DNA from: Candidatus Latescibacterota bacterium
GTDB lineage: Bacteria > Latescibacterota > UBA2968 > GCA-2709665
Length of the DNA: 64,000 bases
Reading direction: 5' to 3'
Assembly (NCBI GenBank): GCA_965203805.1
Contig: OZ241917.1
Coordinates: forward strand, 5,248,001-5,312,000
The notes under the pieces were generated by a model. It searched no databases. It had not been told where the DNA came from and was given only the letters and a program-made list of their open reading frames with translations. Position numbers and translations under genes: made by a program. Every line of letters starts with the position of its first letter. The stretch's first letter is position 1. Shown one piece after another: positions 1-64,000 of this stretch.

Positions 1-81
1 TTAATATGAGGAGTGATGAACATGGGATATTTGTCCGTCTTTCGCGATTATAGGTAGCCATTGCTGTCCATGAACGGATTT

Positions 82-166
82 GTAGGGGCGTCCCTTGTGG
101 GCCTGCCCGCAGCGCCTGTCTGCGTACACGCACAGGCAGGCAGGGCACTGCGCAGGCAGGCGCCCT
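82..166. repeat. GTAG-type REP palindrome (gtaggggcgtcccttgtgggc|gccct) interrupted by a nested CTGCC...CAGGCAGGC element (103-161, inner element 116-141)
   Basis: Removing 103-161 restores a GTAG-prefixed palindrome; the same composite insert occurs at 38113-38172. Confidence 0.75.
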
Positions 167-327
167 CCATTTGGATGGGAATCCGTAGGGTTTGCGTCGC
201 GGCGAGAATGGATTCTTGCGCGGTAATGTGGGCGTCCTATACGTACCGGCAGCCACCAGACCTCATACGGCACAATGTTGTTCTTCACGGGGGAATACCA
301 TGACGACAAAGAGGAACAGAGCGAAGC

Positions 328-372
328 AAAAAAGGGGACATCAAAAAAGGGGACATCAAAAAAGGGGACATC
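328..372 (+). repeat. Perfect tandem repeat, 3 x 15 bp (aaaaaaggggacatc)
   Basis: Units read directly at 328-342, 343-357 and 358-372. Confidence 0.95.
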
Positions 373-548
373 CAGTTGTCAAACCATCGGTGGAAACACT
401 CGACGAGGTTCCTGGGAACCTGAAGCGAGCGCCATTAAACTCTCGCCAGAAGGTACATGGCGGGCGGAAGTATCTCGATCGGAGCCGATGAGGTCTGCGG
501 ATCATTACGTGACTTTAACTCAAACGAATACCGTGCAAAGGTAGAGAT

Positions 549-3500
549 ATGTCAGGACGCCTATTTACTGACTATTTCCTCACAGATGGCATCAAGGACA
601 CCGACGAATGGAGGGCCTCGGTTGAGAATGCGGAGGCATTCGCCACTTTCAGGGACGGCGTAAGCGAGCGTTACGATGCCCTTTGTCGTTCCGGGGATCC
701 TAACGAGGCGGTTACCGAGCAGGAGCTGATCAGACCGGTTCTGGAGTTGCTGGGGTGGGCGCACTATCTGCCCCAGCAGGGCGCGGCTGCCAATGAGGAT
801 ATTCCCGACCATCTTCTTTTCGCCGATGCCGATTCCAAGCAAGTTGCCTCTACGAAGCGCAACGCAGGTGCCCGCTTCCGAAACGCGGTGGCAGTGGAGG
901 AGAGCAAGCGCTTTGGACTTTCCCTGGACGAACGTGACAAGGAGGACAAAGTCCGTACCGGGACGCCTCACGGCCAGATCCGCAGGTACCTCTCAACGGC
1001 CGATATCGAGTCGGAGGGTCGGATTCGATGGGGCATCCTGACCAACGGCAGGGTTTGGCGTCTCTACGATCACCACGCCAGGCCACGAGCGACGGGTTAC
1101 TTTGAAGTCGATCTGGAAAAACTGCTCAAGTCGGATACCGTAGACGACCTGCGGGTTTTTCATCTGTTGTTTCAACGGAATGCTTTCACGCTGAGTGACG
1201 GCGCGACGACCACGTTTCTCGAAGCCGCCCTTGCAGAGGGAAAGCGCTATGAGGAAAAGGTCACGCAGGATCTCTCCGGGGTTGTCTTTGAACGTGTGTT
1301 TCCGGCTCTGGTTGAAGCGCTGGCCGATAAATCGGGCGAAAGCCTGACCGATTGCCGGAACGCCGCGCTGGTTTTGCTCTATCGTCTGCTCTTTGTCCTT
1401 TACGCGGAGGACCGTGGCCTCCTGCCCGTTAGTGATTCACGTTACGACGACTACGGCCTTCGTAAACGGGTGCGGTACGATATTGCGAACAGAATGAAAG
1501 ACGGGGACACCTTTTCCGCGATCGCCACGAATTACTACGACCGACTTGTCAATCTTTTCCGAATTATCGATAACGGCGATCCATCCATTGGGCTCCCCGC
1601 GTACAACGGCGGCCTTTTTGCTCCGGCAGCCACTCCAATACTGGAACGCGCCCGCCTATCGGACGCTGAAATTGCGCCCATAATCTACGGTCTGAGCCAC
1701 GTCAGGGAACCGCAGGGAGAATACCAATTTGTCAATTACCGTGACATGTCGGTTCAGCAGCTGGGCTCGATCTACGAACGGCTGCTGGAGCGCGAACCCG
1801 TCTTGGAAGAAGACGGCAAGGTCGTCATTCGACCGAATCCGTATGCCCGTAAGGACAGCGGCAGCTTCTATACACCACAAGAACTTGTCGATCTGATTGT
1901 CGACCGGACCCTGAAGCCGCTGGTCGAAGAGCGTCTCAAAACCTTCGAGGATCGGGCCGCCGCGCTCAAAAGCGACCGCAGGCCGAAGTCGGAACGAAGG
2001 TCTCAGCTCGAACGGATCGATCCGGCGGTAGCTGTCCTGAATCTGAAGGTCCTGGACCCGGCGATGGGAAGCGGCCATTTCCTGGTTACCGCCGTGGATT
2101 TCCTCTCGGACGCCGTCGCTGATTTGATCGAATCCGTCCCTGCCGTGCCTGATTGGCTCGATGGCGCCTACGAGTCACCCCTTGTCAAACGCGTCGAGTC
2201 GATTCGCAGCGATATCATCCGTCGGTCCAGGGAGTTGAATTGGGTACTGGATGAAACTCAGCTTAACGACCAGGCCATTATACGCCGCGTGGTGCTCAAA
2301 CGCTGTATCTATGGGGTGGACAAAAACCCGTTAACCGTCGAGTTGGCCAAGGTGTCCCTCTGGTTGCACAGCTTCACCGTAGGCGCGCCTTTGTCCTTTC
2401 TCGATCACCATCTGCGCTGCGGGGACTCGCTGCTCGGCATGCGAGTGTCGGATGGCTTGAAGGATCTTTCACAGTTGGGCAACCTTACTACAGGTACGGC
2501 CATCGCACAAGCAGAGCAATCAACTAAGGGCATGCAAAAGATCGAAACCGTGACCGACGTTGATGTTGCGGAAGTCCACCGGTCTTCGGCGCTCTTTGGT
2601 GAAGTAGAGAATGCGACCTCAGATATACGCGGGCTACTCGACTTTCTTTGTGGTCGGCGGTGGCTCAAGGCGGGGATTAAGAAAAAAGACGCCGCTCAAT
2701 TTGAGGAACCACTCATCAAGACGCTTTTTCAACACAAACCGATTGCCTATAGACTTCTGGCACGCGGCCCACTTCAACTTGACAGTGGTGACCACGAGAC
2801 TGGTGTTGGCGACTGGTCGAAGTTTTGCAGGTTCTGGCAACGCACACAAACAATCGCTGAAGGCGAAGGTTTTGTGCACTGGGAGGTGGCATTCCCTGGG
2901 GTTTGGCACGATTGGGAAAGGAGCCAACCAAACGGCGGATTCGACGCCGTAATTGGTAATCCGCCATGGGACCGCATCAAGCTGCAGGAGGTAGAGTGGT
3001 TTTCGAATCGTGACCGCGTACTCGCCCGGGCGCCGACGGCGGCCGCCAGGCGAGAGGGCATCCGGCGGCTGCGCGATCAGCATTCTACGCTCGTCGACGA
3101 GTTTGACGCGGCTAGGGACCGCTCCGATAGGTTAAGCCGGATGGTCCGATCCTATGGCGAATACCCGTTGCTAGGTCGCGGCGACGTCAATCTTTATTCG
3201 CTGTTCATCGAACGGGCAATGAACCTGATCAAGCCGAATGGTCTAGTTGGCCTTCTTACCCCTTCGGGGATCTGCGCCGACAAGACTGCGGCTAGTTTCT
3301 TCAAGTTTATCTCCACGAGAGGACGCGTGAGTAGTCTTTTTGACTTCGAAAACCGACGTCCCGGGGTGCCCCATTTCTTCCCTGATGTCGACTCCCGTCA
3401 GAAGTTCTGCGCACTGATCTTCGGTGGGGATGAGAGGCAGTTTGAACGGACCAATTGCGCCTTTTTTCTACACGAAACTGAGTCGATCGAAGACGTCGAC

Positions 3501-4586
3501 CGCTGTTTTCCGTTAACTCCGGCGGACTTCGCACGTGTTAATCCAAACACCGGCACAGCCCCTGTTTTTCGTTGCCGGCGCGATGCCGAGATTACCCGGG
3601 GAATCTACGAGCGGTATCCAGTATTGGTGGACCGGTCACGGGGAGGGGAGAAGCGTGTCTGGCCTGTGAAATACGTGCGCATGTTTGATATGACCAACGA
3701 TTCGCACCTCTTCCGAACCGCCGGGCAGCTTAATGGCGACGGCTTTTATCGCGTCCTCGGCAATCGCTATAAACGGGGCGAAGATGAGTATCTGCCCCTG
3801 TACGAAGGGAAAATGGTCCAGGCATATGACCACCGAGCAGCCAGCGTGGTTGTCAACCCACGAAATCTACACCGACCCGCTCAGTCACGTGAAGCCACCG
3901 ACGAGGAACACTCAGACCCTAATTGGCTACCGAGGCCACAGTTCTGGGTGCCATCATCAGAATGTGGCTGGGGATCGGGATCCAATTGGGTGCTTGGTTT
4001 CAAGGAGATTACAGCCTCCACAAACGCGAGGACATTTATCGCCGCATTGTTCCCTGCGGTCGGTTTTGGGAATAAGGTACCGATCTTTAAACCGGAAACT
4101 ACGGATCGCAACGAATGGCTGCTTCTAGCAAATCTCAATTCCATAGTTTGTGACTTCGTGACGCGGCAGAAAATCCAGGGCCAAACTCTGAACCTGTATA
4201 TAGTCGAGCAAATCCCGGTCATCTTGCAAGGAGACTACATTCGTCTGTTCGGCGAAAAGACGGCCTTCGAGCTAGTCCGGGACCACGTGTTGCGGCTCAC
4301 CTATACAGCACACGACATGGCACCATTCGCCCGCGACCTTGGCTACGATGGGCAGCCCTTTGGCTGGGATGAAGAGGAACGCCGCCACCTGCGCGCCCGT
4401 CTCGATGCGCTCTACTTCCACCTGTACGGACTTTCGCGGGACGATGCCGGCTACATACTCGACACTTTTCCAATCGTCCAACGCGAAGACGAAAAAGCCT
4501 TCGGCTGCTACCGCACCAAGGAGATGATCCTAGCGTATATGAACGCCCTCGCGGCAGGTGATACGGAGACGGATGTGGATGTATAG
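549..4586 (+). CDS. Type IIG (Eco57I-like) fused restriction endonuclease / N6-adenine DNA methyltransferase
   Basis: 1345 aa; N-terminal PD-(D/E)xK-like IPDHLLF...EESK; GSFYTP, motif I VLDPAMGSGHF, motif IV GNPPW; C-terminal TRD-like region. Confidence 0.9.
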   Translation: MSGRLFTDYFLTDGIKDTDEWRASVENAEAFATFRDGVSERYDALCRSGDPNEAVTEQELIRPVLELLGWAHYLPQQGAAANEDIPDHLLFADADSKQVASTKRNAGARFRNAVAVEESKRFGLSLDERDKEDKVRTGTPHGQIRRYLSTADIESEGRIRWGILTNGRVWRLYDHHARPRATGYFEVDLEKLLKSDTVDDLRVFHLLFQRNAFTLSDGATTTFLEAALAEGKRYEEKVTQDLSGVVFERVFPALVEALADKSGESLTDCRNAALVLLYRLLFVLYAEDRGLLPVSDSRYDDYGLRKRVRYDIANRMKDGDTFSAIATNYYDRLVNLFRIIDNGDPSIGLPAYNGGLFAPAATPILERARLSDAEIAPIIYGLSHVREPQGEYQFVNYRDMSVQQLGSIYERLLEREPVLEEDGKVVIRPNPYARKDSGSFYTPQELVDLIVDRTLKPLVEERLKTFEDRAAALKSDRRPKSERRSQLERIDPAVAVLNLKVLDPAMGSGHFLVTAVDFLSDAVADLIESVPAVPDWLDGAYESPLVKRVESIRSDIIRRSRELNWVLDETQLNDQAIIRRVVLKRCIYGVDKNPLTVELAKVSLWLHSFTVGAPLSFLDHHLRCGDSLLGMRVSDGLKDLSQLGNLTTGTAIAQAEQSTKGMQKIETVTDVDVAEVHRSSALFGEVENATSDIRGLLDFLCGRRWLKAGIKKKDAAQFEEPLIKTLFQHKPIAYRLLARGPLQLDSGDHETGVGDWSKFCRFWQRTQTIAEGEGFVHWEVAFPGVWHDWERSQPNGGFDAVIGNPPWDRIKLQEVEWFSNRDRVLARAPTAAARREGIRRLRDQHSTLVDEFDAARDRSDRLSRMVRSYGEYPLLGRGDVNLYSLFIERAMNLIKPNGLVGLLTPSGICADKTAASFFKFISTRGRVSSLFDFENRRPGVPHFFPDVDSRQKFCALIFGGDERQFERTNCAFFLHETESIEDVDRCFPLTPADFARVNPNTGTAPVFRCRRDAEITRGIYERYPVLVDRSRGGEKRVWPVKYVRMFDMTNDSHLFRTAGQLNGDGFYRVLGNRYKRGEDEYLPLYEGKMVQAYDHRAASVVVNPRNLHRPAQSREATDEEHSDPNWLPRPQFWVPSSECGWGSGSNWVLGFKEITASTNARTFIAALFPAVGFGNKVPIFKPETTDRNEWLLLANLNSIVCDFVTRQKIQGQTLNLYIVEQIPVILQGDYIRLFGEKTAFELVRDHVLRLTYTAHDMAPFARDLGYDGQPFGWDEEERRHLRARLDALYFHLYGLSRDDAGYILDTFPIVQREDEKAFGCYRTKEMILAYMNALAAGDTETDVDV

Positions 4587-4712
4587 GCCGCCGGATTGCT
4601 GCGTCGACGACGCTTGACCTTGTGTTGGAGATGAGATACGTTAGACCGGCAGAGAACATCCTCAAGGAGGCGGCATCCTGTCGCGTTCTTCGTTGAATGG
4701 CGAGGCCACGAT

Positions 4713-4757
4713 CCTGCCGCGCACCCTCCGACCGTCGGGTCGCGCGGACAGGCAGGC
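4713..4757. repeat. Degenerate CCTGCC...CAGGCAGGC palindromic element just upstream of dpdA
   Basis: cctgccgcgcaccc...gggtcgcgcggacaggcaggc has the same termini as the elements at 103, 27600 and 38113. Confidence 0.5.
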
Positions 4758-4775
4758 CTCCAGGCATGAAGTGTT

Positions 4776-6509
4776 GTGTTTATGAGCAAACAGTTACTCA
4801 TTCTCGGTTGTTCGCAGACGAAGCGAAAGTGCGGTGGTTTACTTCCTGCGATTGACCGCTACGATGGTCCCCCATTTCGGGTAATCAGAAAGTTTTTGAG
4901 AGAACACCACTGGCCGCAAGACGTCTCCATTGGTGTGCTCTCCGCAAGGCACGGTCTGTTCGGAGTCTTGAAGGGCATTAGAGATTACGACGTGAGGATG
5001 GACCTCGCCACGGCCAGATCAAAAGCGCCGGAGTGTTTGTCCGTTCTCCGAAGATGGGTCGCAGACCATGAATCGTTTCATTTGTCTCTAGGGAAGGACT
5101 ATCTGCCCGCCATTGAGCCTGCATTACAGACTCTTGAGATTAGCCCGCGCAGATTTGCCGGCCCCATTGGCATGAAAATGAGCAATATCAAGAATTTCCT
5201 CAAGAGCACATCACCTGAGCGCCGCGAAAGAGTTGAAGTTGAGAGTGGCACCGGAAAACGCAGCTATTTCCTTCCGGATTGGGACGATCTTCTGGATCCG
5301 AATTTCGACTTTGAGGAGGATGTTTTTTCGGGTAATACTCGTGAAGAAAGAGGGGACAAACATTGTTGCGTCCTGATGCAACCTGAACAGATGTGCGATG
5401 GTGTCCTCGTGAGTCTTGCTCAGAATGGGACATCCAAAGGCCCCTTACGGAGATTGCACGGAACTGAACCTGGAGCACTATCGCCGCTACCATTACGCCG
5501 TCAATTTGGTCTTTCGCCAACTCAATACCTCTTTGGTGATTGTGGCGCTTTTAGCTATGTGAACGAGGATGCGCCGACAATTTCCGTGGAACAGGCTGTC
5601 GCACTCTACGAGTTATATGGGTTCGACTTCGGTGCGTCGGTTGATCACATTCCCGTGAAGACAATCAAGACGAACGACAAAAAAACCTCTCTTTCAGATG
5701 ATCAGCGCCAGGCAAGAGTCGATCTCACTCGCGAGAATGCGAAGACATTTATCGAGGCAGCCAATAGTCGGAAAGCTGTATTCAATCCGGTTGGGACCAT
5801 TCAGGCGCTCAACGCCGATCAGTACGCTCAATGTGTCAGGGAATATTTCGACCTTGGATATCGCCATATAGCCCTTGGTGGCCTTGTGCCGCTAAAAGAT
5901 GACGAAATCGAAAGCATTGTGCGAGCAGTCGTCTTAACTGCAAACGACCTCAAAGAGCGACCCTGGATACATCTCTTTGGAGTTTTTCGTCCTGAGTTAC
6001 AAAATCTGTTTCAAGAGCTCAAAATCGATAGCTTTGACAGCGCAACGTACTTCCGGAAGGCTTGGCTCCGATCCACTCAGAATTACCTTGGCAAGAATGG
6101 AAAGTGGTATGCAGCATTGCGAGTACCTATGACAAGTGACGGACGAACACGAAAGCGATTAATAAACGCAGGTGCAGACATTGGTGAACTGGAGAAAGTG
6201 GAACGAAGAGTTCTGGATCTGCTTTGCCGATTTGATAACGATGAGTCGACAGTTGATGAGGTACTGGAAGCGATCCTAAGTTATGACCAGCACCTTGCCA
6301 GGTCCAGTGAGACACAATCCATGCGTGAACAATATCGACGAACTTTGGAAGATCGACCCTGGCGAAAGTGCGAATGCCCGTTTTGTAAGGGAATCGGGAT
6401 ACATACCCTGATTTTCCGAGGGGCGAATCGGAACAAGAGGCGGGGGGCGCACAACACACTCATGCTGTATGGGCGCATTCAGAAGGGAAATCATGTCGAG
6501 AGTATTTGA
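4776..6509 (+). CDS. dpdA: DpdA-type tRNA-guanine-transglycosylase-like protein (7-deazaguanine DNA modification family) with an extra N-terminal YaaA/DUF6884-like domain
   Basis: YFLPDWDDLLDP start of the DpdA core; TGT motifs GDCGAFSY, VDHI, LGGLVP, HLFG, SFDSA; Zn site CECPFC...RRGAHN; N-terminal ~150 aa begins LILGCSQTK...AIDRYDGP; ATG at 4782 may be the true start. Confidence 0.85.
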   Translation: MFMSKQLLILGCSQTKRKCGGLLPAIDRYDGPPFRVIRKFLREHHWPQDVSIGVLSARHGLFGVLKGIRDYDVRMDLATARSKAPECLSVLRRWVADHESFHLSLGKDYLPAIEPALQTLEISPRRFAGPIGMKMSNIKNFLKSTSPERRERVEVESGTGKRSYFLPDWDDLLDPNFDFEEDVFSGNTREERGDKHCCVLMQPEQMCDGVLVSLAQNGTSKGPLRRLHGTEPGALSPLPLRRQFGLSPTQYLFGDCGAFSYVNEDAPTISVEQAVALYELYGFDFGASVDHIPVKTIKTNDKKTSLSDDQRQARVDLTRENAKTFIEAANSRKAVFNPVGTIQALNADQYAQCVREYFDLGYRHIALGGLVPLKDDEIESIVRAVVLTANDLKERPWIHLFGVFRPELQNLFQELKIDSFDSATYFRKAWLRSTQNYLGKNGKWYAALRVPMTSDGRTRKRLINAGADIGELEKVERRVLDLLCRFDNDESTVDEVLEAILSYDQHLARSSETQSMREQYRRTLEDRPWRKCECPFCKGIGIHTLIFRGANRNKRRGAHNTLMLYGRIQKGNHVESI

Positions 6510-6691
6510 CATTAGCACGGCTTACCGAGACGAAATGATAAAACCAGGTTTTCAAATTCGCAAAGGGACGGTGGGTTCTCGCAAGCCACGACGCTACGGG
6601 TCTTAAGCTGGTTTCACTTCCTGTAAACACTGAAGACGCAAACGGTCGAATAGAGACAACCTTGTGGGCAAGGTTTGGGAAAACTGGTTGA
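6493..6691 (+). pseudogene. Possible ~65-aa small ORF split by a single-base frameshift in an A-run
   Basis: ATG 6493 overlaps the dpdA end; deleting one A at 6540-6543 gives an open frame MSRVFDISTAYRDEMINQVFKFAKGRWVLASHD...WARFGKTG* ending at 6691. Confidence 0.3.
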
Positions 6692-6746
6692 GGAGTGATA
6701 ATGAAACCATTAAGCACCCGACCTAAGGATAGCAAAAGGTCAATCT

Positions 6747-9128
6747 ATGATCAGTAATGATCGATTTCTAGACTTGGTTAGCACTCGCCTTGGGCGCGAC
6801 TTAAGGAATCCAGAAAACACCGCTCAATTCAACGCCGTAAACCACGCAGACAATCGCATTCTGCAAATCGTCGCTGGTCCCGGTTCGGGAAAGACCACGG
6901 TGCTTGTGCTCCGTGCTTTACGTTGCGTCTTTGTCCACGGCATTTTACCTGAAAATATACTGATAACTACATTTACTCGAAAGGCCGCTCGCGAATTACG
7001 CACACGTTGGCTGGACTGGGGGACGGTCATTTGTACAGAACTTGAGAAAGACTCTGGAGTAGACCTTGACCAAATTGACCTCAATCGATCCAGAATCGAC
7101 ACATTAGATAGCATTATTCAGCAGGTATTAACAGAATACCGATTGCCGGGAACTCTTGTGCCAACAGTCGTAGAGACTTCCGCAAGTAACCTTATTCTGA
7201 AAAGATCCGCGTTCAGAGAGTTGTACGAGCAAGACCGTGAGACATTTGACGGCCTTCTAAGTCGATATACGTTTAGCAGTCAGAATCCCCGCAATCGTGG
7301 AGAAGCTCTAAGAGTAGCCAAACGGTTGCTTGACCGTCTGGTTCAGGATCGTGTGGATTTGAATAGGTACGCACGATCCGGAACAGCCGAGAGATTGATA
7401 GTTGAGATGTTGGAACGCTTTCGTAAGCACGCAACAGAAACAAACGTGTTTGACTTTACGATTTTAGCAGAACAGTTTCTTGAACGCATGTCATGTGGAT
7501 CCCTTGACACCTGGCTTAATGCTGTAAGGGTAGTCTTGGTTGATGAATATCAAGACACAAATCCTCTCCAAGAAGCGGTTTATTTCGAGATTATCCGACG
7601 AGCCGATCCGTCTACAACGATAGTGGGTGACGATGACCAGTCCATGTACCGGTTTCGGGGTGGATCAGTCGAGCTCTTTACGGACTTCGCAGAACGTTGC
7701 CAGCAAGTAACTGGCCGAACGACTAGACGTGTTAACATGATTAGGAATTTCCGATCTAGACCGGAAATTGTGCAGTTCTATAACGACTACATTACAGGCG
7801 ACCCAGACTTCTCATCGGCTAGAATAATCCCGCCGAAGCCTTTAGTGGAAGCGACAAAAACGACGGGACGAATTCCCGTTCTAGGTATGTTTAGGGCCGA
7901 TCAAGAAATTCTCGCAAAAGACCTTGCAGGTTTTTTGCATCGCTTGGTTGACCAACGGAGGGTGCCTGTCATCGAAGCAGGTCAGGAAATTCGACTGTCA
8001 CCGGACGGCGCTTTGGGCGACGCAGTGTTTCTCGCGCACTCTGTTGAAGAGGAGAGTTACAGCCAATATAACCAATCACCACAAGAGCGATTTCCAGGCA
8101 TATTACGAAGTGAACTGGAATCCAAGAGTCTGCAAGTTTTCAATCCGCGCGGGCAAGCCTTACGAACCATACCAGATGTAAGCGTCCTTTTGGGTCTAAT
8201 CCTCTTGGCAATCGACCCAGACAATAGCATCATCGATGACGTGATGCCTACGAATGAGGCGAGATATTTCCTTGAGGAATGGAGCCGTCTAGCTCAAGAG
8301 TTTGTTTATTCGAACCCACCGCCAAATAACGGCAACGCACTTCGAGGATTCCTCGATGACTGGCAACGTGCGGCTTCGGGGCAGATTTCAGAAGCCTTTC
8401 CTCAATACTGGCCAATTCTTGAGCTTGTATACAAGCTTCTATCCTGGATACCTGGTTTTCAAAGCGAACCCGAACACCAAGTATGGCTGGAGGCTTTCAT
8501 GCGCATCATTTCCAGCGCGAGTATGGCATCGCCCTACGGTATGCAACTTCTCCAGAATACTTTCAGTGTTAATCACGGAAATCATGTGCGGCGCAGCAGG
8601 GAAAGTCTTGTCAGAGATGTTCTATTGTCCATCGCAGAGGACGAGGTTGACGTAGATGAGGACATTATCCCAAGTGTTCCCCGTGACAGGTTGCAATTCA
8701 TGACGATTCACCAAGCCAAGGGTTTGGAATTCCCCCTCGTTATCGTTGATGTTGGAAGTCGATTCAAGTCCAATCACCATACTCAGCGGTTCTTGAGATT
8801 TCCAGACCAACTGTCAAACGTCGCGCAAGCCGAGGATGACGTTGAAACGCATCTGAGCGCTCCGCTGCGCAGAAACCGTGGAGCGTTGGACCGTACGTTT
8901 GACGACTTAGTTCGACTCTACTATGTCGCATATAGCCGCCCTCAGTCCGTGCTGATGCTTGTTGGAAACGAAAGCTGCCTAAGGTATGGAACTGGAACAG
9001 ACTATTCAAGAAGGTCAATTCCCAATATCGCCCTGGGCTGGCGACGAGATAGGAGTTGGCCGTGGAGACAGACTTACGGTGGGGGCCGACCTCCTGTAAA
9101 GGTAGAACCGCCATTCTTGGAGATATAA
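6747..9128 (+). CDS. UvrD/PcrA-like superfamily 1 DNA helicase
   Basis: Motifs GPGSGKT, TFTRKAA, DEYQD, GDDDQSMYRFRG, NFRS, TIHQAKGLEF, LYYVAYSR. Confidence 0.92.
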   Translation: MISNDRFLDLVSTRLGRDLRNPENTAQFNAVNHADNRILQIVAGPGSGKTTVLVLRALRCVFVHGILPENILITTFTRKAARELRTRWLDWGTVICTELEKDSGVDLDQIDLNRSRIDTLDSIIQQVLTEYRLPGTLVPTVVETSASNLILKRSAFRELYEQDRETFDGLLSRYTFSSQNPRNRGEALRVAKRLLDRLVQDRVDLNRYARSGTAERLIVEMLERFRKHATETNVFDFTILAEQFLERMSCGSLDTWLNAVRVVLVDEYQDTNPLQEAVYFEIIRRADPSTTIVGDDDQSMYRFRGGSVELFTDFAERCQQVTGRTTRRVNMIRNFRSRPEIVQFYNDYITGDPDFSSARIIPPKPLVEATKTTGRIPVLGMFRADQEILAKDLAGFLHRLVDQRRVPVIEAGQEIRLSPDGALGDAVFLAHSVEEESYSQYNQSPQERFPGILRSELESKSLQVFNPRGQALRTIPDVSVLLGLILLAIDPDNSIIDDVMPTNEARYFLEEWSRLAQEFVYSNPPPNNGNALRGFLDDWQRAASGQISEAFPQYWPILELVYKLLSWIPGFQSEPEHQVWLEAFMRIISSASMASPYGMQLLQNTFSVNHGNHVRRSRESLVRDVLLSIAEDEVDVDEDIIPSVPRDRLQFMTIHQAKGLEFPLVIVDVGSRFKSNHHTQRFLRFPDQLSNVAQAEDDVETHLSAPLRRNRGALDRTFDDLVRLYYVAYSRPQSVLMLVGNESCLRYGTGTDYSRRSIPNIALGWRRDRSWPWRQTYGGGRPPVKVEPPFLEI

Positions 9129-9129
9129 C

Positions 9130-10311
9130 ATGGAACTTGAGGTCGAACGACCAGAGCATATTGTTCCATCATATTCGCTCACGGGCGACTTGCTATCATA
9201 CTTACGCTGTCGGCTACAGTATCGCTACCACAATGGTAGTGCGTTGCCTCCGTCGCGGCCAATTCAACTCTGGTTTGGTGAGTTTCTGCACGGCACCCTG
9301 GAAATGTCATATCGATTTTGGGACGAGTTGCGACGAAGCGGACAGGAACCTCCAAATTTTCCGTGGCAATGCACTAAACGGGAATGGCGGGAAGACCAAC
9401 CAAAATGGGAGGACCACGATATAGGGAGATTTGCCGACTCAGTGGAGAATGCTCTTCGGCAGCAAGGAAAACAAGCTCGAAGTGCCGACGCTCGTGACTC
9501 GGCCTACCGTCGCGTCGAGGTGGCGGTGAATGCCTTGGGACCTCACCTGTTTCCGCTTATCGCTTCTACGGAAAGCAGGGTTATCGGAACAAGACCTGTG
9601 CCGTCCCAAGGGCGAAATCTTCGTTGCGACAACTATGAAGTACACGGCATTATTGACGTTTTGACACACGTAACTCTTTCGGAAGCCACTGAAGACAATC
9701 TTATTCGTCAGTGTGTATTGCAAGCATGTCCAGACCTCCCGGAAACTTTCGAAGTAATAGTTGACTATAAAGGAGCGAGACGACCTTTGATAGAAGAAGC
9801 CTATTGGGAACAAGGAGATTGGCAGATTCAAACATACGCCTGGCTCAGAGAACGACAGCCAGACGCATTCCCAGTTGTTGCAGGAATTCTGATTTACATT
9901 AACGAGTTGTCGCCAGGCGGAGCGGAGATGCAAGCCATCAGGCGCGGCGTAGCCAATGCCTTGACTGACGTCGTCCCCGAGCCAAGCTCTAGAGATGCGC
10001 AGATTGTCAGAATGTGGCGCGAGGGTATGGGCACAGACCAATTATCACTCGATTTCCGACTACGCAGAGCCATCCGAATAATTCCGATATCTCACGGTAG
10101 TATTACGAGTGCACTCTCGTCATTTGATGATGTTGTTCGTCGAGCAGAAGAGGATGTAATTGAAGAAGCGACAGGACGTGACATCCTTCAGGCTTGGGCT
10201 CCGAACTGCGAGGATGAAGCAACATGCGTAGCGTGTGATTTTCGTCACTTCTGCCCGAGCCCTGCTGGCGCGCCGCAGGATTACCGGATCAAAGCGCCGA
10301 GTGCGCCTTAA
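9130..10311 (+). CDS. PD-(D/E)xK nuclease, RecB/AddB/Cas4-like, predicted 4Fe-4S
   Basis: N-terminal Cys (YLRC), GEFLHG, GIID, VDYK, QIQTY, C-terminal CVACDFRHFC; starts 1 nt after the helicase stop. Confidence 0.88.
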   Translation: MELEVERPEHIVPSYSLTGDLLSYLRCRLQYRYHNGSALPPSRPIQLWFGEFLHGTLEMSYRFWDELRRSGQEPPNFPWQCTKREWREDQPKWEDHDIGRFADSVENALRQQGKQARSADARDSAYRRVEVAVNALGPHLFPLIASTESRVIGTRPVPSQGRNLRCDNYEVHGIIDVLTHVTLSEATEDNLIRQCVLQACPDLPETFEVIVDYKGARRPLIEEAYWEQGDWQIQTYAWLRERQPDAFPVVAGILIYINELSPGGAEMQAIRRGVANALTDVVPEPSSRDAQIVRMWREGMGTDQLSLDFRLRRAIRIIPISHGSITSALSSFDDVVRRAEEDVIEEATGRDILQAWAPNCEDEATCVACDFRHFCPSPAGAPQDYRIKAPSAP

Positions 10312-10511
10312 TCTACGCAGTTATTCTGGTGTATATTCATACCGCCTGGGCGTCGTTGTGAAGATGTCACCTAATGAGATGATTGAGTCCGCAAATATTT
10401 ATGCAAAGGGCATCAAGCGATCAAGGTCATCGTCCATACGGCGAAATGTGATGCGCGCCTACTCACTCACAGATCAAAAATGAGCACACTTCGAGATAGA
10501 GGACGTTCTCG

Positions 10512-10835
10512 ATGCCCATAGACGACCGTTACGTTAAGAACCTGCCGGACATCTACCGCGACGTTCTTGAGACGTATCCCCAGTTCAATTCGACGCGTAT
10601 TGCCGGTGACGGTCTGGCTTACCAAACGCTGTATTCGGCATTGGCGGATGAAGAGAAGGGATACAAGTTGGGCCAGATAATCCGGGCGTGTGAGAACATG
10701 GCGGAGGTCGGTCTAATGCAGATCAAACATAAGATTTTCGCTTGCCCGACACCTCTTGGGGAAGAGTTGATTACGGCAATAACGGGCCAAACCGTGCCTG
10801 TGTCCGATGTTCCCCCTATCGAGCCACCGACGTAG
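10512..10835 (+). CDS. Hypothetical protein, possible winged-helix fold
   Basis: 107 aa; RBS gagg upstream; helix/wing-like pattern ending CPTPLGEELI. Confidence 0.6.
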   Translation: MPIDDRYVKNLPDIYRDVLETYPQFNSTRIAGDGLAYQTLYSALADEEKGYKLGQIIRACENMAEVGLMQIKHKIFACPTPLGEELITAITGQTVPVSDVPPIEPPT

Positions 10836-11024
10836 GTCGCGATTTGCACAGGGTAAGGCAGTTGTTTCAGTTGTTCAGATCGTGCGATGACATTGTCTGA
10901 GACCGCCAACCCAACATGAGACGTCCCATGGCCAAACAGACAACAAAGCCTAAACGTTCCGACCGTGAACAAGAACATGCCACCATGCTAAAAGACGCGC
11001 TTACCCGCCCAGGAGTCCGTGAAG
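10827..11024 (+). repeat. 198-bp imperfect direct repeat, copy 1 (contains truncated ORF 10928-11032)
   Basis: Aligns with 12025-12222; identical 61-bp core at 10908-10968. Confidence 0.92.
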
Positions 11025-11032
11025 GGGGTTGA
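10928..11032 (+). pseudogene. Truncated paralog of the 12126-12365 protein
   Basis: MAKQTTKPKRSDREQEHATMLKDALTRPGVREGG* vs MAKQTTKPKRSDRERNHAAMLREAIARPGVREVM... Confidence 0.75.
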
Positions 11033-11053
11033 GACTCTGTTATTGGGGATTGT

Positions 11054-11260
11054 ATGGAAAGGCCGGAGGTTGTTCGTGTGCTGGAAAGGTATTCGGGAGG
11101 AGCAGAAATCGGTACGAATGCGGAAAAAATGGGACTGACTGAGCGCCAGGCCCGTGCCCGTATCGGCGCTGCCCGACGCTACGGGTGGAATATCAAAAAT
11201 ACGGGGCTGCGGATGTTTCAGTTGTTTGATGGGGAATACAAGGGACGCTACGGTGGGTGA
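11054..11260 (+). CDS. Small HTH-like DNA-binding protein
   Basis: 68 aa; AEKMGLTERQARARIGAARRYGWNI resembles a winged HTH; RBS gggga. Confidence 0.55.
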   Translation: MERPEVVRVLERYSGGAEIGTNAEKMGLTERQARARIGAARRYGWNIKNTGLRMFQLFDGEYKGRYGG

Positions 11261-11346
11261 AAAGCCGGGGAGAAAAGCGGTGGAGGATTTCTGGGCGTCT
11301 AATCTGGCTTCGATTTTGGCGAAGGATCGAAAAAGGAGAGGATAAT

Positions 11347-11562
11347 ATGGGTGTTGTCAATCTTGTTATGGGGATGATTCACCGTGTTCGGCTGGGCGAG
11401 CGTCCTGAAGACGTGGAAGAGGAGCAGGACGAAGATCCGTTTTTGGCGCGCTCGTTACAGATAGATGAGGATATCCGCACGGGAAAGAACCGGATGCTGA
11501 CGGCTGAGGAAACGCGTCGGTTTTTCGACAGAGTTAAGAGGCGTAGCGGTGGAAATGGATGA
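11347..11562 (+). CDS. Putative type II antitoxin
   Basis: 71 aa with an acidic core and EDIRTGKNRMLTAEE; strong RBS aaggagagg; overlaps the downstream RelE-like gene. Confidence 0.6.
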   Translation: MGVVNLVMGMIHRVRLGERPEDVEEEQDEDPFLARSLQIDEDIRTGKNRMLTAEETRRFFDRVKRRSGGNG

Positions 11563-11929
11563 GGCGCACCGTCGTCAACGAACAAGAAAAGCGAGGCGTT
11601 CAGGGGCGGAATCGAAATCATCGGAACCGGAAGAACAGCAGGTTTTAATTTCTGCTTCTGTTGCCAAGTTTATAGACGGTTTGCAGGAAAACGTCCAGAA
11701 CGCGGCTTCGGACAGGATCAAAGCTCTTGGCAATCCGGCAAACATAAGGGGATCAACAAAGATCAGGGGGCGGCCCCGGAACGATCCGATGTTCAGGATT
11801 GAAACTGGGAATTACCGGGTATTTTACAAGAGGATTGGTGGGAAGGTTCATGTGGTAGAGATGGAACATCGGCAGGGTGCGTATGGTAAGGGGAAGCAAA
11901 GGGGACGACGAAAGTCAAGAAGTCGATAG
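11549..11929 (+). CDS. RelE/ParE-family toxin
   Basis: Basic protein with FRIETGNYRVFY and HRQGAY, typical of RelE. Confidence 0.75.
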   Translation: MEMDEAHRRQRTRKARRSGAESKSSEPEEQQVLISASVAKFIDGLQENVQNAASDRIKALGNPANIRGSTKIRGRPRNDPMFRIETGNYRVFYKRIGGKVHVVEMEHRQGAYGKGKQRGRRKSRSR

Positions 11930-12024
11930 TTGGGACTTTTGACGCGAAGAAAGAGGGGATTCGTATGGGTTCTGAAACTGTAAGGAACATGCCGGTCGTA
12001 GAGGTTGCTGCAAGTGGGTATCAG

Positions 12025-12222
12025 CCGACGAAGGTTGCGATTTGCACAGGGTAAGGCGATTGACACAGTTGTTCAGATCGTGCGATGGCATTACCAGACA
12101 CCGCTAACCCAACATGAGACGTCCCATGGCCAAACAGACAACAAAGCCTAAACGTTCCGACCGTGAGCGAAATCATGCCGCCATGTTAAGAGAGGCCATA
12201 GCCCGTCCAGGTGTCCGTGAAG
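12025..12222 (+). repeat. 198-bp imperfect direct repeat, copy 2
   Basis: Aligns with 10827-11024. Confidence 0.92.
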
Positions 12223-12365
12223 TGATGCAGTTTTACCAGATCTTTCAGGCAATAGATAAGGGGCTTTATCCGTACCGTCAGGCAACGAAAATTCCAGAAA
12301 TAGTGAAATCGACGGATCACTCTTATGTGGGTAAACCTGTCCGGACAGGTCTGCAAGACGCCTGA
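12126..12365 (+). CDS. Small hypothetical protein
   Basis: ~79-aa ORF with a paralogous truncated copy at 10928. Confidence 0.55.
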   Translation: MAKQTTKPKRSDRERNHAAMLREAIARPGVREVMQFYQIFQAIDKGLYPYRQATKIPEIVKSTDHSYVGKPVRTGLQDA

Positions 12366-12471
12366 TGACCCTCGGTTTCTTGATCAGGAAAGTACCCACT
12401 CGATATTTAAGGGTATGCGAGAAATACTTGAACCGAGCGACGAAATTCATTTCAGTGGAAATTCGTCATGA
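12325..12471 (+). pseudogene. Probable truncated partner gene (MWVNLSGQVCKTPDDPRFLDQ...)
   Basis: 48-codon ORF overlapping the end of the preceding gene as in a two-gene module, then ending abruptly. Confidence 0.35.
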
Positions 12472-12549
12472 AATGTAAATGAAAATGATCAGAGACTGCC
12501 CAATCAGCCTCGGATCGAACCAGGCATTACTCCCGAGGAGGATTCCACC

Positions 12550-12720
12550 ATGGATAACCCAAAAGCAACACCTGGTTAATATATACCGAAGTATAAGGCG
12601 CCAGCTCTCGAGACAAGTATTAGAGAAATTTTCCCATTATTGCCGCCGCTCCTACCAGCCAGGAAAAAAGCTCAAATTGAATCTATACTGTTTGAATTGG
12701 CCAGGGTGAGAGAGGAATAA
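12550..12720 (+). pseudogene. Small ORF with an internal stop (MDNPKATPG*YIPKYKAP...ELARVREE*)
   Basis: Strong RBS gaggagga before ATG 12550; reading frame continues past one TAA. Confidence 0.3.
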
Positions 12721-12746
12721 TTACCATATCAATAAATCGACACAAG

Positions 12747-12846
12747 ACACGGCCCAGGGCAGGTGATGTGCGCTGGGCCGTTGTGTATTTGGTTGTCTCT
12801 CGTGACTATCGTTGTAGAGCGGCTGCCCTAACAACCGCTCTTTCTA
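12747..12846. terminator. Two hairpins between convergent genes (cacggcccag/ctgggccgttgtg; agagcgg/ccgctct)
   Basis: Inverted repeats read directly, located between convergent ORFs. Confidence 0.5.
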
Positions 12847-13161
12847 TTTATACCGTTGCCTTATTTCATCCATTCTAGGATGATTCCCAGCACCCAAAAT
12901 GATAGCGCGACGTTTTTTATTATCTAATTTCATAACAAAAGCAACGCGCTCGTTCCCATTTAAACGATACTTAATTACTTGGTTCTGCCGGGATATGTTT
13001 TTACCTCCTGCTGGAATTTTTCCTACTCGAAGCTCTTGTAGAAATCGACAATACTGAATTTGCGCCTGTTCCGTTAATTTCGCGATATCTCTCTTTGCAC
13101 TGTTATCAGCTAAATAAATCTCATCGGCTTTTGGTAGAAATGGGGTTTCGCCATCAACCAT
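12844..13161 (-). CDS. RelE-superfamily (YafQ/HigB-like) toxin
   Basis: 105 aa basic; KYRLNGNERVAF...GAGNH; resembles 56692-56982. Confidence 0.6.
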   Translation of the reverse strand: MVDGETPFLPKADEIYLADNSAKRDIAKLTEQAQIQYCRFLQELRVGKIPAGGKNISRQNQVIKYRLNGNERVAFVMKLDNKKRRAIILGAGNHPRMDEIRQRYK

Positions 13162-13180
13162 CGCCTTGCCCCCTCGAAAA

Positions 13181-13660
13181 CTATTCTACCAATATAAATT
13201 GTGATGCATCTAAATTATCAGCTTTATGCAAAATCGACAAATTCCAACTGATTTCCTGTAAAATAGTAATAAATACTAAGAGTCGATCATCCACTTTCTT
13301 AAATGGTTCATATAGTATTGGACTATATTGTTTTGCCAATTCACCCAAGCGAATCCAATCCGAACTTCGTAATGAATGACTCAACTGGTCTAAGGCTTTA
13401 ATACTTCGTTCAACATTACCTCCTAAGCACAGATTAATATAATCTTGTGGATTTTGTTCCAATTCCAATAAATCCTTAGACCATTCACTAATAGCGATAT
13501 TTACCACTTCATCCACTGCTTTCAATGCATTACGTGCTTGTTCTTCACCTTCAACAATAGCCGGTCCACTATTGAGTCTTATTACATGCTGGGAGGCCAA
13601 ATGATCAATGTGTGTCCCCATATGCCTTGCACGCGGAATTTCCATTACAGTTGCACCCAT
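13181..13660 (-). CDS. Helical hypothetical protein, putative antitoxin; paralog of 56114-56689
   Basis: ARNAL..V.EV, LEQNPQDYI and DDRLLVFITILQEISW match ARSAL..VEV, LEYSPDDYI and DERLYDLISLIQEVRW. Confidence 0.7.
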   Translation of the reverse strand: MGATVMEIPRARHMGTHIDHLASQHVIRLNSGPAIVEGEEQARNALKAVDEVVNIAISEWSKDLLELEQNPQDYINLCLGGNVERSIKALDQLSHSLRSSDWIRLGELAKQYSPILYEPFKKVDDRLLVFITILQEISWNLSILHKADNLDASQFILVE

Positions 13661-13683
13661 AACCGTATCCTTATAGAGATAAA

Positions 13684-14007
13684 TTATGGCGAACCCATCA
13701 ACAATACGGATTCAGTTTCACACATCGAAGATTCAGTTACAACTAAGACAATATATTTCCAATCGTTATTCTCTGATTCTTCATTAGCGGTAGGGAAAAA
13801 ATAACGATTCTCTACTTTATATATCGTTCGATTTTGTGGTTCACGGCGATCCAAACCAGATGAAACCCAAGGGTTGACAATATGATCTCCAATTTTCGGT
13901 ATATCACCCAAGTCAGATAAGCTATACTCCTCGACTAAATCGACTAATTTCTCATCTATATACATATGTAGTCGAAATAGTATCTCTTTTTCTCTGAATT
14001 TCTCCAA
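13684..14007 (-). CDS. Hypothetical protein
   Basis: 107-aa AT-rich ORF co-oriented with the downstream module; IPKIGD...YKVENRYF suggests a small beta-barrel. Confidence 0.6.
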   Translation of the reverse strand: MEKFREKEILFRLHMYIDEKLVDLVEEYSLSDLGDIPKIGDHIVNPWVSSGLDRREPQNRTIYKVENRYFFPTANEESENNDWKYIVLVVTESSMCETESVLLMGSP

Positions 14008-14152
14008 ACCTTGTCCCTTAATTTTAAAATAAGCCTCATTAAAACAATAGACGAAATAAATATAACTAGGCGAAATTATCGACGCAATCCCTTTTTGGGC
14101 TTAATCATACTTTGCAAATACGCCCACCACAAATACCCATCCTCCCAACACG

Positions 14153-14327
14153 ATGAAGAGAACGTTGACCATCGAATACGGCGATGACACCTTCCATCTG
14201 ACCGAGGAAGACCTCCAACGGGACCTGGCCAGTGCCCGACGTCATTTGTAATACGTCCCCACTCCAGTACCTGCACCAGGCTGACGTGTTGGCACGTCGC
14301 CGCCAATTCAAAGAGCCGCCCATTTAA
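14153..14327 (+). pseudogene. Collapsed UPF0175 antitoxin / DUF3368 PIN toxin pair
   Basis: MKRTLTIEYGDD..LTEEDLQRDLASARRHL* (14153-14251, internally deleted) overlaps VPDVICNTSPLQYLHQ.. (14232-14327), a typical DUF3368 N-terminus. Confidence 0.6.
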
Positions 14328-14435
14328 ATCGTGGACGGCTTGCTTATTGACGTATTTCGCAACTGTGGATTTTCTCGTCGCCTATTCCTCGTCGATTTGT
14401 CCCTCCTTTTTCAGTTAGGTTGGCAACTTCGCGCC

Positions 14436-15377
14436 TCAAGGCGCCTGCGCCCCGACAGTCTCCACGTAGACCGAGAACAGCGATTGGGAGCAGGTCATGA
14501 ACAGCCTGTTCTTCTTTTCGCCGCCGAAGCAGAGGTTGGCGCAGGGGGCCGGGAGGTGGATCTTGCCGATGAGGGTTCCGTCGGGCGCGAAGCAGTGCAC
14601 ACCGTCGGTACCCTCGCCCGCCCAGCAGGCCCCGGCCCACAGGTTGCCGTCCACGTCGGTTCGGATTCCGTCCGCCGAGGCGGGCTCCATGTTGACGAAC
14701 ACGCGCCCGTTTGCGAGTCGGTCGCCGTCCACGTCGAACACGCGGATGTGGGCGGGGTATTCGGGGCCGTCGGAGCGCCCGGTGTCCACGATGTACAGCA
14801 GCGACTCGTCGGGGCTGAAGCACAGGCCGTTGGGCCGCTGGAAGTCTGAAACGACGACGATTGCCTCTCCGGTTTCCGGATCGAGACGGTACACGTTGGT
14901 GTCGTTCTCGAATTCGGCCTGATGCCCCTCGTAGTTCATCAGAATGCCGTAACCCGGGTCCGTGAACCAGATCGATCCGTCCGATCTGACCGCGGCGTCA
15001 TTCGGCGCATTCAGCGGCCTTCCCTCGAAGCGGTCCATCAGCACCGTAATCGAACCGTCATACTCCGTCCGGGTGACGCGACGCGCGTCGTGTTCGCACG
15101 ATACCAGCCGGCCCTGGCGGTCGCGCGTATTCCCGTTTGTGTTGTTCGACGGCTTGCGGAACACCGAGACCTCCCCCGTCTCTTCTTCCCATTTAAGGAT
15201 GCGGTTGTTGGGGATATCGCTGAACAGCAGATAGCGCCCGTCCCCGAACCACACCGGGCCTTCGAGCCACCGGCCGCCCGTCCAGAGCATTTCTATGGCG
15301 GCGGTTGAAAGCTTGTACTTCGCGAACCGGTCGTCGAGCACTTCGACCCGGCTGTCCGGATATCTCACGAGTTCCAT
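14436..15377 (-). CDS. SMP-30/gluconolactonase family protein
   Basis: EGPVW, FSDIPN, NGNTRD, PND, FTDPGYG, PNGLCFSPDE, DGIRTD. Confidence 0.92.
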   Translation of the reverse strand: MELVRYPDSRVEVLDDRFAKYKLSTAAIEMLWTGGRWLEGPVWFGDGRYLLFSDIPNNRILKWEEETGEVSVFRKPSNNTNGNTRDRQGRLVSCEHDARRVTRTEYDGSITVLMDRFEGRPLNAPNDAAVRSDGSIWFTDPGYGILMNYEGHQAEFENDTNVYRLDPETGEAIVVVSDFQRPNGLCFSPDESLLYIVDTGRSDGPEYPAHIRVFDVDGDRLANGRVFVNMEPASADGIRTDVDGNLWAGACWAGEGTDGVHCFAPDGTLIGKIHLPAPCANLCFGGEKKNRLFMTCSQSLFSVYVETVGAQAP

Positions 15378-15712
15378 GTCACTCTTCCCTGTTGATCGAC
15401 CGGTCTTGTTGTGGCTTCTGGGTCAATTCGCAATTCCTGGAAACCGCGTCCGACGTGCGAATCCGTCGTTGGCGGATTCTGAAGTCCAATCATATACGGT
15501 CCAATATGGGGATGGGTTGACGCCTTCGCCCGAAGTGCGGCCCCGCAGCAAATTGGGACACCAGCGGCGTTTTGTCAAACGAATTGGAGAACGTGGGGCC
15601 GCGCGCATAAACCACGAGGTTTCCGGGATCGGGGCCCCGGCGAGCTTGCTGCAAACGCCAGGCGGAGCGCCTGGTTTCCCCTGGAGACTGCTTCTCCTGA
15701 GATGGCCACACC

Positions 15713-15741
15713 TTGACAACTTTTCAGACGCCCTTTATATT
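15713..15741 (+). promoter_or_regulatory. Sigma70-type promoter TTGACA-N17-TATATT
   Basis: -35 at 15713-15718, -10 at 15736-15741, 17-bp spacer. Confidence 0.7.
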
Positions 15742-15772
15742 GAAAATTAGCACCGATGGAGTTTCCGAAGAG

Positions 15773-15895
15773 AGCCGGTAACCCGCCAACGCGCGCAGTC
15801 TTCATGTGGCTGCCCGCAAACCTGCGGACAGGTCCCGCCAATCCGTTTCCGACGCCTTGCGGCGACCTGTCACAATGGGCGTGCCGGGTCCGGCT
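15773..15895 (+). ncRNA. Candidate structured RNA or 5' leader (multi-stem junction), family not recognised
   Basis: Closing stem agccgg..acccg/cgggtccggct encloses hairpins gcagtc/ggctgc, ccgca/tgcgg and gacaggtc/gacctgtc; lies directly after a consensus promoter. Confidence 0.35.
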
Positions 15896-15924
15896 GCAGA
15901 GCGTCAATTCGCGTCATCGCCGAC

Positions 15925-16881
15925 ATGACAACCCGTCAGAACATACCCGGAATAAGCCTGGTCACCGTGCTGCTTTGTTTATCCAACCCCGAACAACCAG
16001 GGTGCGGGGAGGCACGCGCTTCCGGACCGGCGTACCAGATGGTCAGCCGGCAGGAAATACTGCATGCCATGCGGCAGGCTGGCGATTACGATCCGACGGC
16101 GACGACGAACGGCGCCCGGTTCCAATGGGAAGTGATTTTCAATCTCGCGCACCGGGCGTGGGAGCGCGACCCGCATGGAGCGCCGCTGTTTATCGACTCG
16201 GAGGACTGGTTTCGGGCGTTTATGGAGACGACCGGACGGACGGAAGACGAAATGCCATTGTACGCGAGGCTGTCCTATGAATATAGGCAGCATTTGGATG
16301 TGGAATACAGAATGGATCGCGTGATCCGGAGGGTGATTGAAGGGCCGGCGCCTCGATTGGCTTTGAATGTCCGTATCTGGTGGGAAGATCGGGCGGACAA
16401 AGCGGATCGGTACTCATATCGGGATACGCTGGCAACACCCAATCTCAAGATTACGATTCGTCGGGTGATTTCGTACCGGCTGCTGGATCTTGGAGACTGG
16501 TTTGTTTGCGATCAAGTCAGGGGACTTAACGGACGTCCGACGTCAGGATTGTTGGGGTTTATCTTCCGGATTATCGGCGACGGTCGCATTGTACACTCCC
16601 GGATGGCAGTCTCAGCCGACGGTCTTCAGGTTGTCCGCGGGACGTCGAAGAAGGGGTTTATGTCAATGACGACCACCGCGACGATTTTTAGGGATGGAGA
16701 GATGATCAAGGATCTGCCGGATGGCCGGTCCGATCTGAAGGAACTGAAGAGACGCGTCAAACAGAAGCTGAAAGTCGAATACGTCGAACTACCCGAGGGC
16801 AACCTGGAGAAACCCGAAATCCCGGTAGAGAAACCCAAGGGCACGCCTATGGAGGAGCCTCATGAGCGAGCAGACAGGTGA
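15925..16881 (+). CDS. Hypothetical protein, possibly exported
   Basis: 318 aa; hydrophobic N-terminus; overlaps the next gene. Confidence 0.7.
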   Translation: MTTRQNIPGISLVTVLLCLSNPEQPGCGEARASGPAYQMVSRQEILHAMRQAGDYDPTATTNGARFQWEVIFNLAHRAWERDPHGAPLFIDSEDWFRAFMETTGRTEDEMPLYARLSYEYRQHLDVEYRMDRVIRRVIEGPAPRLALNVRIWWEDRADKADRYSYRDTLATPNLKITIRRVISYRLLDLGDWFVCDQVRGLNGRPTSGLLGFIFRIIGDGRIVHSRMAVSADGLQVVRGTSKKGFMSMTTTATIFRDGEMIKDLPDGRSDLKELKRRVKQKLKVEYVELPEGNLEKPEIPVEKPKGTPMEEPHERADR

Positions 16882-17692
16882 CGCGAGATACACGATGGGA
16901 CGCAGCAAGGGTGAAGAGGAGCGGTTGATTCACCAGTCGCAACTGTACGACGCCATCACCCGGCGCTTTTTGAATGATGCGGGCGTCGGAAACGGGATGA
17001 AAGTCCTGGATATCGGCTGCGGTCCCGGCGACGTCTCCCTGACGGCGGCTGAACTGGTGGGTCCCGCTGGAAGCGTCGTGGGCGTGGACGTCAATCCGGA
17101 CATCATTGGCACCGCCCGGGACCGTGCGCACAGTGCGGGCTTCTCCAACGTCGAATTCAGGACGGGCGACGCGCGGACGCTGGACGTGGGAAGCGACTTC
17201 GACGTGCTGACGGGCAGGCTGGTGCTGATGTATATGGGCGACCCCGCGGAAGCCCTGAGACAGTTGACAGCCAGGCTGCGGCCGGGCGGAATCGTGGCTT
17301 TCCAGGAGGCCGATTTCAGCGACTATCACAAGCGAGCCGACACGCCGGTGGCGAACGATCTCATCGAATGGGCCATTTCCGTTTTCAAACGTTCCGGCGC
17401 GCACATTGAGATGGGCTTAAACCTGTTCGGCGCGTTTGTAGACGCGGGACTGCCCGAGCCGGAAATGCATCTCGCGGCGCCGGTTGGCGGGCCGGAGAAC
17501 TGGACGGGGTACCGGTTCGTTGTTGAAGCATTTCGCAGCCTCGTTCCGCTGATGGAAGAGTTCGGGATCGCAACAGCCGAAGAGGTCGATCTGGATACGC
17601 TGGCAGAAAGGCTCCGAAACGAGGTGGTGGCGACAAAACGCGCGTTCATGCTCCCGCCCCACGTGACCGCGTGGGCAGTGCTCCCGGACTGA
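16862..17692 (+). CDS. Class I SAM-dependent methyltransferase
   Basis: VLDIGCGPGDV, VGVD, FDVLTGRLVLMY, LRPGG; RBS ggagga. Confidence 0.9.
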   Translation: MSEQTGDARYTMGRSKGEEERLIHQSQLYDAITRRFLNDAGVGNGMKVLDIGCGPGDVSLTAAELVGPAGSVVGVDVNPDIIGTARDRAHSAGFSNVEFRTGDARTLDVGSDFDVLTGRLVLMYMGDPAEALRQLTARLRPGGIVAFQEADFSDYHKRADTPVANDLIEWAISVFKRSGAHIEMGLNLFGAFVDAGLPEPEMHLAAPVGGPENWTGYRFVVEAFRSLVPLMEEFGIATAEEVDLDTLAERLRNEVVATKRAFMLPPHVTAWAVLPD

Positions 17693-17782
17693 CTCGCTCT
17701 GCTCCGAGTATGTGACATGATTTCGCCGGGTCGACAAATGTGTCGCCCCGGCGTTGTCTTGTACCTCGATCCAATGTCCAGT

Positions 17783-19099
17783 CTAAGGCGTTCGCCCGGC
17801 CGCGCGGATGCCTTCTTTTTCGTCCACCCACTTCAGAACCACGCTTCCCGCCACGAACAACACCGCCACAATCGAGACCCCGGCGCGCTGGGACTGAAAG
17901 ACGCGCGTGAGTTCCCCGAGGGCCAGGGGGCCGAGAAACGCGGTGGCTTTTCCCGAAAAGGCGAACAGGCCGAAAAACTCGTTCTCCTTTTCCGGCGGGA
18001 CAAACCGTCCCAGGAGCGAACGGCTGGCGGACTGGTTCGGTCCGGCGAAAAACCCAACCATGATGCCCGAAACCCAGAAGACGGTCTTGCTGTGGGTGAA
18101 GACGGCCAGCAGCGTCGCGACGATGAGGAATACGAGGCTGATCTGGATGGTGCGTTTGCCGCCCAGCAGATCGTCGAAGAAACCCATCACAAATGCCCCG
18201 GTTCCGGCGGCGACATTCAGGACAATCCCGAAGATCATGATTTCGGTAAACGTGAAGCCGAAGGTGCCGGCCGCGTAGATGCCCCCGAAGGCGAAGATGG
18301 TAATGAGCCCGTCGTTGTATACGAGGCGGGCGATGAGTAATTTGATGATTTCCTTATATTGCCTGGCCTCTCTGAACGTACGCGTAAGTTGACGATAGGA
18401 GGCAGCCAGGAGCCCGCGCACCGGAGTGACGGGGGCTTTTTTTTCGCTCACCCAGAGGAAGATGGGGATACTGAAAAACGCGAACCACACGGCAACGAGC
18501 AGATTGGTTGCGCGGATATTGGCGCCGGCCTCCTTCGTGAAACCGAACCAGGGTGTTTCGGCGCTGACGAATCCGACCATGGCGATACCCATGGCCAGCA
18601 GGCCGCCGATATAGCCCAGGCCCCATCCGTAGCCGGAGATACGGCCGATGTACTCCCTGGGGGCGATGTCCGGAAGAAAAGCATTGTAGAAGACGTTCCC
18701 CATTTCAAAGGCAAAGTTCGCGATGGCGAACCAGAAGAGCGCCTTCATAACCTGGCCCGGCGTTGCCGTATAGAGGACAGTTGTGGCGATGACGGCGATG
18801 ACGGTGGAGAGGAGGAGGAAACCCTTCCGGTATCCCCCCCGGTCGGCAAGCGCGCCCGCCAGCGGCGAAACCAGGGCCACCGCGATGGCGGAGAAGGTAA
18901 CCCCTCTGGACCAGAGCGTGGTGCCGATGATCTCACTCGACGCGAGGGACTTCACAAAGTACGTGGAATAGATGAAGGTCACCACGAGCGTGGTGAAGGC
19001 GGAGTTGGCGAAATCGTACATCGCCCACGACGCCACGGTCTTTTTGTCGATCTTGTTCAAGTGCGGGCGGACCCTTCTCAAAAACGCAGGGGCGACCAC
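17783..19099 (-). CDS. MFS transporter, UMF1/Atg22-like family
   Basis: SWAMYDFANSAF, YNAFLPDI, GRISGYGWGLGYIGG, QSASRSL; ~12 hydrophobic segments. Confidence 0.9.
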   Translation of the reverse strand: MVAPAFLRRVRPHLNKIDKKTVASWAMYDFANSAFTTLVVTFIYSTYFVKSLASSEIIGTTLWSRGVTFSAIAVALVSPLAGALADRGGYRKGFLLLSTVIAVIATTVLYTATPGQVMKALFWFAIANFAFEMGNVFYNAFLPDIAPREYIGRISGYGWGLGYIGGLLAMGIAMVGFVSAETPWFGFTKEAGANIRATNLLVAVWFAFFSIPIFLWVSEKKAPVTPVRGLLAASYRQLTRTFREARQYKEIIKLLIARLVYNDGLITIFAFGGIYAAGTFGFTFTEIMIFGIVLNVAAGTGAFVMGFFDDLLGGKRTIQISLVFLIVATLLAVFTHSKTVFWVSGIMVGFFAGPNQSASRSLLGRFVPPEKENEFFGLFAFSGKATAFLGPLALGELTRVFQSQRAGVSIVAVLFVAGSVVLKWVDEKEGIRAAGRTP

Positions 19100-19199
19100 A
19101 AGTGTCGCCCCTGCGTTGAATAAACCGTCTCTGAACGATCTCGCTTGGCTGTATCGTTAACCGGCTTAAGCTGACTGCTGAGAGCTGAAAGCCTATCGC

Positions 19200-22082
19200 T
19201 TAGAAGTCCGCCGTCAGTCCAACGGACACGAGGCGGCCGATCTTCGGGGCCCCGACGAATTCATTGTGTTTCTGGTTGAACATGTTGGAGGCGTTGGCGA
19301 CGAGCGCCACGGTTCCATCCGTCATCACGGACGGCAGTTCGTATCTCACATTTGCGTCGAAGACCAGGGCGGACTTGACGTCGCCGATGTAGACGCCGGA
19401 GTTCATTGGAAATCCGCTGCGTCCGCGGAGACGGAACCCGATCCGGATCCCCGGATCCTGCATGTTGGCCGTTGCGCCCAGGGTGAATTTGTTTCGAGGC
19501 GCGTTGAGCGCGATATCCGCAATGCCGCCCAGGTTCTTGAAGAGGTCCTTGTTGACGTGGGAGTAACTGCCCGAGAAGGTCCACGTTTCGTCGGCGTAAT
19601 AGGCAAAGCTGGCGTCGAATCCGTAGAATTCCACGTCGCCGAAGTTACGATAGGTCACCATGACCGCGTGGGGATCCGTAGCCTGAAGGGGTGAAACAGT
19701 GCCGAAAGGGATAAATGCGGCGCCGTTGTCGGCTGTGCCGGCTACGAAGAGACGGGTAATTTCATCTATGGGGGTGTTGTTGCCATTGCCGCCCTGTTCC
19801 GGCGCATCGAGCACGCCAAGGGCTACGGCCAGGAGCGCCGCTGAGGGGTCCTGGAGGGCCTGGGCGAGAGCGGCGGACAGCGAGGCCGCGAGTGCGTCTG
19901 GATCCAGGAAGACGTTCGGCGTTTCCACGCGCAGCGGCGCCACGAAGTCGTGGGTGCGGGTACGGTAAACGTCCGCCGCGATGGCGAACCGGTTGCCGAA
20001 GATTCCCTTGTAGCCGACTTCGTAGGTTTCCGTAATCGTGGGTCTGATCTTCTCAATATCCCGTATGGTCGAAGCGCCCAGGTCCGGAACCGGGTCGAAG
20101 GCTGCCGTTGTCGGATTCAGAGTCCTGAGGGTGTTCCGGAGGCCGGGAAGGGTCTGCGGTATGATGTTTTGAAAACCTGCAGCCAGCGCCTCCACCTGCG
20201 CGGCCGCTATGGTTGGAATCTGTTCCGCCGGAACCCCGGCGGCCGTGAGTTGCCCGGTAATCAAAGTGGTTGCAAGTTGCTTCAGGGTTGGAAGGGCCGC
20301 GGCCATGACCGCGCTTCGACCGATCCCCCACATGACGTTGCTGAATCTCGCGTCGTTCATCCCGATTTGGTGTGAAGGCGAGAGGCCGATCACCTGGGCG
20401 AACGGCGACCGGAAAGTTGGCACGCCGCTGGCGTCGCGGCTCCATGTAAATCCATTCTTGGTGCCCTGTGCGCGGACGTCGAATCCTGGGCTGAATCCCA
20501 GGACCGGTTGAAAGGCGCGACCTGTACCGAAGGCGTCCCTGGCCTGGACGATGTCCAGGAAGAAGTTGCCCGCGGATGGCGTACTGAACGCCCTGTTGTA
20601 CGTCAGCCGGAAGGTCTGAAGAGGATCCGGTTTGAAGACAACGGCGCCGCGGGGAGAGAAGACGCGCTCGTCGACGTGGTTATGGTCGTCCCACCGGGCG
20701 GCCCCCAATACGGTAACCTGTTCGTTCAGGCTGATCTCGCCCTGCGCGTAAGCCCCGAATTCGTCGATGTTGTCGCGGGTCTCGTTGGCGCCGTTTATTG
20801 TGCCTCCGGTATTCGGGCGCGTGAACAGGCCGTCGACTCCGTAGGTAATCCGACTGCGGTCCGCCACGCTCAGGCTGTGCTGGGCCTGCAGGACCGTAAA
20901 GGTTGACGTATCTACGATGGGGTCGTTCGTCCGGAGGAGTTTGGTATCACCGGCGTCGCTGGCATTGTGAAAGGCCTGAACGAAAATGTCTTTGAAAAGC
21001 ACGCGGCCCTGTACGAAGTAATTCGCCCACCCGTCGGCCTGTCCCGCGCCGATACCCGTCATTTCAATGCTGTTGATCCGGGCGAAGCCGGTTGAAAAAA
21101 TGCCCGTAAGGTCCTCGGTCGGGCGGACGTCGAGGCGCAATTCCCCGCTGATTCGGCTAACGTCGTAGTCCCTTGGATTCCGGCCGCGCAGCCGCACCTC
21201 TTCCGGGTCTTCGTGTTCCCAATCGGTTCCGGAGAAGTACTGTCCTGAGAGTTTCACACCGAACTGTTCCGTGGTTGCCGCGTGCCGGAAGGAGAGTTTC
21301 CGCAGGTCGCGTTCGCCGCCCATCACGCTGACGGACGTGCCTTCAGAGTCGAAGGGCGATCGAGTGACGATATGCATCACGCCGTTTGCGCTGTTTGGGC
21401 CGTAAAGGGCCGACCCCGGTCCCAGAACGACCTCGACGCGATCGACGTCGTGGTTCGTAATGGGAATGAAGTGATGCGCGTTGAACCGGAGAGAAGGCAC
21501 ACGGGAAATTCGGTTGTCCACCAGGGTAAGCAGCGTTCCGGAGAAGACGTTGTTGAACCCTCGCGCCACAGTGTTGGCCTGGAAAAGGCCGGTCTGGGCG
21601 TTGTCCACGCCCGCAAGCCCAACGATATAATCCGCAGCGCTGAGACCGCGCTGGGACTGTACGGCGTCGGACTCAACGACCGCGACCGAGGCCGGCGCGT
21701 CAAGGACCTTTTCCCGCCGGCGCGACGCAGAGACGATGATCTGGTCGCCGTAAAGGATCTCCACCGCCAGGCGGAAGTCGAGATTGACCTCGCCGCCTTC
21801 GGAAATGCGGACGCTGCTCCGGGTGGCGGTCTGGTATCCGACAAAGGATACCGAGACTTCATAGACGCCGTCCGGAAGATTCCCGGCCTCGTACATACCG
21901 TTCTCTTCGGACACCACGGTCAGTGGACCGGAAAGCGCGGAACCCTGGACGATGACGTTGGCGCCGAATAGAGGCTCACCATCGTTGCTGGTGATTTGTC
22001 CCTTGATGGCGCCCGCGCCGTGGGCGAAGGCAGGGGTGACCAGGCACAGAAGCAGGGCCAGTGCGGACCGTACGGATGACAT
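19200..22082 (-). CDS. TonB-dependent outer-membrane receptor with N-terminal carboxypeptidase-regulatory-like domain
   Basis: Signal peptide MSSVRSALALLLCL after RBS ggag; VSASRR, plug motif RVEVVLGPGSALYG; C-terminal Phe. Confidence 0.9.
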   Translation of the reverse strand: MSSVRSALALLLCLVTPAFAHGAGAIKGQITSNDGEPLFGANVIVQGSALSGPLTVVSEENGMYEAGNLPDGVYEVSVSFVGYQTATRSSVRISEGGEVNLDFRLAVEILYGDQIIVSASRRREKVLDAPASVAVVESDAVQSQRGLSAADYIVGLAGVDNAQTGLFQANTVARGFNNVFSGTLLTLVDNRISRVPSLRFNAHHFIPITNHDVDRVEVVLGPGSALYGPNSANGVMHIVTRSPFDSEGTSVSVMGGERDLRKLSFRHAATTEQFGVKLSGQYFSGTDWEHEDPEEVRLRGRNPRDYDVSRISGELRLDVRPTEDLTGIFSTGFARINSIEMTGIGAGQADGWANYFVQGRVLFKDIFVQAFHNASDAGDTKLLRTNDPIVDTSTFTVLQAQHSLSVADRSRITYGVDGLFTRPNTGGTINGANETRDNIDEFGAYAQGEISLNEQVTVLGAARWDDHNHVDERVFSPRGAVVFKPDPLQTFRLTYNRAFSTPSAGNFFLDIVQARDAFGTGRAFQPVLGFSPGFDVRAQGTKNGFTWSRDASGVPTFRSPFAQVIGLSPSHQIGMNDARFSNVMWGIGRSAVMAAALPTLKQLATTLITGQLTAAGVPAEQIPTIAAAQVEALAAGFQNIIPQTLPGLRNTLRTLNPTTAAFDPVPDLGASTIRDIEKIRPTITETYEVGYKGIFGNRFAIAADVYRTRTHDFVAPLRVETPNVFLDPDALAASLSAALAQALQDPSAALLAVALGVLDAPEQGGNGNNTPIDEITRLFVAGTADNGAAFIPFGTVSPLQATDPHAVMVTYRNFGDVEFYGFDASFAYYADETWTFSGSYSHVNKDLFKNLGGIADIALNAPRNKFTLGATANMQDPGIRIGFRLRGRSGFPMNSGVYIGDVKSALVFDANVRYELPSVMTDGTVALVANASNMFNQKHNEFVGAPKIGRLVSVGLTADF

Positions 22083-22189
22083 ACACTCACTCCTTGCGTT
22101 TGAAGTTCGGATTTTCGGCTCGTGTGAGGATGATGGACGAATCCGGGAAACGCAGGGTCCCGTTCCGGAGATATGTTGCCATTCAACCG

Positions 22190-22750
22190 TCACGTTCCAT
22201 CGCGGCATTCCGCGTTGGCGAGCGCCGCTTTGATGGCGCCCGCCAGCGGTTCCGGAGAAGCCAGATATTGCCGAGTGCTCGAGAAGACGCGGCCGCCGAT
22301 CGGTTCGCCTGCAAGCCTTGGAATCAGCTGGAAGTGAAGATGAGAAAGCGGTCCGGAACACATGGTGACCTGGTAGACCTTGTCGCAGCCGGTAGCCGTT
22401 TTCAGCGCGCGGGTCAGCCGGAGCATGACCGCCATCAATTCCATTCCCAATGCTTCCGACAGGCCGGCGATATCCGGGACGTGCGGCCTGGTGACAACGA
22501 TCGTGTGACCCAGGCCGCGCGGGTATTGCTCGAGGAACGCGAAACAGCGCTCGTTTTCGAACAACAGCGCGCCGTCCGAGTTCGACGTTGCATCTCCGCC
22601 GGCGATCCAGTGACAGGTGTGGCACACACCCTGCTCGATAAGCCGGTTCCATCCGCGACCACGTTCCGCACGCTTGTGCACTTCGTGTTCCGTGGCCGGC
22701 CTTATACAGCCTTTTAGACGATCGAGATCCACAGGGTTACGGTCCGGCAT
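22190..22750 (-). CDS. HIT-family nucleotide hydrolase/transferase
   Basis: CHTC, YPRGLGHTIVV, HLHFQLIPR. Confidence 0.8.
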   Translation of the reverse strand: MPDRNPVDLDRLKGCIRPATEHEVHKRAERGRGWNRLIEQGVCHTCHWIAGGDATSNSDGALLFENERCFAFLEQYPRGLGHTIVVTRPHVPDIAGLSEALGMELMAVMLRLTRALKTATGCDKVYQVTMCSGPLSHLHFQLIPRLAGEPIGGRVFSSTRQYLASPEPLAGAIKAALANAECRDGT

Positions 22751-22928
22751 CTATTCTCAAGTGTCGAGAATTGCGACGGTCGTTTCCTTAATATAAGGGA
22801 TTATAATTTTTCTGCCCGTAAAAATCAATATTGTTGCAAGTTGCCCGCAGGATGGCATCCAACCATGATTCGCTCGGGGGCGTTTTACGGACGATCGAGA
22901 TCCGGACGATGCCGCCCGGCGTTGTCGC

Positions 22929-25900
22929 CTACGGAACCGCGATTCTTCCCAGGTACTCCCTGAGCTTGGGCGGAACGTGTTTTCGTATCAGGCTCTTCTC
23001 CAGCGTCCAGGCCGTTTCGGGGTCGAGTTTTGTCTCGAAGTGAACTGCTTTGCCTTCGTACCTGGCAACGGGCTCTCCGTCACGGTAGAGGATCCGGTTT
23101 CCCGGCGTTGCCGGGAGTCGCTTGCCCGGCGTCACGATCCCGACCAGATTGACCGGATCGCAGGCGCTGACCGACACGAGTTCTCCCCGTTTCTTCTCCC
23201 GCTTGAGCGACCGGATGACGGTGATCGCCTCCGGGAGCGCATACTGCTCTCCCCAGCGCTCCACGAATCGGCCTCCCCTCACCTCCCCCCGATCCTCCAT
23301 CCGTCTCAGTACCCGTACCAGATCGCGCCACGGCGGAATGCCGGTTTCTCTGGCCAGTACCCGCCGGAACACAACCCCGTAACGCTTCAGCAGAATCCGC
23401 GCACACTTTTCAATATCGGCGGGGTCTTCGGTTTCAGCCTGGATCACGGACCATCGGCCGGCCTGCTCCATGCCGAAGACGGGCCCCCGGTTGCGGCGGG
23501 ACCGCACCTTGAATTTCTCGGGTATCAGAAGCGCCCGTAATCCGGCAAAGCTGTCGCACGTGAGCAATCCGGCCGCGACCAGCTCGGCAATGGCGCTTTC
23601 TACTTCGCTCTTGAGCATTTTCGACCGGGCGATGATGTCGTGGTAAAACAGCGCGCCGCCGGCCTCCAGACACTCGAGCACCCTTTGCGCGGACGGCGTC
23701 AGCACCGGATCACAGGACTCCGGGGGGCGGAACGGCCAGGCCACGAATGTGGCCCGGTTGACCAGGGTGATCGGCGTGGTGCGAATGGGGGTGTTCCCGG
23801 CCCGGTTGTTTTGCACCCTGAGATAGCGGCCCCACATCGTTTTTCCGGACAGGCAGCAGGTATCCAGCCAGTTGTGGTCGTAGTCCTTGATGCGGGAAGG
23901 CAGGATGTCGCTCTCCCAGGCGATGGCCGGACAGGAAAATCCGTCGAGTTGGTCCAAAGCACCGTTGAGCGCTTCGGCGCCTTCTTTCCGCGCGCCCCCG
24001 GTCAGGCCGTGCCAGCGGAGAAGAAACCGTATGTAATCGGCGGAGGAAATGGGCTTGATTGCCCGGCGCAGCTTTTCGAGCGTATATCTGTGGATGCGCG
24101 CCAGCAGGCGTCGTTCGCACCATTCCGTTTCCGCGTCCGCAGGCAGGTCCGGCGAGAAGTGGCCCCTGATCGCGAAGCCCTCGGTCTCGAGTGCGACGAG
24201 CGCCTGGTCGATCCTATGCGTGGGCAGGCCCATATCGCTTGAGATTGCGGAAGCGGTCGTGGGCCCGAGCAGTTCCAGCCTGCCCCGGATCACGTCCGTG
24301 AGCACCTGCTCCGGATCCTCCGACGAAAACTCTCGAATTGAATCGTGGACCACAGTCGCGCCGGCGTTGACGGCTTCCGGGTACAGGACCTGAAACTGCG
24401 GAATCCGTTCGACGGCAATCCAGAGTTTCGGGCCGCCCGCGGGTTCCACGGACGCCGCCTGGCCCGATTCGATCAGGGACGACAGGAGCGGGCGCCATCT
24501 CCCGTCGCCGCTTTCCGACATTTCGCTATCGGTCAGAAACCCGTGCATCACCAGAACGTCATACAGCTCATCCGCATCGGTAACGTCCGGCCAGGCCTCC
24601 GCCCGAACCGCCTGGATAGCGCCTTTCTCGAGCTTGCCCAGCTTTCTGGCGTCTTCGGGTTCCAGCCGCCTGCGCGTCCGGACAGCCTGTACCCGCCTTT
24701 CCTCCAGAGGGGCGTCATCCAGAAACGCGTACGGCCGCGCGTTGAGGATGCTTTCGGACATCGGCGAAGGCTCGCGCAGGTCGCGGGCCAACACTTCGAT
24801 GTCGCCGGTGTGTATCCGCTGGAGGAGGCCTTCCAGGGCGTCCACGTCCATCGCCTCGTGGAGACAGTCGTGAATGGTCTGGTAGACGAGGGGATGGTCG
24901 GGCACCTCGCGGTCGCCCGGGATATTCTCCAGGCAGGCGAGTTGGTCGGGAAAAATCAGGGCCAGCAGGTCCTCCGCGTCGGAACGCTGGATCTGAGGCG
25001 GAACCCTCTCTCCTCCCCTTCGTCTGAGCACGGCCAGCGCGGTGGAGGCGTTCCACCGCCAGCGCGCCTGGAACATCGGCGCGTCCAGCAGGGCCTGCAC
25101 GAGGACCTCGCGGACCGTCCGGTCATTCAGATAGTCGACCACTTCCTTGAGAGGGAAACTGTGCGTGGGTCCGAGGGAGAGCACCAGACTCTCCTCGTTG
25201 GCCGCAGCCTGGAGTTCGAAGTTGAACTTGCGGCAGAACCGTTTTCGAAGCGCGAGCCCCCACGCCCGGTTCAGCCGGTTTCCGAAGACCGAATGAATGA
25301 CGAGGTGCTGGTCCCCCACTTCGTCGAAGAAACGCTCGAGGACGATGTGTTTCTGGGACGGTACCAGGTCCAGGGATGCCTTTGTTGCAGCCAGATACGT
25401 GACCACCTGATCGGCCGCATCCGCGGTCGTGCCGACGTCGTCCGTCAGCCATGCGGCGGCATCCCGTTTCCACTCGCCTGACGCCTCGTCGTCGATTTGT
25501 CCGAGATCGATTCGCGCAGACACTTCCTCACGGACGCGGGAAACCGCGGTTGACAGTTCCGCTGACCTCCCCGGGGCTTCGCCGATCCAGAACGGCATGG
25601 TGGGCGGAAGCCCGTCGGCGTCTTCGACGCGAACCTTGCCCGTCTCCACTTTGAGAATTCGCCAGGAGGCCGTGCCCAGCTGGAAGATGTCCCCCGGAAG
25701 GCTCTCGACGGCAAAATCCTCGTGGACCGAGCCGATCTGAACTCCCGAGGGTTCGAGCCGCACGTCGTAGTCGAACTGGTCGGGAATGGTTCCTCCGGAG
25801 ACCGTCGCGTTGAGGCGGGCGCCTTTTTTCGCCCGCAACGTCTGTGTGACGGGATTGAAGTGGAGATACGACCGCCTCGTGCCCCTTCTGAACGTGAATC

Positions 25901-27260
25901 CGTCAACGAGCATCTGGATAACGCCGTTGAACGCTTCCCGGCTCAGGTCACGATAAATGAACGACCTGCGGACGAGGTCGAAGAGCGTGTCTGCCGTGTT
26001 GTCCTCGCAGGCGACTTCCGCCACGATCTGCTGCGCGAGCACGTCCAGCGGCTTGCTGGGAAAGGGAAGGCTGTCCAGTTCGCCGAGGCGGACACTGTGA
26101 AGCAGCGCCACGGCTTCGACCAGTTCGTCCTTCGTGAGCGGATACAGCTTCCCCCTGGGCGTGCCTTCGAGGGTGTGGCCGGAACGGCCGACGCGCTGGA
26201 GCAGCGTGGCAATGGCCTTGGGAGATCCGATCTGGACGACGAGATCGATGGCCCCCACGTCGATGCCCAGCTCGAGAGATCCCGTGGCCACCAGGGCCCT
26301 GAGGGCCCCGGCTTTGAGTCTCGTTTCCGCGTCCAGCCGTTTTTCGCGGGACATGCTTCCGTGGTGGGCAGAGACGACTTCGGGGCCCAGACGTTCGGAG
26401 AGGTGATGCGACAGGCGTTCGGTCATCGAACGCGTGGGCACGAATATAAGGGTGGTCTGGTGTCGGGCGATGGTACGTTCGAGGGATTGATGGATTTCTT
26501 CCCAGACTTCATTGGCCATCACCGCGGTGAGCGGGGATTCGGGCAGTTCGATTTCGAGTTCCAGTTCCCGTCGATGCCCGATATTGAGGACCGCGCAGGA
26601 TTCCGCGCCCCCGGTGAGAAAACGCGCCATACGGTCGATGGGCTTCTGCGTTGCGGAGATGCCGATGCGGTGGAGCGGGTTCCGGCTCAGACGCGCCAGA
26701 CGCTCCATGGAAATGGACAGGTGGGCCCCGCGTTTGTTTCCGGCAACGGCGTGGATTTCGTCGACGATGAGGGTGCGGGCGTCGCTCAGCATTTCACGCC
26801 CGCCGTTGCTTGTGAGGAGCAGGTAGAGGGACTCCGGCGTGGTCACCAGAATGTGGGGCGGCGTCCTGACCATCTTCGCCCGCTCGGTGCTCGGGGTGTC
26901 TCCGGTTCGGACCATCGCCCGCACGTCGACCTCGGGATTGCCGTTCTGTTCCAGGAGCGCCTTTATGCCCTTGAGCGGAAGCTGCAGATTGCGATGGATA
27001 TCGTTGCTGAGCGCTTTCAGCGGCGACACGTAGACAACCTGGGTCCGGTCGTCCAGCGTGCCGTCGAGGCAGCGCTCGAACAGGTTGTTCAGGACCGCCA
27101 GAAATGCCGCGAGCGTTTTCCCGGATCCGGTCGGCGCTGACAACAGGACGTCCCGCCTGTTTCCTATTTCAGGCCAGGCCAGTGACTGGATTTCGGACGG
27201 GCCGCTGAAATTCTTATTAAACCACTGCCGGACAACGGGATGGAAGTTTTCCAAGGGCAT
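22929..27260 (-). CDS. lhr: Lhr-family ATP-dependent SF2 DNA helicase
   Basis: 1443 aa; APTGSGKT, SPLKALSND, TTPESL, DEIH, HHGS, SLELGID, QRVGRSGH; C-terminal YGVVFR..RGGRFV. Confidence 0.92.
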   Translation of the reverse strand: MPLENFHPVVRQWFNKNFSGPSEIQSLAWPEIGNRRDVLLSAPTGSGKTLAAFLAVLNNLFERCLDGTLDDRTQVVYVSPLKALSNDIHRNLQLPLKGIKALLEQNGNPEVDVRAMVRTGDTPSTERAKMVRTPPHILVTTPESLYLLLTSNGGREMLSDARTLIVDEIHAVAGNKRGAHLSISMERLARLSRNPLHRIGISATQKPIDRMARFLTGGAESCAVLNIGHRRELELEIELPESPLTAVMANEVWEEIHQSLERTIARHQTTLIFVPTRSMTERLSHHLSERLGPEVVSAHHGSMSREKRLDAETRLKAGALRALVATGSLELGIDVGAIDLVVQIGSPKAIATLLQRVGRSGHTLEGTPRGKLYPLTKDELVEAVALLHSVRLGELDSLPFPSKPLDVLAQQIVAEVACEDNTADTLFDLVRRSFIYRDLSREAFNGVIQMLVDGFTFRRGTRRSYLHFNPVTQTLRAKKGARLNATVSGGTIPDQFDYDVRLEPSGVQIGSVHEDFAVESLPGDIFQLGTASWRILKVETGKVRVEDADGLPPTMPFWIGEAPGRSAELSTAVSRVREEVSARIDLGQIDDEASGEWKRDAAAWLTDDVGTTADAADQVVTYLAATKASLDLVPSQKHIVLERFFDEVGDQHLVIHSVFGNRLNRAWGLALRKRFCRKFNFELQAAANEESLVLSLGPTHSFPLKEVVDYLNDRTVREVLVQALLDAPMFQARWRWNASTALAVLRRRGGERVPPQIQRSDAEDLLALIFPDQLACLENIPGDREVPDHPLVYQTIHDCLHEAMDVDALEGLLQRIHTGDIEVLARDLREPSPMSESILNARPYAFLDDAPLEERRVQAVRTRRRLEPEDARKLGKLEKGAIQAVRAEAWPDVTDADELYDVLVMHGFLTDSEMSESGDGRWRPLLSSLIESGQAASVEPAGGPKLWIAVERIPQFQVLYPEAVNAGATVVHDSIREFSSEDPEQVLTDVIRGRLELLGPTTASAISSDMGLPTHRIDQALVALETEGFAIRGHFSPDLPADAETEWCERRLLARIHRYTLEKLRRAIKPISSADYIRFLLRWHGLTGGARKEGAEALNGALDQLDGFSCPAIAWESDILPSRIKDYDHNWLDTCCLSGKTMWGRYLRVQNNRAGNTPIRTTPITLVNRATFVAWPFRPPESCDPVLTPSAQRVLECLEAGGALFYHDIIARSKMLKSEVESAIAELVAAGLLTCDSFAGLRALLIPEKFKVRSRRNRGPVFGMEQAGRWSVIQAETEDPADIEKCARILLKRYGVVFRRVLARETGIPPWRDLVRVLRRMEDRGEVRGGRFVERWGEQYALPEAITVIRSLKREKKRGELVSVSACDPVNLVGIVTPGKRLPATPGNRILYRDGEPVARYEGKAVHFETKLDPETAWTLEKSLIRKHVPPKLREYLGRIAVP

Positions 27261-27367
27261 GTGGGTTCCTCGACCTGAGTCCGCTGACGCCGTGAATGGA
27301 GGGTTCGATCCGTGCTGTAGGGGTACATCCGTTCACTAATATAATGAACGACAATCTCAAACGCAAG

Positions 27368-27540
27368 GCAGCGGTCAGCCGTCAGTTTGAAAAAGAGCGA
27401 AGATCAAATTCAAAATCCCCTTTTCCCCAAATTCCCTGCCGTCAAAAAGCAGCTTTCAGCGGTCAGCATTCGGCAGTCAGCTAGAAGCAAGAGCGAAAAC
27501 CGCTCACACAAAGACACGAAGACACGAAGACACGAAGGAA
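27368..27540 (+). repeat. Composite intergenic repeat: TCAGC heptamers, a block shared with 39607-39693, and (acacgaag)n octamers
   Basis: Read directly; exact tccccaaattccctgcc also at 39677-39693. Confidence 0.7.
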
Positions 27541-27584
27541 AGCAACTGCAATCAGCCGAGAGCGAACCACCCCCAACGCCGCAG

Positions 27585-27657
27585 ACCTATCCCCCCGGCC
27601 TGCCTGCGCCGAGACCTGCTCGGCAGGCAGGCCCCCTCTCCCGGGGGGAGAGGGGGA
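27585..27657. repeat. CCCTCTCCC..GGGAGAGGG-type REP with a 33-bp CTGCC...CAGGCAGGC insertion (27600-27632)
   Basis: Insert flanked by duplicated GC; internal hairpin gccgag/ctcggc. Confidence 0.75.
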
Positions 27658-27676
27658 GTCATTCCACTCTCCCCGC

Positions 27677-28396
27677 TCACGGCCTGAACTCGTCCCAATG
27701 GGTGATCGAGTCAGGCCAGGTCTGGGGGTTCGCCGTAGGCCGGTCGCGCGAGCGATCGAAATAGACAGGGTCCATGCCCATCGACCGCGGGGCCAGAACG
27801 TCGTTTCGTAGATTGTCCCCGATGAAAAGGACGTCGTTCGCCCGGTCGGCGCCGAGGCCGGCCCGTCGGAGAGCCTCGCGGTAAATTTCGGGGCCCGGTT
27901 TTCGGAAACCGAACGCGGCGCTGTCGATGACGAACTCGAAATACCGCAACAGCCCGTGGACGGACAGCAGCCGCTCCGGCCAACCGGGCAGGTAGAAATT
28001 CGAGACAACGCCCATTCGAACTCTGCCGCGCCAGGACATCAGCATCTCCTCGACGCCCTGTGTTCGACGGACCTGCTTCGGATAAGATCTCTCGAATACA
28101 TCGACCATTTCCTTAACGAGCCGGTGTATTGGCACTCGACCGGTCGTTCCGGAAGCCGAAAGCACTTCCGACGTCCGGTCTCCAAGCTCGATTTCCCTCG
28201 ACGCGCCGCCGAACAACCGGTTTTCCCGCCATCGCGAGTAAGCAGCCTCGAAGTCGCGTGGCGTAGCAAAGTAGCCCGCCCGGACCGGAAGGTCGACTAT
28301 CGAACCCAGACCGGATTCGTCCCCGGTCTCGTCGAAATCATCGAGAAGGGTATTGAAGCAGTCGAAGAAGATCCACCGGGGTCTGCGGTTGGACAT
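27677..28396 (-). CDS. HAD-superfamily hydrolase
   Basis: FFDCFNTL, VVSN, RKP, FIGDNLRNDV. Confidence 0.88.
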   Translation of the reverse strand: MSNRRPRWIFFDCFNTLLDDFDETGDESGLGSIVDLPVRAGYFATPRDFEAAYSRWRENRLFGGASREIELGDRTSEVLSASGTTGRVPIHRLVKEMVDVFERSYPKQVRRTQGVEEMLMSWRGRVRMGVVSNFYLPGWPERLLSVHGLLRYFEFVIDSAAFGFRKPGPEIYREALRRAGLGADRANDVLFIGDNLRNDVLAPRSMGMDPVYFDRSRDRPTANPQTWPDSITHWDEFRP

Positions 28397-28429
28397 GGGG
28401 TATTCGGGGGCGATTGCAAGGGAACGGCA

Positions 28430-29173
28430 TCAGTCGAGGGGATTGTCGAGGGTCCATTTAAGGACGGTATCGAGGCCGGCGAGATGCGCGGCGGTTCGTT
28501 GCGGCATCGGCCAGGCGGTGGGCGTCTCGAAGATGAGAACGTGGTCCGAATGATAATGATATACGTACGGGACGATCCCGCCGATCCCCCACGCGGGATC
28601 GACTTTGTAGACCCCGCGCGAAACCTGGATGTCATTGCCGTCCTCTGAATCCGGATCGATAGGACCCACCTTCTCAACCTCGCGAACGACGTCAGGCCCC
28701 GCGTATTGTCCATCGCGCCGGACTTCATACATATAGAAGCCGGCGGCCTCCCAGTCTTCGTGAAAATCCACGTAAAGGTCGAATCGTTTTCCCTTCAACA
28801 TTCGCCGGCCGATTTCGCCTTCGGAAACATCGGACTCGGAGAACGACCGGTTGATATCCTGACCCTTGCTGTTTTCCCGCTTGTTATTGAGGTACCCCCA
28901 CGGATTGACACACGGCAGAATCAGGAACACGAAATCCTCCAGCAGGTCCGCCGGGTCTCGCTCGAGGAATGCAAGTACGGCCTCAGGCCCCGCCGGTTCG
29001 TCACCGTGGACGCCGCCGGAAAGCAGCACCCGCTTCCTGCCGCGCGCGTCGCCGCCCAACCGGATGCAATGGATCGGATAATCGTCCACGTATCCCGCCG
29101 TCTCCATCTCCATTTTCGCGAGATCAAGCGACTCCAGACGTCGTGTCAACCGCTCGAAATCATGGCCGGACAT
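28430..29173 (-). CDS. M14-family metallocarboxypeptidase / succinylglutamate desuccinylase-like
   Basis: GVHGDE, NPWG, DINR, DFHED, ETP; start MSGHDF at 29173. Confidence 0.85.
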   Translation of the reverse strand: MSGHDFERLTRRLESLDLAKMEMETAGYVDDYPIHCIRLGGDARGRKRVLLSGGVHGDEPAGPEAVLAFLERDPADLLEDFVFLILPCVNPWGYLNNKRENSKGQDINRSFSESDVSEGEIGRRMLKGKRFDLYVDFHEDWEAAGFYMYEVRRDGQYAGPDVVREVEKVGPIDPDSEDGNDIQVSRGVYKVDPAWGIGGIVPYVYHYHSDHVLIFETPTAWPMPQRTAAHLAGLDTVLKWTLDNPLD

Positions 29174-29193
29174 CTCTCCAACACATCCTTTAG

Positions 29194-30012
29194 CTAAAAT
29201 GCTGCCGGTTTGTACCGTATTGCATGGTAGTCGTAATCGCTGGTGATGGGCACGGCTTTTCCGTCCAGGAAGGCCCATCGCCCCACGTCGCACGCGGATG
29301 CGCGGACGAATCCGTTGATGTACGATCGCCGGGGCCGGTTGGTCGTATTCGGTGACGAGCCATGGACCGTGTAAGACGTGAACATCAGCACGTCGCCTGG
29401 CATGGCCTCGCAGGGCACGGCGGAGGAGACGTCCACCTGCGATTCGACGCTTCCCTTCGCGTAACGTTTCACCCTCAAGTTGCCCAGCTTGTGGCTTCCC
29501 GGGATGACGTGCAGACATCCGTTCGCGACGGTCGCCTCGTCCACCACGACGATCGTCTGCACATAGTTGTTTACCTGATCGCGAAACGCGGGTGTGGGGC
29601 GGACGTCCTGGTGCCACGGGAATTCGATTTTCCCGCCCGGCATCTTGAAGTTGATCTGATTGATGAACTGCTTCAACGTCGTTCCAATGAGGGGCGCCAG
29701 GAGCGCGGGAAACTTCGGACTGTTGCGAATCTCCTCGAAGGCGGGATGAATCAGCGCCGGCCACTGGACCTTGCGCAGATATCGAACGGCGTCCGGCCCG
29801 GTCATCGGACCGGGTGTCTGCAGGTGAATATGCACGTCGCGCCGCCTGCCATTCAGGATTTCGTCCGGAAGGTCCGTCCTGGATGCCAGTTCGAGGACAT
29901 AGTCGTAGCCCTCGCGCAGTCGGGCGATCTCATCCCGCCCGAATACGCCCCTCGCCACGTGATACCCCTGTTCCCGGAAGGCATCGACGTCTTTCCTGCT
30001 GAGCGTCGTCAT
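29194..30012 (-). CDS. Phytanoyl-CoA dioxygenase (PhyH) family Fe/2OG oxygenase
   Basis: FREQGY, PWHQD, NGCLHVIPGSH, PGDV..VHGS..N. Confidence 0.9.
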   Translation of the reverse strand: MTTLSRKDVDAFREQGYHVARGVFGRDEIARLREGYDYVLELASRTDLPDEILNGRRRDVHIHLQTPGPMTGPDAVRYLRKVQWPALIHPAFEEIRNSPKFPALLAPLIGTTLKQFINQINFKMPGGKIEFPWHQDVRPTPAFRDQVNNYVQTIVVVDEATVANGCLHVIPGSHKLGNLRVKRYAKGSVESQVDVSSAVPCEAMPGDVLMFTSYTVHGSSPNTTNRPRRSYINGFVRASACDVGRWAFLDGKAVPITSDYDYHAIRYKPAAF

Positions 30013-30064
30013 CGATCAATACCCCGATTCTCAATTGCAGGATGCGTTCGTCAGTTGCAGGACG

Positions 30065-30919
30065 CTATTCCAGTTCCGGCAGGTCCGACTGGTCAATGAG
30101 GACCCTGATCGAGCGCGGTTGACGTGGAATCCTTGAAATGAAGCCCCGCTCTTCCAATCTCTTGAGCATACTGTTTACGGTTGGAGGCGTAACGACGAAA
30201 TAACGCTGTATATCGGCGTGGGCCGGAGGAATGCCGTTCACCTTGGTGTAGTAATGGATAAACGCCAGGTATTGTCCCTGCTTGTAGGTATAGGAATCTG
30301 CGACCACTGAATCGTAGAACGCGTCCATGTCGAATTCGGACAGGTACTCGTTGACAAGATCGATCGGGAAGTACTCGGGGTCGAAATCGCCGCCAATCCA
30401 GTCGATGGTCGCGGAGTGCTCCGGGTGATCGCTGTCCGCCTGAGCTTTGAGGAATTCAGCATATCCGGTGCTCCCGCCGACATTCTCGGGCGGACACGAT
30501 CGCTCACCCGCGAGACACCTGGGTTTGAACTCGTCCGTTTCGGCTTCTTCGATCGCCTCGACCCTCACTTGGTGTATCCAACTGTCACCGAGATCGTATT
30601 CATAGTGAAACTCGACGCCGACAAACGGCGCCGCCTGCTCGAGTGTGAACAGTTCTTCATCCTCCATGCCTTCGCTCCAGTCGTCGAACCCCGGGTCGTC
30701 CAATCCGTAGCGGGAGTCGCCGATGCGAAACTCATGCGCATGGGAGTTCGTCCATCCCATCAAGATCTGAAAGAGAAAATGGAGGTCGCCCAGCGAACTC
30801 TCCCCGTCAACGAGGACGCGTCTCCAGATCGGCGGCTCGATGTTCAGCATGGTGATCTTGAGTTGGTAGATCAAGTGGATTCCTCCCGCTTTCTTCTCAG
30901 CTCTATTCCTTCGCGCCAT
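30065..30919 (-). CDS. pRiA4b ORF-3 family protein with C-terminal LexA/MarR-like HTH
   Basis: YQLKITM..PPIWRRV, MGWTNSH, YEYDLGDSW, CPPENVGG; C-terminal KQGQYLAFI..PPTVNSMLKRLEERGFI. Confidence 0.85.
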   Translation of the reverse strand: MARRNRAEKKAGGIHLIYQLKITMLNIEPPIWRRVLVDGESSLGDLHFLFQILMGWTNSHAHEFRIGDSRYGLDDPGFDDWSEGMEDEELFTLEQAAPFVGVEFHYEYDLGDSWIHQVRVEAIEEAETDEFKPRCLAGERSCPPENVGGSTGYAEFLKAQADSDHPEHSATIDWIGGDFDPEYFPIDLVNEYLSEFDMDAFYDSVVADSYTYKQGQYLAFIHYYTKVNGIPPAHADIQRYFVVTPPTVNSMLKRLEERGFISRIPRQPRSIRVLIDQSDLPELE

Positions 30920-32654
30920 ATCGTCGCAGCAGGGCGCCGATGTCCGCTTCCTTCGTTTCGAGCCGGGCGTATTCCTTGTACCCACGGGGTTTCTCGCTCC
31001 AGGCCAGAGGCGTCGCCCATGCCGCCCCGGCCAGATTCGGATCGGCGCCCGCTTCCAGCATGAACCTGGCGAGTTCGGGCCACTCGAAACGTACCGCCAT
31101 TGCGAGCGGCGACGATCGTCTTTCTCCGCCCAGCACGTTCAGCTCCGCGCCGCGGTCGATCAGCTTTTCCGCGAACACGATTCGATCCTGCTCCGTGACG
31201 TGCCACGTGATCTCCGCGGTCCAGTGAAGCGGCGTGAGGCCGCCCTTCTTCTCGCGGGCGTTCGGGTCGAATCCGTGATCCAGGAGACGCTCGAAGCAGG
31301 AGTAGAAGTGTTCGGCACGGGCACCTCCAGGATTGCCCGGACACCGCAGCCTCCACATGCGCATGGCCAGGCACATCACCTCGTGCATTTCGCTCTCGGT
31401 AAAACTCGGATTCTGTGAGAGGCAGACTGCCACGAGGTCCGGATGCCCGCCATGGACGGCTCCCTTCAGGACCTCCTTTGCACACGATGGATCGGAGTTT
31501 ACCAGCACGGCATCGACGGAGATATTGTCGCTGTTCGCGGCATAGAAACCTGGAGAGGCCCCGTCATCGAACCCGGGAAATGCCCCATGTCGCAACAGCA
31601 GTTTCTCCATCGCGTCGTTCCCGTTCGCGATCGCCCAGTTCAAGGCGTTTCCGGATGCATCCATTACGGTATGCGCCGATGCCCCGTGCTCCAGGAGCAG
31701 CGATGCCATCTCCAGATCGTCGTTGAGGGCCGCGGCGTGCAGCGGCGCGCCTCGCTCGGCCACGGGGTAACCTTCGTACTTGTCATACGGCGTGTCCGGA
31801 TCGGCGCCCCGTTCCAGGAGGAGGCGCACCACCTCACGGTGTCCCTTGTCGGCGGCAATCGAGATCGGATACGCGTCCATCCCGGGATAGTTCCCGGCCC
31901 AGTCGTTCACGGCATCGGGATCGGCATCCAGAAACCGCCGCGCCCCGTGGACGTCGCCGATGGCGCAGGCAACCCACAGGTCGTATTCGGCGCCGCGTCC
32001 CAGCAGAATCCCGCCGATTACCGGCCAGAGGGGGCTTGGCGGGGGGTCCCATCCGCGTTTGGGCCGCGGCCCGAGCGCGAGGTGGATGGGCTTCTTCCCG
32101 CGTGCGTTCGCCCGATTCGGGTCGGCGCCTCGATCCAGCAACTCTACGACCCCGTCCACGTGGTGGTTCTCCACGGCCACGTGGAGCGCCGTATCCCCGC
32201 TCCTGTTTACCGAGTGGATCCCGGGCGGGGCGGCGTCAAGCAGTTCCCTCATCGCATCGATGTCCCGCCTGCCGGCGGCCTGGCAAAGGAGGATTCCCGA
32301 CTCCGTCTCTCCCGAGTGCCTGGACCGCCACGCTTCCATCCCATCGGCAACTTCGGCATGCCCGTGGTGCCGGGCCATGTCGATCGCGGACACGCGCTCC
32401 CGGTACGTTATCCGGGTCGGGCTGGCGCCGGCGTCCAGGAGCAGCTTGACCACCTCCAGGCGCCCCTCTCGCGCCGCAAGGTGTATGGCCTGATAGCCCT
32501 GTGGACCGTCCCGACGCGCAAGCTCGGGTTCCTTCTCCAGGATGGACCGGACGCGGTCCGCGTCGCCTTCGCGCGCCGCCTTACAGATTCCCGCGACGCC
32601 GGCGGATTCATCGTCCCGGGCCGGTCCATTCCTCCGCAGCGTTCTCTTTGCCAT
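30903..32654 (-). CDS. Ankyrin-repeat protein
   Basis: Many TALH/TPLH...LL..GAD.N repeats; probable start MAKRTL at 32654. Confidence 0.88.
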   Translation of the reverse strand: MAKRTLRRNGPARDDESAGVAGICKAAREGDADRVRSILEKEPELARRDGPQGYQAIHLAAREGRLEVVKLLLDAGASPTRITYRERVSAIDMARHHGHAEVADGMEAWRSRHSGETESGILLCQAAGRRDIDAMRELLDAAPPGIHSVNRSGDTALHVAVENHHVDGVVELLDRGADPNRANARGKKPIHLALGPRPKRGWDPPPSPLWPVIGGILLGRGAEYDLWVACAIGDVHGARRFLDADPDAVNDWAGNYPGMDAYPISIAADKGHREVVRLLLERGADPDTPYDKYEGYPVAERGAPLHAAALNDDLEMASLLLEHGASAHTVMDASGNALNWAIANGNDAMEKLLLRHGAFPGFDDGASPGFYAANSDNISVDAVLVNSDPSCAKEVLKGAVHGGHPDLVAVCLSQNPSFTESEMHEVMCLAMRMWRLRCPGNPGGARAEHFYSCFERLLDHGFDPNAREKKGGLTPLHWTAEITWHVTEQDRIVFAEKLIDRGAELNVLGGERRSSPLAMAVRFEWPELARFMLEAGADPNLAGAAWATPLAWSEKPRGYKEYARLETKEADIGALLRRYGAKE

Positions 32655-32719
32655 ATCGGGTAATCCCTTGTGGAACCGCCATCGTCGCCGGCCTGGAGGT
32701 CCGGTTTGCCAGGCGCCCT

Positions 32720-35041
32720 TCAGTGTCCGGTCAGATCTGCGGTCTCCACCAGTTTCCACGTCTTTCCGCCGTCCGCGGACATCATCAGCGCGCGGCGGCT
32801 TCCCTGGTGGTCGTTCCGGTAGAACCAGTAGGTGGAAAAGTAGTCGTACGACAGAAAGAGCCTTCCTGTTCGGTCGATGGTGAGGCGGTGGTAGAAGACG
32901 CTGTATTCCGAGAACGGAGGCACCACAAGGACCTGCGGCTCCTGCCAGGCATCGCCCGCGGGTCGACGCTGATGCGCGAGGGTCGCATAATTGCCGGCCG
33001 GGAAGTAGCTCGTGCCGTTCCACCAGAGCCTGAAGGCCGAATGCAGCGTGTCATCCGGATCGCAGACGAAGCCGATGTAGGTCTGGCGCGCATCCGGCCA
33101 GGCGGCTTCGGAAACGGTCCAGCCGGCGTGCGCGGTGTTCGGAGCCAGCGAGCGGGCATACGGGAAGGGGCGTCCGTGGGTTCCTGACAGGGCGTGCAGA
33201 CAGCCCCGGCTGTCCATGGTGATGCTGGGCGAATTGTGGATATCGTTCGCGGGCGGACCGTAGCCCACCAGCGCGGGCTCGCCCATTTCCCGGGTCTCCC
33301 GGTCGATGGTGGCGACGTAAGTGGGGACGCCCGGAACGTCCTCGTCCGGATCGGTGGCTTCGGCCCAGATGACGTGCACTTTCCCGTCCCTGGAGACCAC
33401 GGAAGCCGGGATGCCGGAATGTTGAGAGAGACCGATGCAGAGATCCGACACCAGAATCGGCTGGCCCATGGACAGCCCGCCGGACGTCTTTTCCGGCAGA
33501 AAGAGTTCCAGGTCGTTGACTTTACGCCAGAAATGGCGTACATCTTCACCGGTACGGGCATAGCGGAGGACGGGCGGCGGGCCGTCGCAGGCGTTGTGGC
33601 CGGTAAACCACTCGATATCAAACGTGAGCGGATGGTCTTCTTTGCCCGCAATCGCGCACGTGGAAAAGGTGAGGCCCTGATCCGCTGAATACAGCAAGTT
33701 GGGTTGACCATTGACATTGGCTACAAGATATAGTAGATTCCCGGAGTCAAAGGCGATCTTCGTGGACGCGGCGCCAAAAACCGCGTTCTCCACGCCCTGT
33801 ACGGAATTCCTGAAATCCGTCGCGGTCCAGGCGCCGTCGCGCAACGTGGCAAGTCCGGTTTCGGTCCGGACGAAGGGCCGGTTGTCCATGTCGAAATAGA
33901 TCTGGTTTTCCACGGGGAGATCGGGCGCGTAACCGAATTGCGCGTTCTCATGTTCGTAAGGTCTGAAAACCAGGGGCAGTTGGATGGGACGCCGGACAGG
34001 TGACGTTCCGGCCCTCAACGTCATCGTCGAATACGTGGAAACCTCGGGAAATCCCTCCGAAGTCGCCCGAAGCCTGCACTGGAGGACGTCGGTCGAAAGG
34101 GGCATGCTGTAGCGGGCGGCGACGCCGGCGCTTTCCATCGGGCCGAGGTCGACGGTGTCCGCGGACAGCCGGACGGGAAAGGTGCCGACCCCGTCGCATT
34201 CGGCATCCAGTCTCACCGTCTGCGGGCGGTTCGAACTGTTCCGGATCGTAAAGTCGATCGAGCCGGACTCCCCGGGGCGGACATACAGGTTCCTGTTGTA
34301 TGGCGTCAGAAGCCAGCGGCAGGGGTGGAGGGGAAAGAAAGAATCCCGGTGCGGGGTCCAATAGGACATATTCGCGTGCGGGTCGTCGTCGCTCCAGCGC
34401 GTGACCCCGTCGATGTGGATTACGGCTTGCTGCGCGGGCAGGTGGAGGCGCCAGGGCGCCGACCGGTGCGTTTCCGCGGCGAATGTCCCGGTGGCGCGCC
34501 CGTTCCGAACTGCCAGGGTATCTGCGAGCCTATCGACCTCGTCGAACACGGACACCGTCTGCACCGTGTCTGGCAGGTCTTCGATTTCAACCGTGAATGC
34601 GCCGGTGGGAGGCAGAAAACAGACGTCACCGGGACATTCCGGAGCCAGCAGGACGACGGGTTCCTGGTGCGCGGCGTCCTTGTGTCCGCGTGACGTCTCG
34701 ATGATGTAGTGCTTGCAGTTGGTCCGAAACGCCCAGACGATCTCCTCGCCGTACCTGTCATTGGAGATGGTGACGTTGAGCTTGTAGATCCCTTTGTGGT
34801 TGACATGCGTCGACAACCGTGTATGTTGAAGCGGTCCCGCGCTGTCGCCCGGCCCGGTATCGGGCAGGGTCACGTCCCGCAGAACCTTCCGGTCGGGCGA
34901 AACCAGAAGCGCGCGCAGGTCCGTGCGGCGGTTGTGGACGTTCCGGTCGCGTTTCTGAAGGTCAATGACAAGCTTACCGGGCTCGGCGAGAAAGTACGCG
35001 CCTCCCGCGCCGCCGATACCCCATCGAATCCTCGAGTCCAT
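32720..35041 (-). CDS. BNR/Asp-box (sialidase-like beta-propeller, BNR-4-like) protein
   Basis: SADQGLTF, DIHNSPSITMDSRG, SADGGKTW. Confidence 0.75.
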   Translation of the reverse strand: MDSRIRWGIGGAGGAYFLAEPGKLVIDLQKRDRNVHNRRTDLRALLVSPDRKVLRDVTLPDTGPGDSAGPLQHTRLSTHVNHKGIYKLNVTISNDRYGEEIVWAFRTNCKHYIIETSRGHKDAAHQEPVVLLAPECPGDVCFLPPTGAFTVEIEDLPDTVQTVSVFDEVDRLADTLAVRNGRATGTFAAETHRSAPWRLHLPAQQAVIHIDGVTRWSDDDPHANMSYWTPHRDSFFPLHPCRWLLTPYNRNLYVRPGESGSIDFTIRNSSNRPQTVRLDAECDGVGTFPVRLSADTVDLGPMESAGVAARYSMPLSTDVLQCRLRATSEGFPEVSTYSTMTLRAGTSPVRRPIQLPLVFRPYEHENAQFGYAPDLPVENQIYFDMDNRPFVRTETGLATLRDGAWTATDFRNSVQGVENAVFGAASTKIAFDSGNLLYLVANVNGQPNLLYSADQGLTFSTCAIAGKEDHPLTFDIEWFTGHNACDGPPPVLRYARTGEDVRHFWRKVNDLELFLPEKTSGGLSMGQPILVSDLCIGLSQHSGIPASVVSRDGKVHVIWAEATDPDEDVPGVPTYVATIDRETREMGEPALVGYGPPANDIHNSPSITMDSRGCLHALSGTHGRPFPYARSLAPNTAHAGWTVSEAAWPDARQTYIGFVCDPDDTLHSAFRLWWNGTSYFPAGNYATLAHQRRPAGDAWQEPQVLVVPPFSEYSVFYHRLTIDRTGRLFLSYDYFSTYWFYRNDHQGSRRALMMSADGGKTWKLVETADLTGH

Positions 35042-35411
35042 GGTCTTCGCCTCCGGATGGTCATCGATGCCAGGTATTGGTACAGGTATAGTGTTAGAAG
35101 TATAAGGTTGGGGGCCGTCAATTAAAACGAAAATAAGCCGGGGGCAGGTTCTGCGGATCTGCTATGCGTCGGCCGGCGCCCGGAGTGCTTCGCCCCGTCT
35201 GCTTTCAAACTCAACGTCGGATCTTTGGAACGAAGAAGCGAGTCGCGTAGTCGAAATGTATCGAAGGAACCACGCCTCGTCGTCGGTTCGTCTCCACAGG
35301 TCATAGATTCACAACCTTCACGTAACCGGTCCGTAACGTTGGATATATATATATACTTCATTGCTGATGGTTTTTGTCGCGGTTTGGTGCAGATACATTG
35401 AGGGGGACAAG

Positions 35412-36182
35412 ATGAAGTTCGTGCTGCATCGGTTTGAAGGATCCATCCTGTCGACTCTGGCCGCCCAGCGGAATAAACGCAAGCGCTTTCAACTGCTCCT
35501 TGCGGATCGGCGAACCGGCGTCCAGGTGGAAAAACGGGACAAGAACCCGGAGGCGGACCTGAAGCGGCGATATGGCCAGGTTCTCGGTCTTTCCTTCGCG
35601 CTTTCCGTCGCGTTGCATGCCGGATTTGCCGTTCTGTTTCCAACCCTGGACATTCAGGCCACAACTGGCAAACCGGATCAGATCGTGATTCAGGTCGAGG
35701 ATCTTCCCGAGACCAGGCAGATCACGCGCCCACCTCCGCCGCCCCGTCCGGCTATCCCGATTGAGACGGAAAGCGAAGACGTACCGGACGACGTGACCAT
35801 CGAGACGACCGATCTCGAATTGGAAGAAGTACCGGTGGATCTGCCGCCGCCTCCGACGGCAGAGAGTGAATCCATCCTCCTCGAAGAGGAGGAAATCCTG
35901 GAAGTCTGGAAGGTGGAGCAGAAGCCCAAGCTGATCAGGCGGGCGATCCCTTCATATCCGGATTTTGCGCTGCGTGCCGGCCTGCAGGGATCGGTGATGT
36001 TGAAAGTGCTTCTGGGCAAGGACGGGAAGGCGGAGTCGATCCAGGTGCTGAAAGGCGAGGAGATCTTCCGGAAATCGGCCATAGATGCCGTTGGCAAGTT
36101 CCTGTTCGAGCCGGCGCGCCAGAGCGATCGGCCCGTCAAGGTGTGGCTCGTGATTCCGATACACTTCAAGCTTGAGGAATGA
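35412..36182 (+). CDS. tonB: Energy transducer TonB family protein
   Basis: TM helix ending SVALH, Pro-rich linker, C-terminal YP..A..AGLQGSV..FEPARQ..PVKVW..PIHF. Confidence 0.85.
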   Translation: MKFVLHRFEGSILSTLAAQRNKRKRFQLLLADRRTGVQVEKRDKNPEADLKRRYGQVLGLSFALSVALHAGFAVLFPTLDIQATTGKPDQIVIQVEDLPETRQITRPPPPPRPAIPIETESEDVPDDVTIETTDLELEEVPVDLPPPPTAESESILLEEEEILEVWKVEQKPKLIRRAIPSYPDFALRAGLQGSVMLKVLLGKDGKAESIQVLKGEEIFRKSAIDAVGKFLFEPARQSDRPVKVWLVIPIHFKLEE

Positions 36183-36210
36183 GAGCGGCCCGTCAGGGGA
36201 TTCTCAATCA

Positions 36211-36248
36211 CAACGGGTTCCGGAAAAACCGGAGCCCGTTGTGTGTAC
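36211..36248 (+). terminator. Terminator-like hairpin; copy 1 of a 38-bp direct repeat
   Basis: caacgggttccgg-aaaaa-ccggagcccgttg; 36/38 identical to 37921-37958. Confidence 0.8.
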
Positions 36249-36266
36249 GTGGGTAGCGGTAAGACG

Positions 36267-36322
36267 TGAGACGGGAGATGAAAAACCTAAAACCGGTGAG
36301 ACGGTAGACGGTAGACGGTAGA
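36267..36322 (+). repeat. Heptamer repeats (gtgagac/gtagacg)
   Basis: gtgagacggtagacggtagacggtaga read directly. Confidence 0.7.
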
Positions 36323-36677
36323 TGATATCTTTGCCCGATAGGTTCTACGTTTATGCCTCCGGCACAAAATGAAACCGGACGCGGCAGGGGATCTCTACTA
36401 AACTCAATTGTCCGGTAATTTATGCTCTGATTGTTGACGTTCCTACCCCGCTACCACACAGCAGGGGCAGGCAAACTGAATCATGCTCCCCGTCATAAGG
36501 GCGAAACAGGGCACGAAGGCGTAATTTTTTTGTCATTGCAATATGGCGTAAAATCCGTTACATTCGATGATTGAGTGTGGCGTCCCGAGAATGACGTCTC
36601 CTTGCCATCCGTCTCTACGATAACGCGATCTTTCCAGCAGAGACAACCGACAGCTTAAACAGATGCAAACGTAACCC

Positions 36678-37814
36678 ATGGAGTCAGCCTTGTTTACCAG
36701 GATTCGCAGTCTGTTCGTTTTCTCGCTCGTCGCTGCCGTGAGCTGGGGCTGCGTTGCAGATAGTCTGCCCGAAAAGATCGAGATCGGCGTTGCACTCCCG
36801 CTGACCGGCCCGCAGATCTTATACGGCGCGCCGGCGTGGGAAGGCTTCCAGTTCGCACTTGAAGAAATCAACGGTTCATCGATACTCGGGGGCTCAAACA
36901 TCGAGTTCATCAGGGAGGATTCCCGAGGCACGGTCGATGCCGCCACGAAAGCGTTCAATAAACTTATCAAAGAGGACGGTGTGTCCGTCATCCTGGGTCC
37001 CGGTATTTCCACCGTGGCGAAGGAGGTGTTTCCGATCGCTCAACAGAGCGAGGTTCTGGCTTTAAGTTCGACATCGACCGCCGTCGGCCTGAGCGCGATC
37101 GGCGACTATATCTTCCGCACGGGCCTCAACGTCGGCACGCTCGCTCCAGGGGCCGTCAAGGGTACGAAGGAGAAACTGGGGTATCGAAAAGTGGCGATTA
37201 TGGTCGATTCGACCGACGTGTATTCCCTCAGCCTGGACGAGGAATTGCGCAACGCCCTTGCCGAGAACGAGGTCCAGATTCTGACAAGGGAGACTTTTGC
37301 AACGGGCGACACCTTGTTTGCCGACCAGCTGAGCAGAATAATGGCTTTGAAGCCGCAAGCCGTGTTTGTCTCGTGTCTGGCGGCGGAGATGATTCAAGTT
37401 CTGGTCAACGCCCATGAGGTTGGCGTCACTTCGATGATTCCTATGATCATACCTGAACTTTCCCTTGCCGAAGTCAAGAAAGCGGGCGACGCCGCCGAAG
37501 GCGCGATTTCCGTATTGAGTTGGGCAAGCAACGCGTCCACACCCGGGAACCAGGCCTTCGTTGAAAATTATATCGCCAGGTACGGCTACGAACCGCATCC
37601 ATGGGGCGCGATTTCTTACGTCTCGCTGGTTGTTCTCGCCAAAGCAATAGCGGAAACCGGATCGATGGACGCGAGTGAGATCAAACGCGCGATGATCAAT
37701 ACCCGGGAGGTCGATACGATTCTGGGGCGTTTCTCGTTCAATCCCGATGGCGACGCGGTTTACAATCCCATTGTGCTGAAGGTGCGGAACGGCGCCTTTG
37801 AAGTCTTCAAGTAA
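36678..37814 (+). CDS. Branched-chain amino acid-type ABC transporter substrate-binding lipoprotein (LivJ/LivK-like), orphan
   Basis: Lipobox SWGC; IGVALPLTG, EEING, DYIFR, LGRFSFNPDGD; no permease genes adjacent. Confidence 0.88.
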   Translation: MESALFTRIRSLFVFSLVAAVSWGCVADSLPEKIEIGVALPLTGPQILYGAPAWEGFQFALEEINGSSILGGSNIEFIREDSRGTVDAATKAFNKLIKEDGVSVILGPGISTVAKEVFPIAQQSEVLALSSTSTAVGLSAIGDYIFRTGLNVGTLAPGAVKGTKEKLGYRKVAIMVDSTDVYSLSLDEELRNALAENEVQILTRETFATGDTLFADQLSRIMALKPQAVFVSCLAAEMIQVLVNAHEVGVTSMIPMIIPELSLAEVKKAGDAAEGAISVLSWASNASTPGNQAFVENYIARYGYEPHPWGAISYVSLVVLAKAIAETGSMDASEIKRAMINTREVDTILGRFSFNPDGDAVYNPIVLKVRNGAFEVFK

Positions 37815-37920
37815 GCCAATCCATGGCCCCTGCTGAGATCGTGTAACGGGCGCGACACCGCCGCGCCCGGCCTTGCCCATCTTCAGGAATGAGAGCGGCG
37901 CGTCAGCAGATTATCGAGCG

Positions 37921-37958
37921 CAACGGGCTCCGGAAAAACCGGAGCCCGTTGTTTGTAC
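37921..37958 (+). terminator. Terminator-like hairpin; copy 2 of the 38-bp direct repeat
   Basis: caacgggctccggaaaaaccggagcccgttgtttgtac. Confidence 0.8.
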
Positions 37959-38104
37959 TGATCGTATTATCAAATGCGCTGCGATAAATTCGCGCCCAAC
38001 CTTTAAATTCCCCTATTTCCTTGCCCTCATATTTGGTTCGACACGAGACGCCTGGTCTTGCTCCCCCTCTCCTGCCGGGAGAGGTTTGCGCCGTCGCTGC
38101 AATT

Positions 38105-38189
38105 GTAGGGGCCTGCCTGCAGCGCCTGTCTGCGTGCTCCGTACAGGCAGGCAGTACGCTGCGCAGGCAGGCAACCCTTGTGGTTGCCC
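38105..38189. repeat. GTAG REP (gtaggggc|aacccttgtggttgccc) interrupted by a nested element (38113-38172, inner 38126-38152)
   Basis: Removing the insert restores a perfect GTAG palindrome; GC duplicated at both nesting levels. Confidence 0.8.
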
Positions 38190-38257
38190 ACTGCAGTAAC
38201 GCGGGCATCGCCGATTGATTTCGCCGGTCCGTATCGCTTACCGGTTCTGGCTGATCG

Positions 38258-39343
38258 CTAACGGCTGACTGCTGAAAGCTGCTTTTCCAGGAACCCATAC
38301 GCGAGTTCCCGCTGTGCGTGGGCGAATCCATGTCCCTCTTCGTGAAGGACCTGGCGGTAGTTGGCCGCCGCGCCATATAGCGAAAAGACGCTGGACACGG
38401 CGTCGCCCATGCGCTCGAGGACGGGCCGTGCGAGTCGGGTTTCCTCCAGGCTGTACTGAAAGTCATTGAGCGCGGTGATGTGCATGATGGCGCGGGGCGC
38501 GGCCAGGGCAAGGGTTTCGTGGAGTTCGATCGGGAAGGGCTTGCCGGCCTGACAGTACGGCCTGAGAAAGGGGCGCCCCACCCACCAGCCTGTCCTCGCG
38601 TGATTGAAGGGGTTTTTGGAGAACCGCGCGGGCCAGTCGCCGCAACTCGCGACGCCGGCCGAGATGCGCGGCTCGAGTGCCATCGCGTGGATCGTGATGC
38701 CGCCCCCCTGAGAATGGCCGATGGATCCGACGCGTTGGGCATCGGCCTCCGGGATGGTTTCGAGCAGATCGATCGCCCGGCTCAGGTCCCACAGGTCTTT
38801 CCCGCGGACGGACCATTCCGGGAATTTTTCATAAAAGGGCGCGGTGTCGAAGTCGCGAAGCCCTTCGTATTTGCGTTCGTTGGCGCTCAAAAGGTCGTAC
38901 GCCAGGGTGATGAAGCCGCGCCTGACGAGGTGAAGCGCGTACGCGCGGTCCTGGCCCTTTTCGGTCCGGTCGTTCCCGATGACCTGTTCTCTCCCGAACG
39001 GCGTGGTGGGGTGGATGCAGAGCACGGCAGGGGCCCTGCCGTTCAATCCTTCCGGGATGAGCACGTCAGCGACAATGCGTTCGTCCGGCCCCACGTTGTA
39101 GGCGATGCTTCGCTTGACGTGGTCTCCCTGGCCCGTTTCCGACACAACCTCAACGTCGAGCGGACTGACCTCCGCAGGGCCTCGACCCAGGGTCTGGCGG
39201 AATATCAGCCGCAGCGCATCCGCTTTTGTTTCCCACGCTTCCACCGCTTCGATTGTTGCGATATGAGACGGCCCTCCGCCCATGGTGAGGCCGTCTCCGC
39301 CGCTTCGGATTTCCAGCAGATCGTCGAACGTGATGTCGGCCAT
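38258..39343 (-). CDS. Alpha/beta hydrolase (dienelactone hydrolase / acetylxylan esterase-like)
   Basis: PAVLCIH, nucleophile GHSQGG, APR, GHGF; last codons overlap TCAGC heptamer repeats. Confidence 0.85.
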   Translation of the reverse strand: MADITFDDLLEIRSGGDGLTMGGGPSHIATIEAVEAWETKADALRLIFRQTLGRGPAEVSPLDVEVVSETGQGDHVKRSIAYNVGPDERIVADVLIPEGLNGRAPAVLCIHPTTPFGREQVIGNDRTEKGQDRAYALHLVRRGFITLAYDLLSANERKYEGLRDFDTAPFYEKFPEWSVRGKDLWDLSRAIDLLETIPEADAQRVGSIGHSQGGGITIHAMALEPRISAGVASCGDWPARFSKNPFNHARTGWWVGRPFLRPYCQAGKPFPIELHETLALAAPRAIMHITALNDFQYSLEETRLARPVLERMGDAVSSVFSLYGAAANYRQVLHEEGHGFAHAQRELAYGFLEKQLSAVSR

Positions 39344-39536
39344 ATGCGACCCCCGATCAGATTGTCTAGATTGTCAGGATGACAGGCGACGTTCATCCTC
39401 GGCTCGTCTTCATGCGGCTGAACACCGCCTGTATTCTCGTCAAGATACAGAATTCCGGCAATATACACGGGTCTCTGGAACTGGCGCAACCGTGAAAAAG
39501 GCCTGGTGATATCAGTTTCCGGATGAATGGAATCCT

Positions 39537-39564
39537 GTAGGGGCGACCGGCCGGTCGTCCCTAC
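39537..39564. repeat. Uninterrupted GTAG-type REP palindrome
   Basis: gtaggggcgaccggccggtcgtccctac. Confidence 0.75.
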
Positions 39565-39606
39565 GAATGCAATGGCGGTGAGACCCTCACCCCCGGCCGT
39601 GGAGAA

Positions 39607-39693
39607 GCAGCGATCAGCTCTCAGCCATCAGCTTGAAGCAGAGGCGAAAATCAACTTCAAATTCAAGATCCACATCTCCCCAAATTCCCTGCC
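39607..39693 (+). repeat. Composite intergenic repeat related to 27368-27440
   Basis: TCAGC heptamers then ttgaa..agag.cgaa.atcaa.ttcaa..tccccaaattccctgcc. Confidence 0.7.
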
Positions 39694-40030
39694 TACGGGG
39701 TGTTCCTTTTGAAGCGACCAAAAGGAACCAAAAGTCGCCACTGGGCGTGGGGCCTGCCACAGGCACAGCGCGAACATACTCGCAGGATGCACATCATCCT
39801 CTGCCCTGACACCCGCGGAGGAACATCAAACCACGTTGCTGGACGGAACCGCGCGCTCTGCTCTGGTAGTCCTCTCGAAAAGCGATTTATACGTGCATAC
39901 ATTGGTTTCTTTTAAGCGAGGTGTAAATAGCTATCAACGATAGGCTTTCAGATTAATCAACATCACTTCACGTCGGTGACGTGGAGAGGGGTTTTTCCGT
40001 GTTAATCCGTTCTCCAAATTTGTTATATAT

Positions 40031-40155
40031 TGCCATCGCCGCCGTCAGGGCGGTACCGGTACGCGGGGATCCACCACCGATGCCTCCATCTCGATGAACA
40101 TACGAGGGTTGCATCTCCGCGGGTGATGGCAGGATTGACGGTAGGGGGTGAGGCG
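40031..40155 (+). promoter_or_regulatory. Candidate attenuator leader of the ABC-F gene
   Basis: tgccatcgcc/ggtgatggca stem; alternative ccgtca/tgacgg pairing next to the RBS; uORFs MPPSR* (40080) and MNIRGLHLRG* (40094). Confidence 0.4.
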
Positions 40156-41712
40156 GTGCTTCAGGTACATGGCTTACGCATTGCCTATGGGGCTGTTACC
40201 GTGCTGGACGGCATTTCGTTCAGCCTGCACGGCGGAGAGGCGGTAGCAGTGGTGGGCGCGAACGGCTGCGGCAAGACCACGCTGCTGAAGTGCCTTACGG
40301 GCGAGATCACGGATTACGATGGCGACGTCGCCCTGGGACGGTCGGTGACCTGGGCCTGCGTACCCCAGGAAAGCCCCGCGGAATTCGAGGGATCGGCGGC
40401 GGCGCGCGCGCTGTCATTCGACGCGGAACTTTCGCGGCTGCACGCCGGTATTCAGGCCGGGCGGCACGAATTCTATCAGGACTATTACGAGTCGGGGGGG
40501 TTCGAACGCGAGGACCGGGTCCGAGCCTTTGCCGCAAATTTCTGCGTGGACCTGGAATCGCGGTATGGGAGCATGTCCCGCGGGCAGCAGCGAAAGGTGG
40601 ACCTGGCGGGAGCGCTTGCGCTGGACGCGGACATGCTGTTGTTCGACGAGCCGCTTAACTACCTGGATATCAGGGGCATTACGGCATTCGAGGAGGCCAT
40701 CCGCCTTGTCAAACGACGGGGATGCGCGGTGCTGATCGTAAGCCACGATCGGGAGCTGATCGACAATGTGGCGGACCGGACGGTCTACCTTGAACGGGGG
40801 AGCATGTTCTCGGTCCAGGGCGGCTATTCGTCGGCGCTGGAGTACAAGGAGCGGGACTTTCAGGGCAGAATGGACCGGGCGCGGGCGCTCAGAAAGAAGA
40901 TTTTCCGTCTTCAGGAGGCCATGCGGAGGCGGATGTCGTGGGGGGTGAGCCGGGAGAACGAGACGAGGGACTCCTCGAGCCGTCGTCTGGCCGCAAAGGT
41001 GATGAAGGGCGCGAAGGTGATGGAACGGCGCCTCGAACGGCACACGGTTGACCTGGAAGCGGAGAAACCCTGGATCGAAAAGCAAATCAGGATGAATTTC
41101 CCAACCTACGTGGTAGACCGCAGGCTGGTGGGGCGGATGGAGTCGGCGGGCAAACAGTGGGATGGCAACACGGTACTGGAATCGCTGGACCTGGTTGTGG
41201 AGACAAGGGACCGGATCGCAGTCATGGGGCCGAACGGGGCGGGAAAGACAACGCTCCTGAACGTAATGGCGGGGAAACTGCCGCCGGATTCGGGCTCGGT
41301 ATACTTCAATAAAAACGTGAGGACGGGATATGTAACGCAGGGCCTGGACGGATTTTACGACCGGGAGATCTTCCTCGACAATTTCCGGGACGTCGATTGC
41401 GACGAAAGCGAGGTGCGCCAGTTCCTGGGGGCCGCAAAGCTGCGGGCCGAAAAGGTCGTTCGCCCAACCCATACTCTGAGTTACGGTGAGCGAATGCGCG
41501 GCGCCATTGTGAAGATGATCCTGAAGCGGATGGAGTTTCTGGTGCTCGACGAGCCCACGACGCACCTGGACGTCGAGTCCGTGGAGGTGCTGGAAAAGCT
41601 GCTGGAGCGCTTTCCCGGCGGTTTCGTCGTCGTCAGCCACGACCGTCGGTTGGTCACCCGCGTGGCGAATGAAATCTATATGCTGGAAAACGGAAAGCTG
41701 GAAATGCTGTAG
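40156..41712 (+). CDS. ABC-F family ATPase (ribosome-associated; antibiotic-resistance ARE-like linker)
   Basis: Two ABC domains (GANGCGKT/DEPLNYLD; GPNGAGKT/LSYGE/DEPTTHLD/VSHDR), no TM segments, long basic linker; GTG start after ggggtgagg. Confidence 0.85.
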   Translation: MLQVHGLRIAYGAVTVLDGISFSLHGGEAVAVVGANGCGKTTLLKCLTGEITDYDGDVALGRSVTWACVPQESPAEFEGSAAARALSFDAELSRLHAGIQAGRHEFYQDYYESGGFEREDRVRAFAANFCVDLESRYGSMSRGQQRKVDLAGALALDADMLLFDEPLNYLDIRGITAFEEAIRLVKRRGCAVLIVSHDRELIDNVADRTVYLERGSMFSVQGGYSSALEYKERDFQGRMDRARALRKKIFRLQEAMRRRMSWGVSRENETRDSSSRRLAAKVMKGAKVMERRLERHTVDLEAEKPWIEKQIRMNFPTYVVDRRLVGRMESAGKQWDGNTVLESLDLVVETRDRIAVMGPNGAGKTTLLNVMAGKLPPDSGSVYFNKNVRTGYVTQGLDGFYDREIFLDNFRDVDCDESEVRQFLGAAKLRAEKVVRPTHTLSYGERMRGAIVKMILKRMEFLVLDEPTTHLDVESVEVLEKLLERFPGGFVVVSHDRRLVTRVANEIYMLENGKLEML

Positions 41713-41730
41713 TGACGGAGGCCGTGGATT

Positions 41731-42876
41731 TCAGGGAGAACCGGTTTCCCAGAAGTAGATCGGTTTGCCCGTGGCGTCGATATAGCCGGATCGTCTTTCT
41801 CCGACCACGGGAGCCACGCCGTCGTTGAAGGGCCAGACCCTGGTGAATTGGGGTTCGACGATGTAATCGCCCTGTTGATTGATATACCCCCATCTGCCGT
41901 CGACCATGACGGCGGCGATTCCTTCGGAGAAGTGCTCGACGTGGTCGAAGCGAGGCTGGACGACAAAAACGCCGGTCTTGTCGATGAAACCGAATTGATC
42001 CCCGATTCGGGCGCCGGCCAGGCCTTCGCGAAAGGCGTGCGCCTCATCGAATTTGAGCGGTATGACGACTTTTCCGGTTTTGTCGATGTATCCCTGCTTG
42101 TCGCCAATGCCCACGCGTCCAAGTCCCTCCGCGAATCCCATGGCCCTTTCGAATCGCGGTGGAATGACCATCTCGCCGGTCTTATCGATATAGCCGAATT
42201 TATCGTCTTTTTTTGCGGCGTACGGCGCTTTGAAGTCAAAGGGTGGGTTTGCCATGGACGGGGCTCCTTTCCGTACCGTTCTCGATAACGGCGATGAGTG
42301 CGTTGCGGACGTCAGGGCTTCTTCGTCAGGCGTAAACCGCATATCTGTGAATGTTTCTTCGAGTTGTTTGCGCACTTTCCGTTTGGCCCTCAGGATGCGC
42401 ATCGTGACGGCTTTGTAAGTAAGGCTGTGGATTGATTGCAGGTCGGCATATCGGACGTCGTCCAGGTAACGGGCTTTGAGCAGACTCGCGTCCAGTCCCG
42501 GCAGCTTGTCGATTGCCCGCATGGTTCTTTCAAACGTCTCATCATGAATCAGACGCGCCTCAGCGGACCGATCGCGGTCGGGTTCCGCGTTTGTAAGAGG
42601 TTGGATGTCGGGTCGTTTGCGCCGCAGCCGGTTCAGGCATTCGCGACGGGCAATTTGACGCAGCCACGCCTCGAAACTCTCCGGGTGTCTTAGAAGAGCG
42701 AGGTTCCGATACGCCTTGAGGAAGACGTCCTGAGCGATGTCCTGGGCATCGTCAGGATGGCGGGTCCAGAGCAGGACCTGGGCGTATATGGAACCGTAGT
42801 GCTTCCGGATGAGTGGTTCGAGCGACCGGGTATCGCCCGCAAGGATCTCGCGGATCAGTTGTGCGTCCTGGTTCAA
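41731..42876 (-). CDS. ECF sigma-70 factor fused to a C-terminal WG-repeat domain
   Basis: DAQDIAQDVFLKAY, FEAWLRQIARR, region 4; then repeats GYIDKTG.VIP..F.EGLA. Confidence 0.85.
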   Translation of the reverse strand: MNQDAQLIREILAGDTRSLEPLIRKHYGSIYAQVLLWTRHPDDAQDIAQDVFLKAYRNLALLRHPESFEAWLRQIARRECLNRLRRKRPDIQPLTNAEPDRDRSAEARLIHDETFERTMRAIDKLPGLDASLLKARYLDDVRYADLQSIHSLTYKAVTMRILRAKRKVRKQLEETFTDMRFTPDEEALTSATHSSPLSRTVRKGAPSMANPPFDFKAPYAAKKDDKFGYIDKTGEMVIPPRFERAMGFAEGLGRVGIGDKQGYIDKTGKVVIPLKFDEAHAFREGLAGARIGDQFGFIDKTGVFVVQPRFDHVEHFSEGIAAVMVDGRWGYINQQGDYIVEPQFTRVWPFNDGVAPVVGERRSGYIDATGKPIYFWETGSP

Positions 42877-43041
42877 GGTGAATCCTTTTTAGATAAAGAC
42901 ACGCGAGCGATCTTTTTTCTTCTCTTTTTTCTTATGTAATATAATGAATCGACCGCGAAGAGATCAGGCAGTGCGCATTGAATCTGTCCACGCCACCGGA
43001 AACGACGTGAAGCGCATGCCCTCAATCCGTCCGGAGTCGAC

Positions 43042-44058
43042 TTGAAAGTCATCTATTCGCCGACCCACCGGCGCCACGCGCCGCGCTATCAGTTTATCGG
43101 AGGCGGGCTGAAGCCGTATCCCGAGGTCCCCGCGCGGGCGGAGGCGATTCTGCGCGCGATCGAAGTGGCCCATGACGTGCTGCCGCCGCGGGCGTTTTCG
43201 ATGGATGCCATTGGCGCGGTTCACGACCCGGGATATCTGCGCTTCCTGGAGCACGTCCACGCGGCGTGGGTGGATCGAGGTGGAGGGGGCGACACCGGGC
43301 TGATTCCCGACACGTTCGCCGCGCGCGCGTCGGCCCGCCTTCCGCGCGACGTCATACATCAGGCGGGTTACTATAGCTTCGAGACGCAGACGCCCATTGT
43401 GGCGCACACCTTCGAGGCGGCGCGCGACGCCGCGTTCTGCGCGCTGACCGGCGCCGCGATGCTGCTCGAGGGCGAGGCATCGGTCTACGCGCTCTGCCGT
43501 CCTCCGGGCCACCACGCGGCGGGCGAACTTTACGGCGGCTATTGCTATCTGAACCACGCGGCGATTGCGGCGAGACATCTCAGCGCCTCCGGACGGGCAG
43601 CCGTTCTGGATCTGGACTATCACCACGGGAACGGAACGCAGTCGATATTCTACGCGTCGGACGCGGTCCCGTTCGTTTCGATCCACGCGGCCCCGGACCA
43701 CGAGTATCCCTGGTTCAGCGGGTATGCGGACGAGGCGGGGGCGGGCGCCGGGAGAGGGTCGAATGTCAATTTCCCGCTTCCAATCGGCGCCGGCGATATG
43801 CGATACCTTGAGACCCTGGACCGGGCCCTGAACGAAGTGGAGGGATTCGCCCCCGCCTTTCTGGTGGTTTCGCTGGGCGTGGACGTCTGCCGGGACGACC
43901 CTATCGGCAAGTTCGACCTTCCGGTCCCTTCGTTTGAGGCGATCGGGCGTCGCCTTGCCCGGATGGACCTTCCGACGCTGTTGGTTCAGGAGGGCGGATA
44001 CGACCTGGAAACCATTGGCCCCTGTGTGCAGAATGTGCTTGATGGATTTGGGCGATAG
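43042..44058 (+). CDS. Histone deacetylase family / acetylpolyamine amidohydrolase
   Basis: RPPGHHA, GGYCYLN, DLDYHHGNGTQ, SLGVD, QEGGY. Confidence 0.92.
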   Translation: MKVIYSPTHRRHAPRYQFIGGGLKPYPEVPARAEAILRAIEVAHDVLPPRAFSMDAIGAVHDPGYLRFLEHVHAAWVDRGGGGDTGLIPDTFAARASARLPRDVIHQAGYYSFETQTPIVAHTFEAARDAAFCALTGAAMLLEGEASVYALCRPPGHHAAGELYGGYCYLNHAAIAARHLSASGRAAVLDLDYHHGNGTQSIFYASDAVPFVSIHAAPDHEYPWFSGYADEAGAGAGRGSNVNFPLPIGAGDMRYLETLDRALNEVEGFAPAFLVVSLGVDVCRDDPIGKFDLPVPSFEAIGRRLARMDLPTLLVQEGGYDLETIGPCVQNVLDGFGR

Positions 44059-44154
44059 GCGTTAATTGTCGGTTCGGACACCCCGCACGAAAACAGGCGG
44101 TTTCGGCGCCAAAGCCCTGCTGGCGCCGGCGTTGGCCGGCGAAAGGTGGAAGCC

Positions 44155-44901
44155 ATGATTCTCGCTGAAATGACATCACCGGAAGTCGACGCCCTCCCCC
44201 GCGACATCGTTGTGCTGATTCCGGTGGCCTCCTGCGAACAGCACAGCCTGCACCTGCCCGTGTTTACCGACAGCCTCATCGGCGGCGAGGTGGCCAGGCG
44301 CGTGCACGAACGATGTCCGGACGACATGCTGGCGCTGCCGGTGCAGTGGCTGGGGTACTCGCAGCATCACATCCGTTATCCGGGGACGGTGAGCGCCGTC
44401 TCCGAAACGCACCTGCTGCTGATGATGGACATCGTGGCGTCCATGGTCGGGCACGGGTTCCGGAAGATTCTGATTCAGAACAGCCACGGCGGCAACGGCG
44501 CGAATGTCTCTGTACTTTTGCAGCGGTTGATGGAAAGGTACCCCGACGGCGACGTGGAGTTTTATTCACGCTGGGCCTGGGCCTCCGGCGATACGCTTGA
44601 CGGAATTCGGCAGCTCGGCTCGGGCGGGTCCGGCCACGCGGGCGAGACGGAGACGTCCATGATCCTGGCGATCCGACCCGATCTCGTTCGCACGGACCGG
44701 CTGGACGCGGACGGCGAGCGGGACGGCATGCGGGTGCCGGGCGCGGCCTCGTACTACCGGTTCGATCAACGCACGAGACACGGGGGGGTTGGCGATCCGC
44801 GTCCCGCAAGCGCGGAGCACGGGGAGCAGATGCTGGATGCTTCCGCCGACGAAGTGGCGGAGCACGTGCGGCGGATTCGGGCCCTGAAGCCGTTCGGTTA
44901 G
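44155..44901 (+). CDS. Creatininase family amidohydrolase
   Basis: EQHSLHLP..TD, NSHGGN, HAGETETS. Confidence 0.9.
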   Translation: MILAEMTSPEVDALPRDIVVLIPVASCEQHSLHLPVFTDSLIGGEVARRVHERCPDDMLALPVQWLGYSQHHIRYPGTVSAVSETHLLLMMDIVASMVGHGFRKILIQNSHGGNGANVSVLLQRLMERYPDGDVEFYSRWAWASGDTLDGIRQLGSGGSGHAGETETSMILAIRPDLVRTDRLDADGERDGMRVPGAASYYRFDQRTRHGGVGDPRPASAEHGEQMLDASADEVAEHVRRIRALKPFG

Positions 44902-44974
44902 CAGACCAGTGAATGAGTCGCTCTGCAGGTCACTGTCCGGGCAATTGCCTTTGCGTGTCAAAACCGACTGCATA

Positions 44975-45098
44975 GCCACAAAATGCACAAAAGGCACAGA
45001 AGAAAAGAAGATCACGGGCGTATTATGGAAGTCAGGCAACATGGAAATCCATTCGACAGTTCACGGAATTCGATTTCTCATTTTGTGCCTCTTGTGGC
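44975..45098. repeat. Inverted clusters of 9-bp repeats (gccacaaaatgcacaaaaggcaca ... tttgtgcctcttgtggc) enclosing ~80 bp
   Basis: Read directly. Confidence 0.6.
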
Positions 45099-45154
45099 AA
45101 TTGTGCACGATCAAGTGAAATCGGCAGGCTGAAACGATATCCGGAGGAGATTGC

Positions 45155-45946
45155 ATGCGCACAAATCGACTGAGTGAATTGTTGAAAGCGGACAAGCCGA
45201 GCGTCGGAACCCACGTGCACAGCCCGTGGCCGACGGTTATGGAACTGGTTGGGTTATCCGGCAAGTTCGACTACGTGGAATACGTCTCGGAATATGCGCC
45301 GTACGACCTGCATACGTTCGAGAACCTCGCCCGTGCGATCGAGCTTTACGATATGTCGTCCATGATCAAGGTGGAGCAGGAACCGAGATCGCACCTGGCT
45401 TCCCGGGCGATCGGCGCGGGCATACAGAACGTGCTGTTCGCCGACGTGCGGAACGTCTCCGATGCCCGCGAGTGCGTAAATGCGGTACGCGCCGAAACGC
45501 CGAAGACAGGCGGGCAGCACGGGGCGAGCATGCGCCGGACGATGGGGTTCGGGATGGCCGGGGGCCTGCCGGAGTTCGTGGATGCCATGGAGGACGTTGT
45601 CATTGCCATAATGATCGAGAAGGCGCCCGCCGTGGAGAATCTGGAGGCGCTGCTGTCCGTGGACGGCATCGATATGGTGCAATTCGGCCCCGGTGACTAT
45701 TCCATGAGTATCGGCCACCCGGGCGAGTACGGAAGCGAGCGAGTCAGGGAGGCGGAGAAGTTCGTCATCGAAACGTCGTTGAAGATGGGCGTCGCGCCGC
45801 GCGCGGAAATCAGCAGTCCGGAACAGGCGGAGCGTTATCTGGACATGGGGGTGAAACACTTCTGCATCGGTACGGACGTCAGCATCCTGATGGATTGGTT
45901 CCGCACTCAGGGAGAGGAAATGCGGCGGGTACTCGAAGGCGCATAA
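45155..45946 (+). CDS. HpcH/HpaI aldolase family protein
   Basis: IMIEK, DGIDMVQFGPGDYSMSIG; RBS ggagga. Confidence 0.85.
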   Translation: MRTNRLSELLKADKPSVGTHVHSPWPTVMELVGLSGKFDYVEYVSEYAPYDLHTFENLARAIELYDMSSMIKVEQEPRSHLASRAIGAGIQNVLFADVRNVSDARECVNAVRAETPKTGGQHGASMRRTMGFGMAGGLPEFVDAMEDVVIAIMIEKAPAVENLEALLSVDGIDMVQFGPGDYSMSIGHPGEYGSERVREAEKFVIETSLKMGVAPRAEISSPEQAERYLDMGVKHFCIGTDVSILMDWFRTQGEEMRRVLEGA

Positions 45947-46036
45947 CGTTCCGTGGCCGGCCGAAAAAAGACGGACGGCGCGGGTTCTGGCGGCCCGTGA
46001 GGAAGTTGCGGCGGGCCGAAGGGAGGCGATTTTCTG

Positions 46037-47092
46037 ATGGCAATGGAAGCAAACGATAATGGCCGGTGGGATCCTCACGGACTCTGGAACACGGAAAATC
46101 CCCGCATGCACGTGGGTACACAGCGGTTCGATACAACGGACGAACACCTGTCCTTCCTCGCGCGCCACGGCGTAAACAGCATGGCCGCGAACGATATCAC
46201 GTTCCACCGCGATCGGGGATGGGACGCCGGGGAACTTGCGGCGAAACGTGAAAAGTGCGCGCGTTACGGCGTGAACCTGGAGATGGTGGCGCTGCCCCTC
46301 CATCAGTTCAACGAAGACGGTGGTTCGGTACCCAACTACATGCTGGGCAACTGGAAAAAGGGAGAGAAGGAGATCGAACGGGTCTGCAGGATGGTGCGCG
46401 CCACGTCCGAAGCCGGCATTCCCGCCATCAAGTATTTTCTGTGCGAGATGGAAAACCAGCGGACGGAAAGCGTGCCGCTCGGGCGCGGCGGCGTACGGTA
46501 CTCCACGTGGGACCTCTCGAAGGCCGCCGCGGATACGCCGCGTTACGACAAACCCGTGACCGCCGAGGAAAACTGGAAGCGTGTCACTTTCTTCCTGGAG
46601 CGGGTGATCCCCGTCGCCGAAGAATGCAAAGTCCGCATGGCCTGCCATCCCTGCGACCCGTGGTTGCCGCCGGGGTACAAGGGCGTGGACCGCGTCCTGG
46701 GCGGCGCGGAGGGGTTCAAGCGGTTTATCGAGATTTGCCCCAGTCCCTATCACGGCCTGAATCTCTGTCTGGGCTGCATGGCCGAGAGCGTGGAGGACCC
46801 CGCCACGGAGGTGCCGGACATCATCCGGTATTTCGGAAAACGGAAGAAAATCCACCTGATCCACTATCGAAATATCTTCGGCGGGCGCAACAGGTTCCAG
46901 GAAGTCTGGCCCGATGAAGGCGACATGAATATGTACACGCTGATGCAGGCGTTGAAAGACGTGGGCTATCCGCACATGGTCGTGCCGGACCACGCTCCGG
47001 GCCACAGCGCGCCCGGGAGTTTCGAACAGGCCTTCGCCTTCCAGTTCGGCTACATCAAGGCGATGATGCAGGCGGTGCTCTCGGCTGATTGA
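46037..47092 (+). CDS. uxuA: Mannonate dehydratase family protein
   Basis: FLERVIPVAEE..VRMACHPCDP, SPYHGLNLCLG, IHYRN, PDHAP. Confidence 0.8.
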   Translation: MAMEANDNGRWDPHGLWNTENPRMHVGTQRFDTTDEHLSFLARHGVNSMAANDITFHRDRGWDAGELAAKREKCARYGVNLEMVALPLHQFNEDGGSVPNYMLGNWKKGEKEIERVCRMVRATSEAGIPAIKYFLCEMENQRTESVPLGRGGVRYSTWDLSKAAADTPRYDKPVTAEENWKRVTFFLERVIPVAEECKVRMACHPCDPWLPPGYKGVDRVLGGAEGFKRFIEICPSPYHGLNLCLGCMAESVEDPATEVPDIIRYFGKRKKIHLIHYRNIFGGRNRFQEVWPDEGDMNMYTLMQALKDVGYPHMVVPDHAPGHSAPGSFEQAFAFQFGYIKAMMQAVLSAD

Positions 47093-47105
47093 AATCGGAA
47101 GGATA
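47066..47105 (+). repeat. 40-bp direct repeat, copy 1 (3' end of the uxuA-like gene)
   Basis: 36/40 identical to 48000-48039. Confidence 0.9.
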
Positions 47106-47191
47106 ACAGCTTCTTGGACTCGTCCCGTCGATCCGGCGTCCGTAAGTCGATATTCTTTGGAGAGAACCCACGTATCCCTGGAGTCGTGACG

Positions 47192-47530
47192 ATGTTCGAT
47201 ACGAGCATATTCGACAGGGCGCTTAAGAAACGAAGAGAGAAGCAAAACCGCGAGAGACAGGAGTGTCTGCGTTCGGTTACGGATACTCTGAAGCGGATCC
47301 GTGGCGAATACGACATTTGTGAAGCATACGTTACGGGTTCGCTGTTGGTGGCGTATAGATGGAACAAAGCGTCCGACGTCGACGTGGCAGTCGGTGGGTG
47401 CTCCCGATCGGTCCTGGACGTGATGAAAGCGCTGGAAGACGCTACCGGCAGGACCGTGGACGTCATCGATCTGGAAATGCATCCATTTCCAGATTCGGTC
47501 AGGGACGGGGGTTTGAAAGTATATGGATGA
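47192..47530 (+). CDS. MNT (minimal nucleotidyltransferase) antitoxin
   Basis: YVTGSL...SDVDVAV, RTVDVIDL; overlaps the HEPN gene. Confidence 0.85.
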   Translation: MFDTSIFDRALKKRREKQNRERQECLRSVTDTLKRIRGEYDICEAYVTGSLLVAYRWNKASDVDVAVGGCSRSVLDVMKALEDATGRTVDVIDLEMHPFPDSVRDGGLKVYG

Positions 47531-47984
47531 AACCGGGGTGGCCATCCTGAAAGCCGAAATCGATTCGCGTGAACGTGACATCAACGGTGTCTACCAGCGG
47601 ATCGAGAAGCGGCGGGAGACATTCCGCGAGACGGCGGAAGGCATGGACAGTATGGCCTATCAGATCCATAACCTCTATTCCGCTTTCGAGCAACTCTTTG
47701 AAACAGTCGTTCGATTCTTTGAGAACCGCCTTGAAGAGGAGCGGTATCACGTAGACCTCTTGCGCCGGATGCGGCTGGAAATCGATGGCATCAGGCCTGC
47801 CCTGGTTTCCGGAGAAGCTTTTAATCTGCTGGATCAATTGCGCAGGTTCCGGCACTTCTTCCGTCACGCATATACGGCCGAATTGAATCCACGGTTGCTG
47901 GAGGATCATCTCATCAACGCCGAACGCCTGCGACAGATCCATCGGCGGGATTTGGACAATTTCATAAGGCAGTTGACGGCGTAG
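47523..47984 (+). CDS. HEPN-domain RNase toxin (HepT-like)
   Basis: HNLYSAFE, RRFRHFFRHAY (RX4H). Confidence 0.85.
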   Translation: MDETGVAILKAEIDSRERDINGVYQRIEKRRETFRETAEGMDSMAYQIHNLYSAFEQLFETVVRFFENRLEEERYHVDLLRRMRLEIDGIRPALVSGEAFNLLDQLRRFRHFFRHAYTAELNPRLLEDHLINAERLRQIHRRDLDNFIRQLTA

Positions 47985-47999
47985 GCGTATTCGCGCTGC

Positions 48000-48039
48000 A
48001 TGCAGGCAACGCTCTCGGCCGATTGAAATCGGAAGGATA
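48000..48039 (+). repeat. 40-bp direct repeat, copy 2
   Basis: atgcaggcaacgctctcggccgattgaaatcggaaggata. Confidence 0.9.
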
Positions 48040-48090
48040 TCGGGACATCGGGATTTCGGGAAGTGCAGGCGTGAAGTATCGGAGGGCGAG

Positions 48091-48882
48091 TTGAATCTGT
48101 TTTCACTCGAAGGACGTGTGGCTCTGGTCACGGGCGCGGGGAGGGGGATCGGGCAGGGCCTCGCGAAGGGCCTCGCGGCCCACGGCGCCAGGTGCGTATG
48201 TGCGGCCAGGACCCGTTCTCAACTGGACGAAACGGTGGCGGCCATACGGGCGGCGGGCGGCGACGCGCTGGCCGTCGAATTGGATATGGCGGATCTGGAC
48301 GCCGTCAGACAGGGGGTGGAAACGACCCTTGCTCAATACGGGCAACTCGACATTCTGGTGAACAATGCGGGGATGAATATCCGGGAGCCGCTGCAGGAGG
48401 TTGCTGAGGCGCATTACGACCGGATCATGGACGTGAATCTGAAGGGTCTCTTTTTCCTGTCCCGGATGGCCGCCGAAGACATGATCCCGCGCAAGCAGGG
48501 CAAGATCATCAATATCGGTTCCCTGACCACTGGAATCGCCCTGCACGGCGTGTCGGTCTATACGGCCACCAAGGGCGCCGTCGGTCAGTTGACGAAGGCG
48601 CAGGCCCTGGAACTCGGCCCGCACAATATCCAGGTGAACGCGATCTGCCCCGGGTTTATTCTCACGCCGCTGACGGAGAAGCTGTGGTCGGACGAGACGA
48701 TGCGGGCCTGGGGCGAGGGCCGCACACCCGCGGGGCGCCTGGGCAACCCGGAAGACCTGGTGGGAACGACCGTGTTCCTGGCATCCGCGGCTTCCGACTT
48801 CGTAACCGGCCAGCACATCTACGTGGACGGCGGATTCATGGCCGGCGAGAAATGGCCGTTGCCGCCGAAGGCGAGTCAATGA
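48091..48882 (+). CDS. SDR oxidoreductase (gluconate 5-dehydrogenase/KduD-like)
   Basis: TGAGRGIG, NNAG, YTATK, NAICPG. Confidence 0.9.
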   Translation: MNLFSLEGRVALVTGAGRGIGQGLAKGLAAHGARCVCAARTRSQLDETVAAIRAAGGDALAVELDMADLDAVRQGVETTLAQYGQLDILVNNAGMNIREPLQEVAEAHYDRIMDVNLKGLFFLSRMAAEDMIPRKQGKIINIGSLTTGIALHGVSVYTATKGAVGQLTKAQALELGPHNIQVNAICPGFILTPLTEKLWSDETMRAWGEGRTPAGRLGNPEDLVGTTVFLASAASDFVTGQHIYVDGGFMAGEKWPLPPKASQ

Positions 48883-49490
48883 GGCGCACGCCGAAGGATG
48901 CCGCCAGGATTGAACGACAGATCGCCTTCATCCGCGAGATTGACAAGCTGAAGCAGGTGCTTCGACAGACGTACCTGATCGACGGGAAGCGCCGGGAGAA
49001 CAGTGCGGAGCATTCGTGGCACCTGGCCGCGATGGCCGTACTGCTGTCGGAATACGCACGGGAAGAACTGGATCTCGCGCGAGTTGTGAAAATGCTGCTG
49101 CTTCACGACATTGTAGAGATCGACGCTGGCGATACTTTTGCCTACGACGAGGCGGCCCATGCGGACAAGGAGGAAAGGGAACGGCTGGCCGCTGAACGGA
49201 TTTTCAACCTGCTTCCATGCGATTTGGCCGATGAGGTGTTCGCGCTGTGGGAGGAATTCGAGGCGGGCGAGACACCCGAGGCGAAATTCGCGGAAGCGAT
49301 GGACCGGCTTCAGCCTATCCTGCTGAACTACGGATCGGGCGGGATCGCGTGGCGGGAGCACAATATCAGTTCGGAACAGGTGATTGCGCGGAATCGACAT
49401 ATCGAAGCGGGGGCGCCCGGCCTGTGGACGTACGTCCGGGGGCTGATCGACCGGGCCGAGGAAGCCGGTTACCTTGCCTCGAAGTCCTGA
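48879..49490 (+). CDS. HD-domain phosphohydrolase (HDDC2/YfbR-like)
   Basis: ENSAEHSW, LHDIVEIDAGD, DRLQP; ATGA overlap with the SDR gene. Confidence 0.88.
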   Translation: MRRTPKDAARIERQIAFIREIDKLKQVLRQTYLIDGKRRENSAEHSWHLAAMAVLLSEYAREELDLARVVKMLLLHDIVEIDAGDTFAYDEAAHADKEERERLAAERIFNLLPCDLADEVFALWEEFEAGETPEAKFAEAMDRLQPILLNYGSGGIAWREHNISSEQVIARNRHIEAGAPGLWTYVRGLIDRAEEAGYLASKS

Positions 49491-49560
49491 TCGCGCAGGA
49501 AAACAACGCCGGTTGATTTCGCGGGAACGGACGCGACAGTTCTGACAGGAGGTTCGGGAG

Positions 49561-50622
49561 ATGGCACAACAGCATGGGGAATCGATGTGGTTTTACGTGG
49601 GAGGGACCGGTATATCGGTCTACCGTCTGGACCTTTCCACCGGGGACCTGGAGCACCGGAGTACCGTCTCGGAGGTGAAGAATCCTTCATTCCAGGCCAT
49701 CCATCCGTCGAATCGGTACCTATACTCTGTCGCGGAAGTCGATGATGGCGGGGCGTTGCACGCGTTCGCGGTCGATCCGGCCACGGGTGCGTTGCGGTCG
49801 CTGAATCACCAGTCCTGTAAGGGCGCCGGACCGTGCCACGTAAGCGTAGACGCGACCGGACGTGTGGTCCTGGTGGCGAATTATTCCAGCGGCGGTGTGG
49901 CGGCGCTGCCCATTCTGGATGACGGCAGCCTCGGCGAGGCCACGTCCGTTTTTCAGCACGAGGGTTCCAGCGTAAATCCGGGCAGACAGCAGGGGCCGCA
50001 CGCGCATTCCATTACCATCGATCCGGGCAATCGATACGCCGTCTCGGCCGATCTCGGTATCGACAAAGCGCTGGTTTACCGCCTGGATGCGGAGAACCGG
50101 ACGATAACGCGGAACAATCCCCCGTCGGTGGACGTCCAGGCGGGCGCCGGGCCCAGGCACTTCGCGTTCCACCCGGACCGGAAGCACGCCTACCTTATTA
50201 ATGAGTTGGACAATACGGCCGTGGCGTACGGGTACGACGAAGACCGTGGGATCCTGGAGACGGTGCAGGTGATTTCCACGTTGCCGGCCGACTTCACCGA
50301 TACCAGCTATTGTGCGGACATCCACGTGTCGCCCGACGGGCGCTTTGTCTACGGCTCCAACCGGGGCCACGACAGCATCGTGATTTTTGAGGTCGACTCA
50401 GACACGGGTACGCTCTCTGTCGTGGACTACGAGTCCACCCGCGGCGAGTTCCCGCGGAACTTCGCCCTCGATCCCTCCGGACGGTTCCTGTTCGCCGCCA
50501 ATCAGAATACGGACAACATCGTCACCTATCGAATCGACAGACAGACGGGCAGGCTAACGGCCACCGGGCATCAGGTGGAAACGCAGCAGCCGGTCTGCAT
50601 CAACATGATCCCCGCCGCATAG
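49561..50622 (+). CDS. pgl: 6-phosphogluconolactonase (lactonase, beta-propeller)
   Basis: ANYSSG, RQQGPHAH, GPRHFAFHP, SNRGHDS, PRNF. Confidence 0.88.
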   Translation: MAQQHGESMWFYVGGTGISVYRLDLSTGDLEHRSTVSEVKNPSFQAIHPSNRYLYSVAEVDDGGALHAFAVDPATGALRSLNHQSCKGAGPCHVSVDATGRVVLVANYSSGGVAALPILDDGSLGEATSVFQHEGSSVNPGRQQGPHAHSITIDPGNRYAVSADLGIDKALVYRLDAENRTITRNNPPSVDVQAGAGPRHFAFHPDRKHAYLINELDNTAVAYGYDEDRGILETVQVISTLPADFTDTSYCADIHVSPDGRFVYGSNRGHDSIVIFEVDSDTGTLSVVDYESTRGEFPRNFALDPSGRFLFAANQNTDNIVTYRIDRQTGRLTATGHQVETQQPVCINMIPAA

Positions 50623-51069
50623 GGACGCCGCCACACCCGCAGCACGGATCGAAAGGTCGTAACGACGGAAGTGTTGTGCGGTAAATCCGCAGCGGTAAAC
50701 AGGAAGTACGACGATTTTCCTTCCTTTAGACAGGTTAAATGCACTACGAAACAGGTTGACTACGGCCCGCCGGTTCGATAGATTTTCAATAGAGAAAACG
50801 GACCCGTTTAAAAAGTGAATGTCGTGAATTCCCGCGATCTCAAGTACGGCTTGTGTACAGGAGGAAATGCCAGCCAGCGTAAATAATCCGAGATCCCCAG
50901 GTTACTATATCGCGGGCGTTACAGGCCGGTGCGAAAAAGTGAAACGGGTTGTCCCGGTATTGAAACCGATGCGCGAGCGCATGCCCGATTCGGCTGAAGA
51001 CGGCGCTAATACATACTTGCGCCGAACTTGAATAGCGAATGGCGGTACCACCAAAGGACGAGTGCTTCA

Positions 51070-51438
51070 ATGGATCGGGAGCCAATTTGGAGTGTCAGTG
51101 AACGCGCGTGGTTTACATGCATGTCCGTGGCGCTGTTTATTGTCGGCTTAGTTATCCGCTACCACGGCCCACATCAATTGGCGTTGGAATTTGACGCGCT
51201 GAAGGACATTACCGCCATTGGGTTATTTGCGGTTACAATGGCATTTTTTGCTATGGAAGGATGGGATATTATGGGACTTGCGACCGGTGTGATCAAAGTC
51301 TTGAGGGAGAAGCAACGCGACAGAGGACGAAAGGAACAAGACGAGAAGTTCAGGAAATGGTTGGAATCAGAGAAGAAAAAAGGGACGGTTTTTCAATCAC
51401 CGCCGCCCCTCCTGAACAACGGACAAGTTGACGAGTAG
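51070..51438 (+). CDS. Small membrane protein, hypothetical
   Basis: Two hydrophobic segments and a basic C-terminus; more AT-rich than neighbours. Confidence 0.6.
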   Translation: MDREPIWSVSERAWFTCMSVALFIVGLVIRYHGPHQLALEFDALKDITAIGLFAVTMAFFAMEGWDIMGLATGVIKVLREKQRDRGRKEQDEKFRKWLESEKKKGTVFQSPPPLLNNGQVDE

Positions 51439-51863
51439 TCTTGACGTACTCAGCATTCAATGTCGTAGCTATTTGCCAGCCATGCCCGAATCAACGGTAC
51501 CCATTTTTCAGGCAGTTTGGGCATCCCGGAAATTTCGTCGGCTATAATTCTCGTTGATTTAACGATTCTAGTGCTGGATGTTCAACCTTTGTTGCGTTTC
51601 GTCGTGTTCGCACTTTGGAAGTGAGAAGAAGGACCCAATGCCGTCCGGACGGGGTTTGATCTTTCACGAACTTCACGAATAAGAACCTTACGAACCGATG
51701 CCTCACGCCCTGAAATCCCTCTCAAGGCTGAGGCATCATCTGTATATGCGGTAGTGTCGTTTACGGCACGACAGGAAAAACACCTGCAGTGTTGGACAGT
51801 CGAGTACTTGAGTCGATTCAGAGTCATCCACATTGACTGTTTTCTCAGGAGCAACCGCAGGCC

Positions 51864-53429
51864 ATGAACATCGGCATGCTGCTGACAAAGTCTGCACGCA
51901 CGTTTCCGGAGAATCTGGCGCTGGCTTACGGCTCCCGGCGATGGACCTACGCCGAATTCAACGGGCGCGTGAACCGGCTGGCGAACGCGTTCTTCAGGCT
52001 CGGGCTGCGCCCAGGCGGCCACGTCGCCATCCTCATGCAAAACCTCCCGGAAATGCTGGAATCCATGTTCGCGTGTTTCAAGGCAGGCGCCGCGGCCGTG
52101 CCGATCAACTTCCGCCTGCATCCCGACGAATTCGCGTTTATTATCGACCATTCAGAATCCGAACTGCTCATCATCTCCTCCGAATTCAACGCGCCGGTTT
52201 CGCGGATCAGGGACCGCCTGCCGCGGGTCCGGCACGTCGTCACCATTGCGGAGGCGCAGGATGGCATGCTGGACTACGAGACGACGATTCGCGCCGAACG
52301 CGACGCGTTCGGCGACATGGCCGTGGGACCGGACGACGTGGCATGGGTGTTCTACACTTCCGGTACCACGGATCAACCGAAAGGGGCATTGCTGACCCAC
52401 CGGAATCTGCTGGCGATGACCATGAACTTCTACGCGGACGTCTGCCAGGGCTTCGGGCCCGACGACGTGGCCCTGCACGCGGCGCCGCTTTCCCACGGCA
52501 GCGGCCTCTATGCGCTTCCGAACGTCGGCAAAGCGGCGGCCAACATTATTCCGGAAACCGTCACCTTCGATCCCGACCGGATCCTGGCGGCCATCGAAAC
52601 CTACCGGGTGACCAATATGTTCGCCGCGCCCACCATGGTGAAGCGCCTCGTGGAAAGCCCGGCATTGCACCGGTACGACCTCCGGTCGTTGAAGACCCTC
52701 AACTACGGCGGCGGCCCGACGCTGGCTGAAGACCTCCGGGCTGCGATCCGAAAACTCGGGCCCTGCCTCGTTCAGGTGTACGGCCTGGGCGAATCTCCGA
52801 TGACGATCACGTACCTGCCGCACCGCGACCACGTCCTGGACGGCACGGCACAGCAGATGAAGCGGCTCAGTTCCGCGGGGTTCGCACGTACTGACGTCGA
52901 AGTCAAGATTCTGGACGACCAGGGATACCAACTCACGGCGGGAAACATCGGCCAGATCGTCACGAGGTCGGACCTCGTCATGAAGGGGTACTGGCGCAAT
53001 CCCGACGCCACGGCGGCCACCCTGAAAGACGGTTGGCTGCACACGGGCGACGTGGGGTACATGGACGAGGAAGGCTACGTTTTCCTGTTGGATCGCTCGA
53101 AAGACCTGATCATCAGCGGCGGCGAGAATATCTACCCGCGCGAAATCGAAGAGGTGCTCATCCGGCATCCGGCCGTATCCGAGGTCGCGGTGATCGGTGT
53201 GCCCCACCCGGAGTGGGGCGAGGCGGTCAAGGCGGTTGTCGTCAAGGAGCCCGGGCGCGACGTGTCCGGCGAGGAGCTGATCGACTTCTGTAAAGGCCGG
53301 ATCGCCAGTTTCAAGAAACCGGAGTCCGTGGACTTCGTGGAGAAATTGCCCAAGAACAACTACGGCAAGGTTGTGAAGAACCTGATAAGGGCGCCGTATT
53401 GGGGCGGCAGGCAGAGCAAGGTGATCTGA
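51864..53429 (+). CDS. Long-chain acyl-CoA ligase (AMP-binding)
   Basis: YTSGTTDQPKG, YGLGE, GWLHTGD, SGGENIYP, LPKNNYGK. Confidence 0.92.
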   Translation: MNIGMLLTKSARTFPENLALAYGSRRWTYAEFNGRVNRLANAFFRLGLRPGGHVAILMQNLPEMLESMFACFKAGAAAVPINFRLHPDEFAFIIDHSESELLIISSEFNAPVSRIRDRLPRVRHVVTIAEAQDGMLDYETTIRAERDAFGDMAVGPDDVAWVFYTSGTTDQPKGALLTHRNLLAMTMNFYADVCQGFGPDDVALHAAPLSHGSGLYALPNVGKAAANIIPETVTFDPDRILAAIETYRVTNMFAAPTMVKRLVESPALHRYDLRSLKTLNYGGGPTLAEDLRAAIRKLGPCLVQVYGLGESPMTITYLPHRDHVLDGTAQQMKRLSSAGFARTDVEVKILDDQGYQLTAGNIGQIVTRSDLVMKGYWRNPDATAATLKDGWLHTGDVGYMDEEGYVFLLDRSKDLIISGGENIYPREIEEVLIRHPAVSEVAVIGVPHPEWGEAVKAVVVKEPGRDVSGEELIDFCKGRIASFKKPESVDFVEKLPKNNYGKVVKNLIRAPYWGGRQSKVI

Positions 53430-53535
53430 CTGGCTGACCGCATACCCGTGGAACGCCATTCAGGTCACGCGACGTGAGGGCCGCTCGTTCTCCAACCGGC
53501 CGGTCGAACCGGGCCGGTCGTCGAGGCAACGTGCG

Positions 53536-54801
53536 ATGGTCAGGAAGCGAAGACTCGGACGCGGTGTGGCCATGGTGGGCGCGGGCATGTCGCCGTTCGG
53601 CATGTTTCGGGAGAGGGATTCCAGGGATCTCTTCGTCGACGCCTTTCGGGCCATGACGGCGTCCGTGGACAAAGGTCTGGATCCCGGCGATATCGACGCG
53701 CTTTACATTGGTAATTTCACCAACGATTTCTTTACGGGTCAATCCCACTGGGGCGCCATTCTCGTCGACGCGGTGGGCCTGGTCCCCCGGCCGGCAACGC
53801 GCACCGAGGGGGCGTGCGCATCCAGCGCGATCGCCTTCCGCGAGGGCGTATTTGCCATCGCGTCGGGATTTTACGACGTGGTCCTGGTGGGCGGCGTGGA
53901 GGACATGTCAAAACGCTCCACGGCCGACGTGGCGGAAGGCCTTGCATCGGCGGCGGTACCCTATGAACGAAAGTCCGGCTTTACGTTTCCGGGGGTGTTC
54001 GGCGCGATCGCGACGGCGTATTTCCACAGGTACGGCGCAACGCGCGAGCACCTGATGGACGTAACCATCAAGAGCCACGAGAATGCCCCGTTGAACCCGA
54101 AAGCGCAGTTCCGGGCGTCGGTCGCCGACATTATGGAATCGAAGGTGGAGCGCGCGAAAGCGAGCGGCGCGGCCTTGCCGGAATGGAAGGATGAAAAGGA
54201 CTTCCTGCGAGACCCTCGTGTCAACCCGCCGGTCGCCTGGCCGATGCACCTGTTCGATTGCTGCCCCATCAGCGACGGGGCCGGCTGTATCCTTCTGGTC
54301 GGTGAAGAGATGGCCAGGCGCTTTACGGACGACCCGCTATACGTGGTGGGCCTCGGCCAGGGCAGCGGCAGAGGGCTGCACGCGGCGCGGGACCTGACGA
54401 GCTTCGAGGCCACGCGCCAGGCCGCTGGGGAAGCCTATTCCATGGCGGATCTCGGGCCGGACGACATACAGTTCGCCGAGGTGCACGACTGCTTTTCCAT
54501 CGCGGAGATCCTCCACGTCGAAGACCTCGGCTTCTTCGGCCCCGGGGATGGATTCAGTGCTGTGGGCGAGGGCGCGACCCGGCTGAACGGGCCGAAGCCG
54601 ATCAACACCTCGGGCGGGCTGAAATGCAAGGGGCATCCCGTCGGAGCGACAGGCATCGCGCAGCTGATCGAAGTATGGGAGCAACTGAGACAACAGGCAG
54701 GCGACCGGCAGGTGCCGAACGGCGATCTTCGCCTGGGTGGGGCCCACAACCTGGGCGGCACCGGCGGCACGAGCACGTTTACGATCCTGGAGAGGCGGTA
54801 G
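53536..54801 (+). CDS. Thiolase (SCP-x/archaeal-type acetyl-CoA acyltransferase)
   Basis: EGACASS, EVHDCF, GHPVGATG. Confidence 0.9.
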   Translation: MVRKRRLGRGVAMVGAGMSPFGMFRERDSRDLFVDAFRAMTASVDKGLDPGDIDALYIGNFTNDFFTGQSHWGAILVDAVGLVPRPATRTEGACASSAIAFREGVFAIASGFYDVVLVGGVEDMSKRSTADVAEGLASAAVPYERKSGFTFPGVFGAIATAYFHRYGATREHLMDVTIKSHENAPLNPKAQFRASVADIMESKVERAKASGAALPEWKDEKDFLRDPRVNPPVAWPMHLFDCCPISDGAGCILLVGEEMARRFTDDPLYVVGLGQGSGRGLHAARDLTSFEATRQAAGEAYSMADLGPDDIQFAEVHDCFSIAEILHVEDLGFFGPGDGFSAVGEGATRLNGPKPINTSGGLKCKGHPVGATGIAQLIEVWEQLRQQAGDRQVPNGDLRLGGAHNLGGTGGTSTFTILERR

Positions 54802-54804
54802 AAG

Positions 54805-55221
54805 TTGGGAAAGCGGCCCGTCAGCGATACCTGGTACGAACAATACCTCAGTGAGGAAACGCTGATGGGGTCGACATGCCCGCGATGCGGCGCGGTTTAC
54901 GTACCGCCTCGACCTCTGTGCGCGGAATGCCGGAACACGGAGATGCGGTGGACGCAAATGAACGGAACCGGCAAACTCGCCGCATTTACAAGCATATCCA
55001 TCGGACCGCCCGCCATGCAGGCCGAGGGCTACGACCGGGACAATCCGTATTGCACCGGTGTCGTCAAACTGGACGAGGGACCCCGAATCGTCGCCCGCAT
55101 CGAAGGCGTCGACGCGCGGAATCCGGATACCATCGAGATCGGCATGCTCGTAACCGCGATGTACCTGCACCGAGGCAGCGGTGGCGACCGCGCGACGCAA
55201 CTGGCCTTTCGACCACTGTGA
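54805..55221 (+). CDS. Zn-ribbon/OB-fold protein (DUF35/ChsH2-like), thiolase partner
   Basis: CPRC..PPRPLCAEC followed by an OB fold; adjacent to the thiolase. Confidence 0.88.
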   Translation: MGKRPVSDTWYEQYLSEETLMGSTCPRCGAVYVPPRPLCAECRNTEMRWTQMNGTGKLAAFTSISIGPPAMQAEGYDRDNPYCTGVVKLDEGPRIVARIEGVDARNPDTIEIGMLVTAMYLHRGSGGDRATQLAFRPL

Positions 55222-55235
55222 AGGAGCGAACTCCA

Positions 55236-55916
55236 ATGTCAAAACGCGACGAGCGACAATTCGAGGCGAAAATCCGGGAAATCGCGAAGCCGCTGAACGG
55301 CCAGTACCCCAGACCCTGGATGACCGACCTTCGCGATCCGCTCCTGGCGGAAGTCTTCGTTGTCGGAAAGAACCAGAGGAACGGATATCCTACGGATGCC
55401 GTCTCGCACGAACGCCACGTTGCCGCGTTGTTCAACGAAGAACCCGGAGCGTGCCGGAGACTGTATTGCGAACTGACGGGTGGTAAACCCTCGCCGACTC
55501 GCAAGAACATCGATCGCTTGGTCGCCATGCTGAAGGACATCGGCGTTGACAGAGTCCTGGAGACAAACGTGATCTGCTACTCCACACCAATGAGTGTTGA
55601 CCTCCGACACGAGTTTCACATTGTCGGCGCCAGGCGCGGCGAAGAGATCTTTCGTTTCCTGCTGTCATCCATCCAGCCGAAGGTTTTGATCGTACACGGT
55701 GCAGGCGCCTCAAAGAAATTGAGGTCGATCTTGAATTGTGATCTGCCGGCTCCGTCGAACTGCACCGACGATGGTCTTGTGCTTTGTCGTTGTGGTGCAA
55801 TGCTGGTGATCGTAATTCGGTCCCTCGCGCCTCCGGAATACAACAGGTGGTCCAAATGGGCTCCTGCCCACCTTGCTCAGGTTGCCAATGCTGTTGCCGA
55901 TCACTTTAGCGGATGA
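55236..55916 (+). CDS. Hypothetical protein, uracil-DNA glycosylase-like superfamily
   Basis: RBS aaggag; VFVVGKNQ, LETNVICYST and IQPKVLIVHG resemble UDG-fold motifs. Confidence 0.55.
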   Translation: MSKRDERQFEAKIREIAKPLNGQYPRPWMTDLRDPLLAEVFVVGKNQRNGYPTDAVSHERHVAALFNEEPGACRRLYCELTGGKPSPTRKNIDRLVAMLKDIGVDRVLETNVICYSTPMSVDLRHEFHIVGARRGEEIFRFLLSSIQPKVLIVHGAGASKKLRSILNCDLPAPSNCTDDGLVLCRCGAMLVIVIRSLAPPEYNRWSKWAPAHLAQVANAVADHFSG

Positions 55917-56057
55917 AGCGACGTTTGACGCGGCGACGACTCGATCTCGTTTGGGCTCCTGAACGTCGTTCTCTTACTGATAGAGAAGAGCCGCATAGAG
56001 GCGTCATACGGGATTCGCGATAAGAAAGTGGAACCCGTTTTTTTTGGGATTTTTCGG

Positions 56058-56086
56058 TTGACAGGGATTTTGAATCCGGCTATTAT
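56058..56086 (+). promoter_or_regulatory. Sigma70-type promoter TTGACA-N17-TATTAT with an overlapping ggatt/aatcc inverted repeat
   Basis: -35 at 56058-56063, -10 at 56081-56086, 27 nt upstream of ATG 56114. Confidence 0.75.
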
Positions 56087-56113
56087 TTCCCGATATTTCA
56101 CAAGGGGGATACG

Positions 56114-56689
56114 ATGGCTGCGACACTGCCCGTTATAGACATGGAGTCTATGTCGGAATTGCTTTCGTCCATTGAGAACAACAAAATCGTCCTAACCGCA
56201 AAGGATGAGTCTCGTAACAAGAACCCTCGTCTCTGGCACATCGAAGAACGACTCCGAGACCATTTGTCAGGGTATGAAAGGCATGTCCGGGACGCGAGGA
56301 GCGCGTTGAGTCACCTTGTGGAGGTGATAGAGAATTGGATCAGTGCCTTGAAGCCGGTTCTGCACGGCCTTGAGTATTCGCCTGATGATTATATCGCAAT
56401 GTACAATCCCCGGGAGACAGAAAGACGAATTTCCGAGTTCAGAAAGAACGAAGAAGAACTTAAGACGATAAGAAGTGAATTTGAGGCTTCTCTTTGGACG
56501 TCGTTTCTAAATGGTCTTGATGATGGTGTCGACACTAAGTTAGTGGAGTTGGATGAAAGGCTATATGATCTCATTTCGCTCATTCAGGAAGTTCGCTGGC
56601 GAATGCTTAGCGCCCACGGGAAAAGCAAGGAGAGACCTGAAAAGACATATCAATCGGCCGAGGAGGCAATTGCTGATCTGTGGGGGTAG
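56114..56689 (+). CDS. Helical putative antitoxin; paralog of 13181-13660
   Basis: 191 aa; C-terminal KTYQSAEEAIADL resembles DinJ/RelB toxin-binding tails. Confidence 0.7.
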   Translation: MAATLPVIDMESMSELLSSIENNKIVLTAKDESRNKNPRLWHIEERLRDHLSGYERHVRDARSALSHLVEVIENWISALKPVLHGLEYSPDDYIAMYNPRETERRISEFRKNEEELKTIRSEFEASLWTSFLNGLDDGVDTKLVELDERLYDLISLIQEVRWRMLSAHGKSKERPEKTYQSAEEAIADLWG

Positions 56690-56691
56690 GC

Positions 56692-56982
56692 GTGGACGGG
56701 ATCCAGTTGCCGCCGATAACTTCATTTGAATACAGCCAGTATTTCAGGAAAAACACAAAGCGATTGAGGTCGGAGATTGAAGAGGGTCTGAAGGCCCTAA
56801 TATGCGAATTGCAGAACGGATCACTGTCAAAGGGAAGAAAACTCAAGAAGGCGTATGGATGTTACGTTGCACGAATAAATCAGAATTACAGATTAGCATT
56901 CGTAGTTCACAATAACGGTGCGGTCGAGTTTATCTGCATCGACACGCATGATGAGGCATATCGGTATCTGAGAAGAAGATAG
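56692..56982 (+). CDS. RelE-superfamily (YafQ-like) toxin
   Basis: YSQYFRKNTKRL, ARINQNYRLAF, IDTHDEAY. Confidence 0.75.
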   Translation: MDGIQLPPITSFEYSQYFRKNTKRLRSEIEEGLKALICELQNGSLSKGRKLKKAYGCYVARINQNYRLAFVVHNNGAVEFICIDTHDEAYRYLRRR

Positions 56983-57341
56983 ATGCGATACCTTCTCGCC
57001 GTGTGCATGGTGAACCCCCAGGTTTATCCTTAGAGGGCATCGGACAATTCTCCGGTGCCCTTAAATCATGTTTGACTTGAAATCGCGTCGGCGCGAGTTG
57101 TCGTCTGACTTTGACGCCGTCAACCATTTACTTTCGTTATCCCGACTAAAGATGCGAAACAATTGCGGCGGCTGTGTTGCGTGGTTATATTCGTCTGGCT
57201 GGCCATGGCGGGCAGACGTCATACGTTTCTTTCAACTACGCGGCAGGTTGCGGTTCCGGGAGCGGAAGTCAGACCGGCTGACGCCTGCGTTCCAAAGGGA
57301 AGCGCGGATTCCGGTTCCGGCAAAAAAGGAGACCTACGGAT

Positions 57342-59195
57342 ATGAATCGGACACTCAAAGACCTGATGAACGAGAGCTTCGCGGAGCACGCGGATCGGAC
57401 CGCCGTGCGCGTTCTGAGGCAGTCCGATCAGCAGGTCGAACGGGGCTTGCGCTACGTTCCGATGACCTACGCGCAGCTCCGGGAACAGAGAGACAGGCTG
57501 GCGTCCGGGCTGGCCCGAGCCGGATATGCAAAGGGCGACCGCGTGGGGATACTGACGGACGGCGGCCTCGAATCGGTATTGATTTTCCTGGCGGCGGATA
57601 TGCTGGGGTTGTCTTCGGTGCCGCTGTGCAACAAGCTGCCTGACGATATTCTCAAGTATATGATCGAACATTCGGGCCTTGAGGTGCTGTTCCTGGACAG
57701 CAGGAGCCGGGAACAGGCGGACCGGGTTCTGCCAGGTCTGGCGAAATCCCCGAGACTGATCCTGACGGAGGGCCAGTCCGATGACATCCGGTCGTTTTTC
57801 GCCCTGGTTCAGGATGGCGGTCAGGCGCCTCCGCCCGACGTGGAAATCTACCCGGACGACGAGTCGAAGGTGGTCTACACCTCGGGTTCGTCGGGCCTGC
57901 CCAAGGGCGTGGTGCAGACCCATCGCAACCTGGTGGACAACGTCCGGTCGGTATGGGACGGGATATCCCGCCGCGAACAACCCGTTCTGTTCAAGTCCGC
58001 TCCGGACTACCATACCATGGGCATTCTGAACATCTACTTTCCCCTCTTCAAGGGCTGGACGCTGGACCTCGCGCGTTCGCCGGACCGGGTGCTGGTGGAC
58101 ATTCGATATTCCGAGCCGCACGGCTTCCTGACCGTGCCCCTGATTCTGGACAAGGTCTATGGAAACGTGCGCAAGGAAATCGACGCGGGAGGCGTCAAGG
58201 GCAAACTGGTTGAGCGCGCGGTACGGGCCAAACGAAACATCTCCAGGGGCGCGTCTTCGTTCTCGGACCGGGCCGTGTATGGACTGATCGGGAAGAAGGT
58301 GGTGGCGGCGATTAAGGAAAAGCTGTCCCAGCGCGTGGGCGGACGGCTGGAACTTCTGATCGTGGGCTCTGCCAAGGCGGATCCGGAGGCGCTGGATTTC
58401 TTCCAGGACGTCCTGGATATCACCTCGCTGGAAGGGTACGGCACCACCGAGTGCTGTCCCCTGATCGCGGTCAATACGCTGGACGCCCAGAAGACCGGTA
58501 CGGTGGGAAGGCCGCTGCAGGAGGTGAAGCTGGTGACCGAAGAGGGTGAGGAGGTCGGAGCCGGCGACCCCGAAACGCACACGTACCGGGACAGCGGCGG
58601 AAAAGATGGAGAACTCTGGGTGCACGGGTCCCACGTGATGCGCAAATATCTCAACGATCCCGATCGTACCGCGGAGACGCTGGTCAAAGACGACGCCGGC
58701 AAGACGTGGTATCGGACCGGCGATCTATTCAGCATCGACGGCGACGGGTACCTGACGTTTCGCGGGCGCCTGGGGCGGCAGTTCAAATTGAGCAACGGGG
58801 AGTTTGTGAATCCCGAGCTTCTCGAACGACTGTACGCCAGGGTGCCGTTGGTCGAACACGTGATCATCTACGGCGATCAGAGCGGTTCCTTTCCCATGCC
58901 GGTTGTCACGGTGAACGTCGAAGAGGCGCGGACGTTGTCCGATATCCAGGACCTTCCTGACGATGATGACGCGGTGCGCAGGCACTCGGGCGTGGCGGAT
59001 CGTCTGCGGGAACTCCTGCTGAACGAAGCGACCGCCGCCGGCCTGCCCGGACACGAGCGTCCCCAGAGGGTGCTGGTGCTGCCGGACGCGCTGAGCGAGG
59101 AGGCGGGTACGCTTACGCGGGGGTTGAAGAAGGTGGTTCCCGGGGCGATTCTGGAACAGTACCGGGACAGCGTGGAGGCGGCGTATTCCAGTTAG
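57342..59195 (+). CDS. Long-chain fatty acid-CoA ligase (AMP-dependent synthetase)
   Basis: YTSGSSGLPKG, EGYGTTE, WYRTGD, KLSNGEFVNP. Confidence 0.9.
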   Translation: MNRTLKDLMNESFAEHADRTAVRVLRQSDQQVERGLRYVPMTYAQLREQRDRLASGLARAGYAKGDRVGILTDGGLESVLIFLAADMLGLSSVPLCNKLPDDILKYMIEHSGLEVLFLDSRSREQADRVLPGLAKSPRLILTEGQSDDIRSFFALVQDGGQAPPPDVEIYPDDESKVVYTSGSSGLPKGVVQTHRNLVDNVRSVWDGISRREQPVLFKSAPDYHTMGILNIYFPLFKGWTLDLARSPDRVLVDIRYSEPHGFLTVPLILDKVYGNVRKEIDAGGVKGKLVERAVRAKRNISRGASSFSDRAVYGLIGKKVVAAIKEKLSQRVGGRLELLIVGSAKADPEALDFFQDVLDITSLEGYGTTECCPLIAVNTLDAQKTGTVGRPLQEVKLVTEEGEEVGAGDPETHTYRDSGGKDGELWVHGSHVMRKYLNDPDRTAETLVKDDAGKTWYRTGDLFSIDGDGYLTFRGRLGRQFKLSNGEFVNPELLERLYARVPLVEHVIIYGDQSGSFPMPVVTVNVEEARTLSDIQDLPDDDDAVRRHSGVADRLRELLLNEATAAGLPGHERPQRVLVLPDALSEEAGTLTRGLKKVVPGAILEQYRDSVEAAYSS

Positions 59196-59239
59196 GGAAC
59201 GCTTCCCGATACGTAAACTTCGAATAGAGGAGCATTCGA

Positions 59240-60283
59240 ATGCCGGTCTTCTCCGCGGAAGCGTTACGCAGGATAGGGCGGGACATCTATGAGCGCGCCG
59301 GCGCCACGTCCGAAGAAGCCGAGACCGTCGCGGGGCAGCTGGTGGCGTCCAGCCTGTCCGGCCACGACTCCCATGGCGTACTGCGCCTGCCGCAATACGT
59401 GGCGGGTGTGGCGTCCGGGCAGATTGTTCCCGGCGCCGTGGTCGAGGTGGAGCGGGAGACGCCCGCAACGGCCGTGTTGAATGGGAACTGGGGGTTCGGA
59501 CACGTGACGGCGGTGGCGGCAATGAACGTGGCCATTCGCAAGGCCCGCGAGGCCTCCGTGGGGCTGGTCACGGTTCACCGGTGCAACCACGTCGGCCGGC
59601 TTGGCGCTTTTTCGCCGCTGGCCGCCGAAGCGGGCATGATCGGCATGCTGGCGAACAACGGACACGGGGCCGATCTGGCGATGCCCCCGTCGGGCGGAAT
59701 CGGGCGGATCCTGCCCGCGAACTGTCTGGCGGTGGCGTGTCCGTCCGCGGGGGAATTTCCGATCGCCCTGGACTTTACCACCGCGGTGGCGGCAGGCGGC
59801 AAGGTTCGCGTGACGCTGGCGAAGGGAGAACGCATGCCCGACGGCTGGATGATCGACCATCGGGGTTATCCGACGAACGATCCGCGGGACTATATGACGG
59901 AGCCGAAAGGCGCGTTGCTGCCGTTCGGCGGGCCCGTGGCCCATAAGGGATACGGCCTGGCCTTCGTCATCGACATTCTCTCGGGCGCCCTGTCGCCGGC
60001 CGGTTGTTCCCGGGAGAATTCGAAGGAAACCGGCAATGCGCTTTTCGTGCAGGCGATCAATATCGAAGCGTTTCAGCCGCTGGATGCGTTCAAGGCTGAG
60101 GTCAAACGGTTCATCGACTACGTGAAGTCGGCCAAACCGGCGCCGGGGTCGGACGAAGTGCTGGTGCCCGGAGAGCGTTCGTGGCGCACCAGGAAAGAGC
60201 GTTCGGAGTCCGGCATCCCCGTCCAGGACGCGACGTGGGCGCAAATCGTGGAGACGGGCAGGAAAGTCGGCCTCAATCTGTAG
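59240..60283 (+). CDS. Ldh_2 family (type 2 malate/L-lactate dehydrogenase-like) oxidoreductase
   Basis: GHDSHG, NHVGRLG, LDFTT, HKGYGL, VPGE. Confidence 0.9.
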   Translation: MPVFSAEALRRIGRDIYERAGATSEEAETVAGQLVASSLSGHDSHGVLRLPQYVAGVASGQIVPGAVVEVERETPATAVLNGNWGFGHVTAVAAMNVAIRKAREASVGLVTVHRCNHVGRLGAFSPLAAEAGMIGMLANNGHGADLAMPPSGGIGRILPANCLAVACPSAGEFPIALDFTTAVAAGGKVRVTLAKGERMPDGWMIDHRGYPTNDPRDYMTEPKGALLPFGGPVAHKGYGLAFVIDILSGALSPAGCSRENSKETGNALFVQAINIEAFQPLDAFKAEVKRFIDYVKSAKPAPGSDEVLVPGERSWRTRKERSESGIPVQDATWAQIVETGRKVGLNL

Positions 60284-60386
60284 CACCTGCTATCGATAGC
60301 AAAGACAGCAAAGTCGGATCCGCCAACCGGCAACGATCGTTCGACGGGCGCGATCACTTGATGGATACCTGAGGAGGTCGTTGGAA

Positions 60387-61721
60387 ATGTCAGACGAAAT
60401 TCGATCCAGAGCCGAGGGCGCCCGGACCGCGGCATTGCAGTTGAGCAACGCGTCCGAGGGGGAACGGAACGCCGCGCTGGAGTCGATCGCGCGGGGCCTG
60501 GAAGCCAACGCGGGCGCGATTCTGGAGGCGAACCGGAGGGATCTGGAAGCCGCGGAGGCCCTGCTTGCCGAGGGCAGGCTGACGGGCGCGCTGGTGGGGC
60601 GGCTGAAGGTGGATGAGATCAAGCTGCGCAACGAAATCATCCGCGGGGTTCACAGCGTAAGAGCGCAGGGGGACCCCATTGGCCGGACGCTGGCGGCCAC
60701 GGAGATGGACCACGGGTTGAATGTGTATAAGGTCTCGGTACCCATCGGCGTCCTGGGGATCGTGTTCGAATCACGGCCTGACGCGCTCGTGCAGATCGCC
60801 ACGCTCTGTCTGAAGTCGGGCAATGCGGTACTGCTGAAGGGCGGCAGCGAGGCGTTCCATACCAATCGCGCACTGGCGAAGGTCCTCGTTGCGTCGACAC
60901 GCGGTTTGCCCGGCGTTCCGGACGGCTGGATGCACTTGATGGAGGCGCGTGAGGACGTGCAGGCCATGCTGGACCTGCACCATCTGATCGACCTCATCAT
61001 CCCCAGGGGCGGCAACGAGCTGGTCCAGCACATCATGCGGAATACCCGTATTCCGGTAATGGGGCATGCCGACGGCATCTGCCACGTGTACGTGCACGCG
61101 GCGGCGGACCTCGGGAAGGCGAGGCGGATCTGTCTGGATGCCAAGATCCAGTATCCCTCGGGGTGCAACGCGGTGGAGACGTTGCTGGTAGACAGGGAAA
61201 TCGCGGGAGAATTCCTGCCGGAAATGGTGGAAATATACCAGCGGAACGGCGTGGATGTACGTGGGGACGATCTCACGCGAACGCTGGCGGGAAACGCGCT
61301 GACCCGGGCGACGGAGGAGGACTGGGCAACGGAATATCTCGACCTGGCGATCTCGGTCAAAGTGGTGAACGGCGTTCATGAAGCGGTCGAACATATCAAC
61401 CGATACAGCAGCAACCACACCGATGCGATTGTCACGGAAGACGGGGCGGCGGCGTCCAGGTTCCTGCGCGAGGTGGATTCCGCGTCCACGCTGCACAACG
61501 CGTCGACCCGGTTTGCCGACGGGTTCCGCTACGGTCTGGGCGCCGAGGTGGGCATCAGCACCAACCGGCTGCACAGCCGGGGGCCCGTGGGCCTCGAGGG
61601 CCTCGTCATCTACAAATACATCATCGAGGGGACCGGGCAGATTGCGGGCGATTATCTTGGAGAAGACGCGAAGGCGTTCACCCATCGACCCCTCGCCGAA
61701 ACGTGGACTCCGGAAAGCTGA
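60387..61721 (+). CDS. proA: Gamma-glutamyl phosphate reductase
   Basis: VPIGVLGIVFESRP, LKGGSEA, IPRGG, CNAVETLL, NASTRFADG, RGPVGL. Confidence 0.95.
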   Translation: MSDEIRSRAEGARTAALQLSNASEGERNAALESIARGLEANAGAILEANRRDLEAAEALLAEGRLTGALVGRLKVDEIKLRNEIIRGVHSVRAQGDPIGRTLAATEMDHGLNVYKVSVPIGVLGIVFESRPDALVQIATLCLKSGNAVLLKGGSEAFHTNRALAKVLVASTRGLPGVPDGWMHLMEAREDVQAMLDLHHLIDLIIPRGGNELVQHIMRNTRIPVMGHADGICHVYVHAAADLGKARRICLDAKIQYPSGCNAVETLLVDREIAGEFLPEMVEIYQRNGVDVRGDDLTRTLAGNALTRATEEDWATEYLDLAISVKVVNGVHEAVEHINRYSSNHTDAIVTEDGAAASRFLREVDSASTLHNASTRFADGFRYGLGAEVGISTNRLHSRGPVGLEGLVIYKYIIEGTGQIAGDYLGEDAKAFTHRPLAETWTPES

Positions 61722-61732
61722 GGTCTTTTGTG

Positions 61733-64000
61733 ATGAATAGTCTATTGCGGTTTCCGGTTCTGTATTGTCTCATCCTGCTCGGCGCGTGTTCGACAACGCA
61801 AAAGGCGGCCCCGCCTCAGGCGCCTGCGCCGCCGCCCGCGCCGAAGCTGCCGGTGGATCCGAACGTGACGCTTGGTACGCTGCAGAACGGCGTCCGGTAC
61901 ATAATACGTGAGAACAAACGCCCGGAAAACCGCGCCGAGTTGCGCCTCGTGGTGAACGCGGGTTCGATTCTGGAAGACGAGGATCAGCAGGGTCTGGCTC
62001 ATTTCGTGGAACACATGGCGTTCAACGGCACCCGGAATTTTCCCAAGCTGGACCTGGTGGATTATCTTGAATCGATCGGCATGCGTTTCGGCCCCGACCT
62101 GAATGCCTATACGAGCTTCGACGAGACCGTGTATATGCTCCAGGCGCCCACGGACAGCGCACGGGTTGTCACGCAGGCGTTCCGGATTTTGGAGGACTGG
62201 GCTTCCGGCGTGCTCTTCGAAGCCGAGGAGATTGAAAAGGAGAGAGGGGTGGTGATCGAGGAATGGCGGCTGGGCCGGGGCGCCGGCGCCCGGTTGCGAG
62301 ACAAGCAGTTTCCGATCCTGCTCAAGGGCTCCCGGTACGCGGAAAGGCTGCCCATAGGAAGGAAGGCGGTGCTGGACACGTTCAGACATGAGGCGGCGAA
62401 GCGTTTTTATCGGGACTGGTACCGGCCGGACCTGATGGCCGTCATCGCGGTGGGTGATTTCGAGACGGAATGGATCGAGGGATTGATTCGGGAACACTTC
62501 GGGCGGATTCCCGCGGCGGGCGAACCCAGAGCCCGGACCTTGCACCCGGTTCCGGGGCACGACGAAACGCTGTTCGCAATCGCCACCGATCCGGAGGCAA
62601 CGCGCACGAATGTGTCCATCTATTACAAGCATCCCGTTCGCGAGCAGGATTCGGCAGAGGCCTATCGACAGAACATCGTCGAGTCTCTGTACAACCGGAT
62701 GCTGAACGCAAGGCTGCGTGAACTGACAAAAAAGCCCGACGCGCCTTTTCTGTTCGCGTACTCCAACCAGGGACGCTTTATCAGGACGAGCGAGTTTTAC
62801 GTGCAGGGCGCCGTCGTGAGGGAGGGCGGGCTCCTGCGCGGGCTGGAAGCCGTGCTCACGGAGGCCGCAAGGGTGCGCCTGCACGGGTTCACGCAGTCCG
62901 AACTGGACCGTGAAAAGACCGAGGCGCTCAGGGGAATGGAGCGTGCAAACGCGGAGCGGGACAAAGTTCGGTCCCGCAGGTTTGCGTCGGAATATATCCG
63001 TCATTTCCTGACGGGTGAGCCTATTCCCGGAATCGAGCACGAATACAGGATGTTCCAGGAAATGGTACCAGGGATTCAGCTGGCGGAGGTGAACCGCCTC
63101 GCCGGCGAGTGGATTACCGGGGATAATCGGGTGGTTCTGATCGACGGACCGGAGAAGCAGGGCGTGACGATGCCCACTCGAGACGAATTGGCGGCGGTGA
63201 TCGACAATGTGGACCGGAAGCAGATCGAGCCCTACGAAGACGCGGCGTCGGCCCGACCCCTGGTAGAGACGCCGCCGACGCCCGGCGAAATCGTCGCGGA
63301 GAAACAGATCGCAGAACTGGACGTGACGGAGTGGACGCTATCCAATGGCGTCCGCGTTGTGCTGAAGCCAACTGATTTCAAGAACGACGAGGTGCTGTTT
63401 TCGGCATTCAGCCCCGGCGGCCTCGGGCTGGTTTCGGACCGGGACTATCTCGCGGCCGTAACCGCATCGGCTGTCGTCCAGGAAGGCGGTCTGGGATCCT
63501 TTGACGCGATCGGTCTGGAAAAGAAGCTGGCCGGAAAAGTCGTAGGCGTATCGCCCTGGATCCAGGGACTTCGCGAAGGGGTCAGGGGCAGCGCGTCGTT
63601 GAAAGACCTGGAGACGATGTTCCAGCTGGTCTACCTGACGTTCACGGCGCCTCGCAAGGATCCCAGCGCGTTTCTGGCCTACGTTCAGCGCATCCGCGGA
63701 TCGCTGGAAAACCGCAGCGCCAGCCCGGCGACAGCCTTCGGCGATACGATTCAGGTCACCATGTCGCAGTATCACCATCGGGCGCGGGTGTGGTCCGAAG
63801 CGCTGCTTGAGGAAATGGACCTCGAGCGTTCGATCGAGATTTACAGAGACCGGTTTGCAGACGCGAGCGATTTCGTGTTCTTTTTTGTGGGAAACCTCGA
63901 TCTGGATGGCATCCGCCCGTTGGTAAAGACTTATCTGGGCGGATTGCCCGCGACCCGGCGAAACGAGACCTGGCGCGACGTGGGTTTGCGGCCTCCCCGG
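61733..64000 (+). CDS. pqqL: M16 (insulinase/PqqL-like) zinc peptidase lipoprotein, truncated by the window end
   Basis: Absent from the ORF track because no stop falls in the window; translated by eye: lipobox LGAC, LQNGVRY, GLAHFVEHMAFNG (HxxEH), NAYTSFDETVY. Confidence 0.88.
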   Translation, partial: MNSLLRFPVLYCLILLGACSTTQKAAPPQAPAPPPAPKLPVDPNVTLGTLQNGVRYIIRENKRPENRAELRLVVNAGSILEDEDQQGLAHFVEHMAFNGTRNFPKLDLVDYLESIGMRFGPDLNAYTSFDETVYMLQAPTDSARVVTQAFRILEDWASGVLFEAEEIEKERGVVIEEWRLGRGAGARLRDKQFPILLKGSRYAERLPIGRKAVLDTFRHEAAKRFYRDWYRPDLMAVIAVGDFETEWIEGLIREHFGRIPAAGEPRARTLHPVPGHDETLFAIATDPEATRTNVSIYYKHPVREQDSAEAYRQNIVESLYNRMLNARLRELTKKPDAPFLFAYSNQGRFIRTSEFYVQGAVVREGGLLRGLEAVLTEAARVRLHGFTQSELDREKTEALRGMERANAERDKVRSRRFASEYIRHFLTGEPIPGIEHEYRMFQEMVPGIQLAEVNRLAGEWITGDNRVVLIDGPEKQGVTMPTRDELAAVIDNVDRKQIEPYEDAASARPLVETPPTPGEIVAEKQIAELDVTEWTLSNGVRVVLKPTDFKNDEVLFSAFSPGGLGLVSDRDYLAAVTASAVVQEGGLGSFDAIGLEKKLAGKVVGVSPWIQGLREGVRGSASLKDLETMFQLVYLTFTAPRKDPSAFLAYVQRIRGSLENRSASPATAFGDTIQVTMSQYHHRARVWSEALLEEMDLERSIEIYRDRFADASDFVFFFVGNLDLDGIRPLVKTYLGGLPATRRNETWRDVGLRPPR

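Follow-up and report, generated by a model that had tools for sequence, protein, structure and literature searches.

A recurrent DUF6884-DpdA fusion gene with a helicase-nuclease pair, probably a reduced relative of the Dpd restriction-modification system

Results

Gene content and surroundings of the locus

The DNA analysed here, called the window, is a 64,000-nt stretch of the Candidatus Latescibacterota bacterium assembly GCA_965203805.1 (contig OZ241917.1, forward strand, positions 5,248,001-5,312,000). It carries a fusion gene of a DUF6884 domain with DpdA, followed by a helicase gene and a nuclease gene (Table 1). The ORF list confirmed what an earlier note had read from the sequence, namely three co-oriented, intact genes with a gap of 1 nt from the helicase stop to the nuclease start. 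That reading had overlooked the DUF6884 N-terminus of the first protein and the gene remnants in 6469-6688. The fusion gene probably starts at the ATG at 4782 and not at the GTG at 4776, because its homologues begin at a methionine aligned with codon 3. All three genes gave dN/dS values of 0.06-0.14 in comparison with loci L003 and L005.

Table 1. Features of the module in the window
Feature	Positions	Strand	Details
Fusion gene, DUF6884 (DpdC-like core) and DpdA	4776-6509	+	577 aa, GTG start of the ORF
DUF6884 domain (YaaA/DpdC superfamily), motifs CSxxK (CxxxK) and LSAxxG	4782-5255	+	PF21818, hhalign, fold
DpdA catalytic domain, TIM barrel and Zn site	5265-6485	+	Invariant residues aligned to Salmonella DpdA
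5' stump of a NurA-like gene, ~21 codons (relatives: 616 aa)	6469-6532	+	Alignment to L003
Remnant, last ~48 codons of herA (607 aa in relatives)	6542-6688	+	tblastn, blastn
UvrD-like SF1 helicase	6747-9128	+	793 aa
Cas4/AddB-like PD-(D/E)xK nuclease, four-Cys (Fe-S type) signature	9130-10311	+	393 aa

The module was more AT-rich than the backbone, as had been claimed: the GC content was 0.47-0.52 across 5001-10500, compared with 0.55-0.57 across 1-5000, 0.57-0.63 across 14001-20000 and 0.59-0.66 for the greater part of the 20 kb preceding the window. The gene at 549-4586 does encode a type IIG restriction-modification enzyme, of the Eco57I/MmeI-like kind, and the same island also holds a type II methyltransferase. 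No homologue of the type IIG gene was found across 68 other loci examined. The toxin-antitoxin cluster proposed downstream could not be upheld; the sole match was a sub-threshold ParE_toxin hit (11549-11929, E 0.0019, 19.2 bits, cut-off 23). A complete dpd cluster just upstream of the window had been considered, and none was found in the 20 kb searched there. Promoter and terminator scans yielded no signal exceeding shuffled controls.

The fusion protein combines an intact DpdA with a DpdC-like domain

The DpdA equivalog NF041059 (NCBIfam) matched aa 164-570 of the fusion protein with 344.6 bits (cut-off 200), the PADLOC DpdA model scored 325 bits, and the Salmonella DpdA structure PDB 7ui4 was matched at E 1.6e-70. 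The residues of the Salmonella active site are named in excerpts of PMC10164549. D255 (GDCGAF), D290 (VDHI) and D421 (FDSA) aligned with Salmonella D95, D130 and D256, respectively, and all motifs could be aligned to 7ui4, so the claim of intact catalytic aspartates and an intact Zn site held. The Asp general acid, the Asp nucleophile, the base-binding Asp and the Zn-binding CxCxxC...H of the Dpd writer are all conserved; no variation among 35 homologues was seen at D255, D290, D421, G368, G369, C532, C534, C537, H543 and H559. Salmonella H181 is replaced by Q343, which is likewise invariant.

At E<=0.001, 994 of the 7996 proteins scored were relatives of the fusion protein, and the best 120 measured 502-604 aa. 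Relatives with 60-87% identity came from sources named Dehalococcoidia, Clostridia, Alphaproteobacteria, Sumerlaeia and Latescibacterota. The viral collection contained one relative of the window DpdA, on a 143-kb contig; otherwise almost only cellular contigs carried them. In a quick tree, the fusion-type DpdAs formed a clade apart from the DpdB-linked DpdAs (SH-aLRT 100).

The N-terminal domain scored below the PF21818 cut-off of 30, both in the protein (21.2 bits, aa 9-118) and in a six-frame search (24.2 bits); its stand-alone homologues in L052 and L051 reached 67.6 and 46.4 bits. C12, S13, K16, S56 and A57 were invariant across 34 sequences. PADLOC DpdC models gave no match to the window protein at E<=0.1. 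By hhalign, the domain profile matched canonical DpdC with a probability of 83.8% (E 7.8e-6, 139 columns) and with both motifs aligned. The aligned region is the N-terminal ~190 residues of DpdC; the C-terminal third of DpdC is absent from the fusion. The AF2 model of the domain had a pLDDT of 91.9, and its best PDB match by Foldseek was E. coli YaaA (5caj; E 3.1e-3, prob 1.00, TMq 0.55). DUF6884 is named as the DpdC domain in an excerpt of bioRxiv 10.1101/2025.02.24.639861, and excerpts of PMC11701544 propose DUF6884/YaaA proteins as base-flipping DNA binders. Judged by these profile and fold comparisons, the N-terminal domain is probably a homologue of the DpdC core. Because it is only some half as long as DpdC and here lies under the Pfam cut-off, it does not necessarily have nitrile-hydratase activity.

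DpdB is absent from the genome and preQ0 genes are present

According to excerpts of PMC10164549, Salmonella DpdA requires ATP hydrolysis by DpdB in vitro. Searches with NF041060 and PADLOC PDLC02811 detected no DpdB in the whole 5.87 Mb, 99.8%-complete genome, and the latter model scored strongly twice in each of two control plasmids. The absence noted earlier for the 64 kb was thereby borne out and extended to the entire genome; what had gone unrecognised was that a DpdC-type domain is present, fused to the N-terminus of DpdA. The DpdB HMM matched one of 56 fusion-type loci (L033 only), as against 10 of 10 canonical loci. PADLOC and Pfam searches of the three genes, of the ORFs as far as 14 kb and of the upstream 20 kb gave no match to DpdD-K. 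The genome encodes QueC and QueD, both elsewhere, and a tRNA TGT. Among 46 dereplicated clusters of fusion-type loci, 10 have QueC (4) or QueD (6) adjoining the fusion gene, and full queC/D/E(/folE) operons accompany relatives with the same helicase-nuclease pair.

The helicase and the nuclease retain their motifs

The helicase matched PF00580 (E 1.6e-44) and UvrD_C. Its scores against the AddA, PcrA and UvrD equivalogs were all far under the cut-offs (AddA 140.7 bits vs 707.65; RecB 86.8 vs 696.05). Walker A (G44-T50), DEYQD (266-270) and GDDDQ (294-298) were conserved among 36 family members. For the nuclease, as for the helicase with UvrD, only a generic domain was matched, PDDEXK_1 (PF12705, E 2e-12). 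C27, C366, C369 and C375 occurred in 100% of 34 sequences, and D176, D212-Y213-K214, Q232 and Y236 in at least 90% of them. Cas4 models were weak on this protein, TIGR00372 giving 20.5 bits against a cut-off of 65.

A deletion removed most of a NurA-like gene and herA

The 237-nt gap ahead of the helicase contains the stumps of two genes. Window positions 6300-6532 aligned at 88% with L003 11525-11757, where the NurA-like gene starts at 11694. HerA aa 560-607 matched window 6542-6685 at 67% identity in tblastn, and blastn aligned window 6551-6898 to L003 15234-15580. The deletion junction lies at ~6533-6548, with an imperfect ~16-nt similarity, and roughly 3.5 kb was lost. Contigs from three runs and two studies spanned the region 5800-7400 unbroken, and a ~96%-identical relative from a different study keeps the deleted layout with no gaps. 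The closest relatives, L002 and L003, have five-gene systems, and L005 of the same clade has three genes with a 34-nt spacer. Given the two stumps, the window copy is a deletion derivative of the five-gene system of its relatives; since two genes were lost, it could be impaired.

The HerA of the relatives scored 253 bits with PADLOC HerA. The putative NurA-like 616-aa protein had an Atlas score of 0.97 to clusters with PF09376 in 14-16% of their members; neither Pfam nor NCBIfam matched it, and the NurA label serves as a lead, short of a family assignment.

The fusion gene and the pair recur together

The survey covered 56 loci with a fusion-type DpdA, which fell into 46 clusters at 95% identity; 36 of these were informative (>=3 kb downstream). 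A UvrD-like helicase and a four-Cys PD-(D/E)xK nuclease were present in 31 of the 36, alone in 25 and together with NurA-like and HerA proteins in 6. The three-gene layout (25/36) is thus the commonest form. When L088 and L089, which had been found via the nuclease, were omitted, 29 of 34 loci remained linked. The pair was missing from four informative loci (L030, a locus cut by the contig end, L033, L034 and L043), and 9 of the 12 short loci break off within a helicase gene. Stop/start overlaps of 4 nt occurred in L012, L014, L021 and L024. Two loci with split genes show other orders: DUF6884-helicase-nuclease-DpdA in L052 and nuclease-DUF6884-DpdA in L051. Approached from the nuclease, a full-length homologue of P0003 was found in 6 of 168 genomes of the phylum, and all six adjoin the fusion gene. 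The dpdA-helicase-nuclease synteny, which the earlier note had proposed to check, therefore recurs without dpdB. Island accretion as the reason for the adjacency was rejected, the three genes being a recurrent unit, and an association with HerA/NurA, foreseen as a sign against the module, proved to be part of some of these systems instead of an alternative context.

The pair also occurs in other settings. It flanks DpdC-DpdB-DpdA-DpdB(-QueC/D/E) modules, with two DpdB genes each, in L068 and on plasmids of Bradyrhizobium sp. 41S5 (identity to the window 46% for the helicase and 51% for the nuclease) and Rhizobium sp. WYJ-E13 (43% and 49%). In the archaeal Halobaculum, a reverse-order TGT-DUF6884 fusion adjoins the pair and queC-folE-queE-queD. 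The Halomicrobium and Picosynechococcus plasmids have the pair 9-16 kb away from TGT genes, and in a single case, the Nostoc plasmid pNPM2, a type-2 pair neighbours DISARM, and no DpdA occurs within 25 kb of it. A NurA-like and HerA module replaces or accompanies the pair at the same position. The helicase-nuclease pair is a modular partner.

Discussion

The module recurs across many unrelated microbes and is probably an uncharacterised, reduced relative of the Dpd restriction-modification system. On balance, its gene content points to a compact Dpd-like 7-deazaguanine system in which the writer is a fusion protein that works without DpdB, and the restriction arm is modular and resects DNA ends. 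The DpdA domain would swap guanine for preQ0 in the host's own DNA, with preQ0 supplied by the housekeeping queuosine pathway. The fused DpdC-core domain would bind DNA and probably turn the inserted nitrile base into the amide (ADG), and the writer would work without the DpdB ATPase. The helicase and the Fe-S PD-(D/E)xK nuclease may cooperate physically as a split AddAB/RecB-like motor-nuclease, which would load at ends or nicks and degrade unmarked DNA. In close relatives, the NurA-like protein and HerA, encoded between writer and helicase and deleted in the window copy, would form a second end-resecting module. A minimal deazaguanine system with a helicase-nuclease arm had been one of two models in the earlier note; it fits best, because QueC/QueD adjoin the fusion gene in 10 of 46 clusters and the pair accompanies canonical DpdC-DpdB-DpdA-DpdB-QueCDE modules, although the model had missed the DpdC-type domain and the loss of the NurA-like gene and herA.

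Compared with Dpd of Salmonella Montevideo (dpdA-K), the module shares the DpdA equivalog, whose catalytic Asp and Zn residues are identical, a DpdC-like domain, a presumed dependence on preQ0 from the queuosine pathway, a mobile island, and helicases plus nuclease as the presumed restriction part. It differs in that its genome lacks DpdB, its DpdC-like part comprises a ~160-aa core joined to DpdA in one protein, and the UvrD-like helicase and Cas4/AddB-like nuclease (in relatives also NurA-like and HerA) stand in place of DpdD-K. In phage DpdA1-4 systems, DpdA modifies DNA with 7-deazaguanine without a DpdB partner, as proposed for the module, but the window protein belongs to the bacterial DpdA equivalog and is linked to a helicase-nuclease pair, not to phage genes. 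Like AddAB, AdnAB and RecBCD, the module has a UvrD-type SF1 motor and a RecB-family nuclease encoded by translationally coupled genes, and the four-Cys pattern matches AddB/Cas4 nucleases. Unlike them, motor and nuclease are separate and much smaller, are linked to a DNA-modification gene and lack a second motor or inactive nuclease subunit; the AddA, RecB and PcrA equivalogs score 87-141 bits vs cut-offs of 696-911. The nuclease shares with Cas4 the PD-(D/E)xK fold, the QxxxY motif and one N-terminal plus three C-terminal cysteines, but it is twice the size of Cas4 and no cas genes were seen among the scanned neighbours. BREX-related capture (BRC), a predicted defence system in excerpts of PMC12839542, likewise combines a TGT-family enzyme without DpdB with HerA/FtsK, as the window's relatives do with HerA. 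As described in those excerpts, BRC lacks DpdC and comprises PglZ, a BrxC-like ATPase, a STAND NTPase, DUF4007 and GNAT, none of which is found here; the window TGT, in contrast, is a true DpdA that carries a DpdC-like domain in the same protein, and its constant partners are the UvrD-like helicase and PD-(D/E)xK nuclease. Relatives carry HerA preceded by the putative NurA-like protein, as in NurA-HerA pairs, whereas the window retains only the stumps.

Other explanations were weighed against this reading. The three genes might be a modification-only machine, with the helicase ATPase substituting for DpdB and the nuclease processing nicks, abasic sites or trapped covalent enzyme-DNA intermediates, leaving an epigenetic or protective mark without restriction. 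DpdB is indeed absent though bacterial DpdA needs ATP hydrolysis in vitro, and at several loci the writer and helicase genes are translationally coupled. We regard this as unlikely: L068, Bradyrhizobium and Rhizobium keep the pair despite two DpdB genes each, NurA-like and HerA can replace or accompany it, as expected of swappable effectors, the type-2 pair follows DISARM without any DpdA, and the nuclease retains all catalytic and Fe-S residues. That the window copy is a decaying remnant, inactivated by the loss of the NurA-like gene and herA despite three open frames, is suggested by the stumps and the five-gene closest relatives. This is less probable again, given that three genes are the most frequent natural arrangement, present in L005 too, that all motifs are intact and that the ~96%-identical relative retains the same layout.

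The other model of the earlier note, a type IV-like system in which the TGT/DUF6884 protein senses or excises 7-deazaguanines in phage DNA for destruction by the helicase-nuclease, is disfavoured because of the linkage to preQ0 synthesis, and we consider it improbable to a still greater degree. The proposed base flipping by DUF6884/YaaA proteins and the reversible base exchange of TGT chemistry (in excerpts of PMC10164549) are compatible with it, and deazaguanine phages would block the neighbouring type IIG enzyme. However, a pure sensor needs no preQ0, yet preQ0-synthesis genes adjoin the fusion in 10 of 46 clusters and queC/D/E(/folE) operons occur in pair-bearing relatives; the type IIG gene, moreover, lacks homologues in the other loci. 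Least probable is that two independent systems merely share defence islands, one being an orphan deazaguanine writer and the other an autonomous helicase-nuclease defence. The Nostoc pair without DpdA, the 9-16 kb distances in two plasmids and the type IIG enzyme and type II methyltransferase of the window island would suit it, but the linkage holds in 31 of 36 loci, some with 4-nt overlaps, and for all six nuclease homologues of the phylum, and it survives the splitting and reordering of genes and holds for two distant types of pair.

In a further reading, the deazaguanine mark might act as a chemical 'Chi'. Interchangeable resection machines, the UvrD-like helicase with the Fe-S nuclease and the NurA-like protein with HerA, would chew any DNA from ends or nicks until dADG or dPreQ0 stops or disarms them, and the fused base-flipping DUF6884 domain would open the DNA, hence no DpdB. 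Self would then be marked by a rare hypermodified base that a translocating nuclease reads, instead of being defined through site-specific cleavage. We offer this as a speculative idea with a rather low chance of being right; the pair could then read other marks as well, as its position after DISARM hints.

A rule designed to detect the canonical set of Dpd genes would probably miss the module, because only DpdA scores with PADLOC. A published dpd survey, in the excerpts available, demanded dpdA and dpdB together; such loci would therefore have been overlooked or classed as islands without a restriction operon. The three-gene version, one writer polypeptide and a two-protein nuclease machine, is small enough for reconstitution. 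The same pair is present in the cultured relatives Bradyrhizobium sp. 41S5, Rhizobium sp. WYJ-E13, Picosynechococcus PCC 73109 and Halobaculum marinum, whose DNA is open to direct analysis. The module is relevant to two questions about Dpd: how the restriction arm recognises unmarked DNA, and why DpdA needs DpdB.

Domain make-up of the three genes

The genome from which the window comes is a single contig of 5.87 Mb, 99.8% complete, and the window covers its bases 5,248,001-5,312,000. A search of the genome collection returned Latescibacterota MAGs as the nearest relatives of the window. The three co-oriented open genes described in an earlier note were borne out by the ORF calls, with one base between the helicase and nuclease genes. 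They are indeed more AT-rich than the backbone (GC 0.47-0.52 vs 0.57-0.66 in the flanks).

Coordinates of genes and other features in the window
Feature	Position	Strand	Basis or remark
Eco57I/MmeI-like type IIG enzyme gene	549-4586		
DUF6884-DpdA fusion gene	4776-6509	+	ORF call, 577 aa
UvrD-family helicase gene (P0002)	6747-9128	+	ORF call, 793 aa
PD-(D/E)xK nuclease gene (P0003)	9130-10311	+	ORF call, 393 aa
Nine small ORFs	10512-14007		most AT-rich stretch, GC down to 0.37
Mutually overlapping, operon-like ORFs	11054-11260, 11257-11562, 11549-11929		last one with sub-threshold ParE_toxin match
Lhr-type large helicase, PRiA4_ORF3 + LexA-type HTH protein, 706-aa ankyrin-repeat protein	22929-27260 and 30065-33023		unrelated to the module

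Residues 164-570 of the fusion protein are a true DpdA, with an NCBIfam equivalog score of 344.6 bits (cut-off 200), a PADLOC DpdA match of 325 bits and a match to the Salmonella DpdA structure 7ui4 at E 1.6e-70. In the part of PMC10164549 available, D95 of Salmonella DpdA is the general acid/base and D256 the nucleophile; D130, H181 and G206-G207 are also named. In the alignment to 7ui4, D255, D421 and D290 of the fusion protein correspond to D95, D256 and D130, and the CxCxxC zinc motif is present, so the catalytic aspartates and Zn site are intact, as had been claimed. G368-G369 align with G206-G207, and Q343 takes the position of H181. All of these residues and the CxCxxC motif are invariant in 35 homologues. 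The identification of this TGT domain as the protein-modifying Cap10 was rejected, as the DpdA equivalog cut-off is passed and a separate CBASS-type TGT and QueC are encoded elsewhere in the genome. These lie outside the window in a second deazaguanine-related cluster (~4,097,045-4,100,886 of the genome; loci L072 and L078), which resembles a CBASS locus of type IV. Besides the CBASS-type TGT (PADLOC PDLC00913, 89 bits) and QueC (PDLC00911, 94 bits), it encodes a ThsB-like, TIR-like protein and gave a weak match to a 2TM effector.

By profile and model comparison, residues 1-160 are a predicted DUF6884 domain, which the earlier note had overlooked. The Pfam DUF6884 scores in the fusion protein are under threshold (21.2 and 24.2 bits, cut-off 30), and stand-alone homologues of the domain gave 67.6 and 46.4 bits. 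The motifs ascribed to the family in the accessible part of PMC11701544, CxxxK and LSAxxG, are invariant in 34 sequences. The domain profile matched canonical DpdC with an E-value of 7.8e-6 and with the two motifs aligned to their counterparts, and only over the N-terminal ~190 residues of DpdC, a protein assigned to DUF328/DUF6884 in the portions available of the literature, bioRxiv 10.1101/2025.02.24.639861 included. The AF2 model of the domain had a pLDDT of 91.9, and its best PDB match was E. coli YaaA.

P0002 is a UvrD-family SF1 helicase that scored far under the cut-off of every named equivalog. P0003 belongs to the PDDEXK_1 nucleases and resembles Cas4 weakly. Conservation of the ATPase motifs extends over 36 helicase family members, and that of the D...D-Y-K and QxxxY motifs over 34 nuclease family members. 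Four cysteines (C27, C366, C369 and C375) occur in 100% of the 34 nuclease sequences; we take this pattern to be an Fe-S signature, by the precedent of AddB and Cas4. The helicase of one Latescibacterota relative (L004:15379-18926) is split into two parts (aa 1-242 and aa 234-791) that lie ~1.1 kb apart, which suggests an insertion in the gene.

Recurrence of the gene order

The DpdA-centred collection comprised 56 loci with a fusion-type DpdA, split forms included: 4 close loci from a single-protein search of genome contigs, 50 of the 64 metagenome loci and 2 genome regions reached via the nuclease. The remaining 14 metagenome loci were 10 of the canonical, DpdB-linked type and 4 without a usable DpdA ORF. 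At 95% identity the 56 loci formed 46 clusters, of which 36 had at least 3 kb downstream. The synteny that the earlier note had proposed to look for, dpdA-helicase-nuclease without dpdB, did recur. The helicase-nuclease pair was found in 31 of the 36 clusters (29/34 once the two nuclease-derived loci were left out), and the DpdB HMM matched 1 of the 56 fusion-type loci (L033) vs 10/10 canonical-type loci. The pair stood alone in 25 of these 31 clusters and was preceded by a NurA-like protein and HerA in 6. Two clusters had NurA-like and HerA genes only (L034; L030, cut by the contig end), two had none of these genes (L033, L043), and L051, a split form at a contig start, had the nuclease only. 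Among 12 short loci, 9 end within the helicase gene. The pairs were of the window type in 19/31 clusters (34-75% identity to P0002) and of a distant second type in 12/31 (25-29%). A viral collection of 2.9 million contigs held one relative, a 143-kb contig with the same three genes.

In a quick ML tree with an arbitrary root, the fusion-type DpdAs formed a clade of 41 rows (SH-aLRT 100) with the split forms beside it and the DpdB-linked type as a separate clade; the window DpdA was nearest to those of two five-gene loci, L002 and L003. Two loci, L007 and L008 (e.g. L007:11959-16971), have two helicase-nuclease pairs behind one fusion gene, the second-type pair in line with it and the window-type pair convergent on it, and QueC upstream. 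Directly upstream of the fusion gene, 6 dereplicated loci encode a ~335-aa protein family (L042:8851-9858; relatives in L017, L021, L031, L033, L034 and L046) that matched nothing in Pfam or PADLOC.

In 4 dereplicated clusters the fusion gene has a true QueC gene (183-256 bits) next to it, and in 6 a member of a QueD family (118 bits). Of the queCDE set that had been suggested for a search of the rest of the genome, three QueC-family genes and QueD were found, together with tRNA TGT.

We also considered whether the pair mostly occurs without dpdA, as the earlier note had allowed. Within the phylum (168 genomes), all 6 full-length P0003 homologues adjoin a fusion gene; three more frames, of ~1000 aa, matched over a stretch of 54 residues. 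Relatives of P0003 were present in 6 of 72,556 plasmid records. The fusion type was absent from the same records, as 37 matched the fusion protein and none covered 80% of the query. A metagenome locus, L068, has the same layout as Rhizobium sp. WYJ-E13. The Picosynechococcus plasmid (NZ_CP014001.1, 38 kb; L091) also carries several TA pairs, two DEAD/DEAH helicases with a second, short TGT between them, and an annotated NurA with an ATP-binding protein.

Plasmid records with relatives of the nuclease P0003
Record	Pair (identity to window, helicase / nuclease)	Neighbourhood
Bradyrhizobium sp. 41S5	46% / 51%	adjoins dpdC-dpdB-dpdA-dpdB + queC/D/E
Rhizobium sp. WYJ-E13	43% / 49%	adjoins dpdC-dpdB-dpdA-dpdB + queC
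Halobaculum marinum	type-2 (second-type) pair	adjoins queC-folE-queE-queD + 969-aa TGT with C-terminal DUF6884-like part
Picosynechococcus PCC 73109	38% / 40%	~9 kb from 692-aa DpdA
Halomicrobium	fused helicase-nuclease	12-16 kb from TGT genes
Nostoc pNPM2	type-2 pair	right behind DISARM operon; no DpdA within 25 kb

Gene remnants in the spacer

The five-gene form (fusion, 616-aa NurA-like protein, HerA, helicase, nuclease) occurs in the closest relatives, L002, L003, L004, L006, L088 and L089. Window positions 6300-6532 align with the end of the L003 fusion gene and the first ~21 codons of its 616-aa gene, and positions 6551-6898 with the last ~45 herA codons and the helicase start. By this alignment, the 237-nt spacer between the fusion and helicase genes contains the stumps of two genes and is more than plain intergenic DNA. 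The window copy has lost ~3.5 kb at a short imperfect repeat. Positions 5800-7400 lie whole within contigs of one study (two runs, 0 differences; this may be the source) and within those of another (one run, 60 differences, no gaps). Because contigs of both studies span this stretch, the deletion is no assembly slip. The dN/dS values of the three genes (0.06-0.14) and their intact motifs argue that they are maintained. The 616-aa protein matched no family in Pfam, PADLOC or NCBIfam; in the Atlas, the clusters closest to it (score 0.97) are NurA-like, with NurA present in 14-16% of members, which gives a lead to a NurA-like identity. Directly upstream of the five-gene system, L002:7648-8823 encodes a fusion of ankyrin repeats with DarT, an ssDNA thymidine ADP-ribosyltransferase (72.6 bits), and relatives of this protein are found in L003 and L025.

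The island and its flanks

The gene upstream of the module is a type IIG gene, as reported. The "TA cluster" downstream was not confirmed: the small ORFs at 10.5-14 kb gave a single sub-threshold ParE_toxin match and otherwise no Pfam, PADLOC or NCBIfam family. The type IIG enzyme was rejected as a system member, as none of the 68 other loci has a homologue. A full dpd cluster just upstream of the window had been a concern; none was present in the 20 kb scanned, which hold housekeeping genes as far as a type II methyltransferase and two ORFs without an assigned family. Because the housekeeping genes end there, the island is ~17 kb. Its low-GC start, just upstream of the window (L095:17717-19266; ~5,245,717-5,247,266 of the genome), holds this type II N6/N4 DNA methyltransferase (PADLOC 162 bits) and the two ORFs on the opposite strand, possibly its endonuclease. 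Promoter and terminator scans gave no signal above shuffles, and no RNA data set was listed for the stretch.

A proposed Dpd-like system with exchangeable effectors

By gene content and order, the fusion protein, the putative writer, is the conserved core, and the helicase-nuclease pair and the NurA-like and HerA pair look like exchangeable modules joined to it. The former pair would likewise serve canonical DpdABC modules. This pattern, the pair beside canonical DpdABC modules and the preQ0 linkage together favour a Dpd-like restriction-modification system. The same observations argue against chance adjacency, against a protein that senses deazaguanines in phage DNA, with which preQ0 genes beside the writer fit poorly, and against the pair as a mere substitute for DpdB, as it also stands beside DpdABC modules.

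For the favoured restriction-modification system, both effector modules would be end-resection machines, and restriction would therefore probably start at ends or nicks. The deazaguanine mark would then somehow have to halt resection.

Nothing in the literature searched describes a DUF6884-DpdA fusion combined with a UvrD-like helicase and a PD-(D/E)xK nuclease, although a mention in older Dpd papers or supplements is possible; the term "PDC-M57" had no match there. Related systems in the parts of the literature available are DpdA-K, phage DpdAs, the TGT-HerA "BRC" (PMC12839542), Cap10 and TIM-B. One survey of dpd loci made the presence of dpdA and dpdB a requirement and, in its available part, reported islands "lacking the restriction operon".
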